Positions 1-64,000 of a DNA stretch of 64,000 nt are shown piece after piece. The stretch spans positions 70,949,666-71,013,665 of the forward strand of contig NC_090386.1 of the NCBI RefSeq assembly GCF_036365525.1. The letters are read 5' to 3'. The translations under genes were made by a program, and so were the position numbers. The notes under the pieces are model-generated. The model saw only the letters and a list, made by a program, of their open reading frames with translations. It was not told where the DNA came from and ran no database searches. This DNA is from Heterodontus francisci. Its lineage: Eukaryota. The number at the start of each line of letters is the position of its first letter. Within the stretch, counting starts at the first letter, position 1.

Positions 1-3000
1 GCAACGCTCATTCAAATTTTAAAAAGGCAATATCAACAGTTTCTAAATGTTACCAAGTAAGGAAGCTTCTTCAGGAAGAATGCTTAAGTACTTGGAAAAC
101 TTTGTACATCAAACATATACTCATGTGAACAGAAATAAATATTTTCCAAGAAGAATTACACTTTTGCCTCCATGCTAAAACTTATTTCCTTGCAGCAGCT
201 TTTCAACTTTTCCTGAGGTCTTCCTGAAATAATTATTGTTCTATCACAGGCTAGTCTCATCTAACTATGACTAATGCATAGAATTCTTCAATCCCACTCA
301 CACTTCAGGCTAATATATTTAATCATATCGATGATAATATAAGAAATGCTTTTTCAGCAACAAACGCAAGTCCAGGTCTGTTCCATTGACTTTATGTCAA
401 GTCAATACCAAAAATCATTTTTATGTTTGAGAAATGATATACACCAATGATCCTTGGGTGATAGTGTCTCAAATCCTTGGTCAGTTTATTTGCTACAGCT
501 GTGTGAATGCATCCTTTCAATTTACTAATAAAGTTTATCCATTATTTTCAAATAAATCTTCACATTTTATATAATCTAACAAAACCATTAATCGTTAATT
601 GCAGTTAATAGCCATTTATTATTATTCTGATGTACAGTACTTACAACCTTTTGCTCCCCAAGTTCTAGTAAACACGATTAAAATTTCCACGATGCTACAG
701 GCGTACGAAGCATCTTTCAAAATACAAAACACCTTCGCCCATGCTCTCAGCCTCACTGCTGATTGCAAGTTGCAAATTCAAAGGTTGGTTTCACCAAAAC
801 TCCAGCTAGATCTATGAAAAAGTTAAAGCCTCAGAAACATTTATGCACTGGGGTACAAAGTATGGGCTGCAGAAGTCAACTGACACTAAACTGTCAAGTA
901 TTGAACAAATGAACAAACTTGTTCTGGAAAAAGCAACTCATCACATCTCACAGAATCATCACCAAGTACTTCACGAAGAATGAACTACAGCATGCAGTTA
1001 CTGTGGGAAATAAGACTTTGTACTGAATTTTATTTGGTAGATTTGTTTCCTAAATCATTGAAAATACTATTTACAACATCTCTGTTTTCTAGCATATTTC
1101 TGCTTGAAACAGCAGTTTGTGTGCCACTAGCAGAGCATGCTTCACAAGTTAACTAATCTTATAACTGTAAGACTTTACACAGATATTCGGTTAACAAGTT
1201 ACTGTACATTTTAGTAAGTTTTATCATGATTAATTCATTCATTCATTAGCTAACTGAAAGCTTTCCACCAACTGCCTAACTGGCTAGTTCAAAGTAACCC
1301 AAGTTTATCAGCTCAGACAATATCTAAGAAACACCATTTCAATTGTGCAATGTATTTTATGGTCATGCACACTTATCCTTTGTCACAATATCAACAACTT
1401 CACATTGAAATAAGAGTCGACAATCCACTCTTCTGCAGGGGTGGGGGGGGGGGGGGGTGGCGCAAAAAAACAGTTCTGTATGTTATGAATGTTGAATCAG
1501 ACTCCAACACATACTCTCCTTCTAGCACATGAATGTATAACTCAAGCACACATGCTCTGAGTCAATTTCCAGCAAAGTGATTCACAGCAAAAAACACACA
1601 TTGAGAGATTTGGGACGCAAATCTTCCAGATAACATGCAGTACAAAGCTTAGCTAATCTTTTGAGCATTTGAAGATAATTGCTCATATCTTGTTAAAGAT
1701 ACAGTACTCCTCTTATAAGCCTTGATAGTCTGGATTATCAGTCATCAAATTCATAGATAAGTCTCTCTCACCATGTATAATCCTTGTCATAATGTCAAAG
1801 GTGGTTTCTGATGATAAAAAGGTGCTAGAACAGAAAATGAACACTGACTGCAGCACTAAAACTCCATATACTAAAAATACATGTGTTTTCTCGATGTGTC
1901 ATCTCCTGCATCATTAACAAGGATATTTACACACACATTTGTTAGAACACAGGTTTCATTTTAAAAGAATTAATAGTTTCTGAAAGGCAAATAACAGTCT
2001 CTTCAGTTCTACCTATGATAACAGTTCCAAAATAAAGTGCACAAAAATATTTAAGAATCTCAAAAACTAACTTCAAAGGACTACATGTTCACCCAAGCTC
2101 CTTATGACTTTAAAAGGATTCAGTTCTAAATGTATACTTTTCCTGGCAAGTGCTTAGAAATAAAACTTAAACAACCCTTCTCTGTTTAACAGTTGATGTG
2201 CAATATGTAAAAAGCATGCAGTTTACAAATGAGGCGTCTCTTTAAATCACCATACAGCAGATTGAAGAATACTTTGAAGATACAAGCTTGGTCGTGAAAA
2301 GTACTTGGACTATTTCAGCTCATTTATAAATTTGAAATCTGCAGATTTAGATAGAGAAAATCAAATGGAAGAATAAAAGCCAAGATAATTCCACTTTACC
2401 CAAACTGCCTTAAGAAATGATTTCTTGACATGCAAGCACAATGGTTTTTCTCTACAATTTCTTTTCAATTTTGAACGTCAAAATTCAAACCAAACACTTG
2501 GATCCATTTCCAGCAACTTTGTCAATTTTCATTCACACACATGTCTGGCAAACGCCAGAAACAAAAACAAACGAAGAAGAAAATGAAGAATCCAACTTTA
2601 AACTAAAATTTATGAAAATGCATCAAATGCCTCATCCCAATTCATTCTACAACCCTGTTTCTTCTGCATGTTGTTGTAAAGTAAAGAAATTAATTTTAAT
2701 AATCTTACAAGCATATTTTCATAATTAGTATTCAAATAGTTTTAGAAAATTTCCTCCAAATTTTCTGACTTCAAGTAACTGTCCAAATGTTTTGGTAACT
2801 GTAGTTATACAAAGATTCTTTCAAAGAAAAAGAAAATGCCTTCAATTTTCAACTCTACTCCAGATTACAAATTGAAAAGATCACTGTCCGTAAAAACTAC
2901 ACCTCACAAACATGTTAAAACCAACAGTTACTTGAATTTACTAACAGAAAAACAATTACTAATGAATGATTCTTAACTTAGTTTGTAAAATTTTAATCTT

Positions 3001-6000
3001 ACTTACAACAGATAAATCTCTTTGCCTTTTTCATTTCTGTGGTTCTATTATAAGAGCAGTTAAAATGTGTTTCATCCAACACTTGAAAATTCACTTTCAA
3101 TAAATTAATTTTGTAAAATATCTGAATATATATTAATGCTCCATATTTCATTGTTATGTTACTATAGTTTGATGAGCAAAACATCTAAACATCAGGGCAT
3201 ATATGGATTGAAACCATTACGCAGAAGAGTAGAGATTTAGTTACAATCTTTTGTAATAAGTAATAGATATACATCTACTGTTATTTAAAATGCACTATTG
3301 TGTTTTTTAAGATTGGAACTTAACCCAATTTGGAACTTTTAAAAAAAAAACAAGTAATCACTAATATTAACGTTAGAGTTTTAATACCATCAATATTCAA
3401 TGACACAGGTAAAATGTTTACACAGTTCAAAGTTTATCAGATCAAATTAAAAACCAACTCTCTCATAGGCTTATTGTTATACTTTTCCACTGGATTTATT
3501 TCAATTACAATCTAACATCACATTTTAAAAGATACTGCACTTGTGAACTTGACAATTTCTCCACAACTTGCATCGATCAAATGGTCAAATTCTTCTGATA
3601 AAAGCAATTTTATTTAAACATAAAGCTATGCCTTACAATTCTACAACTTTTCATATTTAATCTATATTTGAGACACAAAATAATTTGTTAATTTTTAAGG
3701 GCATTTAATGTTACTTTTTCCTTCATTGTTTCAAAGTTGGTTAAATGCAAATGGTAAGGAGCATCTGTCTTTAAAATCTGTTTCACAAAGTGAAACAGCA
3801 GCAGTCAAAACAAAAAAAAAAATCTATTTCACACTTCATAATATTTAAAAGATAAAAGGGCACACAAAAATTTATTCTGAAACAGATCAATCCCAACATT
3901 TAACACACAAAACTTGTATAATCAATTTTGCAACAAGTTGAAACTTGTTAAAAGTTCCAACATTTGCCAATTTACAGGTACATTACAAGGCATAAAGAAC
4001 TCCAACTAAAATGATTTAAATACGACCCATCGTGTCCTAAAAGACCGAAGAAACCAAACTATATACCATCTTTGATATAACTGTGATATTTCTAAGATGA
4101 ACATCGGGTTTGTGTGTTACAATTTTGACTTTTGGCTCTGATATCATGGCAATTAATCATTCTTTAGAATACAGTACATCTTAACTGTCTTCCTTGTTAT
4201 TCTTCTATTTTCTTCATTGTTTCATGCAAACCTTAAGTTCACATATTCTTGAATCTATAAACTTTGGTTAAGTTAAACTCTCAGATAGGATTTGAACCAT
4301 CACTTTCTCTAGTAAGTTACAAATATTTCGCAATTTCTGCTGAATTAGTTTCCAAAGTAATTTTGATATTTTTATTACTATCTTTTCAAGTTATCATGTA
4401 CACGTTCCATAAAAAATACATTCATCACCTCTGGTGCACCTGATGAATTATTAAGGCTGGCACACTGGGATCTTAAAGAGTAAAAATCTAAAATAAATTA
4501 ATATATTTATTTCCAGTATCCAGAGTTTGATATTACAATTTGTATGTCATACTCATTTCAATGCTATCACATTCTATTTTCACTCAAAAAGTTACATAAA
4601 TTCAATCTCGCACCTTACGTCCTACACACAAACAATTTTCTGACACAAACATTTTCAATTAGTTTGTCAGCAACGACAAATAGTTACCACATCACTCTTT
4701 TTGCAACAGAACAGACACATTTAATATAACATTTTGTTTACTATAAGGAGAGTATACATTCGGATTGTCAGGTAAACATATTACTTATTCATTCTTTCAA
4801 AGCTGTCCTAGGAATATCTTAAGTTGTGAAATTAGCAAGACAAAGCTGACTCCTTAGAAAAATATATATGTAAACACAGTAACAAGTTCTGAAAGTATTA
4901 TATATCTGCAAATCCAAAATATGCATAGCTTTAGTATCAACTGGAATTTGAAAGTTAAAAAAAAATGTTTCAGGTAACATGAGCAAGAGGAAAGCAAACG
5001 TGTCCTATACTCAGGGGCAAATTCTTAAGATTACAACACTGAACTAACGCTAATCGTTACAAAAATGTTCACCTTATATCCATAGTTATTAACATTATTT
5101 AACATTACAGATTAAAATGTTTATTTTTAAGTTTTAAGCTTAAAACAAGTACAACGCGGTTTCCACTGGGTTTCATCAATATTTACAATAGTTGAACACT
5201 AAACATTTATTTTTTTTAAGTAGGCAAACAACTTGGAAATACTACTTTTAAATACCCTATTTCTCTCCAGTTCCCCTTACAACTAAACGAGCTCACGTGT
5301 TACTACACATTCTGGAGTAACGACGAAACAGTTTTCCATGCAATGCAGGACAATATTTGTATCTCTTCAGTGCAATGGTCGATGGAACTCAACGGGGCAC
5401 CAGCGCCAAACAACTCGAGTGTAAACAAGTGCAATAGTTATCCATTTTAAAACAAAACGATAGATTTTTCGTGAAAGATTTTAGTTATCTACATATATTT
5501 TGTCACAGCCCAGCAGCGTGACCACCCCCAACGCCTGACTCACAGCAACAAAACCGTAATATGAGCCACAAAAAATAACTAGTTAATGTTAACCAACTTC
5601 ATAACGTGCAACTTTTAGAAGGGGAGGGGGAATAAATCCTGAAACGTAAAGAGTTTGGAAAACGTCCGATTCCGAAATATTTACCGACTCACAAACGAAA
5701 TTCATAAGTTTAAAACTTTCCAATTCAGAATCGTGACAAAATTCCCTTTCTAAAGAAACTCTCCCCGCAATAAAATTACACTGCATTTCAACAGCGCGGC
5801 GTGAACCATCAGAAGATACAGGATTAGAGACACGAAACTTACTCCCCAAAAGACGTTTTTTTTTTGGATCACGTAATTTAAAAAAAAATCACCAAAAATG
5901 AAGATCTGGCAAAGGGGGGGAAAAAAAACTCTTGTAAATTAGAAAGATTTCTGCAAGTGGGATTTTTACTGCCTTGAAATACTTTGAGGGAGGGCGATTT

Positions 6001-6062
6001 TGACTGGCAACCCCCGCGGAAAAAACTTGAGTGTATAATATAATAAACCCGAGCTAACTCGC

Positions 6063-6097
6063 TCACTCACAACTCACTCTCACACACACACACACAC
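6063..6097. repeat. (CA)n microsatellite with CTCA-type lead-in
   Basis: cacacacacacacaca seen directly. Confidence 0.9.
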
Positions 6098-6187
6098 AAA
6101 CTGCCCAGCAAAACTTCCCAGCACTTCACTAGTCAATTTCATCCCCACAACCCGCACTATTCGTTCCAGCAATCAGCACAAACTCAC

Positions 6188-6335
6188 CGCCGTTGACTCG
6201 GCATCTCTTTCCGATAAGTTTATGCACGCGATCTCCACTTTCCAAATTTTGGAAATTATTTTTCTCTATTTTTCACGGCCTAAAAAAAATTCTTTCCCCA
6301 GCTTCTTTTCAGAAGCCATTGTGCGGAGGATGCTG
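6188..6335 (-). other. Probable first exon of an unidentified minus-strand gene; intron 1 runs toward base 1
   Basis: Consensus donor GCG|GTGAGT at 6188/6187 just downstream of the promoter motifs. Contains a short uORF (MASEKKLGKEFFLGREK*) and an ATG at 6204 open to the splice site (MPSQR...). The TSS position is a guess. Confidence 0.5.
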
Positions 6336-6374
6336 GGAGTGACGTCAGGGGGTTTCGCAACATTGGAGGCTGTT

Positions 6375-6451
6375 GCTGCTGCTGCTGCTGGCGTCCAGGA
6401 GATAAGAGGTGGGCAACTGCAGATACATCCATTCATCCATCCATCCATCCA
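6375..6451. repeat. (GCT)n and (ATCC)n microsatellites in the promoter
   Basis: gctgctgctgctgctg 6375-6390; catccattcatccatccatccatcca 6426-6451. Confidence 0.85.
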
Positions 6452-9400
6452 GCTGCCAGCAAAAGCAAGAGTGCGCAGGGGCCCCTTTAAATGGCATCAT
6501 CTAGCTGCTGCTGCTACTACTACCTTTGTTTTTGGAAGTGGGTACAAGAGAGTGCCTGGCATCCAGACCACAGGGTGCAAAGGAGATGCTTGGAAATTGA
6601 CCTCTGCTCCACGCTGGCGGGGAACATGGACTTTCCATTCAAATGAATATGGGTTAGCAAGTCTTGCTGCTTTTCTTTCTCATCAGTGCTGCCTCTTCTC
6701 CATAAGTTGGACGTGGATAACTGGCACAATGTTGAAGAGGAATGGATGTTGCTCCAGCTGCTCCCATCAGTTGGATATGTTTCTCCACCAAAGACGAAGT
6801 TTATAAGGCAGGAATATTATTTAAAGTTATCTGGATGCTACCTCCTTAATCTATCAATAATAGGAATGAGGAACACAGGTAGGACTTGGATCATTGCTGT
6901 TAAGTCATTGAGCACACTCAATGCAAAAGAGTAGCCAAATGGTCCATTCATTATTAAGGCTGGCACATGGATACAAACTGGCCAAGTCTCACTCATTGGA
7001 AAAGACAGTTTCTCATTATAATTTTAAAATGTAATACATTTTGATGGATGTCAATCTTGAAAGTTAACACAGTTTGGTTTCAGCTGCAATCTATCTCATC
7101 TTTTTGTGGTCATTAATCTCCGTTCTAATGTTTTTTCTCAATGTTCCCAGTGCTGGATACTGTCTTTTAATTGCCTGTAATTGAAAGGCATGGACAGTGA
7201 ATAGAAGCATGTTTTGTCCAAGCAGTGAGGTGAGATATTGCTGGTCTATTACACAAGGAAATAGAATGTGCATTCAAATTACTGACCAACAATTCATACT
7301 AGTTAAACTTGAACATTGATGTTGATTTTTTTTCCTTCCAGTTGTTAAATCACTGACAGACACAGGAATTCTGAGGAGCAGTAGTTGCTGAGGGATATTT
7401 CACTGAAATCAAATTTTCACAATTCCTTGACTGCTGCCCATTTCCTATTAATCTAAACATGTGTTGAAATAAAGTCCAGAAAATAGCAAGAGCACGACTT
7501 CTGCTCCCTTCAAAATACAAGCAATAGATGCATCTGTTCCATTGATGTTGCAGACATACAGACACAATTATTTGCCTGACAATAGCTGGAACATTTAAAT
7601 GGCAGCTACTAGAATATATCGCTCAATGAAATCAGAGGAGTGAATATAATTTGAAAGTGAATGAGTGGACCATTGGACAACAAGTTACTGAGACTGATTA
7701 TCTCATCCACATATGGCTACTTTGTTCTAGGATCTGTGCTTTCCAAATCTGAGTTTGGATACATTTCTACTGTCCATTTGTCAAATTGGAAACTTACACT
7801 AGACAGAGGTGAAATAGATTTTGTTCCTTTCCATGTGCATTATACTGTGCATCAGATGCCTTTCTTGCCTTTCAACAATTGTAGGGATAGATACTGAGGG
7901 ACAGATATTGGAAGGCAGATTATTACTACTTGTTGGTAATTGAAGAAATACTCATAAAACTGTCAACTTGATGTCAATAATGCATGGATAATAGTAACAG
8001 ATTTCTGTTCGATTCCAGAAGTTAGAAGAGAATACTTTGAACTGAAAAGTCAACCGAGTTAATTTTAATGGTACACTGATACTAAGACCCTGTCAATGGT
8101 TGGACCATAGAAATGATACAGTAGTTAAAAAGTGACTGTCAGAGATATACTCAATGGATTCCCATCAATGCATTTCGACAAAATAATGTTTTTTTTTATT
8201 TCAATCTTGTGAAAAGAAAGCAAAGCAATTGCACTGTATGTTTTTATTTAATTTAAAACATGTCATGAAGAAAGAAATTTTCCAAGATTCTTTACAAATT
8301 AGCTACTTTGTTCAAGTTGTTCACCCAGGAAACACTGAAAAATGTATATGTAGACAATCAGTTTTGAAAAATATAATGTCCATCTCTTGGAGCTCTTCAG
8401 TTGAATTATATTACCATTCTATGTCTGAATGGGCTTTAACTGTCAAGAAGTCAGACATGCAGCTTAAATATTTCTTTTTAAGTAATCCTGGTGCTGCTAA
8501 AAAGCTTATTTTATCCACAAATTGGAACAGGTAAAATAAATAGAAAAACTGTGCCTACCCACTGTTTCTGTTTTAAAAAATAAATAATGTTTGTGCTTGG
8601 AGTGCTTTGTGTTTTACAGTCAATTAACATCCTCTCTGTACTAACGCTTTGTCTTTCAACACACCGTTAACATACCGTTTGCCTTTGTTCCATGACCTTC
8701 ATTTGTGGCTATTTGTTGCCATATTTAGACTTTTCTGCTGCGATTTGTTACAATGTTCTAATTTAGTTGTGAGCACCTGGTATCATTTTCTGATTCTATG
8801 TCATGTCTACTTGGTACCATGTTTGAAATCTGTTGCTTTAGGTATTATATTCTCATTCTCTTGTGGGTATTTGGGGCAGAATACCAACTACACACAATAG
8901 AACCAGAATGGATATCAAATGCCTGCAAGAGAAAATGGGAGCTTGTACCAAATACCCACAGTCGAATTTGAACAGAATGCCAAATATCCATTACTGAATC
9001 CAAATATGGTATCAACCAGAAGCAATACCTTACCAAGAACCTACAACATAATTGGAGCCTAATGCCGCATTGAGCAGTTTTGGAATATGGTACTAAATAT
9101 CCCTAGCAATATTGGAATATAGTATTAAATACTCACAACATTATCAGAGTATGCTACTAAATACCCACAACAATTTAAGAATACAGTAATAAATAAGCAC
9201 AACAGTGTTGAAATATGGTATTGAATACTCACAACATGATTGGAATCTGGTATTAAATACAACAGAATCAGAATATGGTACTAAATACTCAACAGTATCA
9301 GAATATGGGTATTAACTTCCCAAAACAGAATTGGAATGTGGTAGTATCTACCCAGAACAGTATTGGAATATGGTACTAAATACTCACAACAGCATTGGAA

Positions 9401-10769
9401 TATGGTACAAAATACGGCAGTATCGGATTCTGTATTAAATACTCACGACAGTATTGGAATATGGTATTAAATACTCACAACAATATCGGAATATGGTATC
9501 AAGTACTCACAACAGTATCAGAATGATACTAAATTCCCACAACATGATTGGAATATGATATTAAATACCCACAACAGTATCAGTATATGGTATTAAATAC
9601 AACAGTATCGGAATATGGTATTAACTACCTAGAACAGATTCGGAATATGGTATTAACTACTCAGAACAGTATCGGAATGTGGTAGTATCTGCCCAGAACA
9701 GTATTGGAATATGGTACTAAATAACCCATGACAGTATTGGAATACGATAGTATCTACACAGAACAGTATTGGAATATGGTACTAAACACCCATGATAGAA
9801 TCGGAATATGGTTCTAAATACTCACAACAGCATCAAACTATGGTATTAAATACTCACGAGTATCAGAATATGGTATTAAATACCAAGAACAGTATTGGAA
9901 TATCATACTAAATACACACAACAGAATCGGAATGTGATGCTAAATACTCACAACAACATCGGAATGTGGTACTAAATACGCAACAGCATCAGAATATGGT
10001 ACTAAATACTCAGAACAGTATCGAAATATGGTACTAACTACCCACAATAGTATCGGAATATGGTACTAAATACTCAACAGTATCGGAATGTAGTATTAAC
10101 TACCCAGAAGAGACTCGGAATATGGTATTAACTACCCAAAACAGTATGAGAATGTGGCAGTATCTACCCAGAACAATATTGGAATATGGTACTAAATATG
10201 ACAGTATCGGAATATGTATTAAATACTCACAACAGTATTGGAATATAGTATTAAATACTCACAACAGTATCGGAGCATGATACTAAATGCCCACAACATG
10301 ATCAGAATATGGTACTAAATAGTCACAACAGTATCAGAGTACGATGCTAAACATAAAATACTAGTAGAATAAAGTACCATCTTCAACGGATTTGGAATAC
10401 GATACCATATATGCACATCAGAACCAAGAGATCACAACAGATACCCACAGCAGAATTGCAGCACAGGACAAAATAACCATAGCACATTAAGCTGTGGTAC
10501 TAAATACCCATATTAGAATGAAAGTATAATTCAAAATAACAGACTTGCTTTGTGCCAAATATATACTACAGAAACAGAAAATGATACCAATTGCCCACAA
10601 TAGAATTAGGGCATTGTAAAAGAATCATCACTAAAGAATCAAAATATGATAACAAATACCCACCACTGAATCAGAAAATTGTACCAAATAGCCACAACAG
10701 AATTAAAATACAGTATGAAATACACATGAATGAGAAAGTAATGCTAAATACTCACAACAGAATCAGAGA

Positions 10770-11140
10770 GGTGATCTAATTGAAACCTACAAAATACTTA
10801 AAAGGATAGACAGAGTAGATGCAGCTAAGATGTTTCCCCTGGTTGGGGAGTCTAGAACCAGGGAACACAATTTCAAAATAAGGGGGAAGCCACTTAGGAC
10901 CAAGATGAGGAGACATTTCTTTACTCAGAGGTTTGTGAATCTTTGGAATTCTCTGCCCAGAGGACTGTGGAAGCTCAGTCATTGAGTATGTTTAAAGCAG
11001 AGATTGACAGATTTCTAAATGCCAATGACATAAAGGGATATGGGGATAGTGTGGGAAAAAGGCATTGAAGTGGATGGTCAGCCATGATCGTATTGAATGG
11101 TGGAGCAGGCTGAATGGCCAACTCCTGCTCCTATGTTCCT
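10770..11140 (+). mobile_element. CR1 LINE 3' fragment
   Basis: ORF2 C-terminus (FFTQRFVNLWNSLP) and CR1 tail ctcctgctcctatgttcct. Confidence 0.85.
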
Positions 11141-12104
11141 AATATTTCAAAATGAAACTCTAAACAGAATTGGAACTTATTAACAAATACCCACAACAGT
11201 AACAGAATTTGGTCACAAATACATAGAGCTCAATTAGTACATGATAAAAAAAAATACCCAAATATCCACAACAGGATCAGAATAGGCTATCACATGCACA
11301 CAACAGAATTAGAAAATGGCACAAAATATCCATCACATTACCAAATCACCACAACAGCATCCGAATATGGGATTAAATGCTAGAATTGGACTGTGTCACC
11401 AAATACCCATATCAGATTCTGAACATTGGAACAAATACCCAAAACAGAATCAGAACACAGAACCATATAATCACAGCAGGATTAGAAGATAGCATAAAAT
11501 GCCTAAAACTGAATCAGAATATGGTACAAATACCAAGAACAAAATTAGAATAAGTACCAGATACCCAGAACAAAGTATTGAATATCCAGAACATAATTAA
11601 AATACTATGTCAAAACCCACAACAGAATAAAACTATTCGTCCAAAATTGACAAAAGAATTTATTTTAAAAATGGAAATACCTCCAATAAAATTAGAATAG
11701 AGAACTGAATACCCACAACGAATTAAAATATACTAGGAAATACAAATCATTCAGAACATGTTCTCAAATAACAACAACAACATTAGAATATAGTACAAAA
11801 TACTCACAGCACATTTGGAATATGGTACCAAGTAGAATTAGAATGTAACACTAGACACCCATAGCAAGTTTCAAGGATAATATGAAATGCCTGGTAAAGA
11901 ATTAGAACATGATACTAAGTAATCAGGGCAGAATCAAAACATTGAATCAATCTCCCATGACAAAATTAGAACATAGTAGCAAATATTCAGAACAGAATTG
12001 GAACATAGACATGAACAGAACATAATTAGAATACCATACTCACTTTCCACAATGGAATTAGAACAAAAGACCAAATATACATACAAAAGCCACACACACT
12101 GTGG

Positions 12105-12205
12105 ACCCTGGAAATCTGAAATAAAAACTGAAAATACTCAGCAGGTCTGGCAGCACCCGTGGAGAGAGAAACAGACTTAACATTTCAGGTCAATTTCATC
12201 AGAAC
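12105..12205 (-). mobile_element. Penelope-like element terminal fragment (degenerate)
   Basis: Matches the ggaaatctgaaataaaaac...cagcaggtctggcagca terminal segment also at 22.5, 27.1 and 28.7 kb; minus strand retains CTGATGA...GAAA. Confidence 0.7.
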
Positions 12206-12719
12206 CAAAAACATAGGATAGAATCAGATAATGGCACCTATTGTCCTCTGACAGAATGAGAACATAATGTCAAATTGTTACTACATGATCAGAATATGGC
12301 ACTAAGTACTCTCAATACAGTTAGAGTATGGTGGCCAAAATCAAGCATAGAATTGGTACATAGCACCACATTCACATAACAACAATGGACATCAGAAAAC
12401 AACACTAACTATCCACAACAGAATGACAACATAGTCGCAGAATTGGAATTGGAATGTGCTGCCAAATGTCCACAGTAGAATTAGAATATGATACCATATA
12501 CTCAGCACAAATTTATAATATGCAGGAAGATGCCAATAATTGAAAAGAATGTGTCAGTAAACATCATATAATATAGTAGGAAATAAGTGCAACAGATGTG
12601 GGTTATGGTACAGAATAGGAACAGAATTGTAAATGGATGCTGAATATCTGAAAAGTTTAAAATATAATAGAAATTGCAAATAGAATTGTAATTTGATACC
12701 AGCTATCATAGAATCATAG

Positions 12720-13215
12720 AAAGCTTCAGAGAGGGCACAGAAGAGATTTACTGGAATGGTTCTAAGAATGCGGGATTACAGTGACATGGATAGACTGGAG
12801 AAGCTGGGCTTGTTCCCCTCAGAGCAGAGAAGGCTAAGAGGAGATTTGATGAGATGTTTAAAATCTTGAATGGTTTAAAAAGAGTGAATAAAGAGAAACT
12901 GTTTCCAATGGCTGAAGACTCAATAATGAGAGGGCACAGATTTGAGGTTATTGATGAAAGAGACAGAGGTGACAGAAGGAGAAAGTTTTTTTACACAGCA
13001 AGTGGTTAGGTTTAAAATGATACCCTGATAGGGTAGTGGACAAAGATTCAACAGGAGCCTTCAAAAGGGAATTGGATAAATACTTAAAGAAGAAAAAATA
13101 GCAGGGGTATGGGGAAGGAATGGGGGAATAGGTTTAACTGAATTGCTCTTCGAAAGAACTGCTGCAGTCTTGATGGACCAAATGGCCTCCTTCTGTACTG
13201 TATTATTTTATGATC
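12720..13215 (+). mobile_element. CR1 LINE 3' fragment
   Basis: AQKRFTGMVL...RLEKLGLFPSEQRRLRGDL motif and CR1 tail. Confidence 0.85.
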
Positions 13216-14699
13216 ATATTACCAAAATGTTTGAGCAAGGAACTGAGCGATGCATTAGGTTAACTTCCCCCAAAAAGGCTGGCTATAAATCCAGCCCAGA
13301 CAGATAAGATGGAAGTCTGCTCTCTCTGCTGGGCATAATACCAAATTACTACAACACAAGTACATGAATACAATTTGAAAATCTGAATATAGGCAAAATT
13401 GGAACAAATGCATAGTCTGAACATTGTTGCAATGTGATGTAGATTACAAATAATTGTACAAAATTAAAACAGAATTGGAACCTACTGAATACACCCATAA
13501 CAGAATTAGATTTTCTTTTTTCATTCTGAACTGCTCTGCCGTTTCATCATAAATCTGTGCTTGTGTTTAGAAGCAGGTCCAAAACCACAAGAGAAGGTAA
13601 TAAAACAAGGAATATGTTTTATTTTGACATTAGCTCAGATGGCCCACGAGTTTGCCTGTCATTTTCTTCTGTTTCAGCCATGATCTTGTCGAATGGCGGA
13701 GCAGGCTCAAAGGGCTAAATAGCATACTCCTGCTCCTATTTCCTATGTTCTTCTGTTTAATTTTGTGCTTGTGCGACTTTTAACAGGAATTTAAACTTTA
13801 ATCCTATATACAGTAGTGGTGCACAGGTCGTTCTCTTAAGGCAGCAAATTTATCTAATAGCTATGATTGTGCTTTACTTTGTGTTTTGAACTGAAATTTT
13901 ATTCCTAATCGGAAGAAGCCCTGTTTTTCATTTTTAGAACTGATTTTTAGTGCTGATGTGAATTTAATCATCAGGAATTTATTTTCAGAAAAAAATTGTC
14001 TTAAGAGTTCAGTTTTCGCATTCCAAGCATTGTAATACCAGAATAACTAATCTCAATATAGACACAGTGCATTTCACTATATACTTTGGTACATTTCAGG
14101 GACAGTTTGTGTTTCTCCATAAAACATACAAATGATTTTATGCAATGTTTGTTCTGCTTTGTGTGATGTATGCATTGCATCATACAGCATGCCTGAGAAC
14201 CACCTCACCAGCTGTGTGTTTTCTTCTGATCTTATGTGCAAAACTTCTGAAGTGCTTTTCAGCTATTCTTCCAGAAACTAGTCACAGACCTTAGCAAAAT
14301 AGCTGATATAACATACAAACATAGAGAATTGGCGGGCAAGAAAAGACTATCTGGTCCTTCTAATCTCCCCACAACAGGAAGGCTGGATTATCATGGCTAA
14401 ACACTTCTTCCCATCCTTCCACCTCCCACCCATGCCTGTAGCCATGTAATCTCCTGGGAGAGTCAAAATAAAAAGGAAAAAAACAGGGCCAATAAGGGAA
14501 AAAAATACGCTGGAGAATTCCTGTCTGACCCCCTCGGGCAGTTGGAATGAGTTCAGAAGTTCACATGGAACAAGTGTTATTTATAAAGACACTTACCTTC
14601 TATATGATAACACAGATAAATATACTTGTGTGATATTTTCATTCATTTATTCTTCCCCAATTGTTTGGGATAGAATAAATATACTAAATATTAAAACTA

Positions 14700-15960
14700 A
14701 TGAATAGGTAAAAAAAAATCCAAGTATATCAGATGCATAAGATTATAATATGTAAACAACTGAATGTGACAAAGATCAGCTATGTATAAAATATTGAGGA
14801 TGTGCAAATGTCTGATATGTTAATGTATCAAATATGTAATAATGCCAAACTGGTAAAAAAAACTGTATATTTTAAAATATTGAATATGCAAATGAGGCAG
14901 CGATTTGAAAATGCTAAATATGTAAAAATGCTGGAAATGAAAAGCAGTGGACCTGGAAAGATGTGGAATATGTAAAAATACTCAACATGTAAAAATGCTG
15001 AGTACAAAAAATACCAGTTTTTAAAAAAAAGTATTAAAATGCTGAATATTTAAAATTACCAGATAGTTAACTAGATAAACACATCAGAGATCTAAAAAAG
15101 CCAGTGATGTAAAAATATTCAATATGTACAAGTTCAAAATATGTAGAAATACTGAATGTATAAAAATACAATATGTAAAATCATAGAGATGTGAAAATAC
15201 CAGATTTATAAAAGTACTGAAGACATAAAATGATCAAATGTAAACATGAAAAGTATGGACTGAGTAAAAATAGTGCATATATAAAAATACTAGATGTAAA
15301 AGCACTGAAGGTGCAAAAACAGCTGATATATAAAAAATAACAAATATTTAAAATATTGGCTATAATGCAATCCCAAAATGTAAAAATGCTTGATGTATAA
15401 AAGTACCAAATATACTCGATATATAAAAATACTAAATATGTGAAAATACCAAATATATACAAATACCAGTTATATAAAAATACTGAAGATGTAAAAATAA
15501 CTGGATTTCTAAAAAATTCAAATTGTAATAAATCTTGACTAAGTAAAACACCATATATATAAAAATATATATAATATAAAGACTGAGAGTGTAAAATACC
15601 AGCAGTGTAAAACACTGGGTATATAAAAGTAATGATAAAATACCAGATAGGTAAAATTATTGATTGTTAAAAATTAGTAAGTTAAAGCACTGTAGATGTA
15701 AAACACCAGATATGAAAACTACAGGGTATATAACAAAAGCTCTGGTAAAAATAGTAAAAATGCAAAAATACAGAAGGTGTAGCAGATATATAAAAAATAA
15801 GATAGATGTAAAATGCTGAGTGTGTAAAAGTATTAGCAATGTAAAGACATTAAATGCCAGATAGGCAAAAGTACCGCAGATGCAAAAGTATTGGTTATAT
15901 AATAATGAAAATGAAAACAATGCCAGTTTTATAAAAATACTCAATATGTAGAATACCATG
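14700..15960. repeat. Degenerate ~18-bp minisatellite, consensus ~AAAATACCAGATATGTAA
   Basis: Recurring gtaaaaatac..gatat units; a related patch lies at ~26500-26670. Confidence 0.8.
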
Positions 15961-16719
15961 ACCCTGAAATACCTTGGGGTTTCTGCCAGCCTCCTACCAC
16001 AACTCTGGCAAGACTCCAGGAGAATCTATCTGAAAACAACAGGAACCTAGTTGTGCTTCATCTCCGCTGTTTCTAGGCAGCCTTTTAAGGAGCAGAATCA
16101 CTGCCCACCCCTTATAAGGAAAATGACATCTGGGCAGCTGCAAACATGGATCCAACAGTGGGGGCTCCTTACCCTAGGGGTTTCTGTTATTCCAGCTCAC
16201 TCAGGGCCTGTATGTAAGATCTCCAAATTATTTTTTGGGATAAAAACCTTGATAACAAATGGTATATAGTGATAGCAGGTTAATGCACAAAATATTCATT
16301 ACCATCACAGGTTTCAGCATTTTCAACAACTAATAATTAATATCATAAATAAGTCTCTTTATCTCCCCCGCATAGCTTGATGTGCCTTCTGAAGTAAAAT
16401 AATTAAACTAATTTTAAAATTTTAAATTTTAGTTGTAAATCTGCTGAGGTTTCTCATCTAGTTTGTATTCAAACTACTTGCAAGTATGTTTCAACTGATA
16501 CTGCTGCACAATTTACTGAGAAAAATATGTAATATTTTATATACACCTCAAAAATAAACAAAAGTTGCAACAAGTATGCTATCAGTGTTGTCTGCCATAT
16601 TTGAAATAGCTCTCTGCCTATTTCTCTTCACACACAGAGTGCCTCTCTAATTATAAAGAAACATACTCAATATAAACTTCACAAGATCACTAGATAATTA
16701 TGAATGAGAAATGCAGTTC

Positions 16720-17600
16720 AGCTTTTCCTAGCTTATCCTTCCAGAATTACCTTAAAGTCTCCCTATTGCATTCTTAAATGACTCCAGGGCAATGTATCCA
16801 CTACTCTATCCAGAAGTCCATTTCATATGTTGATCCCTCTGTGTGTGAAAAAAAACTTCCAATGAGTCCTAAATTTGCCTTTTACTATTTTGAACCTGTG
16901 ATCCTGTGTTCTATTCTTGTAAATTAATTTATTTTCTGGATTTACTTGTTTTGCACTGTTTGCTATCTTGTATGCCTCAATAATATCACCTCTTAGATGC
17001 CTCCTTTGCAAACTGAAAAGCCCCCAATTTTTCCCGTATTTCCTCATAACTCAGGCCTCAAAGGCCAGAATTCAGCCTTGCAGCTCTTCTTTGCACTGCC
17101 TCCTACACTTGAATGTCACCGTTGTGTCTTGTGATAAATACCATCCCTTGAGATTTATTGTTTTTGAACCCTTTAGCTTGTATCAGACTTCCATGTCATT
17201 CATTTTGTCTGGACAACATCTATTTGGTGAAAGGCATATTGTTTGTGTCTTCTGTTATAAATACTTGGAGGAAATGGTCATTCAGAATTTTTACTGTTTT
17301 ATGACACTTTGTTTCTAGTCCTTTTGCATCTTGTATATTTCTCACCTCATCTGTGACTGCCCCCTAAATTGCTGGAAGAACTTCCAACTGTTATAATTTG
17401 TCTGCAGTTATGCTTTTTCTAGGTCTCTCTTTGCCTCTCTGATCACCCTTTTGACACTTTTATATGTTATTACATTCATCCCAATCAGCTCCATCTCATT
17501 TCTCCCTGCAGAATTTGTCGAGGTAATTTCCCTCCCATTTCTATTACCTCTTAATTTTGTTTTATTAATCTATTGGGGTCATGTCTATTTAGTCTGAACC
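16720..17600 (-). mobile_element. Old CR1 LINE fragments
   Basis: Minus ORF GLFSLQRRHLRGDIIEAYK...HRFKIVKGKFRT...FFTHRGINI. Confidence 0.7.
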
Positions 17601-17899
17601 CAATTCACAATCCTGTTTCGTGGCTTTGCATTATCAGGGCTGGTATGTCAGCTTGTTACATGATGAAAGTATCATGGCAGCTTCCTGGCCAGTGGACATT
17701 CATATGCAGGATAAGGTGGTTGACATTGCACATTAACTACACATTAATGGACTGAAAGCAAACCTTTTCTGTTTGACAAAATGGGGTTGGGGGTATGTGG
17801 AGGATGTTGTCATATAAAATTTTGAGTGCAACATGCATTTCGCCAATTGCTTCTTGCCACTTGTTTCCTTTGTTTCTCTCGTTCAATTGGAAAAGATAT

Positions 17900-19186
17900 T
17901 ATTAGCGACAGTCAGCACGGTTTTGTGTCATTAGCGATAGTCAGCACGGTTTTGTGAAGGGTAGGTCGTGCCTCACAAACCTTATTGAGTTTTTCGAGAA
18001 GGTGACCAAACAGGTGGATGAGGGTAAAGCAGTGGATGTGGTGTATATGGATTTCAGTAAGGCGTTTGATAAGGTTCCCCACGGTAGGCTATTGCAGAAA
18101 ATATGGAAGTATGGGGTTGAAGGTGATTTAGAGCTTTGGATCAGAAATTGGCTAGCTGAAAGAAGACAGAGGGTGGTGGTTGATGGCAAATGTTCATCCT
18201 GGAGTTTAGTTACTAGTAGTGTACCGCAAGGATCTGTTTTGGGGCCACTGCTGTTTGTCATTTTTATAAATGACCTGGAAGAGGGTGTAGAAGGGTGGGT
18301 TAGTAAATTTGCGGATGACACGAAGGTCGGTGGAGTTGTGGATGGTGCCGAAGGATGTTGTAGGGTACATAGGGACACAGATAGGCTGCAGAACTGGGCT
18401 GAGAGATGGCAAATGGAGTTTAATGCGGAGAAGTGTGAGGTGATTCACTTTGGAAGGAGTAACAGGAATGCAGAGTACTGGGCTAATGGGAAGATTCTTG
18501 GTAGTGTAGATGAACAGAGAGATCTTGGTGTCCAGGTACATAAATCCCTGAAAGTTGCTACCCAGGTTAATAGGGCTGTTAAGAAGGCATATTTTGCGTT
18601 AGCTTTTATTAGTAGGGGGATCGAGTTTCGGAGCCACGGGGTCATGCTGCAGCTGTACAAAACTCTGGTGAGACCGCACCTGGTGTATTGCGTGCAGTTC
18701 TGGTCACTGCATTATAGGAAGGATGTGGAAGCTTTGGAAAGGGTGCAGAGGAGATTTACTAGGATGTTGCCTGGTATGGAGGGAAGGTCTTACGAGGAAA
18801 GGCTGAGGGACTTGAGGTTGTTTTCGTTGGAGAGAAGGAGGAGGAGAGGTGACTTAATAGAGACATATAAGGTAATCAGAGGATTAGATAGGGTGGATAG
18901 TGAGAGTCTTTTTCCTCGGATGGTGATGGCAAACACGAGGGGACATAGCTTTAAGTTGAGGGGTGATAGACATAGGACAGATGTTAGAGGTAGTTTCTTT
19001 ACTCAGAGAGTAGTAGGGGCGTGGAACGCCCTGCCTGCAACAGTAGTAGACTCGCCAACTTTAAGGGCATTTAAGTGGTCATTGGATAGACATATGGATG
19101 AAAATGGAATAGTGTAGGTCAGATGGTTTCACAGGTCGGCGCAACATCGAGGGCCGAAGGGCCTGTACTGCGCTGTAATGTTCTAA
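17900..19186 (+). mobile_element. 5'-truncated young CR1 LINE with an uninterrupted 387-aa RT/C-terminal ORF2 segment (17954-19117)
   Basis: [28 protein letters not shown] motifs; CR1 tail gggccgaagggcctgtactgcgctgtaatgttcta. Confidence 0.95.
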
Positions 19187-19599
19187 ATATGAAGTGTGTA
19201 GCCAGCTTGGAGGGATCCAACGGTCATAATCCAATGAAGAGCACTATTACCACTCCGAAGCCACCCTGTATTAGTAATCAGAGCCCTAGGAAGAAAGTAG
19301 TGGGTTGACAACAGAATTAATTGCAAGGGCAAGACAGACGTTCATAATGCCACTGGCCCGCTAATGGGAGATTCGAATCTAACCCAATGACTAGAGCACA
19401 CGTTAGGGTTAGGGTTAGTAACATAATACTGCTAATATTAATATTCTAATGACTTTTACCACAGTAGCAGCAACTTATGATAATAATGCAGACACAAATG
19501 ATATTGCAGTAGTTCCCAAAATATTTACTTTTTTTACAGCTAACTTCCTGAAAAAAAATCTTCTCCTGCTTCCCTTCAGTCTATTTTTCGCATTCTCAG

Positions 19600-20985
19600 C
19601 CGGTTTAACTTCAGTGGTGGGGAAACTTCTAGAAACAATAATTTGGGACAAAATTAATAATCACATGGACAAATGAGGGTTAATTAAGGAAAGCCAGCAT
19701 GGATTTGTGAAGGGAAAATCATGTTTAACCACCTTGCTGGAGTTTTTAAAGGGGTAACCAAGAGGGTTGATGAGGGCAATGCTATTGATGTAGTATACAT
19801 GGACTTCCAAAAGGCGATTGATACAGTGATACACAATAGACTTGTGAGCAAAGTTATAGCTCATGGGATAAAAGGAACAGTAACAACATGGATACAAAAT
19901 TGGTTGAGTGACAGGAAACGGAGCAGTGGTTAATGGATGTTTTTCAGGCTGGAGGAAGGTTTGTAGTGGAGTTCCCCAGGGGTCAGTGTTGAGACCATTG
20001 CTCTTCCTGATATATATTAATGACTTAGACCATGGTGTAGAGGGCACAATTTCAAAATTTGCGGATGATACGAAACTTGGAAGCACTTTGATGAGGAAAG
20101 TGTAGAACTTCAAAAGGACTTGGACAAGCTGGTGGAATGGATAGACAGGTGCCAGATGAAGTTCAATGTTTCGAAATGTGAAGTGATTCATTTTGCGAGG
20201 AAGAACATGGAGAGACAATATGAAATAAAGGGTACAATTCTAAAGGGGGTGCAGGAACAGAGGGACCTGGGTGTATATGTGCATAAGTCACTGAAGGTGG
20301 TAGGAAAGGTTGAGCGAGAGCAGTCAATAAAGCATACAGTATCCTGGACTTTATTAATAGGGACATAGAGTACAAGCGCATGGGAGTTCTGTTGAACTTG
20401 TATAAACACTAGTTCAGCCTCAGTTGGAGAATTGTGTCCAGTTCTGGGCACTGAATTTAAGGAAAGATGTGAAGGCATTGGAACGAGTGTGGAGAAGATT
20501 CATGAGAATAGTTCCAGGGATGAGGAATTTCAGTTATGTGGATAGATTGGAGAAGTTGGGACTGTTTTCCTTGAAGAGAAGGCTGAGAGGAGATTTGAGG
20601 CTGAGAGGAGGTATTCAAAGTTATTAGGGGTTTGGACAAAATAGATCGGGAAAAACTATGCTCACTTGTGAAAGGATCAAGAATGAGAGGGCACAGATTT
20701 AAAGTAGTTGGCAAAAGAAGCAATGGCAACATGAGGAAAATCTTTTTCATGCAGCAAGTGGTTAGGATTTGGAATACACTGCCAGAGAGTTCGGTGGAGA
20801 CAGGTTCAATCGAGGCATTCAAAAGGGAATTAGATAGTTACCTGAAAAGGAAGAATGTAAAGGGTTATGGGGAGAAGGCAGAGGAATGGCACTAAGTAAA
20901 TTGCTCGCTCAGTGAGCCAGTACAGACACTATGGGCCAAATGGCCTCCATCTGTGCTGTAACTCTTCTGTGATACTGTGATTCTC
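19600..20985 (+). mobile_element. 5'-truncated CR1 LINE (frameshifted RT)
   Basis: [32 protein letters not shown] in shifting frames; CR1 tail. Confidence 0.92.
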
Positions 20986-21049
20986 CTCCTTCCCTCTAGC
21001 ATTCTTATATCTGCTGTCCCAATATTGGAACAGTGAATACACTTGAAAA

Positions 21050-21130
21050 CAGTTTATTGACTGTGAAGTGCTTGGAGATATTATGAGGTCATGAAAAGCA
21101 CTAGATAAATGCTAGTTTGATCATTCTTTC
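21050..21130 (+). mobile_element. Old SINE/L2-type 3' tail remnant
   Basis: Resembles tgtaaagcgctttgg...gaaaggcgctatataaatgcaag tails; similar remnants at ~31460-31520 and ~54040-54078. Confidence 0.45.
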
Positions 21131-21575
21131 TTTATTTACTTTCTCTGTGTCTTGCTTCCTTTCCCTCAGCTTCTCACTCCCTCTCCCCCTGCTCCTCTCT
21201 GTTTCTGCTCTCTCATCTTCTCTTCTGTCTCTTGTATCTTTTCCCTGATGTATATCTCCTCCCCTTCCATTTGAGAATCTCTCTCTTTGTGTGTATGGAA
21301 CTATGGCCTTCCCATTTGTGTGTGTTCTCTCTCTCTTTTCTTTCCATCTGTGTGTCTGCCTCCTGCTTCTTTAATCTTTCCCCTCTGTTTCTTTCCCCTC
21401 TCTTTCATTATTGTTCTTTTTTTTTAGTGTGTTCTCTATCCATTTCCGGTTTATTCCTTCCTTTTCCTGTTTTTTTCCCCTTCTCTGCTTCACTCTTGCC
21501 CCTCTTTCTGCTACTTCTATGTTCGCTTTTATGTTTTCCTGCTTCTGTCTCCCCTGCTTTTCTCTGTGTCTCTCA
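21125..21575. repeat. CT-rich low-complexity tract
   Basis: Almost entirely pyrimidine on the + strand. Confidence 0.85.
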
Positions 21576-22027
21576 CGATAGAAGCAGAAGCATAAGTCAG
21601 TGCCGGCAAATTCCAAATTCACGCAGGCAAAGACTAACGTTGCCACAGTGCCAAAGTAGCATGCTTTAGAAATAAAGGGGTGAAATTTGTCTTGAGCAGG
21701 TTTCTACCATGCGTGTTGTGCTGCCACCCAAGAAGGAATTCAACCCGACAGCTTTTTCTAAACCACACTGCATTATGGTCTGTAATCCCCATTTCTATGC
21801 CACTTCCTTGTGTTTAGGAACTGCATCTCAAGTTATTTATGGTTCTGGCCATTCAGGTATTGGATTTCAACATAACATTTCTTTGGCAATTTTATCTATT
21901 GCTTGTACTTAATTCTGATTTTGGTCAGCAAGTGCTGAGATGCTGCTGACAGTTTTTTTCTATTTGTTCTGTGGATGTGAGTGACGTTGCAAGTCATTAT
22001 TTATTTCCCTTTTCTAATTAGCTGGTT

Positions 22028-22290
22028 AGCCATAAAATCGGCATGGGACGGCCACTGTTGGCAGGTAAGTTAATTTGAATGTTAATTAGCCTCATTTTAA
22101 TATTTTAGTGAAGGCCCCACCACCAAGCGGTGGGGGGGGGGTGGGTGGGTGCACACCGAGGCCTTGGCGCCGCCACTAATATCAGGGGGCCTTCTTGGCA
22201 TCGTGGGTCAAGGCGGGCCTCTGCCACTAACATTTTACGCACCTCCCCGCCGCGACCCACGGAGTCGAGGGGCTGATAAAATTCAGCCAA
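22028..22290. mobile_element. Harbinger-type MITE right-end fragment
   Basis: GC-rich; ends in taaaattcagcc, like the TIR at 56541. Confidence 0.6.
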
Positions 22291-22477
22291 CCATTATTTT
22301 TCTGGTGCCAAAATTTACCTGATCTATTGAATTCATCTTGCCGTGGTGCAATTTGAACTTATGACCTCTAAACTGTAAGTCCAATATCATAACCACTAGC
22401 ATATATTGGGGAGGCAGTGGCGTAGTGGTATTGACACTGGACTAGTAACCCAGAAACACAGGGTATTGCTCTGGGGA

Positions 22478-23145
22478 TCAAAACAAGAAATGCTGGAACC
22501 ACTCAGCAGGTCTGGCAGCATCTGTGGAAAGAGAAACAGAGTTAACGTTTCAGGTCAGTGACCCTTCTTCGGAACTGACAAATATTAGAAATGTCACAGG
22601 TTATAAGCAAGTGAGGTGGGGGTGGGGCAAGAGATAACAAAGGAGAAGGTGTAGATTGGACAAGGCCACATAGCTGACCAAAAGGTCATGGAGCAAAGGC
22701 AAACAATATGTTAATGGTGTGCTGAAAGACAAAGCATTAGTACAGATAAGGTGTTAACAGACTGAATATTGAACAGCAGCAAGTGCAAACATGAAAAAAA
22801 ACAGTGGGTAAGCAAACTGAACAAACTAAGATGAAATGAAATAAATGCAAAAAAAAAAGTTGTAAAAAATGGAAAAAAGAAGAAAAGAAAAAAGAAAAAA
22901 CAACTAAAAATGAAAGTAAAATGGGGGGCTGCCATGCTCTGAAATTATTGAACTCAATGTTCAGTCCAGCAGGCTGTAGTGTGCCTAATCGGTAGATGAG
23001 ATGCTGTTCCTCGAGCTTGCGTTGATGTTCACTGGAACACTGCAGCAATCCCAGGAGAGAGATATGAGCAGGGGGGAGTGTTGAAATGGCAAGCAACCGG
23101 AAGCTCAGGGTCCTGCTTGCGGACTGAGCGGAGGTGTTCCGCAAA
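22478..23145 (-). mobile_element. Penelope-like element 3' part (GIY-YIG endonuclease C-terminus plus terminal repeat)
   Basis: HISLLGLLQCSSEHQRKLEEQHLIYRLGTLQPAGLNIEFNNF is typical of the PLE GIY-YIG C-terminus. Confidence 0.85.
22540..22577 (-). ncRNA. Minimal type I hammerhead ribozyme motif in the Penelope terminal repeat
   Basis: Minus strand agtt-CCGAAGA-a-gggtc-act-gacct-GAAAC-GTT-aact: core boxes, stem II, palindromic stem III and 4-bp stem I. Confidence 0.65.
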
Positions 23146-23446
23146 GGGACATGGGTTAGGGTTAGGGTTGTACTCAGTTGTATCTAACCACTACAAAGTC
23201 AAAGGGCTCAGGGGACATGGGTTCAAATCCCACCACAGCAGAAGGTGGAATTTGAATACAATTAATAAATCTGGAATTTAAAAAAGCTAGTCTAATGATG
23301 GCCATGAAACCATTGTCGATTGTTGTAAAAACCTATCTGGTTCACTAATGTCCTTTAGGGAAGGAAATCTGCTGTCCTTACCTGGTCTGGCCTACATGTG
23401 ACTCCAGACCCACAGCAATGTGGTTGACTCTTACATGCCCTCTGAA

Positions 23447-26310
23447 ATGGCCTAGCAAGCCACTCAGTTGTATCTAACCACTCCAAAGTCAATAAAAAGG
23501 AATGAAACGGGACGGACCACCCGGCATCGACCTAGGCACCGGAAACGACAGTGGCAAACCCAGCCCTGTCGACCCTGCAAAGTCCTCCTTACTAACATCT
23601 GGGGGCTTGTGCCAAAGTTGGGAGAGCTGTCCCACTGACTAGTCAAGCAACAGCCTGACATAGTCATACTCACGGAATCATACCTAACAGACAATGTTCC
23701 AAACTCTGCCATCATCATCCCCGGCTATGTCCTGTCCCACCGGCAGGACAGACCCAGCAGAAGTGGCAGCACAGTGTTATACAGTAGGGAGGGAGTTGCC
23801 CTGGGAGTCCTCAACATCGACTCTGGACCCCATGAAGTCTCATGGCATCAGGTCAAACATGGACAAGGAAACCTCCTGCTGATTACCACCTACCGCCCTC
23901 CCTCAGCTGATGAGTCAGTACTCCTCCATGTTGAACAGCACTTGGAGGAAGCACTGAGGGTGACAATGGTATAGAATGTACTCAGGGTGGGGGACTTCAA
24001 TATCCATCACCAAGAGTGGCTCAGTAACACCACGACTGGCCGAGTCCCAAAGGATATATCTGCTAGACTGGGTATGCGGCAGGTGGTGAGGGAACCAACA
24101 AGACGGGAAAACATACTTGACCTCATCCTCACCAATTTGCCTGCTGCAGATGCATCTGTCCATGACAGTATTGGTAGGAGTGACCACCGCACAGTCCTTG
24201 TGGAGACGAAGTCCTGCCTTCACATTGAGGACACCCTTCTTCGTGTTGTGTGGCACTACCACCGTGCTAAAATGGGATAGATTTCAAACACATCCAGCAA
24301 TGCAAAACTGGGCATCCATGAGGCGCTGTGGCCATCAGCAGCAGCAGAATTGTACTCAACCACAATATATAACCTCATGGCCCGGCATATCCCCCACTCT
24401 ACCATTATCATCAAGCCAGGAGACCAACCCTGGTTCAATGAAGAGTGCAGGAGGGCATGCCAGGAGCAGCACCAGGCATTCCTCAAAATGAGGTGTCAGC
24501 CTAGTGAAGCTACAACACAGGACTATCTGCGTGCCAAACGACGTAAGCAGCATGCGATAGACAGAGATAAGCGATCCCATAACCAATGGTTCAGATCTAA
24601 GCTCTGCAGTCCTGCCACATCCAGCCATGAATGGTGGTGGACAATTAAGCAACTAACCGGAGAAGGTGGCTCCACAAATATCCCCATCCTCAATGATGGG
24701 GGAGCCCAGCACATCGGTGCGAAAGATAAGGCTGAAGCATTTGCAACAATCTTCAGCCAGAAGTGGCAAGTTGATAATCCATCTCGGCCTCCTCCTGAAG
24801 TCCCCAGCATCACTGATGCCAGATTTTACCCAATTCGATTCACTCTGCGTGATATCAAGAAACGACTGAAGGCACTGGATACTGCAAAGGCTATGGGCCC
24901 TGACAACACCAGAACCTGCCGCGCCCCTAGCCAAGCTGTTCCAGTACAGCTACAACACTGGCATCTATCCTGCAATGTGGAAAATTGCCCAGATATGTCC
25001 TGTACACAAAAAGCAGGACAAGTCCAACCCGACCATTTACTGCCCCATCAGCTTACTCTCAATCGTCAGTAAAGTGATTTGCTTAGCAATAACCTGCTCA
25101 GTGACGCTCAGTTTGCAATCCGCCAGGGCCACTCTGCTCCTGACCTCATTACAGCCTTGGTTCAAACATGGACAAAAGAGCTGAACTCAAGAGGTGAGGT
25201 GAGAGTGACTGCCCTTGACATCAAGGCAGCATTTGACCGAGCATGGCATCAAGGAGCCCTAGCAAAACTGAGGTCAATAGGAATCAGGGGAAAAACCCTC
25301 CACTGGTTGAAGTCATACCGAGCGCAGAGGAAGATGGTTGCGGTTGTTGGAGGTCAATCATCTCAGCTCCAGAACATCACTGCAGGAGTTCCTCAGGGTA
25401 GTGTCCTAGGTCCAACCATCTTCAGCTGCTTCATCAGTGACCTTCCTTCAATCATAAGGTCAGAAGTGGGGATGTTCGCTGATGATTGCACAATGTTCAG
25501 CACCATTCGTGACTCCTCAGATACTGAAGCAGTCCGTGTAGAAATGCAGCAAGACTTGGACAATATCCAGGCTTGGGCTGATAAGTGGCAAGTAACATTT
25601 GCGCCACACAAGTGCCAGGCAATGACCGTCTCCAACAAGAGAGTATCTAACCATCTCCCCTTGACATTCAATGGCATTACCATCGCTGAATCCCCCACTA
25701 TCAACATCCTAGGGGCTACCATTGACCAGAACTGAACTGGAGTAGCCATATAAATACCGTGGCTACAAGAGCAGGTCAGAGGCTAGGAATCCTGCCGCGA
25801 GTAAGTCTCCTCCTGACTCTCCAAAGCCTGTCCACCATCTACAAGGCACAAGTCAGGAGTGTGATGGAATACTCTCCACTTGCCTGGATGGGTGCAGCTC
25901 CAACAACACTCAAGAAGCTCGACACCATCCAGGACAAAACAGCCCGCTTGATTGGCACCCCATATACACACATTCACTCCCTCCACCTCCGACGCACAGT
26001 GGCAGCAGTGTGTACCATATACAAGATGCACTGCAGCAATGCCCCAAGGCTCCTTAGACAGCACCTTTCAAACCCGCGATCTCTACCAACTAGAAGGACA
26101 AGGGCAGCAAATACATGGGAATACCACCACCTGCAAGTTCCCCTCCAAGTCACACACCATCCTGACTTGGAACTTTATCACCGTTTCTTCACTGTCGCTG
26201 GGTCAAAATCCTGGAACTCCCTTCCTAACAGTACTGTGGGTGTACCTACCCCAAATGGACTGCAGCAGTTCAAGAAGGCAGCTCATCACCACCTTCTCAA
26301 GGGCAATTAG
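23447..26310 (+). pseudogene. APE endonuclease-reverse transcriptase ORF of the tRNA-headed LINE (stops and frameshifts)
   Basis: ORF-track pieces 23774, 23987, 24350, 25079 and 25759 tile into one ~950-codon ORF ending HLLKGN*. Confidence 0.85.
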
Positions 26311-27025
26311 GGATGGGCATAAATGCTGGCCTGGCCAGCGACACCCACGTCCCATAAATGAATAAAAAAAAATATTACCAGCAGATTTCCTCTGGCATTG
26401 CTCACAGTAAATCAGAAGCATGGTGCAGAACAAGCAAGACAAGAACATTGAGATTGGGACCAAATGTGACACAGACATGAAGCATACACTAGACACAAGA
26501 CCTTTAACATATTACAGATAGATGTTAAAAAGTCAGATATGAAAGAACCTGGAGAAGAAAAAATGGCTGGATCTGTAAAAATGGCAGATATGTAAAAATG
26601 ACAGTTTCCAAAAAAACTACTCAGAAGGCAAGATGTGGCATAAGTTTCGAAGTAAAAAGCACCAACTCCAGAGATTTTCCCTCCTTTGGAAATTTTCATT
26701 CTCCCAATAAATATCTTGAGTGTTTTCTCAAGAATTCAAGCTTTCTTAGCATTTAAGCAACTTTATCAAAGTGAGTAGAAACATATTCCTTAAATTGGGG
26801 TTCCCAAACTGTGGCACATGTAGCCCTGGCAGTCTCTCAGGGGTACATGGAGGAAATTGTCCAATGACGGATCCTTTTGCATGCCCCTCCACTGCGTTCA
26901 CTCTCACACGCCTCTTTGTTTTCTCCCATTTCACTGTAAATTGTTACGATTTGCATTCAATTAGGAGCTGCAGGCTTTCAGTCACTGGCATTGACGGCAC
27001 TATGGGCAGTTAAATAAAAGGGTCT

Positions 27026-27160
27026 GTTCCGAAGAAGGGTCACTGACCCGAAATGTTAACTCTGCTTCTCTTTCCACAGATGCTGCCAGACCTGCTGAGT
27101 GGTTCCAGCATTTCTTGTTTTTATTTCAGATTTCCAGCATCCGCAGTATTTTGCTTTTAA
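27026..27160 (+). mobile_element. 135-bp Penelope terminal fragment beginning with a hammerhead motif
   Basis: Flanked by 16-bp TSD ttaaataaaagggtct; starts gttCCGAAGAagggtcactgacccGAAA. Confidence 0.85.
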
Positions 27161-28625
27161 TTAAATAAAAGGGTCTTTCAGGTTTGCTGGCAGCATTGAT
27201 CTGGGTTAAACTTTTTGGTAAGTGAAGCTGCCACTTGCTTTGTTAGGTCGCTTCAAATAGACCATTAAGAATATTACCAAGGTCAATACTGACCAGACAG
27301 TACAGGAGGTGGTGGAGGGAAGTTGCAAATGTGCTGGAATATTCCTTGAGTTAATCTGTTCAGTTTTAGTTTTAAAAATCGTTGCTTGTTGTTGCCCAAT
27401 GTTTTCTCCTCCTTTGTAGTGCCCTTCCCCCTATCATTGAAGGTGCTAGTTTTGACTCCTATACTAGTTCTTTGGGAGGAATTCAAATTATTTTATGCTT
27501 TGAAACCAGTCATTTTACTGAGAAAACCTTCATTAATTTTCACCAACTTCACAGGCTGACTGAGCTGACCTCCACCGATCCCAACTAACCTGAAACACGT
27601 AAATTGACTAAGAAACACAAATCGTTAAAATGTGAAATGTTTTAATCTAAAATGTTAATGTTTTGAAGAAACAAAATATTCAAAGCAACAGTGTAAGCAA
27701 TCCTACTTTCAGATGTGGTTGATGTTAAGTACAATATGATGCATTAAAAATAATGCATTTGGAGGAAGATAAAAGTTCACTTAAAAAGTGGACATGTTGT
27801 AGTTTGCAGATTCAGTGATTGCAAGACCGAATGATACCCAGTGCTGAGAATTGCGTTTACTAAAAACGGTTTGGCGTCAGTTTGTTTCTAGGTAAAATAA
27901 CCCTCTGCATTCTAGAACTAGGCAGCATCTAAAAATGTTTCTGGGAAATGTCAAATAGGAAGGAATGACCAAAATTAGAGTCTTAATTGTTCGTAGTAGA
28001 TTAGGTTAAACTGATGGGTCTGTTATTGTAGATTTAGGTGAACCTGATAGGAGAGATCCGTTCTGTACCTAATGAAACATGAACAGCTGGGTCCGCTACA
28101 CATTCATAAATTCATCTGCAGTACCCATGCCGCACGACTTATCAATAAAAGTACAAGAGAACCTCCTTGTCATGACAACTGACCCCGCACTCAAGATAGA
28201 ATTCCAACAAAAGCAGTTGGCTGAGTTTTAAGTCCAAATGCCAGCGGAGTTCCCTGAATTGTCAGACAGGTCTGTCAAGGTTTGATATCGTTTGACACAG
28301 CTTACTTGTATGAAAGTGGATTTTCATCACTCAGTTCAATGAAACCCAAGTATCGTCAGCGATATGTAGAAAACAACTTCAGACTAAAACCATCACCTGT
28401 CACTCCAAACGTTACGCACCTACGCTCGAACTAACAGCCTCATGTGTCACATTAATGGTGGGTAGTACTAGTAAGACATTGTATGTGTGTCTTATAATTT
28501 GTACAGTTTCTACAATGCTTGGTCATTAAAGGGGTTAAAATATTAAACCTGTTTGCTGGTAGAGATATGCGGGAAGTTGGTGGATCTGAGATCTGGAAAC
28601 TGGTACGCAACAAGTTAAGTTTGGG

Positions 28626-28758
28626 TAATAAAAGCAAAATACTGCGGATGCTGGAAATCTGAAACAAAAACAAGAAATGCTGGAATCACTCAGCAGGTCT
28701 GGCAGCATCTGTGGAAAGAGAAGCAGAGTCAACGTTTCGGGTCAGTGACCCTTCTTCG
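28626..28758 (-). mobile_element. Penelope terminal fragment inserted into the hAT right TIR
   Basis: 7-bp TSD gtttggg; inverted relative to the 27026 copy. Confidence 0.85.
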
Positions 28759-28861
28759 GTTTGGGAACCTCTGCCTTAAACAATTGTGTTCAAATAAGTG
28801 CCATTTCATGCAGTCTAATATGATGGTGAAGGTTTTATTATTATACAGCTGCCTGATGGTG

Positions 28862-31310
28862 CATACGAACAGGAGGAGGTTATTTGGCACCTCCAGCCTG
28901 TTCCACCATTCAATGAGATTATTGATTATCTGCGACCTAACTCGCCTTTGCCCCATATCCCTTAACACCTTTGGTTAAGAAAAAATTATCAATCTCAGAT
29001 TTAAAACAAACAATTGTTCTAGCATTGATCGCCATTTGTGGAAGAGAGTTTCAATCTTCTACCACCCTTTGGGCTAAATTTTACAAGCCTTTCGCACCGT
29101 GGGTCACGGCAGGGGCACCGGTACAATTCTGTGGGGAGAGGCCCGCCTCGACCCCAGACGCTGAGAAGGGCCCACCGCATATTATTGGCGGCAGGGGGAC
29201 CTCGGCGGGGCCTTCATCTACATATTCAAATTAGCCTAAATCATATGTAAATTCATTTACCTGCTGGCAGCGGCCATCCCACGCCATTCGTCCCTCACGC
29301 GCCTTCAGAACTCCGTACGGAATTCCAAGGTGAGAACCTGGTGGGAAGGGGGGAGGAATAAAATTTTCAGAGCGGGTGGGGGGGCGGGGTGGTGGAGGAA
29401 AACACTTTTGATTGGATGTGGGGATGGTGGGAAGGGGTTGGAAGGGCAAAAGTTAGAAGTTTGGAGGGTAAAGTTCGGGTAGGGAAAAATGAAAGCTTTG
29501 GTGATATCAGGCAATGAAATGACCATTGGAGGAGGTTGGGGAAGGGCCTCCATATAATTATTGTTTGTTAATAAAAAATAAATGAATACAGTACCTTTAA
29601 AAATTAAAATTACTTCTAAGGGCTTGGATCCCTTTTAAAATGGCACCGGCGCCTGCGCGGTGGTGCTGGACACGTTGCTGGGGACGCAGCAGCCATCCCC
29701 TCTACGACATCGGGGGCAGCCGCCCCACCCCCTCTAGTTAAAGCAGCCCCCACGTGTAATATCACGGAGCTGTGCCATGGCACTTCCATGTCGGAAGGCC
29801 GCCGCTCTCACAGTGCGCTGCCGCGGAGCACTAATAACATGCAGCCTTTTATGTATAGCAGTGTTTTCTAATTTCCTTCTTGAAAGGAAAAAAAATTAGA
29901 CATGGGGTCAGTCTGCATCTGGAAAAAATAACCCTCCACATTCTGGAACTCTACAGCATCTAAAAATGTTTCTAGTCTGAGACTCTCGAACCAACAGAAA
30001 TAGATTCTTTCTATTTACCTTACCTGTTCCTCGTAATACCTTGAAAACTTCAATCAAATTACCCCTTAACCTTCTAAATTATAGGGAATACAACCCTAGT
30101 TTGTGTAATCTCTTCTTGTAATTTAACCTATGGAGTCCAGATATCATTCTACGTTGCACTCTCTCCAAGGCCAATATATCCTTTTCAAGGTGTAGTGCCC
30201 AGAACTGCTCATAGTACTCCAGGTCCATTATAAGCAGTGTTTTGTATAGCTGAAGCATGACTTATACCCATTTGTATTCCAGTCCTCTAGATATAAAGGC
30301 CAGAACTTCATTAGCTTTTTTGATTATTTTCTGTTCATGACATTTTAATGAATGATGTACTTGGACCCTCAAGTCTCTTTGCACCACCACTGTTTCTAAC
30401 TTTTCACTATTTAGAAACTACTCTGTTCTATCCTTTTTAGGCCCAAAGTGCATGACCTCACATTTGCATATGTTGAAATCCATTTGCCGCAGTTTTGCCT
30501 ATTCACTTAATCTATTACCATTTGTTTGTAATTTTATGCTTCCATCTACAGTACTTGCAATGCCACCTATCTTTGTGTCCTCGGCAAATTCGGCTATGTC
30601 GCTTTCTGTCCCATTATCTAAGCCATTAATAAATGTAATGAATATTTGAAGCCCCAACACAGATCCTTGTGGGACACGACTAGTCACATCCTGCCAATTA
30701 GAGTACCTGCCCATTATCCTTACTCTCTGTCTCTTGCCGCTCAGCCAATTTCCCAACCAGGTCAATAATTTGCCTTCAATTCCATGCATTTCAACTTTAG
30801 CAAATAGTTTCTTATGAGGGACTTTATCAAATGCCTTATGGAAGTCCATATAAATAACATGCATAGCCATTCCTCTGTCCACTAATTCAGTTACCTCTTC
30901 AAAATGTTCATCAGGTTCAGCAGGCATGACCTATCTTTGACATATATGCTGGCTCTCTCTGATCAGTTGAAAATTTTCAAGGTGTTCAGTCAGCCTTTCC
31001 TTGCTTATAGACTCTAATCTAGCAATTTGCCGACAACAGATGGTAGACTAACTGATCTGCAGTTCTCTTGTTTCCATCTGTCACATTTCTTAAATAGTGG
31101 AGTGACCTGCAATTTTCCAATCTAAAGGAATGCTTCCAGAATTGAACTTTGGAAGGTTATGGTTAGAGTATCTGCAATATTCTCACCTGCTTCCTTTAAA
31201 ACCCAGGAATGGAAGCCATCTGGTCATGGGGATTTGTCACTCTTTGGTGCCACTATTTTCTTAATTACTGTTATTTTCTGTATGTTAATTTTGGTGAGTC
31301 CCTATCCTGG
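28862..31310 (-). mobile_element. CR1 LINE (RT to 3' tail), interrupted by a MITE
   Basis: Minus ORF DFHKAFDKVPH...VPQGSVLG...FAEDTKIGG; tail near 28862. Confidence 0.9.
29071..29847. mobile_element. Harbinger-type MITE
   Basis: TIRs gggctaaatttta / taacatgcagcct; 3-bp TSD TTT; CR1 sequence rejoins across it. Confidence 0.75.
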
Positions 31311-33479
31311 CATGGAATCTTTTGAAAGATTTATTTTCAGTTGTCATTTTATGCTATGAACAATGAAATTATTGATGACAACAACTGTTTGAAATGTGCA
31401 CATGATAGAAGATGCAACTACATGATATTAAAAAGGATAAACAAGAGATATTACCCTTGAGAAGCACCTTGGGGTGTATTATTATGTTAAAGGAACTATA
31501 TAAATACAAGTTATTGTTGAAAGCATAATTCAGAGATCATTTAGCCTAATCATAGTTTACTGTTTAATTCAAAGAAGATTTTTCATTACTTCTTTTTCTT
31601 GTTTGTAGAATTTTATGGAATGTTCCTTAACTATTATTATGAAACAGAGTGAAAAAGCTATTTCAAAAATAAGTCTGATGATCAGAAGATACAGGTTAGA
31701 GATCATTTATCAGACTTCCATCATTGCATACAGTAAGAAATGGTGCAGTGCATAGATTGAAAATGAAGGAGTGCATTTGAACTTGGAGTGGGCATCTGGC
31801 ACAGGCAGCAGGAGGCAATTCTGATTTTAACCATTGGGCCACATTTAAAGCCGCATGCCCACTTCCCGCCAAGAACAGTTATGAAGAGGGCAGAGAACAG
31901 CTGGCAAAGATGGGGTGGCTCTTCAGTGCCCAACAATTTCCAGGTAAGAATGGGGAATGGGGGAGTGGTGCAGGAGGGTTCCATGGGAGGGAAGTGGGGG
32001 CTAGTCCAGGACAGGGGAAGCACAACTTTTTCATAGGACCTAGAGGAGCACTTAGATTTCCCTGAAGAGAATCCTGCTTCTGCCTATCTGGAAAGTAGCT
32101 TCTCCGCTCAGGCCCTGGTTAAAACTGCATTGGGGTCCTATTGATGCAATAGAACCTTCATTTCCCTAACTTGATGAGGCGCCTGCTTGTGTTGAGCAGG
32201 TGTCTCATCTGCCTGCAAAAGTCACAGGTTAATATCAGAAATGTTTGGAATCTGGATGGATAAGCAACCTCATTTTTAAATTCGCAACTGCAGGGCAGGT
32301 AGAGTTAAATGGAACCTCAAAGTACCTAAGACTAGTAACTTTGTCACATCATTTTGAATGTCACCACTATCAACGGCTCCTGTGCTTTCTTCTATGAGTG
32401 GTATTCTTCAGGTTGCAGACTCTTTTTCTTCTAATGCATCATGTTTCTAATGTAATTTTTGAAAGTGGACATTTCAGATTTTACGATTTGTTCAGAACAA
32501 CTTAATTGATAGAAAATGGTGTGAAGATATATTCTTGATATGATTACAATGTACAATGTAATTTAAATGCATTTCCCAATCTGGCATTTTGTTTACTGCA
32601 GGTTAGGCAAATGATGCATGCAGGATGCACAACGATAAATTGACCTTACAGGTGAAACTACTTGGTTGAAGATAAAGTGTAAGAACATCAAATTTCATCA
32701 AGAAACATTTTGAGAAGTCAAACCCTGTTAAAATTTACTGAAAGGGAATCAATATAATATTATGTGCAAAAGGGTATTCTGTGCAATGTCATTCAATGTT
32801 GATTTCCAAACAGGCACGGCAGTCTTTTGTGGATTAGCCTCAGTGGTTCACTGGTAGTAAAATCAGGCAGTACAGTTGATGGTATTTGTTTAACACTATG
32901 GCTTTGACATTTTTAAAACACAATTTAAAAAAAAACTAAATAAGAACCGGGCAATCTGCTTTCAAAAACATAGATAACCTGAACTTGTGTAAATTAGATA
33001 ACTAGTTCAGGTATTGTCAGTAAATGTGTAAAGATTTATTTTGAAAATGAATGCAGATTTACTGATTGACATCAATGGAATTCAGTACTTACTGAAAGAA
33101 GGAACCCCCTTCAAAGTAATTGGAAGAAGTTAAAAGACCAGCATAGACTATCAATGTCTTAGCCCTGCAGCTACACTCCTTAATCTGTTTCTTCTAAAAG
33201 CATCATTTATATTGGGCTTTGTACTTAATATTGATTTTTACAGTACAAAAATTACAATTCCATTTTTGCAATCAATGCTGACAAATATCACTGCACAGTC
33301 AGTCCTCTTACACAGGTTAGTATCATTTTTTCACCTTTTGGTCATGTTTGCAAAAGTCATTGGGCTGTAATTTGCTGTCAAGATAACGGTGAGGCTAATG
33401 GCAGAGTTTCATGACATGCTTATTCAGGTCCCAGATGCCCGATTTCCTTCACTGTGAAGTTTAAGCTCACTGTTTCAGC

Positions 33480-33729
33480 AACCTAAACTTATGCAGCACC
33501 TAAACTTAAACAGAACCAGAAACTAATAAAGCAGCTGAATCTAATATAGCAGCGCCAACTAATACATCACACCAAACTAATAAAGCATCTCAAACAATAC
33601 AGTACCTGAGACAATAACACAGTCACAAACTAATACAGCATCTCAGACTGGTAAATCAAATCAAACTAACACAGGACCCTACACAAATACAGCATCTCAG
33701 ACCATTACAGCATCTCAAGCTAATACTAT
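33480..33729. repeat. 18-bp minisatellite (~AAACTAATACAGCATCTC), left half
   Basis: Tandem units seen directly; continues at 41072. Confidence 0.85.
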
Positions 33730-33789
33730 AGGCAGAGTTTTAAGTGGCAAGGGGAGACAGACATAAATACAGGCACAGGGTGAAACCTA

Positions 33790-36700
33790 GGGTGGGTATG
33801 TCCTGTCCCAATAGCACAACAGACCCACCAGAGGTGGTGGTACAGTTGTATATAACTCTCCCTAGTGGAGAGGTCAATTACCAGGGGGCACAGATTTAAA
33901 GTGTTTGGTGGAAGGATTAGAAGGGACATGAGGAAAAAGGTTTTCACCCAGAGGGTGGTAGGTGTCTGGAATTCACTGCCCGGATCGATGCTGGAGGCAG
34001 AAACCCTCAACTCTTTTAAAAGGTACCTGGACATGCACTTGAAGTTCTGTAACCTGCAAGGCTACAACCAGGTGCTGGAAGGTGGGATTAGATTGGGCGG
34101 CTAGCTTTTGCAGCCGGCACAGACACGATGGGCTGAATGGCCTCCTTTTGTGCCGTAACATTTCTATGGTTCTATACAGTTGGGAGGGAGTGGCTCTGGG
34201 CATCCTCAACATTGATTCCAGACCCCATGAAGTCTCATGGCATCAGGTCTAACATGGCCAAGGAAATCTCCTGCTGATTACTACCTACTGCCCTCCCTCA
34301 GCTAATGAATCAGTGCTACTCCATGTTGAACACCACTTGGAAGAAGCAATGAGGGTAGCAAGGGCATGGAATCTTTTCTGAATGGGGACTTCAATGCCCA
34401 TCATCAAGAATGGCTGAGTCGCACCACTACTGACCAAGCTGTCTGAGTCCTAAAGGACATATCTGCCAGACTGTGCTGGCAGCAGGTGGTGAGGAAACCA
34501 ACAAGATGGAAAAACCTATTTGACCTCACCCTCACCAATCCAGCTGTTCCAGATGCATTTGTCCATGACAGTATTGTTAGGAGTGACCATTGCACAGTCC
34601 TTATGGAGACTAGCCCCCGCCCCGCCACCCCCCCCCCCCACCATCGTGTTGTGGGACACTACCGCCATGCTAAAGGTGATAGATTCAGAATAGATCTAGC
34701 AGCTCAAAACTGGGCATTCATGAGGCGCTGTGGGCCATCAACAGCAGCAGAATTGTATTCAACCACAATCTATAACCTCATGGCCCGGCATATACTTCAT
34801 TCCACCATTAACATCAAACCAGGGAATCAAACCTGGTTCAATAAGGAGTGCAGGAGCGCATGCTAGGAGCAACATCAAGCATACGTAAAAATGAGATGCC
34901 AACCAGGTGAAGCTACAACATAGGACCACTTGCATGCTAAACAGCAGAAGCACATGCGATCTCCAGCAATTAGCAATCCCAAAACCAATGAATCCGATCA
35001 AAGCTTGGTAGTCCTGCCACATCCATTCGTGAATGGTGATGGACAATTAAACAATGAACCGGAGGAGGATGCTCCACAAACATCCCCATCCTGAATGATG
35101 AGGGAGCCCAGCATGTCAATGCAAAAGACAAGGCTGAAGCATTTGCAGCCATCTGCAGCCAGCAGTGCCGAGCAGATGACAGTCTTCAGGTAATCCATTT
35201 CACTCCATATGATATCAAGAAATGGCTGACGACACTGGATACAGCAAAGTCTGTGGGCTCTGACAACATCCCAGCTGTAGAACTGAAGACTTGTGCTCCA
35301 GAACTAGCCATGTCCCAAACCAAGTTGTTCCAGTACAGCTACAATACTGGCACCTACCCGACAATGTGGAAAATTACCCAGGTATTTCTCGTCTACAAAA
35401 AGCAGAACAAATCCAATCCAGCCAATATCAACCATTCAGTCTACTCTGCATCATCAGCAAAGTGATGGAAGATGTCATCGACAGTGCTATCAAGTGGCAC
35501 TTAACCAGCAATAACCTGCTCACCTACGCTCAGTCTGGGTTCCACCAGGGCCATTGCACTCCAGACCTTATTACAGCCTTTGTCCAAACATGGTCAAAAG
35601 TGCTGAATTCAAAAGATGAGGTGAGAATGACTGCCCTTGACATCAAGGCAGCATTTGACTGAGTATGGCATCAAGGAGCCCTAGCAAAATTCAACTTAAT
35701 GGGAATCAGGAAAATACCTCTCTGCTGGTTGGAGTCATACCTAGCACAAAGGAATGTGGTTGTGGATGTTGGAAGCCAGTCATCTATGCCCCAGGACATC
35801 ACTACAGGAGTTCATCAAGATAGTGTCCTAGGCCCAACCATCTTCAGCTGCTTCATCAATGACCTTCCCTCCAACCCATAAGGTCAGAGGTGGGGATGTT
35901 TGCTGATGATTGCACCATGCTCAGTACCGTTCGAGACTCCTCAGATACTGAAGCAGTCTGTGCCCACATGCAACAAGACCTGGACAACATTCAGGCTTGG
36001 GCTGCTAAGTGGCAAGTAACAATCATGCCACACAAGTGCCAGGCAATGACCGTCCCCAACAGGAGAGAATCTAACCACCTTCCCTTGACAATCAACAGCA
36101 TTACCACTGCTGAATCCTCCACCGTTAACATCCTGTTGATTACAATTGATCAGAAACTTAATTGAACCAAACATATAACTACTGTGACTACAAGAGCAGA
36201 TCAGAGGCTGGGAATTCTGCAGCGAGTAACTCACCTCCTGACTCGCCAAAGCCTGTCCACATTTACAAGGCACAAGTCAGGAGTGTGATGGAATACTCTC
36301 CACTTGCCTGGATGAGTGTAGCTCCAACAACACTCAAGAAGCTCGGCATCATCCAGCACAAAGCAGCCCACTTGATTGACACCCCATCCATCACTTTAAA
36401 CATTCACTCCCTCCACAGCGGCGCACAATGGCAGCACAATGCACTATCTATAAGATGCACTGCAGCAACTTGCTAAGGCTCCTTCGAGAGCACCTTCCAA
36501 ACCCATGACCTTTTACCACCTAAAAGGACAAGAGCAGCAGACACCTGGGAACACCATCAACTGCAAGATCCCCTCCAAGTGACACACCATTCTGACTTGG
36601 AAATATATCACCATTCCTTCACTGTCGCTGGGTCAAAAACCTGGAGCTCCCTTCCTAACAGCACTGTGGGTGTACCTACACCACATGGACTGCAGTGGGT

Positions 36701-36800
36701 CAAGAAGACTGCTCACTACCACCTTCTCAAGGGCAATTAGGGATGGGCAATAAATGCTGGCCTTACAAGTGACACTCCCATTCCAAGAATGAAAAAAATC
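33790..36800 (+). mobile_element. Older 5'-truncated copy of the tRNA-headed LINE family
   Basis: Colinear with ~23725-26370; same APE/RT motifs and tail. Confidence 0.9.
33855..34172 (+). mobile_element. CR1 3' fragment nested in the LINE above
   Basis: RGHRFKVFGG...FTQRVVGVWNSLP; tata duplication at the junctions. Confidence 0.85.
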
Positions 36801-37229
36801 CCCGAAAAGTAGCATGAGGTCGGGAACCCAGCATGCTCACGCCTGCTTCTGGGTTTGACCCAGGTGGGTTTGGAGGCGAGTGGGGCATCCCCATGCAGCT
36901 GTCAGGAAACTAATTAAAATATTGCAAGAAGTCATTAAGTCTCACTTTAACCCTAGATTCTGGGCTTAGCTGTCAGCGCTTGGGTTCCCCGAGCTCTCTG
37001 CATTTCCCCAGGGTTCACGAGGCGAGAGCACAGGGGGAGAATGATGGTTTAATGAAATTGATGTGCTGGGAAGACATTAAAGACTGAAATTGGCAAACTT
37101 GTGGTTAGCCACAATGAAAGGTTTGTGCTTGCAGGATTACTTCTGTCAGCCTGAAATCACTACTTTGAGTGTCAATTGCAACCTTTTGGAATTACTTTCA
37201 AGTTCCTTGGAGGATACTCACCTTCCTCC

Positions 37230-38447
37230 CAACTTCCTTGCTGTCAGCCTTCACCACAGTAAGAAAGTAGCTTATCGCTCCTCTGAGGAGTAGCAATAGG
37301 ATCAGCCACACCAACAGCAGCAGCAACAACAACAAGGGCAACAGCAGCACCAGGAGCAACAACACCAGCAGCAGCTGCCTTCTCCACAGCTACATGCTGC
37401 TCCATGGGACAGAGGGGATGGGCATGGAGCTCCAGCTCAAAGGAGACGATACCTCCAGCACAGCGTCTACAGACAGAGGGAGAGCTTCCTCAACATGACA
37501 GAGCAACAGTGTCTCAGGGGGATCAGGCTTTGACGGCAGGCCATGACTGACATCTGTAGCCTCCTGGAACAAGACCTCTTTCCAAGTGGACCGGGTGCCC
37601 ACCTATTGCCACTGGCCATCATGGTCATCACAGCCCTGAATTTCTTTGCCTCCAGATTCTTCTAGAGATCAGCTGGAGACATCTCCGGGATCTTACAATC
37701 TGCTGCCCATAAATTCATCAAACAGGTCACCAATGCCTTGTTTTCCAAGGCCGCCAATTATATCAACTTCGCCATGGATGAGGCCAGTCAAATCCAGAGG
37801 GCTGTCGGCTTCACTGCAGAGGCTGGATTCCCACAGGTGCAGGGAGTCATTGATTCTATGCATGTGGCAATCAAGGCATCATCAGATCAGCCAGCAGTCT
37901 TCATCAACTTGAAGGGCTTCCACTCCCTCAATGTCCAGTTAGTTTGTGACAACCGAAAGGTTACCATGCATGTCTGCACTAGATATCCAGGGAGCTACCA
38001 TAACTCATTTATTCTGTGGCAATCACATCTCCCGCAAGTTTTCATTCCTCCACACAGCCTCAGCAACAGGCTCCTGGGAGACGAGGGTCAGCCTCTGAAG
38101 ATCTCGCTGCTGACTCCTATGACGAACCCGATCAGTGAACCAGCGGAGAGATACAGCAGGAGCTACATGACCACAAAGGTGATAATTGGCTTGCTGAGGA
38201 TGCAGTTCAGGTGCTTGGACAGATCTGGAGGAGCCCTTCAGTATGCCTCATCAAGGGTCTCCAGGATTGTTCTGGTCCGCTGTGCTCTTCACAACATCAC
38301 GCTGTAGAGAGGAGGGGAGCTGCAGAAAGAGGAAAGTGCAGAACTTCAGAGGAGGAGGAGGAACCAGATGTAGCCATGGTGCCTGCAGCCACACACCTGG
38401 CTGCCGGAGAAGCCCGTGATGGATTCATCCAGGCCTGCTTTATTTAA
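37230..38447 (+). pseudogene. Harbinger DDE transposase (HARBI1-like) with N-terminal poly-Q; disrupted
   Basis: GFPQVQGVIDSMHV, KGFHSLNVQLVCD, YPGS, LLGDEG, FRCLDRSGGALQY, CALHN motifs; in-frame stops. Confidence 0.88.
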
Positions 38448-38749
38448 TTTGTGTGTGTAAAGCCATCTGAGAGTGCCATCAGAAACCTGTACCACCAGCC
38501 CACACCCCACAACAAGCCGCACCTCATTTCAACATTCAATCAGTCGACCAATACATTCATACTCTTTCCTCCTCATAAAACCTGATCGTATCATTCACCT
38601 GAAGGCTAATGTGCAGGGTGAATGAGGGATATAACAAAGTAGAGGCCAGGAGAATGTGGCGTTCGAATAAAGTCATTCATTCATTGCAATAAACATCCTT
38701 ATAACTCAATTAACATTGGTATAAGCACCCAAGTGAATCCCCTTGTGCA

Positions 38750-40834
38750 ACTAAGATGTACTTCTCATCCGCTTCCTATTACACCTATGTGGTGCAACTC
38801 CTATGGCTTCAGCTGAGCTGGATTCAGACTGCTTGTTCCCCTGCTCTGAGACATGAACTGCCTATAGCGAATGTCCTGTGGGTTTTGGAGCACGTGAGGG
38901 AGCCATCAAAGACTGTCCCACCTCCACCTGTGCAGGCCCAGACATGGTCATCAGAGCAGGAGACAGCATGTGCAGTAAAGGCCAGCTTGGGTCTGCAAAT
39001 GAAACCTGACCCGAGCCTGACAGAATCACATCCGACCCTGACCCCAACCCGGCCCGAGTCCTTCTATTTTTTTCCGCAACCCGACCCAACCATCAGTTAA
39101 CCTACTTCCCGTTCTTTACTTTGTTGCTTATCTGCACAAGCTTGAAATAACTGTAACAAAACCACCTTTCAAGTCCAAAAAGTACATTAACATTGGAGCC
39201 ACTTAGCGAAGGTGGTGATAGAGCGTGTCCGATCTGGCCTGACCTGACCCGAGCCTGAATGCCAGACTCGGAAGTGCGATCTGACCCGACCCAAACCCAA
39301 CACATGTCGTCGGGTTCCGTCGGGTTCGGGTCAGGTAGCTGGCCCTTAATGTGCGGCTCTGTCTGAGATGTGGATGGGGGTGCAAGGGATGAGACCTGAG
39401 AGTACCTCGAGAAGAGTCCCCACTGCCACATGCCCTTTCACAGTCTTCCCTCTCAGGGCCCACCTGCACTTCCCTGCTTGTCAAGAGCTGGAGAGCACTT
39501 GGCTGCATGTCACTGAGGCATTGAGTCTCCAATTCAAGGCTTTGCTCCATCCTGTGTAAAGTGACAGGCTGTGTGCAGGCCATTGGCCTGAGCAAGAATG
39601 CACTCCGTGGCCTGCCGCATCTGATTCTCCATGCAGATGGCCACTCTTTCCATGGAGATGGGCATCAGCACAAATGCTTGAGACATCATGGCACTAATGT
39701 TAGAGATGGACTCTTCCAATCTCTCTCCAAGGGTGTGCACTGCCTCTGTAAATGCTGACAGAAATGTACACATTTCTCATTGCTGCTCCACAAGTCCCTT
39801 TTCATGGATGACCTCCGAGGCTCAGCATCTGTGTCCAGCTGAGCAGATCTTGGAGTGTCCTGTGTACTCTGACAGGGCTCTCTACTGTTGTCCCTGTCTC
39901 CACCGCCTGCTCCTGTTCACATGTGATGTACTCTTCACTATGTGACGACCTAGCTGTCTCGACTCCAATATCCACCAGATTGTGTGTATCTGCACTTGTG
40001 AAGGATGCTCATGAGTCATGTGATGGTGCATCCTCAGAGTGATCGATTTGTTCCCTCAGCAGGTGCTCCATGAAGAACTTGTTGGAGATTAAAGAAATGA
40101 GTTAGTGCTGACATTGAGAAAGGGTTGAAACTCAGCATGCTACTTATCATGACAATATCACCTAATGTTGTCATTAGGTCTCTGAGCCACCCCCATCTCA
40201 CCATTGCCAGCGCCCAGTCTGTCTGCCACCCTGCTGGTCTCCAGGATGTTCTATGCAGCAGCAATTAGGGTGGCTATGGCTGCAGGTTCACCCTCACCCC
40301 GGTTCTCTGCCTGTCCAGAAAGTTGTGGGCTCTCCTACAATGAGAGAAGGCAGAGAGTTGAGTGTGAGAAGTGTGATGAGGATGTAATGAGAACATTTGA
40401 GGAGGGGACCAGAGGGATGAGTGCGAGAGGGCAATAGGATGAGAGGGAGTAAGAGTGTTGTCTATTGAGATGGAAATTTGAGGAGGTGGTTGGAGAGAAA
40501 GGAACATGTTGGAACTGCAAGGTGTGTCAGTCAGAAGAGTGTTGTGCAGGAGAGTGCAAGGGAGGTCAGAGAATGATGGATGCCACCTGAAAGTGGTATG
40601 ACACTCACCTTTCCTGACCTCATGAGGTCATTAAACCTTTTGCAGCACTGAATGCAGGTGCTGGGCACCACACTCCTGCAGCTGACAGTCTCTGCAACTT
40701 TCAGCCATAGCTGTTTATTAGGCTGGCTGGCTTTTTCCTCCCATCCTCAGGGAAGAGGACTTCTCTCCCGCCCTTAAAGTCTCCAGCATTCCCTTCAGGA
40801 AAGCATCAGAGAACCTTGGGGGCAGCCTTTCCAT
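38750..40834 (-). pseudogene. Harbinger ORF2 Myb/SANT-like DNA-binding protein, spliced and degenerate
   Basis: Exon 40834-40609 PPRFSDA...WLKVAETVS...IQCCKRFNDLMRSGK followed by GTGAGT; acceptor near 40335; coiled-coil-like segment 39534-39773; 3' end approximate. Confidence 0.75.
38976..39348. mobile_element. hAT-type MITE with CCCGA subterminal repeats
   Basis: TIRs taaaggccagct / agctggccctta; 8-bp TSD atgtgcag/atgtgcgg. Confidence 0.85.
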
Positions 40835-41071
40835 ATCTTCCTTCTATTCTACTCCTTTGTGAATACTTCACCACCAAGATTTCCTGCAGCAATTCAGACC
40901 CTTGCCGAGATCCCTTTAAATACTGAGCCTTCATTGGCAGATTTGGCATGTCATCCCACCCGCCCTCTTTTAACTGGGAAATCCGGAAGTTAAACAGCCA
41001 TAGCAAAGCCTTCTCTAAGGTGCTACGGGACCCATTGTTTTGGCCGGGACTATCTTTTGAGAATTCTGCCC

Positions 41072-41305
41072 TATGCCTCAAGCTAGTAAATTAAATCAAA
41101 TTAATATAGCATCTCAAAATAATACAGCATCTCAAAGAAGTAAATCAAATCAAACTAATATAGCAACCCAAAATAATACAGCATCACAAACTAATACAGC
41201 CCCTCAATCTAATATAGCCCTTCAAACTGATGAAGCCCCTTCATCTTATACAGCCCTTCAAACCAAGCAAAGCCCCTCAAGCTAATACTCCATCTCAAAC
41301 TAATA
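41072..41305. repeat. 18-bp minisatellite, right half
   Basis: Same unit as 33480-33729. Confidence 0.85.
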
Positions 41306-41790
41306 AGATTTACAAGGATGATACCAGAACTGTGATGCCTGATGCCTATCAGGAAAGGATGAACAGGTTGGGTCTCTTTTCTCTTGAAAAGGGAAGGCTG
41401 AGTTGACCATGTGGAGGTCTTTAAAATTATGAAAGGCTTTAATACAATAGACAGAGAGAGAGAGAGTTTCCACTTGTGGGAAAGAGTGAAACTTGAAGCC
41501 ATCGATATGATTGTCACAAAGAAATCAATAAGGGAATTCAGAAGAAACTTCTTTGCTAGAGAGTGATGAGAATGTGGAACCTACTACCACAGGGAGTGGT
41601 TGAGGCCAAAAAATATAGGTGCATTTAAGGAGAGGCTAGATAAGCATATGAAGGAGAAGGGAATACAGGTTTATGCTGATGGAGTTAGATAAGAAAAATG
41701 GGAGGTTGTTCGAGTGAAGCATAAAAGCAGGTACAGACGAGTTATGCTGAGTGGACTGTTTCTCTGCTTTATATTTTATGTAATTCAACG
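41305..41790 (+). mobile_element. CR1 3' fragment
   Basis: RFTRMIPEL...LGLFSLEKGRL...MWNLLP-type sequence and tail. Confidence 0.8.
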
Positions 41791-44559
41791 TATTTTAATT
41801 GCTCATGTGTTGGGTAATGGAAAATATGTTTGTGCCGTGTTAAATGACAGTTTTGTTCCGCCCAGTCACTGGAGCTCAGAACTAAGATCTAAGCTGTCTT
41901 GTAAAACCTTTCCTGAGGTTTTACCTGAGCAGCAGGTGTTGGAATTGTATCTAATTTATTTTGTATCCTAAGAGCAATATGTGTGAAACAGTGATTTAAA
42001 CTGAGTTATCAAAACAATCACAAATTGCGTAGCAGAAAATAAATTTGAGTAGCTCGGTTGGTCCACTGAACAAAAAAATATGAAATTATCGTCGCTTTGC
42101 TTGGGAATTGTCCTAAAATGTAATTGATAAATGTGAAAAGGAACAATACAAGCAAATAAAACAAAAATATGATATTTTTTAACAAAGTATTATTAATTTT
42201 AAAGTTATTGGATACTGTCTGCATAGCAGACCATGCAAATATCGGCAGGAAAATTGGTGCAGATCTTTTAGCAGAAAGAACGAGTGTCATTTGATGTATT
42301 GTTGTGACTAGTAAAAGTCAAGTAAACTTGTTCGGGGTAGAAATACCATCAGTCCAATACTATCAAATAGTCATTCCACTAAAAATGTCAAAAGTTAGAA
42401 GCTAAGTCGGCAACTATTTAGAAGCCACAAGATAGTTTTTCACATTAAAGCATGGGAGGAGTGCAATGACAAAAATGTGCCAGGGAGTATTGTACTGATA
42501 CTGCCCGAATTTCCTTCCATTTAAATGAATGGAGCAGGAGCTCAGTCCTCAGTATCTGATTTTCCCCTTTGCACCCCACTCAGTAATGCTCAATGCCCAG
42601 GTGGTAAAGAGGAAAATCTACCCAGTAATTCTGAATATCTGCACTGCAATCTCTGCATACTATGTTAACTTCTATTAAAAATTTAGGAGATGTATTTTGT
42701 AAGTATTATAATGAACAGAGTACAGTCACACTGAGATCTGGTCACATTTAACCATGTAAAGAGATCCTTAGTCTTCAGAATTGAAGAGCAGAAGGACTTA
42801 AACAGACTCATGCTTACTCCACTTGAACTACTACTCTATATATAAAGAATTTCTGTTTGAGGTGAGTGCATGGTTCTTTAGTTTCAGTTTTGGATGTTGA
42901 AGATGAATATTTGGGGTTTTCTGATTGTCAGAATTTGCACATCAGAGAGCCAAGGCAAACAAGAAAAAGTGAAGTTTTCTTTGAGAGTTGTTTTGGACCA
43001 CACGATTTTCACTTTAGCTGAAATCCAAGCTACAACCACTGATCCTGAATTTTTTGTCCTACAGAAAGCACTTGGCTGTGTATGATGCCAACATTTCATT
43101 ATTTTAAAAGAGCTTCCTTCCTTCTGTATTGCTGAAATGTTCTTGTGAACAATTTTAGTATAAAACAGACTTTGGAATGTATCACAGCCAAGAGTAAATA
43201 GAAATGCAATGTTCTAAGGATGAGTTTCGATAACAACTCGCAGATTGTGCTGGCCATTGAATTTTACTCTTTTATTTCTTTTGTTAATTTGGTATGTAGC
43301 CATTGTTCAATCCAGGTAAAGCTATTGTTTATTTCGACTGAAAAATGATGGGTCCTCACTTTAAAAATATTTTAAATTGGATTTTCATTTGCAAATTAGT
43401 TTTAGTGCATCAGATTCATCTTGAGTAGGTGGTTTAGGGTATGAAGCTATGTACAAAAGATGTTAAAAAAAATGTCAGCTCATTCCCAAAAAAGTCAGTT
43501 GTTTCATTTCCATACCTAATGTATTCATTGTTTTCTTCATACATTTTCTTCATGTGTTCATAACTAATAATTTTATTGTGGATTGCAGGTTACATTTGTG
43601 TATGATACAATCAAAAAAAGTGATTTCACTTTCATTGTTTACCTGTGCAGAGCTCCTCTCCCAGCAGTTAACTTCTAAATGTTTAAATGTTTGTGGCTGC
43701 CATCTTTTCAAAGGAGGAACAAGGGGGTTAGGAAAAATCTGGCAAAGCAATAAATATCACTCTATAATCTAGTTGATACTTATGTGGATCCATCATGCTA
43801 ACCTTGCACCAACATGGAAAAAAGAGAGAACAAAATAAATCAGCTGTGATAAGATTTTTCTCTTTGGATGTATTTGCACTACAAGTTTAGTGTTAATGTG
43901 CAGCTTTGAGCAGGCACTAAACTTGCAATTTAAATCCAGAGTCAGAGCACAACAAATGAAGTAGAATAAGACTTCTGGACATGGTATTCTCATTCTGCTT
44001 TGGTCTGAAGTGTCAAACTTGGTTTATAAAATGCTCAGAAAATTTGTTGGACCTCCTGGTTAATTTTTAAATCTACCTGACCTTATTTAAATGTTTAAAG
44101 GGCAGAAATTCTTTCTTCTCCACTCTTGAAATATTAAAATTTCCATCCATTGGGAGAGAGCCATGTGCGTCCAGGTATCCGGATATGCACAGGATGGTAA
44201 AAATTCCAGCTGGGCAAGAGCCAAGCAATGTGATACACTGGAATACTAAAGTTCTCATGCCACCAGGATGCAGAAGAAATTGGGAAATTGTGTGGTTATA
44301 GTTCTGTATTATATTTGCTACTGTGTAACACTAGTACTTTTAAAATGTATTATCAGGGGTTAGAATATTGCAGTTTACAAACATACTGGTAGCACTTTGC
44401 CATTCTCAGCTATCAAATTCAAAAGGACATAGTTACTTTTACCTGAAGGAAAGCCAGTACTGTAATAAAGAAGTGTATGTTGACGGCGGTTAGGAAAAAA
44501 GAAGCAGAGAATTATTTAAAATTTGTGGATCAACTGGTTTGTTATAACTGTTTTATTTC

Positions 44560-46670
44560 CCTAATGATCTTACATGTACCACAAAAAACAATGCTTTGTT
44601 CTGGATATATACATAATTTTGACTTGGGCAAACAGAATGCAATATTGAAATTGGCTGATGACACAAGTTTGGTTTGGCAAACAGTGACGAGGACTGTAAA
44701 AAAACTTCAGAAACACATTGACAGGTTAGGAAAATTAGCACACAGGATGTTGATGCAATTTAATGCAAAATGTGAGGTCCTTAATTTTGAGAAGAAAATC
44801 AAGGAAGGTGAGTATACACTCAATGTCCTAGATGCTAACGGATGTAGATAAACAGAGAGACCTTGAGGTTCATGTACATAATTCTCAAAGTGGAGGTGTA
44901 GGTGGATACAGCCATAAAAAGGAACTTTTGGTCTTATAAGTAGGGGCATAGAGTCCAAGGGCAAATGGCTAATGAGATTTCAACAAAGCAATTGTGCAGA
45001 AACAATGAGAGTTGTATTTATAGTTTTGGGGCTCTCCATTATCGAAAGGGGATTAAAGCCACAGAGTGCATGAAGCATTGATTTACCAGGATGATAAGAG
45101 GGTGAGAAATTATTGTTATGAGGAGAGACTTGAGCTACTTGGATTATTTCCCCCGGAACAGAGGTGGCTCAAAATTAATGAAGGGTTTTCATACAGTGAA
45201 TCTGTAAAATTGTTTGCTTTTGTTGGGAAGACAGTGATGAAAGGTGATGCAATTTTAAATGGTCACTAAGAGAAGGGTAGGCGGTGGCGTAGTGGTATTA
45301 TCATTGGACTAGTAACCCAGAGACCCAGGGTATTTCTCTGGGGACATGGGTTTGAATCCCACCACAGCAGAAGGTGGAATTTGAAGTTAATTAATAAATC
45401 TAGAATTAAAAGCTAGTCTAATGATGGCCATGAAACCATTGTCGATTGTTGTAAAAACCCATCTGATTCATTAATGTCCTTTAGGGAAGGAAATCTGCTG
45501 TCCTTACCTGGTCTGGCCTACATGTGACTCCAGACCCACAGCAATGTGGTTAACTCTTATACGTTGACGTAACCACTACGAAGTCAATAAAAAGGAATGA
45601 AACTGGACGGACCACCCGGCATCGACCTAGGCACCGGAAAGGACAACGGCAAACCCAGCCCTGTCGACCCTGCAAAGTCCTCCTTACGAACATCTGGGGG
45701 CTTGTGCCAAAGTTGGGAGAGCTGTCCCACAGACTAGTCAAGCAACAGCCTGACATAGTCATACTCACGGAATCATACCTTACAGACAATGTCCCAGACA
45801 CTACCATCACCATCCCCGGGTACGTCCTGACCCACCGGCAGGACAGACCCACCAGAGATGGTGGCACAGTGGTATACAGTAGGGAGGGAGTTGCCCTGGG
45901 AGTCCTCAACATCGACACCGGACTTGCCTGGATGGGTGCAGCTCCAACAACACTCAAGAAGCTCGACACCATCCAGGACAAAGCAGCCCGCTTGATTGGC
46001 ACCCCATCTACAAACATTCACTCCCTCCACCACCGACGCACAGTGGCAGCAGTGTGTACCATCTACAAGATGCACTGCAGCATTGCACCAAGGCTCCTTA
46101 GACAGCACCTTTCAAACCCGCGACCTCTACCAACTAGAAGGACAAGAGCAGCAAATACATGGGAACACCACCACCTGCAAGTCCCCCTCCAAGTCACACA
46201 CCATCCTGACTTGGAACTATATCGCCGTTCCTTCACTGTCGCTGGGTAAAAATCCTGGAACTCCCTTCCTAACAGCACTGTGGGTATACCTACCCCAAAT
46301 GGACTGCAGCGGTTCTAGAAGGCAGCTCACCACCACCTTCTCAAGGGCGATTAGGGATGGGCAATAAATGCTGGCCTGGCCAGCGTCGCCCACATCCCAT
46401 GAATGAATTTTTTAAAAAAGGGGAGAGATGTTAAGCGAAATAGCTTTATACAGATGGTCATTGAGTATAGAATGCTTTTCTACCCAAGATTGGTGAGGTG
46501 GGGACCATTGCACCTTTTAAGGGAAAAGTGAGTGAACATTTGAAGTAGAGCTTTGGGAGCGCACAGGGTGGTCGAATTAGTTTTGGATTGTTCTAACAAA
46601 GAACTGAGAGAGACACAATGTCCAAGTAGCCTCCTTTTGGGCAGTAAACTTTTTTGTTCTATGGAAATGA
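44560..46670 (+). mobile_element. Old CR1 LINE split by the 45275-46419 insertion
   Basis: KLADDT...QFNAKCEV, YEERLELLGLF; 3' part resumes at ~46420. Confidence 0.7.
45275..46419 (+). mobile_element. Internally deleted tRNA-headed LINE (head + EN start fused in frame to C-terminus + tail)
   Basis: A box 45285, B box 45349; 181-aa ORF GVLNIDTG|LAWMGAAP skips ~2 kb; intact tail. Confidence 0.9.
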
Positions 46671-47319
46671 TAAGGACCATCCTGGGCACTATGCTGAAGT
46701 ACCAAAAAAAAGGAAAGCACAGTTCCAAATCTCACAGAAAGCACCATGCCAGTTCTTGATGCCAGTAGATTTGCCTCACTGGCCATAAAACTGCCAATAT
46801 TGATCTTGTCAGGATTGAAATAAAGAATTTCCCCATCAGCTTTTTTTTAAAAAAAAATTAGAGTTGAATACATTTTGATGAATTTTGTCACCCATCTTGC
46901 TATTCGGTTAATTTATTTAAAAATTTTAAGTAAATTAGATAAAGTAAGCTATAGATTGTAAGTACTTAATGGGCTCTACATTGCAAATTATCATCACTAA
47001 ATGTAGTTATTAACCTATGATGTATTGATTTAGCTCCCTTGTGCCATCTAGCACAGTAATTCCTCCAGCTAAGTGCCCTGCTTGTACCATCAACACATAG
47101 TATTTCAACAAAATATTCACAAAAAATAGAAACATGTGAAAGGAGGCTAGCATGGATCATAATCCTTTGTATGCATTGGATTTTGATAAGGAGAACAGAT
47201 GGTAACAAGTATGATAAGTGATGCAGTCACGATTTAGATTTCAGGTTTGGCTCATCCCTCTGCCAAAGGCACTGTTTTATCCAATCAGAAACCATACAAG
47301 AGTGGCTTGGGTTAACAGT

Positions 47320-48166
47320 CTTAGTGTAGTATTCTGGGCCCAACCATCTTCAGTTGCTTCATCAATGACCTTCCCTTCATCGTAACGTCAGAAGTGGGGA
47401 TGTTCGCTGATGATCGCACAATATTCACTACCATTTGTGGCTTCTCAGATACTGAAGCAGTCCATGTAAACATGCAGCAAGACCTATCAACATTCAGGCT
47501 TGAGCTGATAAGTGGCAAGTAACATTCGCGCCCCTAGCCAAGCTGTTCCAGTACAGGTATAACACTGGCATCTACCCGGCAATGTGGAAAATTGCCCAGC
47601 TATGTCCTGTCCACAAAAAGCAGGACAAATCCAATCTGGCCAATTACCACCCTATCATTATACTCTCGAACATCATCACCGTGATGGAAGGGGTCAGCGA
47701 CAGTGCTATCAAGTGGCACTTGCTCAGCAATAACCTGCTCACTGACGCTTAGTTTGGGTTCTGCCAAGCTACCCAGCTCCAGACCTTATTACAATCTTGG
47801 TCCAAACATGGACAAAAGAGCAGAATTCCATCAAGGCAGCATATGACTGAATATGGCATCAAGGAGCCCGAGCAAAACTGGAGTCAATAGAAATCAGAGG
47901 GAAAACTCTCCACTGGTTGGAGTCATACCTCGCACAAAGGAAGATGGTTGTTGGAGGTCAATCATCTCAGTCCCAGGACATCATTGCAGGAGTTCCTCAG
48001 GGTAGTATCCAAGGCCCAACCATCTTCAGCTGCTTCATCAATGACCTTCCCTCCATCATAAGGTCAGAGTGGAGATGTTCGCTAATGATTGCACAATGTT
48101 CAGCACCATTTGCCGCACCTCAGACATTGAAGCAGCGTATGTCCATATGCAGCAGGACCTGGACAA
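47320..48166 (+). mobile_element. Rearranged RT fragment of the tRNA-headed LINE family (continues at 53270)
   Basis: GPTIFSCFINDLP..FADD appears twice; internal back-jump at ~47527. Confidence 0.85.
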
Positions 48167-49725
48167 CATAGAACCATAGAATGTTTATGGCACAGAAAGA
48201 GGCCACTTGGCCTATGGTGTCTGTGCTGGCCGAAAAACGATCCACCCAGTCTAATCCCAACTTCCAGCATTTGATCTGCAGCCCTGCAGATTACAGCACT
48301 TGAGGTGCATAACCAGACTCCTTTTGAATGAGTTGAGGGTTTCTGCCTCAACTACCGTTTCAGGCAATGTGTTACAGACCCCTACCACTCTGGGAAAAAA
48401 CGTTTTTCCTCATCTCCCCTCTGATCTTTCTGCCAATCACTTTAAATTTATGCCCCCTAGTCACTGACCTCTCTGCTAAGGTAAAGAGGCCCTTCACATC
48501 CACTCTATCCAGACCCCTCACAATTTTGTACATTTCAATCAGATCTCCCCTCAGCCTTCTCTGTTCCAAGGAGAACAACTCCAGCCTATCCAACCTTTCC
48601 TCATACCTGCATTTTTCCAGTCCTGGCAACATCCTCGTAAATCTCCTCTGTACCCTCTCTAGTGCAATTATATCCTTTCTGTAATGAGAACTGCACACAG
48701 TACTCAAGTTGTGGCCTAACTAATGATTTATATAGTTCCAGCATAACCTCCCTGCTGTTATATTCTATACCTCGGCTAATAAAGAATGTCTTCATTGCAG
48801 GCATCTATATGCATTCTTAACCACCTTATCGACCTGTCCTGCTACCTTCAGGGATCTGTGGACATTCACTCCAAGGTCCCTCACTTCCTCTACACCTCTC
48901 AGTATTCTCCCATTAATTGTGTATTCCTTTGCCTTACTTGACCTCCCCAAATGCATCACCTCACACTTCTCTGGTTTGAATTCCATTGCCACCTTTCTGC
49001 CCATCTGACCAGACCATCAATATCTTCTTGCAGCCTATAGCTATCCTCCTCGCTATCTACCACAAGGCCAATCTTTGTGTCGTCTGCAAACTTTTTGATC
49101 ATGGCCCCTACATTTACATCCAAATCGTTGATATATACCACAAAAAGCAGGGGACCCAGTACTGAGCCCTGTGGAACGCCACTGGAAACAGCCCTCCAGT
49201 CACAAAAACACCCGTCAACAATTACCCTTTGATTCCTGCCACTACAATTGATTCCTACAATTTTGTATCGACCTTACTACCTTTCCCTGGATCCCATGAA
49301 CTTTTATTTTTTTAACCAGTCTGCCATGTGGGACCTTGTCAAAAGCCTTGCTAAAATCCATGCAGACCACATCAACTGCACTACCCTCATCTATCTTCCT
49401 TGTTACTTCTTCAAAAAATTCGATCAAGTTGGTCAGACAAGATCTTCCCTTAACAAATCCATGCTGACTCTGCTTGATTAATCTGCGCCTTTCTCAGTGA
49501 CAGTTTATCCTGTCTCTCAGAATTGATTCCAGTACTTTGCCCACGACTGAAGTTAGACTGACTGGCCTGTAACTATTTGGTCTGTTCCTCACTTCCTTTT
49601 TAAACGAAGGTACAACATTAGCACTCCTCTTATCCTCCGGCACCACACCTGTATCCAATGAGGACTGGAAAATGATGTTCAGACCTTCTGCTATTTCCTC
49701 TCTTGCTTCTTTTAACAGCCTGGGT

Positions 49726-50013
49726 TTGAGCATGGCTACCCGACCCAAACCCGTCCGGGCCCAGCGACCTATGTCGGGTTCGGGTCAGGTCGGGCCGGGT
49801 CAGACACAGTGACAGCAAGGACGTTAAGGCGGGAAATGTGCATTCGGACTCCGCACTGGTCTGCAATGAGTGATTCCATCCAAGGTAGAGCACAACCTCT
49901 TTAATATAATCAACTTCATTCCGGTGGTTGGATCGGGTCGGGTCAGGCTTGGGTCAGATATGGTTCTGTTGGGCTCAGGTCGGGTTTCAATTGCAGACCG
50001 AAGCAGGCCTTTA
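49726..50013. mobile_element. hAT-type MITE with CCCGA repeats (opposite orientation to 38976)
   Basis: End agcaggccttta; 8-bp TSD gcctgggt/gcctgggg. Confidence 0.8.
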
Positions 50014-50606
50014 GCCTGGGGTACATTTCATCTGGTCCTAGTGATTTATCAACTTTCACGGATGCTAATCCCATTAATACTTCCTCTCCACCTCTGTTTA
50101 TCGCATCCAATACTTCACATTCCTCTTCCTTAACCACAATATCTGCATTGTCCCCCTCGTTTGTGAAGACAGACGCAAAGAATTCGTTAAGAACAATGCC
50201 ATCATCTTCCACCCCTACACATAAGTTACTTTTTGGTCTTTTATGGGCTCTAGTCTTCCCTTAGTTATCCTCTTACTCTTAATGTATTGATAAAACATCT
50301 TTGGGTACACCTTGATTTTGCTTGCCAATGTTCTTTCATGCCCTCTTAGCTTTCCTAATTTCCTTTTTGATTTCACCCCTCCATTTTCTGTACTCCTCTC
50401 AGCTTTCTGTAGTATTGAGTTCTTGGTGTCGGACATAAGCATTCCTTTTCTGCCTTATTTTACCCTGTAAGCTCCTTGACATCCATGAGATTTTAGATTT
50501 GGCTGCCCCACCCTTTTTCTTTGTGGGAACATGTTTAATCTGAACCCCTTGAATCTCCCCTTTGAATGCTCCCACTGCTCTGACACTGATTTATCTTCAA
50601 TTAACT

Positions 50607-50999
50607 GGGGAGCTGGTGGCGTAGTGGTAATGTCACTAGACTAGTAACCGAGAGACCCAGGCTAATGCTCTGGGGATATGGATTTGAATCCCACCATGGC
50701 AGATGATGAAATTTGAATTCAATTAATAAATCTGGAATTAAAAAGTTAGGCTAATGGTGACCATGAAAAAATTGTTGATTGTTGTAAAAACCCATCTGGT
50801 TTACTAATGTCCTTTAGGAAATCTGCCATCCTTATCTGGTCTGGCCTACACATGATTTCAGACCCACAGCAACATGATTGACTCTTAAAAATGTCCTCTG
50901 AGGGCCTAGCATGACACTCAGTTCAAGGGCAATTAGGGGTGGGCAATAAATGCTGGCCTTGCCAGCAACACCCACATCCCATGAATGAATTTTTAAAAA
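50607..50999 (+). mobile_element. tRNA-derived SINE made of the head/5'UTR and 3' tail of the tRNA-headed LINE
   Basis: A box, degenerate B box, junction cactcagtt|caagggcaattaggg at ~50923, hairpin tail; degenerate ~9-bp TSD. Confidence 0.88.
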
Positions 51000-53269
51000 G
51001 TCGCAGTTTCCCGTCCACTCCTCAGCTTATTAAAATTGGCCTTGCCCCAATTGAGAACTCTAATTCCTGTTCTATCTCTGTCCTTTTCCATAATTATGTT
51101 AAAACTGACTGAATTATGATCACTACCACCAAAATGCTCTCCCACTGCCACTCCTTCCACCTGCCCATCTTCATTTCCTAAAACTAAGTTTAAAACTGCA
51201 CCCTCTCTGGTTGCACTTGCTACATACTGGCCAAAAATGTTCTCCTGAATGCATGTCAAGAATTCTGCTCCCTCAATTCCTTTCACACTAAAACTATGGC
51301 AGTTAATATTGGGGTAGTTAAAATCCCCTATTATTATTGCCCTACTTTTCTTGCACTTTTCAGAGATTTGCCTATATATCTGCTCTTCTATCTCCCTCTG
51401 ACTGTTTGGGGGTGCATACTACATTCCCGGCAGTGTGATTGCCCCTTTTTGTTCCTTATCTCAATCCATATGGCGTCATTTGATGAACTTTCCAACACAT
51501 CATTCCTCCTTACAGCTGTAAATGTTTCTTTGACCAAAATTGATACTTCCCCTCCTTTCTTATCCCCGTCCCTAATGTGTCTGAAAACCCTGCAACCAGG
51601 AACGTGAGCTGCCATTCCTGTCCCTCCTTAAGCTATGTTTCTTTAAAGCTATGCTATCAGACTGCCACATGTCTATCTGTGCCCTCAGCTCACCTGCTTT
51701 ATTTGCTCTACTCCTTGCATTGAAATAGATACCTTTGACCACTGCCAAACTCTTTTTTTAAATTATCTAACTTTTGTTTCCTCTGTCTTCCAGACTCATC
51801 CATTAGTTTTCTGCTTTCCATTTTCATTTCTGATTTTGTCCCACCCTCAGGTCCCCATCCCCCTGTCAAACTAGTTTAAACCCTCCCCAACAGCACTAGC
51901 AAAACATCCCGCAAGGAACTCAGTACCGGCTCTGATCAGATGCAGCCCTTCCGGCCTGTACAGGTCCCATCTCCTCCAGAGCCGGTCCCAATGTCCCAAG
52001 AATCTAAAGCCCTCCCTCCTGCACCAACTTTCCAGCCACCCATTCATCTGTCTTATCCTTCTATTCCTGTACTCACTTGCGCATGGCACTGGGAGTAATC
52101 TGGAGATTACTACTTTTGAGGTCCTGCTTGCTATTTTCTTACCTAGCTCCCTAAATTCTGACTGCAGGACCACATTCCTCTTTCTACCTATGTCGCTGGT
52201 TCCGATTTGGACCACGGCTGCTGGCTGTTCGCCTTCTCCCTTCAGGATGTTCTGCAGCTGCTCAGGGACATCCTTGACCCTGGTACCAGGGAGGCAACGC
52301 ACCACCCTGGATTCACGTCGACAGTCGCAAAAACACCTGTCCGTTCCCTTGACTGTCGAATCACCTATCACTATGGCTCTTCCCGTCTTCCCTCTACCCC
52401 TCTGTGCAGCTGAGCCACCTATGGTGCCATGGACTTGGCTCTGGCTGCACTCCCCAGATGAGCCATCACTCTCATCAGTATTCAGAACTGAATACCTGTT
52501 GGAGAGTGAGATGCACTCAACGGTCTCTGCACTACCTGCCTGTTTCTTTTTGACTGCCTGGTGGTCACCCATTCCCTCTCTCCCTGCATACTCTTAAGCT
52601 GCAGGGTGACCACATCTATAAACGTGCTAGCCACGAAGCTCTCAGCCTCATGAATGCACCACAGTGTCGCCAACTGCTGCTCAATTTCCAAAGCCTGGAG
52701 CTCAAGCTGCTGCAATTGATGACACTTCCTGCATAAATGGTTATCCAGGATATGGGAAGCATCCTGGAGCTCCCAAATTGCGCAAGAGGTGCACTCTCCA
52801 GGATGACGCAACCCTGCCATTCCTTTATTTATTAGTTGACCCTTCGCTACTGCTAAAGAAATAAATGTTACCAATACGAGAACTATTAATAAAAGCTTAC
52901 GAGTACTGATAAATCCTATAATCAATCAATACAGTTCCCTAGTTAAAATAAACCTTACTTAAAAAAAGATCATACTCACCTGCTATTTACTTGTTCCTTA
53001 TTATTAATACTTCATTTTTTTCCCGTTTTTAGTCTGCCAGTTGTTGAGAGGCAGTATCTAAGCTGCACTACTGAGCAGCCAATCACCTACCTGCTTCCTT
53101 GTGATGTCACGCCTCTCTTTTCTCTTTCTGAATGCAGACTCCGACTGGTTACAGGTGACAGCGAATCCCACTGGTCTCACTGATTCATACTGCTCTGACT
53201 ATATCTCGCCTTCCTTCTCCTCGCTTTTTTTAGCCCCACTGGTCTCGCTGATTTGTGCTGCTCTGTCTG

Positions 53270-53990
53270 ACATCCAGGCTTGGGCTGATAAGTGGCAAGT
53301 AACATTCACGCCTCAAAAGTGCCAGGCAATGACCATCTCAAACAAGAGAGAATCTAACCATCTCCCCTTGACATTCAATGGCATTACTATTGCTGAATCC
53401 CCCACTATCAACATCCTGGGGGTTACCATTGACCAGAAACTGAACTGGACCAACTACATAAATACTGTAGCTACAAGAGCAGGTCAGAGGCTGGGAATTC
53501 TGCAGCGAAAAACTCACCTCCTGTCTCTCCAAAGCCTGTCCACCATCTACAAGGCACACATCAGGAGTATGATGGAATACTCCCACTTGCCTGGATGGGT
53601 GCAGTTCCAACAACGCTCAAGAAGCTTGGCACCATCCAGGACAAAGCAGCTCACTTGATCGGCAGCCCATCCACCACCTTCAACATTCACTCCCTCCACC
53701 ACCAACACACAGTGGCAGCAGTGTGTACCATATACAAGATGCACTGCAGCAGCTCACCAAGACTCCTCTGACATCACCTTCCAAACCCATGACCTCTACC
53801 ATCTAGAAGAACAAGGGCAGCAGATATATCGTACACCAGCACCTGCAAGTTTCCCTCCAAGTCACACACCATCCTCATTTAGAACTAAATCGCTGTTCCT
53901 TTGTTCCTTCACTGTCACTGGGTCAAAAACCTGGAATTCACTCCCTTACAGCACTGTGGGTGTACCACATGGACTGTAGTGCTTCAAGAG
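53270..53990 (+). mobile_element. Continuation of the 47320 LINE copy (RT C-terminal region)
   Basis: DIQAWADKWQVTF...; rejoins ggacaac|atccaggct across the CR1 insertion. Confidence 0.9.
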
Positions 53991-54454
53991 TTCTTTGAGG
54001 AGTAACAAGCTATGTGGATAAAGAGGAGTCTGTAGTGGTTGTGAAAAGCACAATATAAAAATGCAAGTCTTTATTTCTTGATATCTCAGCCAACTTACTG
54101 CTTGGCAAATTGTAGATACTCCACAGTATTCAGCACATCAGTTTAACGTTGCACTGCACCACAAAATTGCCCATGAGAATTTGAATTTTTTTTGGCAAGA
54201 AACACAAAGCTGATCAATTCAAAAGAAATTTGAAGGCACATCGAAGAAACCAAATTGCTACAGGAACAATAATTAAGAAAAACATGCATTTTAAACTATT
54301 GATAACTCTATGGTTCTAAAATTAACAATTTTGAAAATTGGACATTTTTACCAAAGTGTACATTAACTGTGGCCATATTTGGAAACTTTGATATTCAGTT
54401 GGCAATTTAAAGGAGTTGCTTCACAATCTTTGGTTACATTTCCCCACTCATTGT

Positions 54455-56541
54455 GGCCTGAATTTTATACAGGCACCATGCTCTGTGGCGGTGCCCTTTA
54501 AACTCAGCGGGGTGCCCGCATTTAGCGGCTGCCGCAGAGCCCCCGCGATATTACGCATGGGGCTCATTAGCATCACTGCACCAAGCCTCCCCCCACATAT
54601 TATGTGGGGAGAGGTGGGACATTCGGCGCAGTGAGGAACCCTGTGACAGTTGTGCAGCAGGTGCTGGGGCCCTATTTAAGCACCCCAGCACCTGCTTCCT
54701 GACAGCTGTCAAAGAAATACTCACCTGACTGCTAAAGAGTGGGGCTGCTGTCAATCTGGGTCACAGACCTGAAAGTTAACTCTGCTTCTCTCTCCACAGA
54801 TGCTGCCTGACCTGCTGAGTTACCCCAGCACTTTCCACTTTGCTGCCACATACTTAACCTGCTGTGTCCCAGTGTCCTATGAAGTTGCGATCCTCTTCTC
54901 CCACTCAAGTGTAACATTCCTCCTTGTAGGCGTGCTGCACCTGGGTGAATAATCTGAATTTTGCACATTCCAGGACGTGGGACTGAAATATACCAAGGTA
55001 TTACAGAGGTTTATTGAGAACACACTGACACAAAAGGGAATGCATGGGTGTCACAGCAATGTAAATACGTCTTTCACTAAATGTTCCTCATCAACATGTG
55101 TGTCCTTTTCTCTGTGTGAATGATGTGTGCCAGCATGTAGCACCAATGTCACATCTCTTTGCACCATTGGCCCTCAGGGGAGCCTACGTATGCAATAACA
55201 TCATTGCCAAGCCACCATTACTCATGAGCGTCTCCACGGATGCAGTGACATGAACATTGGCTCAGTCAGCTGCTGCCTCTAATGCTTTACACAAGGATGC
55301 TGCAGATGTGGACTGGTGCACAGCAGGTGAGCGAGGGTGATGTGAGGCTTGCAGAGCTCATGTCGGTTCCTATGGTGCAGAGAGCCTTTGTCTGATAAGC
55401 CACTGCCATACATCCCTAGCTCACAGCTAGCCCTGCTTGCAGATCCTGGGTGCCATCAGCCCTCCCTACGTCTTTCATGTTGTAGGTCCTCAGCATCCTC
55501 ATAGTCCGAGGAGGAATCCTGTTGACGTCTATCCTCATCATGCCAGACCTGGCCCCTATTGCAGGTCATCCTTGAGCAGGGCACAGAGACGTGTCACCAA
55601 CCTCTCTGCATGCGCAATCTCCTCTGACACTGGTGCTCTGACATCCGACGGCATGTCATTTGGGGCCTGTAGATGCGGGGCAACCGTAATGGCTGGCTCC
55701 CCTTGGGGGCATTTGCTCATGACCGGGGGCCTCTACGTGGATTATACCTGCCTGTTGATATTGCCTCTGGCACATACGGATCCTCACGAGCAGAGATTCA
55801 CACAATGTAGGATGACCCATGCCTTTTTCCTTGTGATAAATAAAGTTGAACTCATCATGTATTCGAAGGTTCCCAACAGGGCAGGGATTGGTGTTGACGG
55901 GTACATCAGCTCTTTCCTGGATCAACTATGTGGCATGCCATGGCATTGCCCATCTGGCCAACACTCAAAGTGGCACAGCATGACCACATCAACATCCTAC
56001 TAGCTGAATCGATTGCCCCCACCATCCATATAACCTTAATGCTCCTGCACTTTCTGGCACCCTCCCCACACACAAGGTACCTACCGAGTGTGCCATTGCT
56101 CCTTCACGAAAACAAACAAACACAGTACCTCCCTTCATGCCAGCAGAGCCTTCCCTCCAGTAATCTCAGACCCCCTCCCTTTAAGTATGCAGAGTGAGAC
56201 CCCTGAAAAGGACCTTCTGTCGCAATACCTTCTGCCTCTGTGGACCCACCAACTTTTCAAATCGTGAACGGACGGCACGTGACAACCGCCCGTTCAGCGA
56301 AAAATCAGGAAGCGTCAATGGAGAGGCAGTGGGCTGGATAATCTGCAGAGGTAAGTCCAGTTTAACATATTGTAATGGGGTGCTGCCACGGTGTGGCAGG
56401 GCAGCCGCACCAAGGTCCCCCCCACTGCCAGTAATTTGCGGCGGGCCCTTCTCGACATCGCAGGTTGAGGCGGGTCTCTCCCCCCAGGATTAGCCCCCAC
56501 TCCGCGACCCACGGGGTCGAGGGGCCAGTAAAATTCAGCCC
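54455..56541 (-). mobile_element. Internally deleted Harbinger element
   Basis: TIRs ggcctgaatttta / taaaattcagccc; 3-bp TSD TGT; minus-strand transposase N-terminus remnant (RIYRPQ..MSEHQCQRRLR..LCALLKDDLQ); Penelope fragment at 54757-54845. Confidence 0.8.
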
Positions 56542-57904
56542 TGTTTGTCTGTTTGTCTTTGGTTATTCTGTGTGCAAGATGAGCAGGTCACAGAATCATA
56601 GAATTGTTAGAGTGCAGAAGGAGGCCGTTCGGCCCGTTGTGTGTGTCTGCACATGGACTTAGCAAAATCAACCATCCACAGGGCCACAAATCACTGGGGA
56701 GGGTCCTTTGACTGCTTGTTTAGATTGGTATGCACCCAGATGATCATGGAATATAACAACAGTGTTCTTTGGTTCGCTAGGAGCTTTTGGCAACTGGATG
56801 TCATTGCAGAACATCAAATGCTTCATTTAACTAAATTTCAAAATTGACTTTAGAAATCTAACTAGCGTTTATCTTTACTTTGGGCAGGCAGTCTATCATC
56901 AATGAATTCAGTGATTACTAGTGCCCACCTTCCCAGAAGGGGAAGTGGAATGGTTTGGCATTGTTCTGGTGGCATTGGGCTTTGCAAAAGAGAACACTTG
57001 GTTATCAGAAGTAAAAATAATAGAACAGAAGTTACAACATGTTGCACCTATGTTTTGACATTGAGAAACAGTTGAAGTTCATTGAAGTTCTGTTGTTTAA
57101 CAGGGTTATGACTATGAAAATGGTGGTTGTGGATCCTGTATGTTGCTGTTTGCAGCGTAAGACATTCCTAATGCATGATTATTTTTCTTGCAGGAGAATC
57201 ACATGGCATGCAATCAATCATGTCCCAACTGTGATTTTAATCTAAGGGTTTGCTGTGAAATTCTGTTTTCACAGAAGTCATTAATTTGTGGAATTAATTG
57301 CCTTGAATAGATTTCACATGTGGAGACCTAGACCACACCAATGCCTTTACAGAAAACAAACAGATGTTTAACTATTATACTAAGCAGAAATTACTGAGCA
57401 AAGTGCTACAGATAATTAGCAGGGTCATATGATTGAAAAAATTAATAAATGACCCAATATATTTTACTTGAATGACTGGATTGAGGAGTGAATCTATAAG
57501 CCTCCGTGTTAGGACAATTAAACTGGCAGCAGGAAGGATGGAGGGGGAGCAAATTGGAGGAGGGAGACGTAGCCACTCTGCTCCTGCCTTGATCTGGTCA
57601 AGTGAAATATTAAACTGCAGGTGGCAAGGACCCCCGCCAGCAGCCAGCAAGTTCTTGATTTAAATATACTGATCAGGCTCTGAGCACGTCATCAGCACCC
57701 AACTGAGTGGGAGATCAATGGTGGCTTAACCAACATGTCAAAGATACCAAGAGGCCGAGTAAGGTAAGCTTTAAAATTCATTCGATGTTTGTTTTGGGGC
57801 TAGAATAAGCAGAAACAGACAATATCAAGTGTCAAGTTTCCACATTATCTGAAATAATAATGCAACAAAATCTAAAGTCAGTACTGAAAGACTTATCACT
57901 CAAT

Positions 57905-60900
57905 CAGATTGTAACCCTTGGCAACTCCAGTGACATCACGGGAAATCTGTAAGCTGATTGCTTGGGTAAGTAACAGCTGTTCGTGCCTGTAAATAGCTTT
58001 AAAAAATCAGGGGAGAGAAAGTTCTTTTTTTTAAATCTCAAAACCTACCCTATAAGTGATAAGGTTAGTACTACTAAAGTGTGTTTTTTGTTTTTAATTA
58101 GTGCAATTTATTACTAATTACTAGCAATTATTACTTTTTTTTATATAGTAAGCAGTGGTTTTTTGGAAATCAAGGTCCCGAGTGTAAATAATCTCAATTT
58201 TTTTGAGTACATTAACGGTAAGTCATGGCAGGGTGGCTCAGCTGTGTGGAATGCTCCTCCTCTGCAATGTGGGAAGTCAGGGACACTACCAGTGTCCAGG
58301 GCGAACACGTGTGCAGCAAATGTCTCCAACTGCAGGTGCTCGAAATCCGCGGCTGGGGGCGCTGTGGAGCATCCGTGAGGCTATCATCGTGGCTAGCACT
58401 TACAGGGAGGTGGTCACACCGCAGATAAAGACTGCTCAGGCAGAAAGGGAATGGGTGACCGCCAGGCAGAGTAGAAGAACTAGACAGGTAGTACAGGAGT
58501 CCCCTGGGTCCATCTCCCTCTCTTACAGATATTCCGCTTTGAGTACTGTTAGGGGAGATAGCTTCTCGGGGAATGCAGCAAGAGTCAAGTCTGTGGCAAC
58601 ACGGGTGGCTCAGCTGCACAGGTGGTGAGGGAAAAGAGTGGGAGAGCTATAGTGATAGGGGATTCTATTGTAAGGGGTACAGATAGGCATTTCTGTGGCC
58701 ACAAACATGACTCCAGGATGGTATGTTGCCTCCCTGCTGCTCGGGTCAAGGATGTCATGGAGGGGCTGCAGGACATTCTGAAGGGGAAGGGTGAACAATC
58801 AGAGGTGGTGGTTCACATTGGTACTAAAGACATAGGTAGAAAGAGGGATGAGGTCCTGCAACAAGAATTCAGGGAGCTAGGTAGCAGATTAAAAAGCAGG
58901 GCCTCAAAGGTTGTAATCTCTGGATTACTCCCAGTGCCACGTGCTAGTGAGTATAGGAATAGGAGGATATAATAGATGAATGCGTGGCTGAAGACATGGT
59001 GCAGAAGGGAGGGCTTTAGTTTCCTGGATCACTGGATCTGTTTCTAGCGAAGGTGGAACCTATACAAGTTGGACGGGTTGCACCTGAACCGGAACAGGAC
59101 CAACATCCTTGCTGGGAGGTTTGCTAGTGCTGTTTTGGTTGTGGGTGGGGGGGGTGGTTAAACTAATTTGGCAGGGGGATGGGATACAGAGTGCAGGTAC
59201 AGTAGGGGGTGATGCACAGCCAGATATAGAAGAGGAATTAAGTCAGTCTGAAAGGCAGAACAAATATAGAGCTGTTAAGGCACAAATGAATAATGCAAGG
59301 CTGGGTTGCATCTATTTTAACGCAAGGAGTCTTAGAAGTAAGGCAGATGAATTGAGGGCGTTGATTAACACATGGGAATATGATATTATTGCTATCACAG
59401 AGACATGGTTGAGGGAAGGACAGGACTGGCAGCTCAATATTCCAGGATATAGAATCTTCAGGCATGACGGTGGGGGCAGTGGGGTGGGGGGAGGGTTGTA
59501 AAAGAGGAGGTGGTATTGCACTGTTGATCAAGGAGTCAATTACTGCAGTAAGGAGGGATGATATCTTAGATGGTTCCTCAAATGAGGCCAGATGGGTAGA
59601 ACTTAAAAACAAAAAGGGGACAATCACTTGGCTGGGAGTTTACTACAGGCCTCCAAATAATCAGGGAGAGATAAAGGAGCAGATAGGTAGGCAAATCTCA
59701 GAGAGGTGTAAAAATAATAGGGTAATAATAGTAGGGGATTTCAACTTCCCCTATATTAACTGAGATAGTCTTAGTGCAAAAGGCTTAAAGGGGGTGGGAT
59801 TCTTAAAGTGCATACAGGAGAGCTTTTTGAGTAGAAAGTACTGGAGCTAATCCTAGGGAATGAAGCCAGACAAGTGGTAGAAGTGTCAGTGGGGGAGCAT
59901 TTCTGGGATAGTGACCATAACTCTAAGATTTAAGGTAATTATGGAAAAGGTCAAAGATGGACCAGAAATAAAGGTACTGAATTGGGGGAAGGCTGATTTC
60001 AATATGATAAAAAAGAATCTGGCCAAAATGGACTGGGAGCAGCTACTTATAGGAAAGTCTACATCACATCAGTGGGAGTCATTCAAAAAGGAAATAGTGA
60101 GAGTTCAGGGCCAACATGTTCCCGTAAAGGAGAAGGGTAGGACCAACATGTCCAGGGTACCGTCGATGTCAAGGGAAAGGATCAGGAAAAAAAAGGAGGC
60201 TTATGGCAGATTCAGGGGGCTGAAAACAGCAGAGGCCCTAGAGGAGTATAGAAAGTGTAGGGGGGTACTTAAAAAAGTAATTAGGAGAGCGAAGAGGGGG
60301 CATGAAAAAGCACTGGTGGGCAAGATAATGGAAAATCCCAAAGTGTTTTATAAGTATATTAAGGGTAAGAGGATAACCAGGGAAAGAGTAGGGCCTATTA
60401 GGGACCAAAGTGGTAATCTGTGTGCAGAGTCGGAGGACGTAGGTGAGGTTTTAAATGATTACTTTTCATCTGTGTTCACTATGGAGAAGGAGGATGTAGT
60501 TGTAGAGATCAGGGAGGGTGTTTGTGATATACTCGAGCAAATTAGCATTGAAAGGGAGGAAGTATTAATGGTTTTAGCGGGTTTAAAAGTGGATAAATCC
60601 CCAGGCCCAGATGAGATGTATCCCAGGCTGTTACGTGAGGCAAGACAGGAGATTGCAGGGGTTCTGACACATTTTCAAATCCTCTCTGGCCACAGGAGAG
60701 GTGCCAGAGGACTGGAGGACAGCGAATGTGCTACCATTATTCAAGAAATGTAATTACAGGCTGGTGAGTCTAACATCAGTGTAGGGAAACTATTGGAAAC
60801 AATTCTGAGGGACAGGATTAATCTCCACTTGGAGAGGCGGGGATTAATCAAGGATAGTCAGCATGGCTTTGTCAGAGGGAGATCATGTCTAACAAACTTG

Positions 60901-62468
60901 ATTGAATTTTTCGAGGAGGTGACAAGGTGTGTAGATGAGGGTAAAGCAGTTGATGTAGTCTACATGGACTTCAGTAAGGTTTTTGATAAGGTCCCGCATG
61001 GGAGATTGGTTAAGAAGGTAAGAGCCCATGGTATCCAGGGCAATTTGGCAAATTGGATCCAAAATTGACTTAGTGGCAGGAGGCAGAGGGTGATGGTCGA
61101 GGGTTGTTTTTGCAATTGGAAGCCTGTGACCAGTGGTGTACCACAGGGATCAGTGCTGGGACCCTTACTGTTTGTAGTGTATATTAATGATTTAGACGTG
61201 AATATAGGAGGTATGATCAGTAAGTTCGCAGATGACACAAAAATTGGTGGTGTTGTAAATAGTGAGGAGGAAAGCCTTAGATTATAGGACGAAAGAGATG
61301 GGCTGGTAAGATGGGCAAAGCAGTGGCAAATGGAATTTAATCCTGATAAGAGCGTGGTGATGCATTTTGGGAGGACTAACAAGGCAAGGGAATATACAAT
61401 GGATGGTAGGACCCTAGGAAGTACAGAGAGTCGGAGGGACCTTGGTGTACTTGTCCATCGATCACTGAAGGCAGCAGCACAGGTAGATAAGGTGGGTAGG
61501 AAGGCATGTGGGATACTTGCCTTTATTAGCCGAGGCATAGAATATAAGAGCAGGGAGGTTATGATGGAGCTGTATAAAATGCTAGTTAGGCCACAGCTGG
61601 AGAACTGTGTACAGTTCTGGTTGCCACAATATAGGAAGGATATGATTGCACTGGAGAGAGATTCACCAGGGTGTTGCCTGGGCTGGAGCATTTCAGCTAT
61701 GAAGAGAGACTGGATAGGCTAGGGTTGATTTCCTCAGAGCAGAGAAGGCTGAGGGGAGACTTGATAGAGGTATACAAAATTATGAGGGGCATAGATAGGG
61801 CAGATAGTTTAGTTTTAGTTTTAGAGATACAGCACTGAAACAGGCCCTTCGGCCCACCGAGTCTGTGCCAACCATCAACCACCCATTTATACTAATCCTA
61901 CACTAATTCCATATTCCTACCACCACCTGTCCCTATATTTCCCTACCACCTACCTATACTAGGGGCAATTGCTAATGGCCAATTTACCTATCAACCTGCA
62001 AGTCTTTGGCATGTGGGAGGAAACCGGAGCACCCGGAGGAAGCCCATGCAGACACAGGGAGAACTTGCAAACTCCACACAGGCAGTACCCAGAATTGAAC
62101 CCGGGTCGCTGGAGCAGTGAGGCTGTGGTGCTAACCACTGCGCCACTGTGCCGCCCCCTTAGCGGAGGTGTCAATAACTAGGGGACATAGATTTAAGGTA
62201 AGGGGCAGGAGGTTTGGAGGGGATTTGAGGAAAGAATTTTCACTCAGAGGGTGGTTGGAATCTGGAACACACTGCCTGAAGAGGTGGTAGAAGCAGGAAC
62301 CCTTATAACATTTAAGAAGTATCTAGATGAGCACTTGAAACGCCATAGCATACAAGGATATGGGCCAAGTGCTGGAAAATGGGATTAGAATAGATAGGCT
62401 TGATAGCCGGCAGAAAAACGGTGGGCCGAAAGACCTGCTTCTGTGCTGTATAACTCTATGACTGTATG
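57905..62468 (+). mobile_element. Near full-length CR1 LINE (ORF1 ~58225-59170, ORF2 ~59290-62350), disrupted
   Basis: CSSSAMWEV..VCSKC, IVIGDSIVRG, HIGTKDI; [30 protein letters not shown]; tail ctatgactgtatgac. Confidence 0.93.
61805..62157 (-). mobile_element. HE1-like (V-domain) tRNA SINE with CR1-type tail
   Basis: Minus strand gggcggcacagTGGCGCAGTGGttagc...GGTTCAATTC; V-like gggtgctccggtttcctcccac; tail (aaaact)n. Confidence 0.88.
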
Positions 62469-62598
62469 ACAACTGAATGGCTTGCTGGGCCATTTCAGAG
62501 GGCAGTTAAGAGTCACCCACATTGCTGTGGGTCTGGAGTCACAGGTCGGACCAGGTAAGGACGTCAGATTTCCTTCCCTAAAGGACATTAGTAAACCT
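62469..62598 (-). mobile_element. Fragment of the tRNA-headed LINE/SINE 5'UTR
   Basis: Reverse complement matches ~23339-23470. Confidence 0.8.
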
Positions 62599-62679
62599 TG
62601 GTTGCAGCATCAGACTGTACTTTACACCCAGTCCCCCAAAAATTTTACAACATCTGAAAATTTGGCTAATTTACATTCT

Positions 62680-63755
62680 GAGGGGATTTTCAACCCTCCT
62701 GCCCCCACGACACAGGTAAGGGTCAGTGGGGTTAAATCCTCAAATTTGCAAAACTTGACCCCAGCTCGCCATGATCACAGCTGTGTCCATTTCAACCAGA
62801 TATCAGGGCATCCAAATAACCCAGTTCTGTCATTTTGCACAGGTTTCCCAGAGTTTGGGAAACTCAGTGAAACAGAGGCGAGATGGAGTGGGACTTCACG
62901 TGGATGGTTAAAGATCAGGATTCCTGATGTGAATACATGCTGAGTGTTCACAGCTGCTTTTTCTGTTCCCTCTGGAGAACTATTTGCTGATAGTACTTGT
63001 TATGAGAGACCAATTTGTACTATTTGGATGTATTCACAAAGAATATCGGGCTGGGTGGTGCCATGGCTGCTTTTGACTGGACTTCAGGTGAGGCAGACAA
63101 TCAGCATCCATGGGAGTAAGGGTAGAAACAAAGAGGATTGAGCTCACAGGAGGCACTACCCACCTAACATGGTCGACAGACAGAGGCTCACTTCCTTGAC
63201 CTCTCAGAAAATCAATACTTCCAAACGCTGAGATGGTCATGTAACTAGATCGCAAATATCTGCAACTTCCTAGAATACCTCCTGGACCTGGTATCACGCA
63301 TTACCAGTGGCTGTGAAAGTCACCACTGCTCTCAGTCTTTTTGCCTTTGATTCTCTCCAGGGCACTACCAGGGAAATATCGAGGGTCTAGCAGTAGACTG
63401 CACATAAATGCATATGGCAGGCGACCGACAGATTGTTTGCCAGGACTGGGAGATATGTAAACTTCCATTGTGATGACAGTAGCCAGAATTAGCACGCACT
63501 AGAACTTGTGTCTCTGGCTGGCTTCCCAAGGTGCATTGTGCCATCACCTGCACACACTTGGCAATTTGAATATCCCCAGAACTACCACGATCATCCATCA
63601 ACCGCAAGGATTTTCATTCCATTAATATTCAGCTAGTCTTCAACCACAAAAAAACAAGGCCTGTGCCAGATTCCCTGGGAGCTGCCATGATGCTTTCATT
63701 CTCCAGCAGTCCAATGTCACCATCTAGTCATATGTGAAACCAGCCTTCAGGGATG
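62680..63755 (+). mobile_element. Degenerate Harbinger element with transposase remnant
   Basis: LPVAVKVTTALSLFA...AHKCI...INRKDFHSINIQLV...CARFPGSCHDAFILQQS at ~63150-63720. Confidence 0.8.
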
Positions 63756-63756
63756 G

Positions 63757-64000
63757 TCTTTTTTTTCAATTCACAAGATGTGGGCATCGCTGGCCAGACC
63801 AGTCTTTATTGGTCATCCCTAGTTGCCCTCAAGAAGGTGGTGGTGAACCACCTTCTTCAATTATTGCAATCCATGTGGTGAGGGAGTGCTACTAGGTCGG
63901 GAGTTCTAGGACTTTGACCCAATAACGATGGAGGAATGACAATATATTTCCAAGTCGGGTTTGTGTGTGACTTGGAGGGGAACTTGAAGATGGTGGTGCT
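63757..64000 (-). mobile_element. 3' end of another tRNA-headed-family LINE copy (runs off the window)
   Basis: Reverse complement of the tail and ORF end seen at ~26125-26370. Confidence 0.85.

Follow-up and report, generated by a model that had tools for sequence, protein, structure and literature searches.

The window, a 64,000-nucleotide stretch of Heterodontus francisci contig NC_090386.1, carries a retrotransposon unit on the plus strand at positions 22408 to 26372 (Table 1). As the preliminary description had it, this unit holds an A box, a B box, and a tail hairpin; it also has remnants of APE and RT and an A9 tail. However, the APE-RT frame of about 950 codons attributed to this copy is absent. 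Its ORF is interrupted by stops in frame and by indels of +1, −1, −29, −34, and −1 nt, the longest open piece is 263 amino acids, and a 975-codon frame is found instead in the family yardstick. The A box begins ten bases past the first base common to the family, and the family stop codon falls at 26308 to 26310. Comparison with other copies places a 738-nt insert between the A and B boxes. The presence of this insert agrees with the earlier account, but its Penelope identity is presumed from a likeness of its translation to a GIY-YIG C terminus, and Pfam returned no match for the translated insert at 22478 to 23148. With its promoter split by the insert and its frame broken, the window copy is a decayed, dead member of an abundant shark and ray LINE family. 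ARAGORN at default settings found no tRNA gene anywhere in the window, and Rfam gave no tRNA match on the element. A relaxed ARAGORN run called the heads but produced more than 100 spurious sites in nine loci and was discarded as evidence.

Table 1. Positions of the element, its parts, and related copies within the window
Feature	Position	Strand	Remarks
ATATT, possible 4- to 5-bp target duplication	22403-22407 (left); 26372-26376 (right)	+ (left)	Seen in sequence; weak family-wide
tRNA-Ser-like head, 5' part	22408-22477	+	Contains A box, 22418-22428
Inserted repeat separating A box from B box	22478-23148	−	Presumed Penelope-like 3' fragment
Junction filler	23149-23206	+	Repeated head bases, GGGTTA repeats, 31-nt copy of 23462-23492
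tRNA-Ser-like head, 3' part	23207-23240	+	Contains B box, 23220-23230
Conserved noncoding body	23290-23469	+	Common to LINE and 390-nt SINE
Linker	23470-23581	+	A-rich stretch, AUG at 23502 out of endonuclease frame, CpG-rich segment
APE endonuclease coding region	23582-24260	+	Two stops in window copy
Remainder of single ORF with RT domain (about 24900-25720)	24261-26310	+	Frameshifted in window copy
3' tail	26300-26372	+	Hairpin and A9 end; also tail of derived SINE
Older, 5'-incomplete copy of same LINE lineage	34173-36798	+	79% to window copy
Second copy	45275-46417	+	Intact A and B boxes, short body-end deletion, ORF deletion of about 2 kb (joined at about 45922)
SINE form	50607-50999	+	Head and body fused straight onto about 75 nt of the LINE's 3' end

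The copy at 45275 had been cited as a recurrence of the head-to-ORF arrangement. It does keep the same order, but some 2 kb of its ORF is missing as well. The ATATT duplication is likewise present at both ends of the unit but supports the boundary weakly. The mean match among 19 full-length copies was 2.3 nt versus 1.0 in mismatched pairs, reaching at least 5 nt in 3 of the 19, and we no longer rely on such duplications to prove where units end.

Using an APE-only query, we found that the 5' ends of 17 of 29 loci lie no more than 8 nt from a single common base and that these loci open with a tRNA-Ser-like head bearing A and B boxes. Among the other 12, one starts at 22, ten are 5' truncated in the head, body, or linker, and one is rearranged. 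The flanks upstream of the head agree at only 20 to 40% per column among copies. About 430 nt precede the APE region, the flanks above them are unrelated among copies, and no ORF1 was seen there. This absence had been presented as an anomaly; the observation stands, but the available text of PMC13343379 treats the lack of ORF1 as the usual state of Zenon, Rex1, and clade-B L2 elements. Units with head, APE, and tail in that order occupied 25 of 40 fetched regions, all of them selected at loci where the presence of the 5' part was established beforehand. The junction between head and ORF, proposed to be constant, is the same in every APE-bearing locus that extends far enough upstream.

The family yardstick is 3.3 kb long (3297 nt) with one 975-codon APE-RT frame. 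Pfam matched PF03372, PF14529, and PF00078 on natural copies (the first two on family copies less damaged than that of the window), and the catalytic motifs are present. Between old and young subfamily majorities, pN/pS was 0.20 in APE and 0.10 downstream of it; between middle and young majorities, it was 0.19 and 0.09, respectively, while the other reading frames gave 0.9 to 4.9. The APE-RT frame is thus under purifying selection, and the head is attached in the old, middle, and young subfamilies. None of 17 near-intact loci combined a head, an intact frame, and the absence of T4. In an RT tree of 30 rows, none a named Zenon, the family groups with P0001 to P0006 (99/95); the canonical CR1 of this genome falls elsewhere.

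Compared with the genome's own tRNA genes (five isotypes in a Ser-biased sample), the head best matched tRNA-Ser, with z scores of 5 to 9. One pair in the anticodon-like stem is lost in the young subfamily, a change that is neutral for the promoter and shows that the head is not a working tRNA. The conserved body, putatively Deu-domain-like, has changed less along the LINE lineage than any other part of the 5' region. At the other end, the tail hairpin has a z score of −2.85 on the yardstick against mononucleotide shuffles, and most of the 103 copy ends finish in an A tail no longer than about 10 nt. Rfam found no ribozyme or IRES family on the element, only sub-threshold matches to a tmRNA T-arm and a hammerhead. 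The Deu-type body, a derived SINE, depletion of T runs, and a missing in-frame AUG had gone unmentioned in the preliminary description.

Judged by its sequence, the family is already catalogued as elasmobranch CR1-Zenon. In the text and supplement of PMC13343379 that were searched, Zenon is defined as poly(A)-ended and without ORF1, and Table S2 holds seven elasmobranch Zenon consensuses; named Zenons include CarCar, RhiTyp, ScyCan, SquAca, and HypSab. These elements match our family in size (2.9 to 3.3 kb), in having no ORF1, and in ending with poly(A), and their displayed 400 nt hold the same head, body, and linker. By eye, all seven begin with the tRNA-Ser-like head and contain the conserved body, and none has a T4 run in the displayed 400 nt. 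Two hagfish Zenons and one coelacanth Zenon have no head and do have T4 runs in the part displayed. A whale shark preprint (10.1101/443036) also lists a "CR1-Zenon like LINE." Searches for "tRNA" and "polymerase III" in the main text of PMC13343379, and for "tRNA" in the searched part of its supplement and in the searched text of the preprint, returned no matches; that searched text is silent on a tRNA head, on Pol III, on depletion of T runs, and on the missing AUG. The literature searched, which lay outside Repbase, Dfam, and subscription papers, held no description of a tRNA-headed coding LINE.

We then consider T runs as terminators. The sense strand of the 3297-nt yardstick has no T4 run versus 15 A4, 13 C4, and 8 G4. 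TTT runs numbered 4 against 12.85 expected, a value as low as which never occurred in 5000 synonymous shuffles (P < 0.0002). Windows with four T's in five fell to 1 from an expected 10.6 (P = 0.0005), and T4 or TCTTT to 0 from 2.5 (P = 0.044). T4 alone was not significantly depleted with codon usage kept (0 versus 2.1; P = 0.08) or against dinucleotide shuffles (P = 0.17). The depletion is T specific, with C4 and A4 at expectation, and the old and middle subfamily majorities have no T4 across the 1.9 kb covered. Phe makes up 1.9% of the family protein versus 2.9 to 5.7% in 12 relatives. The canonical CR1 of the same genome, a single control family, has 8 T4 runs in 1533 nt where 7.6 are expected. 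As the comparison covers this one control family, the T-poverty could partly predate acquisition of the head. A metagenome scan for headless Zenon controls yielded two poor loci, one of which (L186) has 15 T4 runs in 2.7 kb but is degraded, and a viral scan yielded none. The T-run counts on the yardstick and in the CR1 control form a signature of Pol III read-through in the sequence.

T runs also occur before the A tail, with T4 or more in 18 of 103 ends and a single T in 68. They show no age trend (rho = −0.04), and total tail length is constant at about 10 to 12 nt. A built-in terminator at this position was rejected, as the T run resembles conversion of the A tail.

The 390-nt SINE has the layout of the LINE with the middle removed. 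It leaves the LINE sequence at the last base of the body (window position 23469), and the junction is fixed at yardstick positions 321/3222 in most of 30 loci. Its head diagnostics match the middle LINE subfamily, and in a tree it is nested among LINE copies. The joint was seen in contigs from all four sequencing runs examined, one recorded as RNA. Part of the element was present in contigs from 23 of the 24 runs listed, spanning at least six organism codes; such contigs carry no start, strand, or level. The terms short, noncoding, and nonautonomous hold for the 390-nt form alone, while the LINE is 3.3 kb with a selected ORF.

Since the first in-frame AUG lies downstream of the endonuclease, translation likely needs recoding. 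The AUG upstream is out of frame in 72 of the 93 copies that cover the linker, and in 6 of 7 copies of the oldest subfamily it is AUA instead. Frame ratios in the linker were 0.49 and 0.86 (old) and 0.59 and 0.31 (middle), with no clear frame preference, and inspection found no canonical slippery heptamer. Where copies carry indels between the body end and the AUG, the length is divisible by three in 10 of 15, which favors an upstream in-frame start. The corresponding spacings in six of the seven published consensuses, read by eye from the displayed part and in some cases apparently gapped, are 31, 31, 27, 31, 30, and 23 nt, which favors a noncoding leader. As a separate lead, a hairpin at the APE start (429 to 520; z = −3.3; one G-U/A-U change between subfamilies) lies in coding sequence.

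We propose that the family is a CR1-Zenon LINE with a tRNA-Ser-like head and a SINE body, probably transcribed end to end by Pol III. TFIIIC would bind the internal boxes and Pol III would start about ten bases before the A box, then read 3.3 kb since terminators have been purged; we consider these two steps, together, probable. Such an RNA would be uncapped, so its translation likely begins with cap-independent entry, directed by the linker and the conserved body, and then relies on recoding. We would give an in-frame non-AUG start just short of an even chance and a −1 shift from the conserved out-of-frame AUG/AUA leader a somewhat smaller one, with some other route unlikely. CR1-group LINEs integrate by target-primed reverse transcription. 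Here, too, the protein would bind the 3' hairpin and the RNA would be integrated in this way, so that each full-length new copy would regain its internal promoter. The SINE likely arose from the LINE, or keeps swapping heads with it, and would use the LINE enzyme. The earlier claim that a SINE-type promoter drives a coding LINE is supported by the fixed head and the read-through signature, while Pol III origin is something we infer.

Alternatively, the head and body captured from a SINE could be a plain 5' UTR, with Pol II producing the coding RNA, either through read-through from host introns or from a cryptic promoter within the body. The T-poverty would then have another cause, such as avoided U-rich processing signals or inherited base composition. 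This would supply a cap and ease translation, it fits the nonsignificance of T4 alone under the strictest shuffles, and in the available part of PMC5786205 LINE transcription is attributed to Pol II and SINEs are said to be unable to encode protein. However, it leaves the missing in-frame AUG unsolved and sits poorly with a common start ten bases ahead of a consensus A box, with A and B boxes kept in the displayed consensuses of five shark and ray species, and with a depletion that is T specific and absent from the same-genome CR1. AATAAA at yardstick positions 119 and 343 in the 5' region would also be awkward for a Pol II RNA, although this point is weak. On balance, we find a Pol II origin unlikely.

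Considerably less probable still is that a Pol III RNA is copied and a second RNA, made by Pol II, supplies the protein in trans, e.g., from read-through of an intronic copy or from rare copies with an AUG-restoring indel. If the template is Pol III made, purging of T runs is explained whichever RNA is translated. Private deletions do put the AUG in frame in 2 of 17 near-intact copies (L290 and L302; one 930-aa frame), as do indels in 9 of the 93 copies covering the linker. Yet these indels differ between copies, most copies (the 72 noted above) stay out of frame, and selection along the ladder-like head-bearing lineage is most simply explained if one and the same RNA is copied and translated. 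Finally, the chance insertion of a SINE beside a 5'-truncated LINE whose longer copies have ORF1 might be expected from the great abundance of both elements and the weak target duplication, but it is refuted to the point of being negligible by a junction fixed across copies and species, by the absence of anything shared upstream of the head, and by the identical layout in all seven published elasmobranch consensuses as displayed, so that, as first argued, the head marks the true and fixed start of a LINE family that encodes protein in a single ORF.

Coding LINEs are classically assigned to Pol II and noncoding SINEs to Pol III, which is thought to make only short noncoding RNAs. If Pol III transcription is correct, an abundant, long-lived LINE whose promoter is of the tRNA type and whose 2.9-kb ORF is free of terminators would represent a natural Pol III messenger. 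The element bears on efficient translation of Pol III RNAs, on the role of the Deu domain, and on the trade of modules between SINEs and LINEs. Shark repeat annotation will break this one element into separate "SINE" and "LINE" calls. The full model may be put as a 3.3-kb, Pol III-made autonomous element that predates the shark/ray split, purged its T runs despite the Phe cost, and uses its Deu domain to drive cap-independent translation, together with ribosomal recoding; we hold it tentatively, at rather less than even confidence. Were it right, a conserved SINE body would gain a first function and the SINE/LINE divide would blur.

Several known systems share parts of this arrangement. T+ SINEs (PMC12984919) are like the family in having AATAAA near the 3' end and some T runs before the A tail, but in our family those of T4 or more are confined to the minority of ends given above. 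In the available text of PMC3185411, R2 RNA is a Pol I cotranscript freed by an HDV-like ribozyme, and R2 and L1Tc provide precedent for uncapped coding LINE RNA with suspected cap-independent translation. Unlike these, our family showed no ribozyme in Rfam, and its promoter is of the tRNA type and internal. The DeuSINEs SacSINE1 and LmeSINE1, known from sharks, rays, chimaera, and coelacanth, are noncoding and have a tail like that of L2-2_CM or CR1-4_DR (PMC5499810; table in PMC3747384). They share with our family a tRNA head with A and B boxes and, putatively, the conserved body. In contrast to them, the family carries head and body on a 2.9-kb selected ORF, and its SINE form ends in the last 75 nt of Zenon. 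Persaeus, derived from a lepidopteran Zenon (PMC6740152), is like the 390-nt SINE a short element made of LINE 5' and 3' ends, but it has no tRNA homology or Pol III promoter. SINE bodies derived from RTE and Vingi, as described in the available part of PMC5786205, are also short bipartite LINE derivatives. Published bipartite cases place a small-RNA head on a noncoding derivative, whereas here the head sits on the autonomous LINE.

The ancient and abundant lineage of Zenon LINEs with a SINE-type promoter is real. Matches of the source genome (6.0 Gb) to named shark and ray proteins and to published consensuses point to an elasmobranch. An endonuclease-only query of this genome gave 40 matches; we fetched 30, including 29 loci besides the window. 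Seventeen of these 29 loci start with the tRNA-Ser-like head, at most 8 nt from one base. One of the others starts at base 22, one is rearranged, and 10 are truncated within the head, the conserved body or the linker that joins it to the endonuclease (APE). As the preliminary description had proposed, ORF1 is absent: only 430 nt precede the endonuclease, too short for an ORF1, and the flanks 5' of the common first base are unrelated among copies. The head aligned best with the genome's own tRNA-Ser genes (z of 5 to 9) in a comparison of five isotypes in which Ser was deliberately sought. The preceding base was scored as A in 13 of 19 full-length copies (TA in 9), which hints at a target or start preference.

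The window copy runs from 22408 to 26372, where it ends in an A9 tail, and its reverse transcriptase (RT) is still recognised by Pfam. Its A box (22418) and B box (23220) are separated by a 738-nt insert. The APE-RT frame of ~950 codons attributed to this copy is broken by several stops and five frame-breaking indels, the longest open piece being 263 aa. The ATATT duplication is present, but family-wide such duplications give weak boundary support (mean of 2.3 nt in 19 copies versus 1.0 in mismatched pairs). The recurrence at 45275 is a related copy, but its internal deletion spans ~2 kb. The insert's right junction (23149 to 23206) combines telomere-type GGGTTA repeats with a 31-nt duplicate of element bases 23462 to 23492, farther downstream, a makeup that reads as a templated-repair or telomerase-like signature. 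At a second genomic locus (L019:590-1328), another LINE copy, 5'-truncated at about base 57, directly adjoins the same Penelope-like 670-bp piece in opposite orientation with TATT microhomology.

Other repeats of the window
Feature	Position	Strand
Related LINE copy	45275-46417	
Short SINE form	50607-50999	
Older copy of the LINE	34173-36798	
CR1 3' fragment, apparently inserted within APE region of older Zenon copy (33794-34175)	33860-34172	
Short APE piece upstream of that fragment	33794-33852	
DDE_Tnp_4 (Harbinger-type) transposase remnant, PF13359, E 3e-18	37666-38307	
Esterase-type ORF1 (PF13472) of canonical CR1	51871-52593	-
Young CR1 3' part, copies 98% alike	17906-19117	+
32-bp tandem array, ~40 copies	9075-10335	
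Two related 18-bp arrays	33519-33730; 41085-41306	

The column majority sequence of 26 copies is 3297 nt long and holds a single frame of 975 codons between stops; copies diverge from it by 2.3 to 6.3%. Head, APE and tail occur in order in 25 of 40 longer regions (mostly ~3.27 kb), chosen from loci already known to contain the 5' part. Adding older copies gives a ladder-like tree in which every level includes head-bearing copies; base 25 or less is reached by 3/15 old, 5/8 middle and 54/90 young copies, under sampling biased towards 5' parts. Comparison of subfamily majorities gives a pN/pS of 0.19 to 0.20 in APE and 0.09 to 0.10 downstream of it (0.9 to 4.9 in other frames). Therefore, the LINE protein was needed during the period when the head was attached. 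None of 17 near-intact loci combined head, intact frame and absence of T4. In a 30-row RT tree with no named Zenon among its rows, the element clusters with six protein matches (P0001 to P0006), apart from the genome's canonical CR1. Four predicted shark or ray host proteins (P0007, P0035, P0043 and P0049) contain pieces of the ORF at 70 to 86% identity, probably as annotation artefacts or exonised copies.

The sense strand of the majority sequence contains no T4 run (A4, 15; C4, 13; G4, 8). In 5000 shuffles preserving protein and codon usage, TTT runs averaged 12.85 versus 4 observed, and no shuffle was as low. T4 alone gave 0 versus 2.1 expected (P 0.08), or versus 4.8 with codons redrawn (P 0.004); against dinucleotide shuffles its depletion was not significant (P 0.17). 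T4 and TCTTT are named as terminators in a passage of PMC12984919, and the two together gave 0 versus 2.5 expected (P 0.044), while windows with four T in five numbered 1 versus 10.6 (P 0.0005). Phe accounts for 1.9% of residues in the LINE protein versus 2.9 to 5.7% among 12 relatives. As a control, a canonical CR1 family from this genome (25 loci) shows 8 T4 runs over 1533 nt, matching expectation, and two more CR1 frames within the window show no depletion either. Such depletion is what a need for Pol III to read the entire element would produce; the evidence is indirect and uses one control family. Judged from sequence, Pol III transcription of the LINE is likely.

No in-frame AUG occurs before codon 285, which lies downstream of the endonuclease that is under selection. 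An AUG at base 354 of the majority sequence (window 23502) opens a 46-codon frame from which a -1 shift would be required to enter the ORF; this codon is AUG in 67/75 young copies and AUA in 6/7 old ones, and the offset of its frame is kept without indel in 72/93 copies. Within the 5' region the body has changed least, with 4 non-CpG differences among the 129 bases compared (141 to 280) versus 10/57 at the head's start, which points to a function. Passages of PMC3185411 give R2 and L1Tc as precedent for uncapped LINE RNA, and ORF2 initiation is termed an open question in part of PMC3894237. The evidence on where translation starts points both ways. We tentatively prefer cap-independent entry, which would be followed by an in-frame non-AUG start; the -1 shift from the upstream AUG frame is a possible, less favored alternative. 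The linker (bases 330 to 450, window ~23478 to 23598) has a CpG O/E of 1.2 versus 0.34 in the remaining ORF and is almost identical between sharks and a ray.

Among 30 loci found with the window's SINE, complete ones measure ~390 nt and the junction is almost fixed at 321/3222 of the majority sequence. The joint is present in 4/4 sequencing runs examined (all contigs). The removed middle does not end in AG and is therefore unlike an intron. SINE head diagnostics agree with those of the middle LINE subfamily. A tree built on the first 320 bases places SINE loci among LINE copies, some of them among young ones. Internal deletion of the LINE is the simplest reading, perhaps with later head exchange. 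Because SINEs of DeuSINE type that end in an L2-type tail are known from chimaera and coelacanth (a passage of PMC5499810), an older DeuSINE was probably the first source of head and body, in that inferred direction. At the 3' ends of 103 LINE and SINE copies, A tails end at ~10 nt; in 18 of them the first half is T4 to T9, with total length unchanged and no age trend. These copies carry a potential Pol III terminator of their own.

Relevant passages of PMC6740152, PMC5786205, PMC11481361, PMC7245038 and PMC3747384 describe deleted derivatives and SINE-LINE partners, and none a coding LINE with a tRNA head. In the relevant passages, a whale shark preprint goes no further than naming Zenon-like LINEs. 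Our search of literature outside Repbase, Dfam and subscription journals found no description of a tRNA-headed coding LINE; earlier notice in those three is conceivable but rather unlikely. The Zenon family itself is already known; its head architecture and the accompanying signatures of Pol III and recoding seem not to have been described before. Five elasmobranchs carry Zenon elements according to PMC13343379, which describes them as lacking ORF1, having poly(A) and not having been deposited in repeat databases; "tRNA" has no match in the main text or searchable supplement of that paper. Within the 400 nt displayed in Table S2 of PMC13343379, all seven elasmobranch consensuses (four sharks, one ray) start with the same head, body and linker and lack T4, whereas two hagfish Zenons and one from coelacanth have different starts and contain T4 runs.

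Follow-up and report, generated by a model that had tools for sequence, protein, structure and literature searches.

T-run avoidance in the coding strand of a tRNA-headed LINE of Heterodontus francisci, a candidate Pol III-transcribed retrotransposon

The tRNA-headed LINE in the window

The window analysed here is a stretch of 64,000 nucleotides of the Heterodontus francisci genome, and its segment 23206-26340 is a decayed, 5'-clipped copy of an abundant 3.3-kb LINE with a single ORF (APE and RT) and a tRNA-derived head. Further copies and fragments of this tRNA-headed LINE, a related SINE and a CR1-type ORF lie in the same window:

23206..23469, + strand: what remains of the tRNA-derived head and the body shared with the SINE after 5' clipping; the same segment is found in the SINE at 50667-50923
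23220..23230, + strand: B-box-like motif, by sequence
23435..23455, + strand: upstream ORF of 6 codons (ATG...TAG), in frame and directly 5' of the long frame
23456..26310, + strand: single APE and RT reading frame, 975 codons from stop to stop in the family majority
24824..24827, + strand: sole T4 run of the window copy, private to it
26293..26372, + strand: 3' tail common with the SINE (predicted stem-loop, TGAA repeats, short A tract)
17906..19117, + strand: CR1-type RT ORF, control (family A); in the family majority its T4+ runs are as frequent as under the null
34173..36798, + strand: older copy of the tRNA-headed LINE, 83% to the majority, with two T4 runs
45275..46411, + strand: second copy with complete head, internally deleted, with a T6A6 end
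45285-45295 and 45349-45359, + strand: A box and B box of this second copy
47320..48169, + strand: rearranged RT-region fragments of the tRNA-headed LINE, no T4
50607..50990, + strand: SINE, in which the final ~70 nt of the LINE follow its head and body
53272..53989, + strand: 3' fragment of the tRNA-headed LINE, no T4

The window copy lacks approximately the first 60 nt, A box included, and its APE and RT frame (23456..26310) is broken. The copy at 45275 is only 1.1 kb long, as most of its ORF is deleted. Family copies of the B-box region matched the T-arm of the tmRNA model with E 0.003-0.007, below the gathering score, and the predicted fold of the 3' stem-loop had a z of -1.3 in the window copy and -2.1 in copy L048. 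Four AATAAA/ATTAAA signals are found inside the element before the tail, three of them within the first 350 nt.

The head is part of the element and is shared with a SINE

Thousands of candidate copies were detected in the 6-Gb genome (4,288 by the 5' end and 21,374 by the middle, both rough first-look counts), and 20 of 39 copies fetched with their 5' end aligned at full length, about 3.2-3.3 kb. Full-length copies begin at one common point with a purine-rich leader, followed by A box and B box, which are spaced from this fixed 5' start as in a tRNA. Linkage of head and ORF was analysed in 40 copies chosen by queries limited to the ORF (20 of 39 matches to other copies and 20 of 49 from a second query), of which 35 extended into the SINE-shared 5' part and 25 came to at most 11 nt from the common start; the remaining five had no alternative 5' end in common. 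As most ORF-picked copies reach the shared part or the common start, the head is a part of the element and not a chance neighbour, and the A/B-box pattern was also present in 14 of 20 family loci picked by protein. In a comparison covering the tRNA-Thr and tRNA-Lys genes of the genome, the head scored 50-56 with four tRNA-Thr variants, above all 300 shuffles (maxima 42-48). Neither ARAGORN nor the Rfam tRNA model called the head as a tRNA.

The SINE of this genome, which we take to be SacSINE1-like and to resemble the Deu-SINE superfamily, corresponds to the first ~320 nt of the LINE plus its last ~70 nt. The joint between the LINE 5' part and the tail was observed seven times in the fetched loci and also in three of four RNA runs, and contigs from three organisms (runs X10, X12 and X15) bridged the SINE-shared body to the ORF; these runs are assembled contigs, which show sequence joints and not transcript start, strand or polymerase. 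Copies of the tRNA-headed LINE were also found to be truncated at the 5' end and to end alike at the 3' end, with a stem-loop and a tail of short repeats. Target-site duplications are a feature of some copies and not a general one, with a shared word of at least 6 nt in 12 of 48 copies compared to about three by shuffling. A cap-derived extra G at the 5' junction was considered, but position -1 (G in 12/48 and A in 30/48) was uninformative because the element itself starts with G. Rfam detected no ribozyme in five family loci.

A headless sister family was also searched for. Divergent flanks led back to old copies of the tRNA-headed LINE itself, L054 as query mostly matched an unrelated insertion, and the best 20 loci from a foreign-protein query in the own genome were all tRNA-headed LINE. 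No relative was found in viral contigs.

Protein and classification

An RVT_1 match with E 1.7e-28 was obtained for the window copy and an Exo_endo_phos match below the cut-off (E 5.5e-4) for the 45275 copy, while homologous proteins contain PF00078 and PF14529/PF03372. With APE and RT in one ORF, the tRNA-headed LINE belongs to the APE-type LINEs (CR1/L2 group). The proteins closest to the family protein are unnamed and 39-42% identical. In an RT tree (FastTree, 43 rows, one short row left out) the family grouped with marine-invertebrate-type proteins (46-51% RT identity) and away from CR1 families A and B of the same genome (31-35% identity), which places it outside the CR1 clade proper (HER1-like). 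A possible link to the L2 clade and L2-2_CM is drawn from the tail relation described in passages of PMC5499810. The element can be described as a SINE-like front with an L2-type LINE behind. Its ORF is poor in Phe, with 18.5 per 1000 compared to a median of 32 in 103 homologues.

T-runs in the window copy and in the family

A first-pass annotation of the window had counted by eye a single T4+ run in 23206-26340 next to roughly a dozen A4 runs, a 45275 copy free of T4 until its tail and about seven such runs in the CR1 ORF at 17954-19117, and had proposed selection for full-length Pol III transcription. The counts could be reproduced: the window copy has only the run at 24824-24827 and 14 runs of A≥4, the internally deleted 1.1-kb copy at 45275 has none before T6A6, and the CR1 ORF has seven. 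The contrast between T4 and A4 was nevertheless dropped as a test, as it is partly due to base composition (A 28.6%, T 21.2%) and the A4 count is what would be expected (14 vs 14.9). For T4 in the window copy, one run compares to 5.0 expected from mononucleotide shuffling (P=0.033) and 2.4 from a first-order Markov model (P=0.33).

The run at 24824 arose by a private mutation of the window copy; CTTC stands at this site in 126 of 144 covering copies. The majority of 21 near-full copies has no T4, eight T3 and 14 A4, and 43 of 50 near-full young copies are without any T4. With divergence T4 per kb climbs from 0.08 to 0.50 and A4 stays constant at 4.1-4.5; the climb is what neutral decay of T4-free masters would produce. 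At family position 1140 a T4 is shared by 19 of 204 pieces; it carries no information on termination because it results from CpG decay, which also created a stop codon there.

In the family-majority ORF, the complete lack of T4 compares to 4.5 expected runs in mononucleotide shuffles (P=0.01), 2.1 in codon shuffles (P=0.08) and 1.0 in CpG-aware codon shuffles (P=0.32). T4 alone thus falls within the shuffled null (P=0.08-0.32), an outcome that the first-pass annotation itself had listed against its claim. A plain codon shuffle (TTT 0 vs 11.1) overstates the effect since CpG decay inflates T-ending codons before G, and it was replaced by a stratified CpG-aware null that holds protein, codon usage and CpG decay fixed. 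Under this null a codon-junction bias, for which a test had been proposed at first pass, became apparent: junction TTT was observed 0 times with 6.6 expected (P=0.0006), junction TT 6 times with 17.8 expected (P=0.0002) and T4-or-TVTTT 0 times with 3.0 expected (P=0.025). Junction AA, CC and TA were normal (TA 55 vs 52.0), and pyrimidine tracts were not depleted in the family ORF (8 vs 4.6). Given just six junction TT, the absence of TTT was borderline (P=0.056). The family majority encodes Phe by 4 TTT and 14 TTC, the comparison that had been proposed at first pass, and leaves the TTA codon unused.

Synonymous C/T sites, except those before a G, showed the same avoidance. T was chosen at 83/251 of these sites when it gave a run of 1, 28/122 for a run of 2, 1/32 for a run of 3 and 0/2 for 4 or more, that is, at 1/34 sites where TTT or longer would be made (Fisher P=5e-5), in contrast to a flat A/G mirror (61/130, 44/99, 22/53 and 8/20). 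The single uninterrupted copy L301 repeats the pattern with no majority involved (TTT 1 vs 7.1, P=0.002). Four TTT are present within the 320 nt of the SINE-shared 5' part, and TATTT occurs in the head of one large subfamily. From these results T-run avoidance is strong at the level of TTT and TT and weak as a T4 statistic; of the selection proposed at first pass, a T-specific and sense-strand-specific effect graded by run length holds up, but T4 alone is not significant.

Headless LINEs as controls

Two CR1 families without a head served as the first control, each represented by a majority from 25 loci with a partial ORF (2.1 and 2.6 kb). These majorities contained nine and 13 T4 runs, numbers that match or exceed expectation, and lacked the run-length step. 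The comparison of T4 counts with CR1 is inflated by its higher T content (0.255 compared to 0.197 in the tRNA-headed LINE ORF). As a second control, 151 related loci were taken from metagenome and genome-bin contigs and 26 were dropped as short or containing N. All of the 125 remaining ORFs have T4, with a lowest TT and TTT ratio of 0.64 and a median of 0.99, compared to 0 (TTT) and 0.34 (TT) in the family; their identity to the family protein does not exceed 36%, and most of them are richer in T. No A/B-box pair was found among the 125, many of whose contigs are possibly cut at the 5' end. The composition-matched relative L346 (T 0.20) has a single T4 in an ORF of 2.86 kb and TT/TTT ratios of 0.64, and 15 T3 runs compared to four in the tRNA-headed LINE, and its A tail is preceded by T5 and T6 runs; no A/B-box pair was found in its contig, the 5' end of which is probably cut off. 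The claim that the depletion has no counterpart in LINEs without a head therefore stands for both CR1 families and the 125 ORFs, but is qualified by L346 for T4 itself.

Older and younger masters

An older majority was built from 29 pieces with less than 86% identity. It is also headed and has no T4, with one TVTTT in the ORF, and T4 is zero in the young, youngest and old majorities alike. Non-CpG differences between the old and the young ORF are distributed 78:24:12 over third, first and second codon positions, with 66 synonymous and 33 replacement codon changes, and in the youngest set 27 of 38 ORF-region changes are at third positions, indicating purifying selection on the family protein. 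TT sites turned over between the old and young majorities (18 gained, 15 lost) with no T4 made. As the changes are mostly at third or synonymous positions and T4 is absent throughout, protein function and the T-run gap were both kept through several masters, all of which form one lineage and are not independent trials. A and B boxes had 1/18 changes compared to 10/53 in their surroundings between old and young majority, a difference that is not significant. In the head of the youngest set TATTC is commoner than TATTT (9 vs 6).

Translation start

The first in-frame Met of the majority frame is 284 codons in, beyond the APE domain, and most young copies have no in-frame AUG for the long frame. 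The upstream ORF ends with TAG in 59 of 76 copies at ≥91% identity, and codon 13 (23492-23494) is ATA in 72 of these 76 young copies. A sense codon at the upstream stop opens an AUG-started frame in 16 of 76 (nine GAG/GAA). GAG copies occur in both subfamilies and do not define a single GAG-carrying autonomous subfamily. In old copies, which are too decayed for a call, codon 13 was an AUG in only 4 of 20. The homologues P0008 and P0012 have a Met ahead of a similar basic leader. Such an odd translation start is compatible with an uncapped RNA, but no proof of one.

Transcription by Pol III and its alternatives

The head fused to the ORF, the fixed 5' start and the T-run avoidance at synonymous sites are properties of the element itself. 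We consider the chances evenly balanced that the full-length 3.3-kb RNA is made by Pol III and serves as both message and template. Pol III would start at the tRNA-derived head and end at the first T-run past the element tail, and T4 and TVTTT-type stops would have been selected out of successive masters since they would cut the 3.3-kb transcript. The uncapped RNA might be translated from the near-cognate ATA, by restart after the 6-codon upstream ORF or by TAG read-through, and the element protein would bind the 3' stem-loop and copy its own RNA as well as the SINE with the same ends.

According to the passages on termination of PMC8466645 and PMC5725217, the shortest sequences acting as terminators in mammalian tests are T4 and TVTTT, with 65-75% termination at T4, 50% at TCTTT, 42% at TATTT and 20% at TGTTT in mammalian cells, and plain T3 hardly terminates in human cells. 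At the density of CR1 (4-5 T4 per kb) a Pol III transcript of 3.3 kb would thus be expected almost never to finish. The tRNA-headed LINE has the property that is necessary for long Pol III transcription, namely no T4 or TVTTT in its majorities, with few exceptions. Its avoidance of TTT is stronger than the mammalian data predict, as T3 hardly terminates in human cells. Among the Thr and Lys tRNA genes of the genome, 9 of 15 distinct flanks are without T4 within 60 nt, and in eight of these nine tandem Thr/Lys genes are directly followed by TGTTT, TATTT or TCTTT; termination there would explain the avoidance at the TTT level, although the tandem genes could be inactive.

At the 3' end a terminator before the A tail was first suggested by 12 of 50 ends but is not supported, as T≥4 is found in 55 of 120 background T+A tracts; in the larger set 16 of 79 ends have T≥4 before the A tail and 46 of 79 have one T. 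Tail T-runs show no clear trend with age (8/48, 8/18 and 0/12), and are described in parts of PMC8466645 as growing after insertion.

An alternative that we regard as possible, though clearly less probable than Pol III transcription, is that Pol II makes the RNA, with the head as a captured leader or a Pol II promoter, and that U-runs are shunned for another RNA-level cause such as U-rich binding proteins, splice acceptors or a nuclease. This would explain why the depletion starts at TT, below any known Pol III stop, why T3 is tolerated in the SINE-shared part and why TT is weakly depleted in some relatives (ratios 0.64-0.8), and a capped RNA needs no special translation mechanism. RNase L cleaves at UU and UA. 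The normal junction TA, however, argues against a UU/UA nuclease of this type and the undepleted pyrimidine tracts against general avoidance of splice acceptors. Further points against Pol II are the two unaffected CR1 families of the same genome, the four internal AATAAA/ATTAAA signals and the steep step at run length 3.

About as probable in our view as this Pol II alternative is a division of labour between two RNAs, in which Pol III makes the RNA that is reverse-transcribed, as for a 3.3-kb SINE, while some copies yield a capped Pol II transcript, from a host promoter or by read-through, that encodes the protein. It accounts for head, fixed start and T-run gap without cap-independent translation, and agrees with the lack of an in-frame AUG in most young copies next to an AUG-opened frame in some. 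Copying in trans would, however, let the ORF decay, which contrasts with the excess of synonymous over replacement changes and with the third-position changes of the youngest set, and the GAG copies, dispersed across both subfamilies, are not a single group. A T-poor, C-rich founder with few Phe codons, whose few T-runs arose by chance and were inherited, is improbable: although T4 is inside the CpG-aware null, ORF T and Phe are low and L346 also has one T4, the tests with protein, codon usage and CpG decay fixed (P=0.0002-0.0006) and the synonymous-site test speak against it, 0/125 relatives come near the family ratios, and TT turned over without making T4.

Comparison with known elements

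Pol III is generally regarded as an enzyme for short non-coding RNAs only. LINEs and SINEs are divided as coding Pol II elements and non-coding Pol III elements. The Pol III reading would make the tRNA-headed LINE a natural autonomous protein-coding Pol III retrotransposon, with an uncapped message, codon choice shaped by stops, no standard AUG, and SINE and LINE as two lengths of one element; from the sequence features described, we would give this description equal weight for and against. No description of a Pol III-made coding LINE was found in the full-text literature, a search that did not extend to Repbase, Dfam and most subscription papers, where an earlier entry is possible. R2 and L1Tc are non-LTR elements with uncapped, ribozyme-cut RNA, made by Pol I or Pol II together with an HDV-like ribozyme. 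They are a precedent for a non-LTR element with a capless coding RNA but differ by this ribozyme, of which Rfam found none in the five tRNA-headed LINE loci.

For SacSINE1-type Deu-SINEs of cartilaginous fishes, the passages on the partner LINE L2-2_CM link the two by the tail only (PMC5499810), and a table of PMC3747384 gives a CR1-4_DR-like tail for a SINE of SacSINE1 type. The likeness is a SINE of tRNA head, body and LINE tail beside a LINE with the same tail; the difference is that the LINE described here also bears the SINE head and body ahead of its ORF. Among SINE bodies derived from LINEs with 5' parts, the sections of PMC5786205 on this topic name only RTE and Vingi donors, report that conserved bodies, Deu among them, match no LINE and treat their source as an open question. 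The SINE resembles the 5' and 3' ends of the LINE with the middle removed, similar to the bipartite-LINE origin outlined there, in which, however, the LINE is Pol II-made and the tRNA head is added later, whereas here the head is on the coding element. T+ SINEs such as B2, as characterized in parts of PMC8466645 and PMC12358842, are similar in their Pol III head, AATAAA ~40 nt before the end and A tail, and the T-run before the A tail has its likeness in 16/79 ends here, not above background; these accounts describe them as short elements without coding function, known from mammals only.

If the Pol III reading is true, a long-successful LINE as a Pol III unit would break the rule given above, and terminator avoidance could shape a reading frame. 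It would also provide a natural route to translation of uncapped RNA, with the conserved SINE body as a candidate signal. For Deu-type SINE bodies the tRNA-headed LINE provides an origin or function that can be tested, and some of its natural copies, such as L301, have an uninterrupted frame.

Possible terminators and T/A tracts in the host genome

Downstream of the tandem tRNA-Thr(TGT) and tRNA-Lys(TTT) genes of H. francisci (tRNA loci L315-L344), TVTTT-type motifs were found 3' of the genes, and T4 is absent within 60 nt of many of them. Judged from these motifs, short Pol III stops may possibly be in use in the H. francisci lineage. Across all loci fetched from this genome, 55 of 120 T-then-A tracts of 9-13 nt carry at least four T, and as such runs are frequent there, A-tracts appear to turn into T/A palindromes in the sequence of this host.

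Translation start and 5' end of the LINE family

Most young LINE copies lack an in-frame AUG (window region 23435-23494 and family copies). Their upstream ORF comprises six codons and ends with TAG, codon 13 is ATA, and the site of their upstream ATG is mostly CTG in the SINE and in old copies. The family head (L297) resembles the 5' half of a tRNA plus two successive T-arms, the first decayed and the second, which has the B box, intact. The 5' junction of the window copy is rearranged (23147-23205), and the following sequence elements were assigned to it:

within 23147-23205, short repeat of the B-box region
within 23147-23205, two TTAGGG-like units
23172-23202, 31-nt duplicate of 23462-23492

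The 5' part of the old LINE copy L054 is interrupted by a young insertion, a roughly 320-nt element (G000:C1:51089859-51090180, host genome) that matches many loci with up to 98% identity.

Related proteins and other elements

Phe content is even lower in the related proteins P0020, P0036 and P0064 (15.6-19.6 per 1000), one of which is named from Branchiostoma. In addition, bacterial genome records, mostly metagenome bins, contain 71 LINE-like loci (L345-L415), which are probably eukaryotic DNA mis-binned into these records. The headless CR1 family A (window 17906-19117) is very young, with 98% identity among many copies, and its majority frame is open over 895 codons. Further elements of the window are:

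9075-10335, array of about 40 tandemly repeated 32-nt units
37666-38307, fragment of a DDE_Tnp_4 (Harbinger-type) transposase
51871-52593, minus strand, GDSL-esterase ORF1 of a CR1-type element

Follow-up and report, generated by a model that had tools for sequence, protein, structure and literature searches.

We found that a 393-bp SINE-like element of Heterodontus francisci, located in the stretch of 64,000 nucleotides analyzed here (the window), belongs to a real repeat family that is amplified in several species and contains only the 5΄ and 3΄ ends of its partner LINE. The element is non-coding and shorter than 600 bp; about 316 bp come from the LINE 5΄ end and about 67 bp from the extreme 3΄ end of the LINE, followed by a T5/A5 terminus (Table 1). 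As the initial annotation had proposed, the 5΄ part is fused directly to the tail: 2,828 bp of the LINE are missing between positions 23468 and 26297, one T is common to both sides, and the junction has no letters of its own. The tail matches the LINE tail at 91% over 68 bp and is that of Zenon, not of CR1-HER1 or L2, and no TTTT run occurs inside the element before its 3΄ end. The same head and tail are found in a full-length LINE copy and in a 1.1-kb copy, and the three annotated elements are real; target-site duplications were not evident at any of the three insertions.

Table 1. Zenon-related features of the window (positions are those of the window; LINE positions refer to the full-length copy)
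Feature	Position	Strand	Remark
SINE-like bipartite derivative, 393 bp	50607..50999	+	within older CR1
SINE junction	50914..50932	+	LINE 23468 to 26297
SINE head A-box (50617) and degenerate B-box (50681)	50617..50691	+	
Full-length Zenon LINE copy	22407..26370	+	3,235 bp net; A tail
Head of LINE copy, two blocks	22407-22477 and 23207-23468		followed by A-rich spacer
ORF of LINE copy, single, broken, APE-RT	about 23456-26310		no ORF1
Nested insertion splitting LINE head, 729 bp	22478..23206	+	another repeat and repair-like filler
ATG out of frame with endonuclease	23502..23504	+	LINE copy
Zenon copy with internal deletion, 1,145 bp	45275..46419	+	within older CR1
1.1-kb junction	45915..45932	+	LINE 23828 to 25880, 2,051 bp missing
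A-box-like motif	45285..45295	+	10 nt from element start
B-box-like motif	45349..45359	+	64 nt past A-box start
10-nt filler	45560..45569	+	in place of 41 nt of LINE 5΄ UTR (23434-23474)
In-frame fusion ORF, 231 aa	45554..46249	+	endonuclease start and ORF C-terminus
3΄ stem-loop with AATAAA (46363), then T6, A6	46354..46419	+	
Older Zenon copy, 5΄-broken	34173..36798	+	79% to full copy
Zenon RT-region fragments, rearranged	47320..48169	+	
Zenon 3΄ fragment	53270..53989	+	
Head-body fragment, cut by a CR1	62469..62597	-	ends at LINE 23471
Zenon 3΄ end	63759..63997	-	runs past window edge

We examined the junction in sequencing reads and contigs, using the best 15 of 28,029 joints; the counts in the three contig runs are lower bounds. 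Thirteen of these 15 joints connect LINE positions 23431-23470 with 26294-26299, and the best-supported joint in raw reads is that of the SINE in the window, 23468 to 26297 (770 reads, about 218 starts). In raw run X21, 1,332 reads belonged to this junction class as a whole, compared with 4,632 reads that ran on into the LINE at position 23483. Runs X5-X7 and X9-X19, in which word shares were small, do not enter these results. The breakpoint is common to many copies in all four runs, with contigs in each of the three contig runs, and loose ends entering the tail behind 23469 were counted in 588 contigs of run X8 and 1,171 contigs of run X20. Because the junction tops the joint list and was observed in raw reads of one species and in contigs of two others, the family cannot be reduced to the single copy in the window. 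Two further joints were restricted to organism A and absent from X8 and X20, namely 23470-26297 (357 reads) and 23479-26233 (45 reads, 36 starts and 2 contigs, with a summed depth of 528); both carry LINE spacer letters past the common break. The junction anatomy and these species-restricted joints with LINE-only letters support internal deletion as the likely source of the 393-bp SINE, and a deletion would explain why the shared head stops exactly at the tail boundary. At least one further derivative class appears to have arisen later in one lineage, with a junction seen directly and read counts that point to its amplification; internal deletions have probably produced SINE-like derivatives more than once.

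The SINE break in the LINE comes after two T's, like the end of a Pol III RNA, an observation that speaks against the deletion model. It would fit independent chimeras, in which two separate events linked a free Pol III RNA ending at a fixed 3΄ position to Zenon, once to a long piece and once to a 67-bp piece; the headed LINE and the SINE would then be separate joinings, and the oldest junction would involve no deletion. A fixed small-RNA end would also give an identical 5΄ break, and precedents are the sense, full-length Alu/L1 chimeras of mammals (PMC11838501) and the reported joining of U6 to L1 by RNA ligation (PMC6789731). However, the required free RNA or SINE was not found in Rfam, no other tail was present among the loose ends listed, and the 23470 and 23479 junctions with their LINE-only letters would be left unexplained. 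We regard separate joinings as unlikely.

The initial annotation had arranged the three elements as a LINE-to-SINE deletion series, and the 1.1-kb copy does not bear this out. This copy consists, in order, of the tRNA-like head, the 5΄ UTR, the endonuclease start, the C-terminal coding part and the tail, and it matches the LINE at 93.5% in the 5΄ part (ungapped columns) and 94.9% in the 3΄ part. A second, private deletion (31-bp net) removed LINE positions 23434-23474, the stretch that contains the SINE junction. Since the SINE keeps sequence that was lost there, it does not descend from this copy, which is also the younger of the two. Moreover, the 23828 to 25880 junction was not among the best 15 of 28,029 joints. 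This absence sets an upper bound only, because it concerns the best 15 joints and partial contig-run counts; the copy appears to be single or rare, which goes part of the way towards the refuting observation that the annotation had named, a unique breakpoint. A search with the junction-flank pattern gave no match in metagenome contigs and two in viral contigs, which were unrelated and due to chance. The reading of the 1.1-kb form as an amplified intermediate family ancestral to shorter forms is very improbable, even though its head and tail are intact and its join is in frame at a short homology.

The in-frame join of the endonuclease start to the ORF C-terminus was correctly annotated, but it looks incidental. 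A join in frame has a chance of one in three, no start codon of the ORF lies upstream of the junction (the first Met does not precede residue 127), and the ORF stops at a premature TAA where the long copy has TCA. Its endonuclease part reached E=5.5e-4 for Pfam Exo_endo_phos and fails the cut-off. Among 463 candidate proteins, 20 matched the fused product, none of them across both halves, and none covered more than 53% of the ORF. The proposed ACTC-like microhomology stands as a short homology, although its exact part is limited to AC (2 nt, chance 0.17). This lies within a 7-of-9 repeat that is imperfect and had a chance of 0.004 among 20,000 random deletions, by a criterion chosen post hoc. 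Private mid-size deletions, seen as loose ends at 24909 and 25079, also affect the full copy, which shows that losses of this kind are frequent. We read the 1.1-kb copy as a young LINE copy that underwent a deletion guided by homology; it stands outside the ancestry of the SINE.

By its sequence, the long element is an elasmobranch Zenon LINE of the CR1 group. Its first 400 letters agree, by eye and motif search, with seven elasmobranch Zenon entries, among them CarCar, RhiTyp, ScyCan, SquAca and HypSab_Zenon, for which the comparison with the available part of PMC13343379 was made by eye. The Zenons described there and the window LINE are alike in length (2.9-3.3 kb), in lacking ORF1, and in having a single APE-RT ORF and a poly(A) tail. 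In a quick RT tree, which included no named Zenon, the LINE was placed apart from the classic CR1 of the window and beside single-ORF proteins (SH-aLRT 91-93). The LINE copy yielded RVT_1 at E=1.7e-28 and a weak Exo_endo_phos match in Pfam, and its protein aligns over the full length with relatives of about 940 aa. About 400 bp lie upstream of the endonuclease, with no ORF of at least 150 aa. The copy had been annotated as full-length at ~3.2 kb; it is real, and this length holds once the nested insertion is subtracted from its span. A runs terminate all five tails in the window. The ORF2 frame has no ATG upstream of the endonuclease motif, and the ray consensus has the same ATG/ORF2 arrangement by eye. 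An ATG-GCC-TAG upstream of ORF2 was considered as a stop-codon read-through start and ruled out, because its frame relative to ORF2 varies among the published consensuses (by eye).

We further analyzed the head of these elements. In all three heads of the window, an A box lies 10-11 nt from the element start and a B-like box 64 nt further, and three of the four strict A-box patterns on the + strand of the window fall in these heads. The exact B-box word occurs three times in the text of the consensus supplement, every time in shark Zenons. The motifs were scored by the Pol III consensus pattern. Rfam matches to tRNA (14 bits, E=6.4) and tRNA-Sec (15.2 bits, E=0.85) were sub-threshold, ARAGORN predicted no tRNA genes, and a cloverleaf was not found in single-copy folds; motifs and position suggest that the head may derive from a tRNA. 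The tRNA-like head opens all seven elasmobranch Zenon consensuses, a ray included, and does not occur within the first 400 letters in any of the three hagfish and coelacanth Zenons; L003, an invertebrate-type locus and the sole one of the Zenon-like clade examined, has neither the head nor an A/B pair. This distribution supports capture of the head by the LINE. A donor SINE with the same head and a different tail was not found. In the available part of PMC13343379 we found no description of a tRNA-like head or derived SINE; in the main text, 'tRNA' does not occur and 'SINE' occurs once, in a reference title.

The order of events was also considered from the heads themselves. The SINE head is 85-86% similar to both LINE-type heads, which are 93.5% similar to each other, and the SINE has some letters in common with the dogfish-type head (by eye). 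However, a white-shark-type head arm is also present in the ray consensus and dogfish-type heads also occur among the reads of organism A, so the diagnostic letters leave the order unpolarized. The older-looking SINE copy and its dogfish-type letters also fit an old SINE lineage, against the deletion model. Had the SINE been assembled first in the usual way, from a tRNA head, a body and a Zenon tail, and had the LINE captured its 5΄ part later, the capture point must lie no more than about 2 nt from the boundary between body and tail in a 390-bp element, and the LINE contains no remnant of a SINE tail. The greater divergence of the SINE copy than of the LINE copies would agree with this order, although the age of a family is not datable from one old copy, as would the head depth in X20, which far exceeds that of the LINE body (summed word depth of about 2.06 million versus 0.06 million, a biased measure), and the occurrence in butterflies and bivalves of SINEs that combine a Zenon tail with an unrelated head. 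We consider a SINE-first origin quite unlikely.

The initial annotation had offered deletion of the LINE and capture of the SINE 5΄ part as alternatives; they are best read as successive events. Acquisition of a Pol III-type head by an early elasmobranch Zenon, followed by internal deletions that gave rise to SINE-like derivatives, is in our view fairly probable. First, before the split of sharks and rays, an ORF1-less Zenon LINE would have gained a new 5΄ end comprising a tRNA-derived A/B-box head and a non-coding body of about 250 bp. The most likely source would be a Pol III SINE-like RNA that already existed and was attached to the LINE during one insertion, and the headed LINE would have become the elasmobranch Zenon family. 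Second, once a promoter-like head and an RT-binding tail were combined in the LINE, one internal deletion sparing both would yield a complete SINE-like unit, which the LINE protein would copy in trans.

Several known systems are comparable. Zenon deletion derivatives arise repeatedly in Lepidoptera, where Persaeus SIDE, like the shark SINE, is multi-copy, 260-390 bp long and made of Zenon 5΄ and 3΄ ends, with several origins and microhomology at the break; it differs in its variable middle and in lacking both homology to tRNA and a Pol III promoter, whereas the shark SINE carries A/B boxes and lacks a middle part (PMC6740152). In Bov-tA, WALLSI2 and SINE1-1_EBu, body and tail likewise come from LINE 5΄ and 3΄ parts, but the deletion preceded the RNA head, whereas in sharks the autonomous LINE was already headed; the contributors found for that type are RTE and Vingi only, and the shark contributor is a CR1-group LINE (PMC5786205, PMC7245038). 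HE1 (V), SacSINE1 (Deu) and CmiSINE (CORE) of cartilaginous fishes also combine a tRNA-type head with a LINE-derived tail, but, as far as the available descriptions go, they share the tail alone with HER1 (CR1) or L2-type partners (PMC3747384, PMC5499810). The U6/L1 and Alu/L1 chimeras resemble shark Zenon in having a Pol III RNA in sense on the LINE 5΄ side, but they are described as single insertions, whereas Zenon is an amplified autonomous family (PMC11838501). The AATAAA, T run and A tail of mammalian B2 and Ves, as partly described in PMC10572872, are present in two of the five window tails, and the T run is missing from the other three; the loose-end consensus of SINE tails in X8 and X20 has AACAAA. 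For salmonid RSg-1/SlmI, a common tRNA head was not confirmed in the literature searched, which gave the tail partnership only.

The LINE itself contains few TTTT runs: there are 3 in 9.3 kb of Zenon, while the CR1 sequence nearby has 46 in 9.4 kb, a hint that Pol III may transcribe the entire LINE. As proof of Pol III this scarcity was rejected, because codon shuffling (2.9 runs expected in the element, P of 1 or fewer = 0.16) and dinucleotide shuffling (2.3, P = 0.29) predict few runs anyway. It is a tentative possibility that elasmobranch Zenon is transcribed by Pol III from the head end to end (3.2 kb), is kept free of TTTT terminators, is translated without a cap or an AUG in frame, and gives birth to SINEs repeatedly. 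If so, the boundary between LINE and SINE would vanish, and every deletion sparing both ends would be a ready-made SINE; if the head drives the LINE, this would be a protein-coding retrotransposon under a Pol III promoter.

In the standard view, a SINE is built from separate parts and LINE-derived deletion products are Pol II elements (PMC5786205). Repeat libraries containing only the LINE would mask the 393-bp SINE as LINE fragments. With the whole SINE kit on an autonomous LINE, one deletion would be enough for the birth of a SINE, which would be an unusual, one-step route to a repeat family, and junction classes of differing taxonomic range would represent replicate SINE births open to dating.

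Self-comparison and pairwise alignments confirmed three related elements in the window, a long LINE, an internally deleted 1.1-kb copy and a 393-bp SINE, whose coordinates are listed in the table together with other features. As the initial annotation had stated, a head (a tRNA-like 5' end) and a tail were common to all three. Relative to the long copy, on which junction coordinates are counted, the 1.1-kb copy was 93.5% identical in its 5' part and 94.9% in its 3' part, with 2,051 bp gone between 23828 and 25880. The SINE joined its 5' part directly to the tail, again as described, with 85–86% identity in the head, 91% in the tail, 2,828 bp gone between 23468 and 26297 and no non-LINE letters at the join.

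Features of the window and their coordinates
Feature	Position	Length	Observation
Long Zenon copy	22407-26370	3,235 bp without nested insertion	Head divided by the nested insertion
Nested insertion	22478-23206	729 bp	On the 3' side, TTAGGG twice (23156) and 23 bp that repeat LINE 23470-23492, resembling templated repair filler to which a telomere-like stretch was added
Deleted Zenon copy	45275-46419	1,145 bp	
SINE	50607-50999	393 bp	
Inverted-end feature	27029-28759		131-bp inverted ends (97% alike) flanking ~1.7 kb; end sequence, putatively of Penelope type, also present at 12098-12192, at 54758-54833 and at the start of the nested insertion
Tandem array	9072-10351	1.3 kb	Diverged units, period ~60 bp
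ORF	37666-38307	213 aa	Putative likeness to a Harbinger-type transposase by its motifs

The join in the 1.1-kb copy keeps the frame, as had been claimed, and yields a 231-aa ORF, but this ORF contains no Met before residue 127 and its terminal stop is private to the copy; a protein search with it gave 20 matches, none covering more than 53%. The ACTC-like microhomology reported at this join was upheld in part: the exact match is 2 nt (chance 0.17), but an imperfect 7-of-9 repeat encloses it (chance 0.004 by simulation, with a criterion set post hoc). The proposed LINE-to-SINE series stood as far as the presence of related long and deleted elements, but nesting was rejected, because a second deletion in the 1.1-kb copy takes out a 5' UTR stretch that the SINE retains. 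We regard the deletion in the 1.1-kb copy as probably incidental.

The long copy contained a reverse transcriptase (RT) domain (E = 1.7e-28), a weak endonuclease match, room too short for ORF1 and an A tail. We compared the first 400 letters of each of the 10 vertebrate Zenon consensuses in Supplementary Table 2 of PMC13343379; over these letters, seven consensuses from five sharks and rays resembled the head and 5' UTR of the window, and two from hagfish and one from coelacanth were unlike them. Since these seven match and the element fits the published definition of Zenon, which requires a poly(A) tail and no ORF1 (accessible text of PMC13343379), we classify it, by its sequence, as an elasmobranch Zenon. 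The word 'tRNA' does not occur in the accessible main text of that paper. A quick-method RT tree of 103 rows placed the element, with support that was not strong, apart from the classic CR1 of the window and among unnamed single-ORF proteins. No in-frame ATG was found in ORF2 upstream of the endonuclease motif, the ATG at 23502 being out of frame; many invertebrate-type relatives have a Met immediately before this motif. The ATG at 23502 opens a 46-codon ORF (23502-23640) in a frame other than that of the endonuclease, whose start it overlaps; by eye, this ATG is present in six of the seven published elasmobranch consensuses. Zenon-derived segments were also seen in the annotated horn shark proteins P0006, P0010, P0012 and P0031 (jmjC8, prostacyclin receptor, FERM-domain), as either exonised copies or annotation errors.

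All three heads had an A-box-like motif 10–11 nt from the element 5' end, and both unbroken heads had a B-box-like motif 64 nt beyond it, the motifs being those we take as the Pol III consensus. Because Rfam tRNA matches to the head were sub-threshold, ARAGORN detected no tRNA and single-copy head folds gave no cloverleaf, it is from these motifs and their position that we infer a tRNA-derived head. Within the first 400 letters of the entries in the supplement text of PMC13343379, the exact B-box word occurred three times, always in shark Zenons; in the ray consensus, the B box is degenerate. None of 80 metagenome CR1-group loci (the best 80 of 514 confirmed, many without their own 5' end) had an A and B pair upstream of the ORF, and the Zenon-like clade of the RT tree took in only one of them, L003. 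This locus ends in poly(A), has an ATG in frame and differs in its 5' UTR. As the head is present in sharks and a ray and not in hagfish or coelacanth Zenons or L003, it looks like an elasmobranch acquisition that predates the shark–ray split. At 390-480 of L003, a 5' UTR motif repeated twice resembles by eye a motif of hagfish Zenon-2, a likeness suggesting that headless Zenons carry another 5' module. Two consecutive stem-loops were seen in the head at 45299-45345; by eye, those of the dogfish consensus resemble a duplicated anticodon arm, and in other sharks the letters of the second stem are altered with pairing kept.

Positions 23207-26380 of the long copy were compared with 4 of 24 listed sequencing runs: X21 (raw reads) and X1 (contigs) of organism A, X8 (contigs) of organism C and X20 (contigs) of organism E. 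The window may itself derive from X1. In X21, 338,577 of 11,989,820 records aligned (2.8%), which, for a capture library, gives no genome share. Among the best 15 of 28,029 joints, each linking two separated LINE points, 13 linked 23431-23470 to 26294-26299, with 1,332 X21 reads against 4,632 reading on into LINE sequence at 23483, and one was the long copy's own deletion. The initial annotation had asked how many copies share each breakpoint. The SINE joint, 23468-26297, was found in 770 reads (~218 starts) and in contigs of all three contig runs, but the 1.1-kb joint was absent among the best 15 of 28,029, which, with incomplete contig-run counts, sets an upper bound rather than proving a single copy. 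Loose ends entering the tail behind 23469 were found in 588 X8 and 1,171 X20 contigs. The SINE is a family with many copies, seen under at least three organism labels. A second head subtype, similar to the dogfish consensus, was seen at position 23318, with loose ends in 1,010 X1 and 641 X8 contigs.

Building on the observed shared ends, junction anatomy, SINE amplification and head distribution, we propose that a Zenon acquired a Pol III-type RNA as its 5' end, perhaps in the way that mammalian sense Alu/L1 chimeras form (accessible text of PMC11838501). The variable-length A-rich spacer after the body might, speculatively, be the old tail of the captured RNA. A deletion from the end of the body to the last codons would have left the head together with the 3' stem-loop, whose z is about -2 in all three tails, and would explain why the shared head stops exactly at the tail boundary. 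Because the retained stem-loop is, as expected from established LINE biology, the RT recognition site, the product could have been copied in trans by the LINE RT. Two of the best 15 of 28,029 joints were confined to organism A: 23470-26297, with 357 reads, and 23479-26233 (6-letter filler; 45 reads, 36 starts; two contigs, summed depth 528), the latter apparently a second, younger deletion family. As the organism-A junctions carry LINE-only spacer letters and 23479-26233 also has a different 3' break, they could hardly derive from anything but a headed LINE. For the oldest junction, the head letters of reads and consensuses polarised no order of SINE versus LINE; we consider it unlikely that this junction reflects independent chimeras of a fixed-end RNA, and slightly less likely still that the LINE captured its head from this very SINE, the direction that the initial annotation had offered beside deletion.

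That the LINE itself is a Pol III transcript appears doubtful from its sequence. Pol III stops at runs of at least four T. Base content predicts 17 sense TTTT runs for the Zenon copies of the window (9,275 bp), which had 3, and 23.5 for the classic CR1 copies (9,438 bp), which had 46; the copies are not independent, and the T runs that close the SINE and the 1.1-kb copy were excluded as 3' ends. No Zenon run was common to any two copies, and at the sole run of the long copy (position 24827) ~93% of reads have C. The ORFs (≥300 aa) of 56 relatives had at least 1.6 TTTT per kb (median 7.3), and a fit to their T content gave 8.3 runs expected in 3.2 kb (P of ≤1 = 0.002, overdispersion ignored). 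However, composition may explain much of the scarcity, because codon shuffling within the element and dinucleotide shuffling led us to expect only 2.9 (P = 0.16) and 2.3 (P = 0.29) runs, respectively. The read variants considered were 40 of about 6,090, so the scarcity holds for the window copies rather than for a family consensus. AATAAA and the poly(A) tail fit Pol II equally well, and the degenerate ray B box counts against the Pol III reading. In two independent insertions (46408-46419 and 50990-50999), a T run precedes the A tail 38–44 nt after AATAAA, a likeness to polyadenylated Pol III SINEs; three other tails are without it.

According to the accessible parts of the papers cited here, Persaeus of Lepidoptera is likewise a Zenon deletion derivative, with several origins, but lacks a promoter for Pol III (PMC6740152). 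Bipartite LINE-derived SINEs are also comparable to the shark SINE, but their head was added after deletion and only RTE and Vingi cases were found (PMC5786205, PMC7245038). Butterflies and bivalves have Zenon-tailed SINEs with unrelated heads (PMC6685494, PMC11481361), known shark SINEs differ in having other partner LINEs (PMC3747384, PMC1845163, PMC5499810), and a whale shark preprint gives the CR1-Zenon name only (10.1101/443036). In the literature searched, largely openly accessible papers, neither a tRNA-headed Zenon nor the 393-bp SINE was described; the SINE may already be named in Repbase, Dfam or SINEBase. The 393-bp element is real, and it is most likely a Zenon deletion derivative and a tRNA-type SINE at once, because its parent LINE bears the head.
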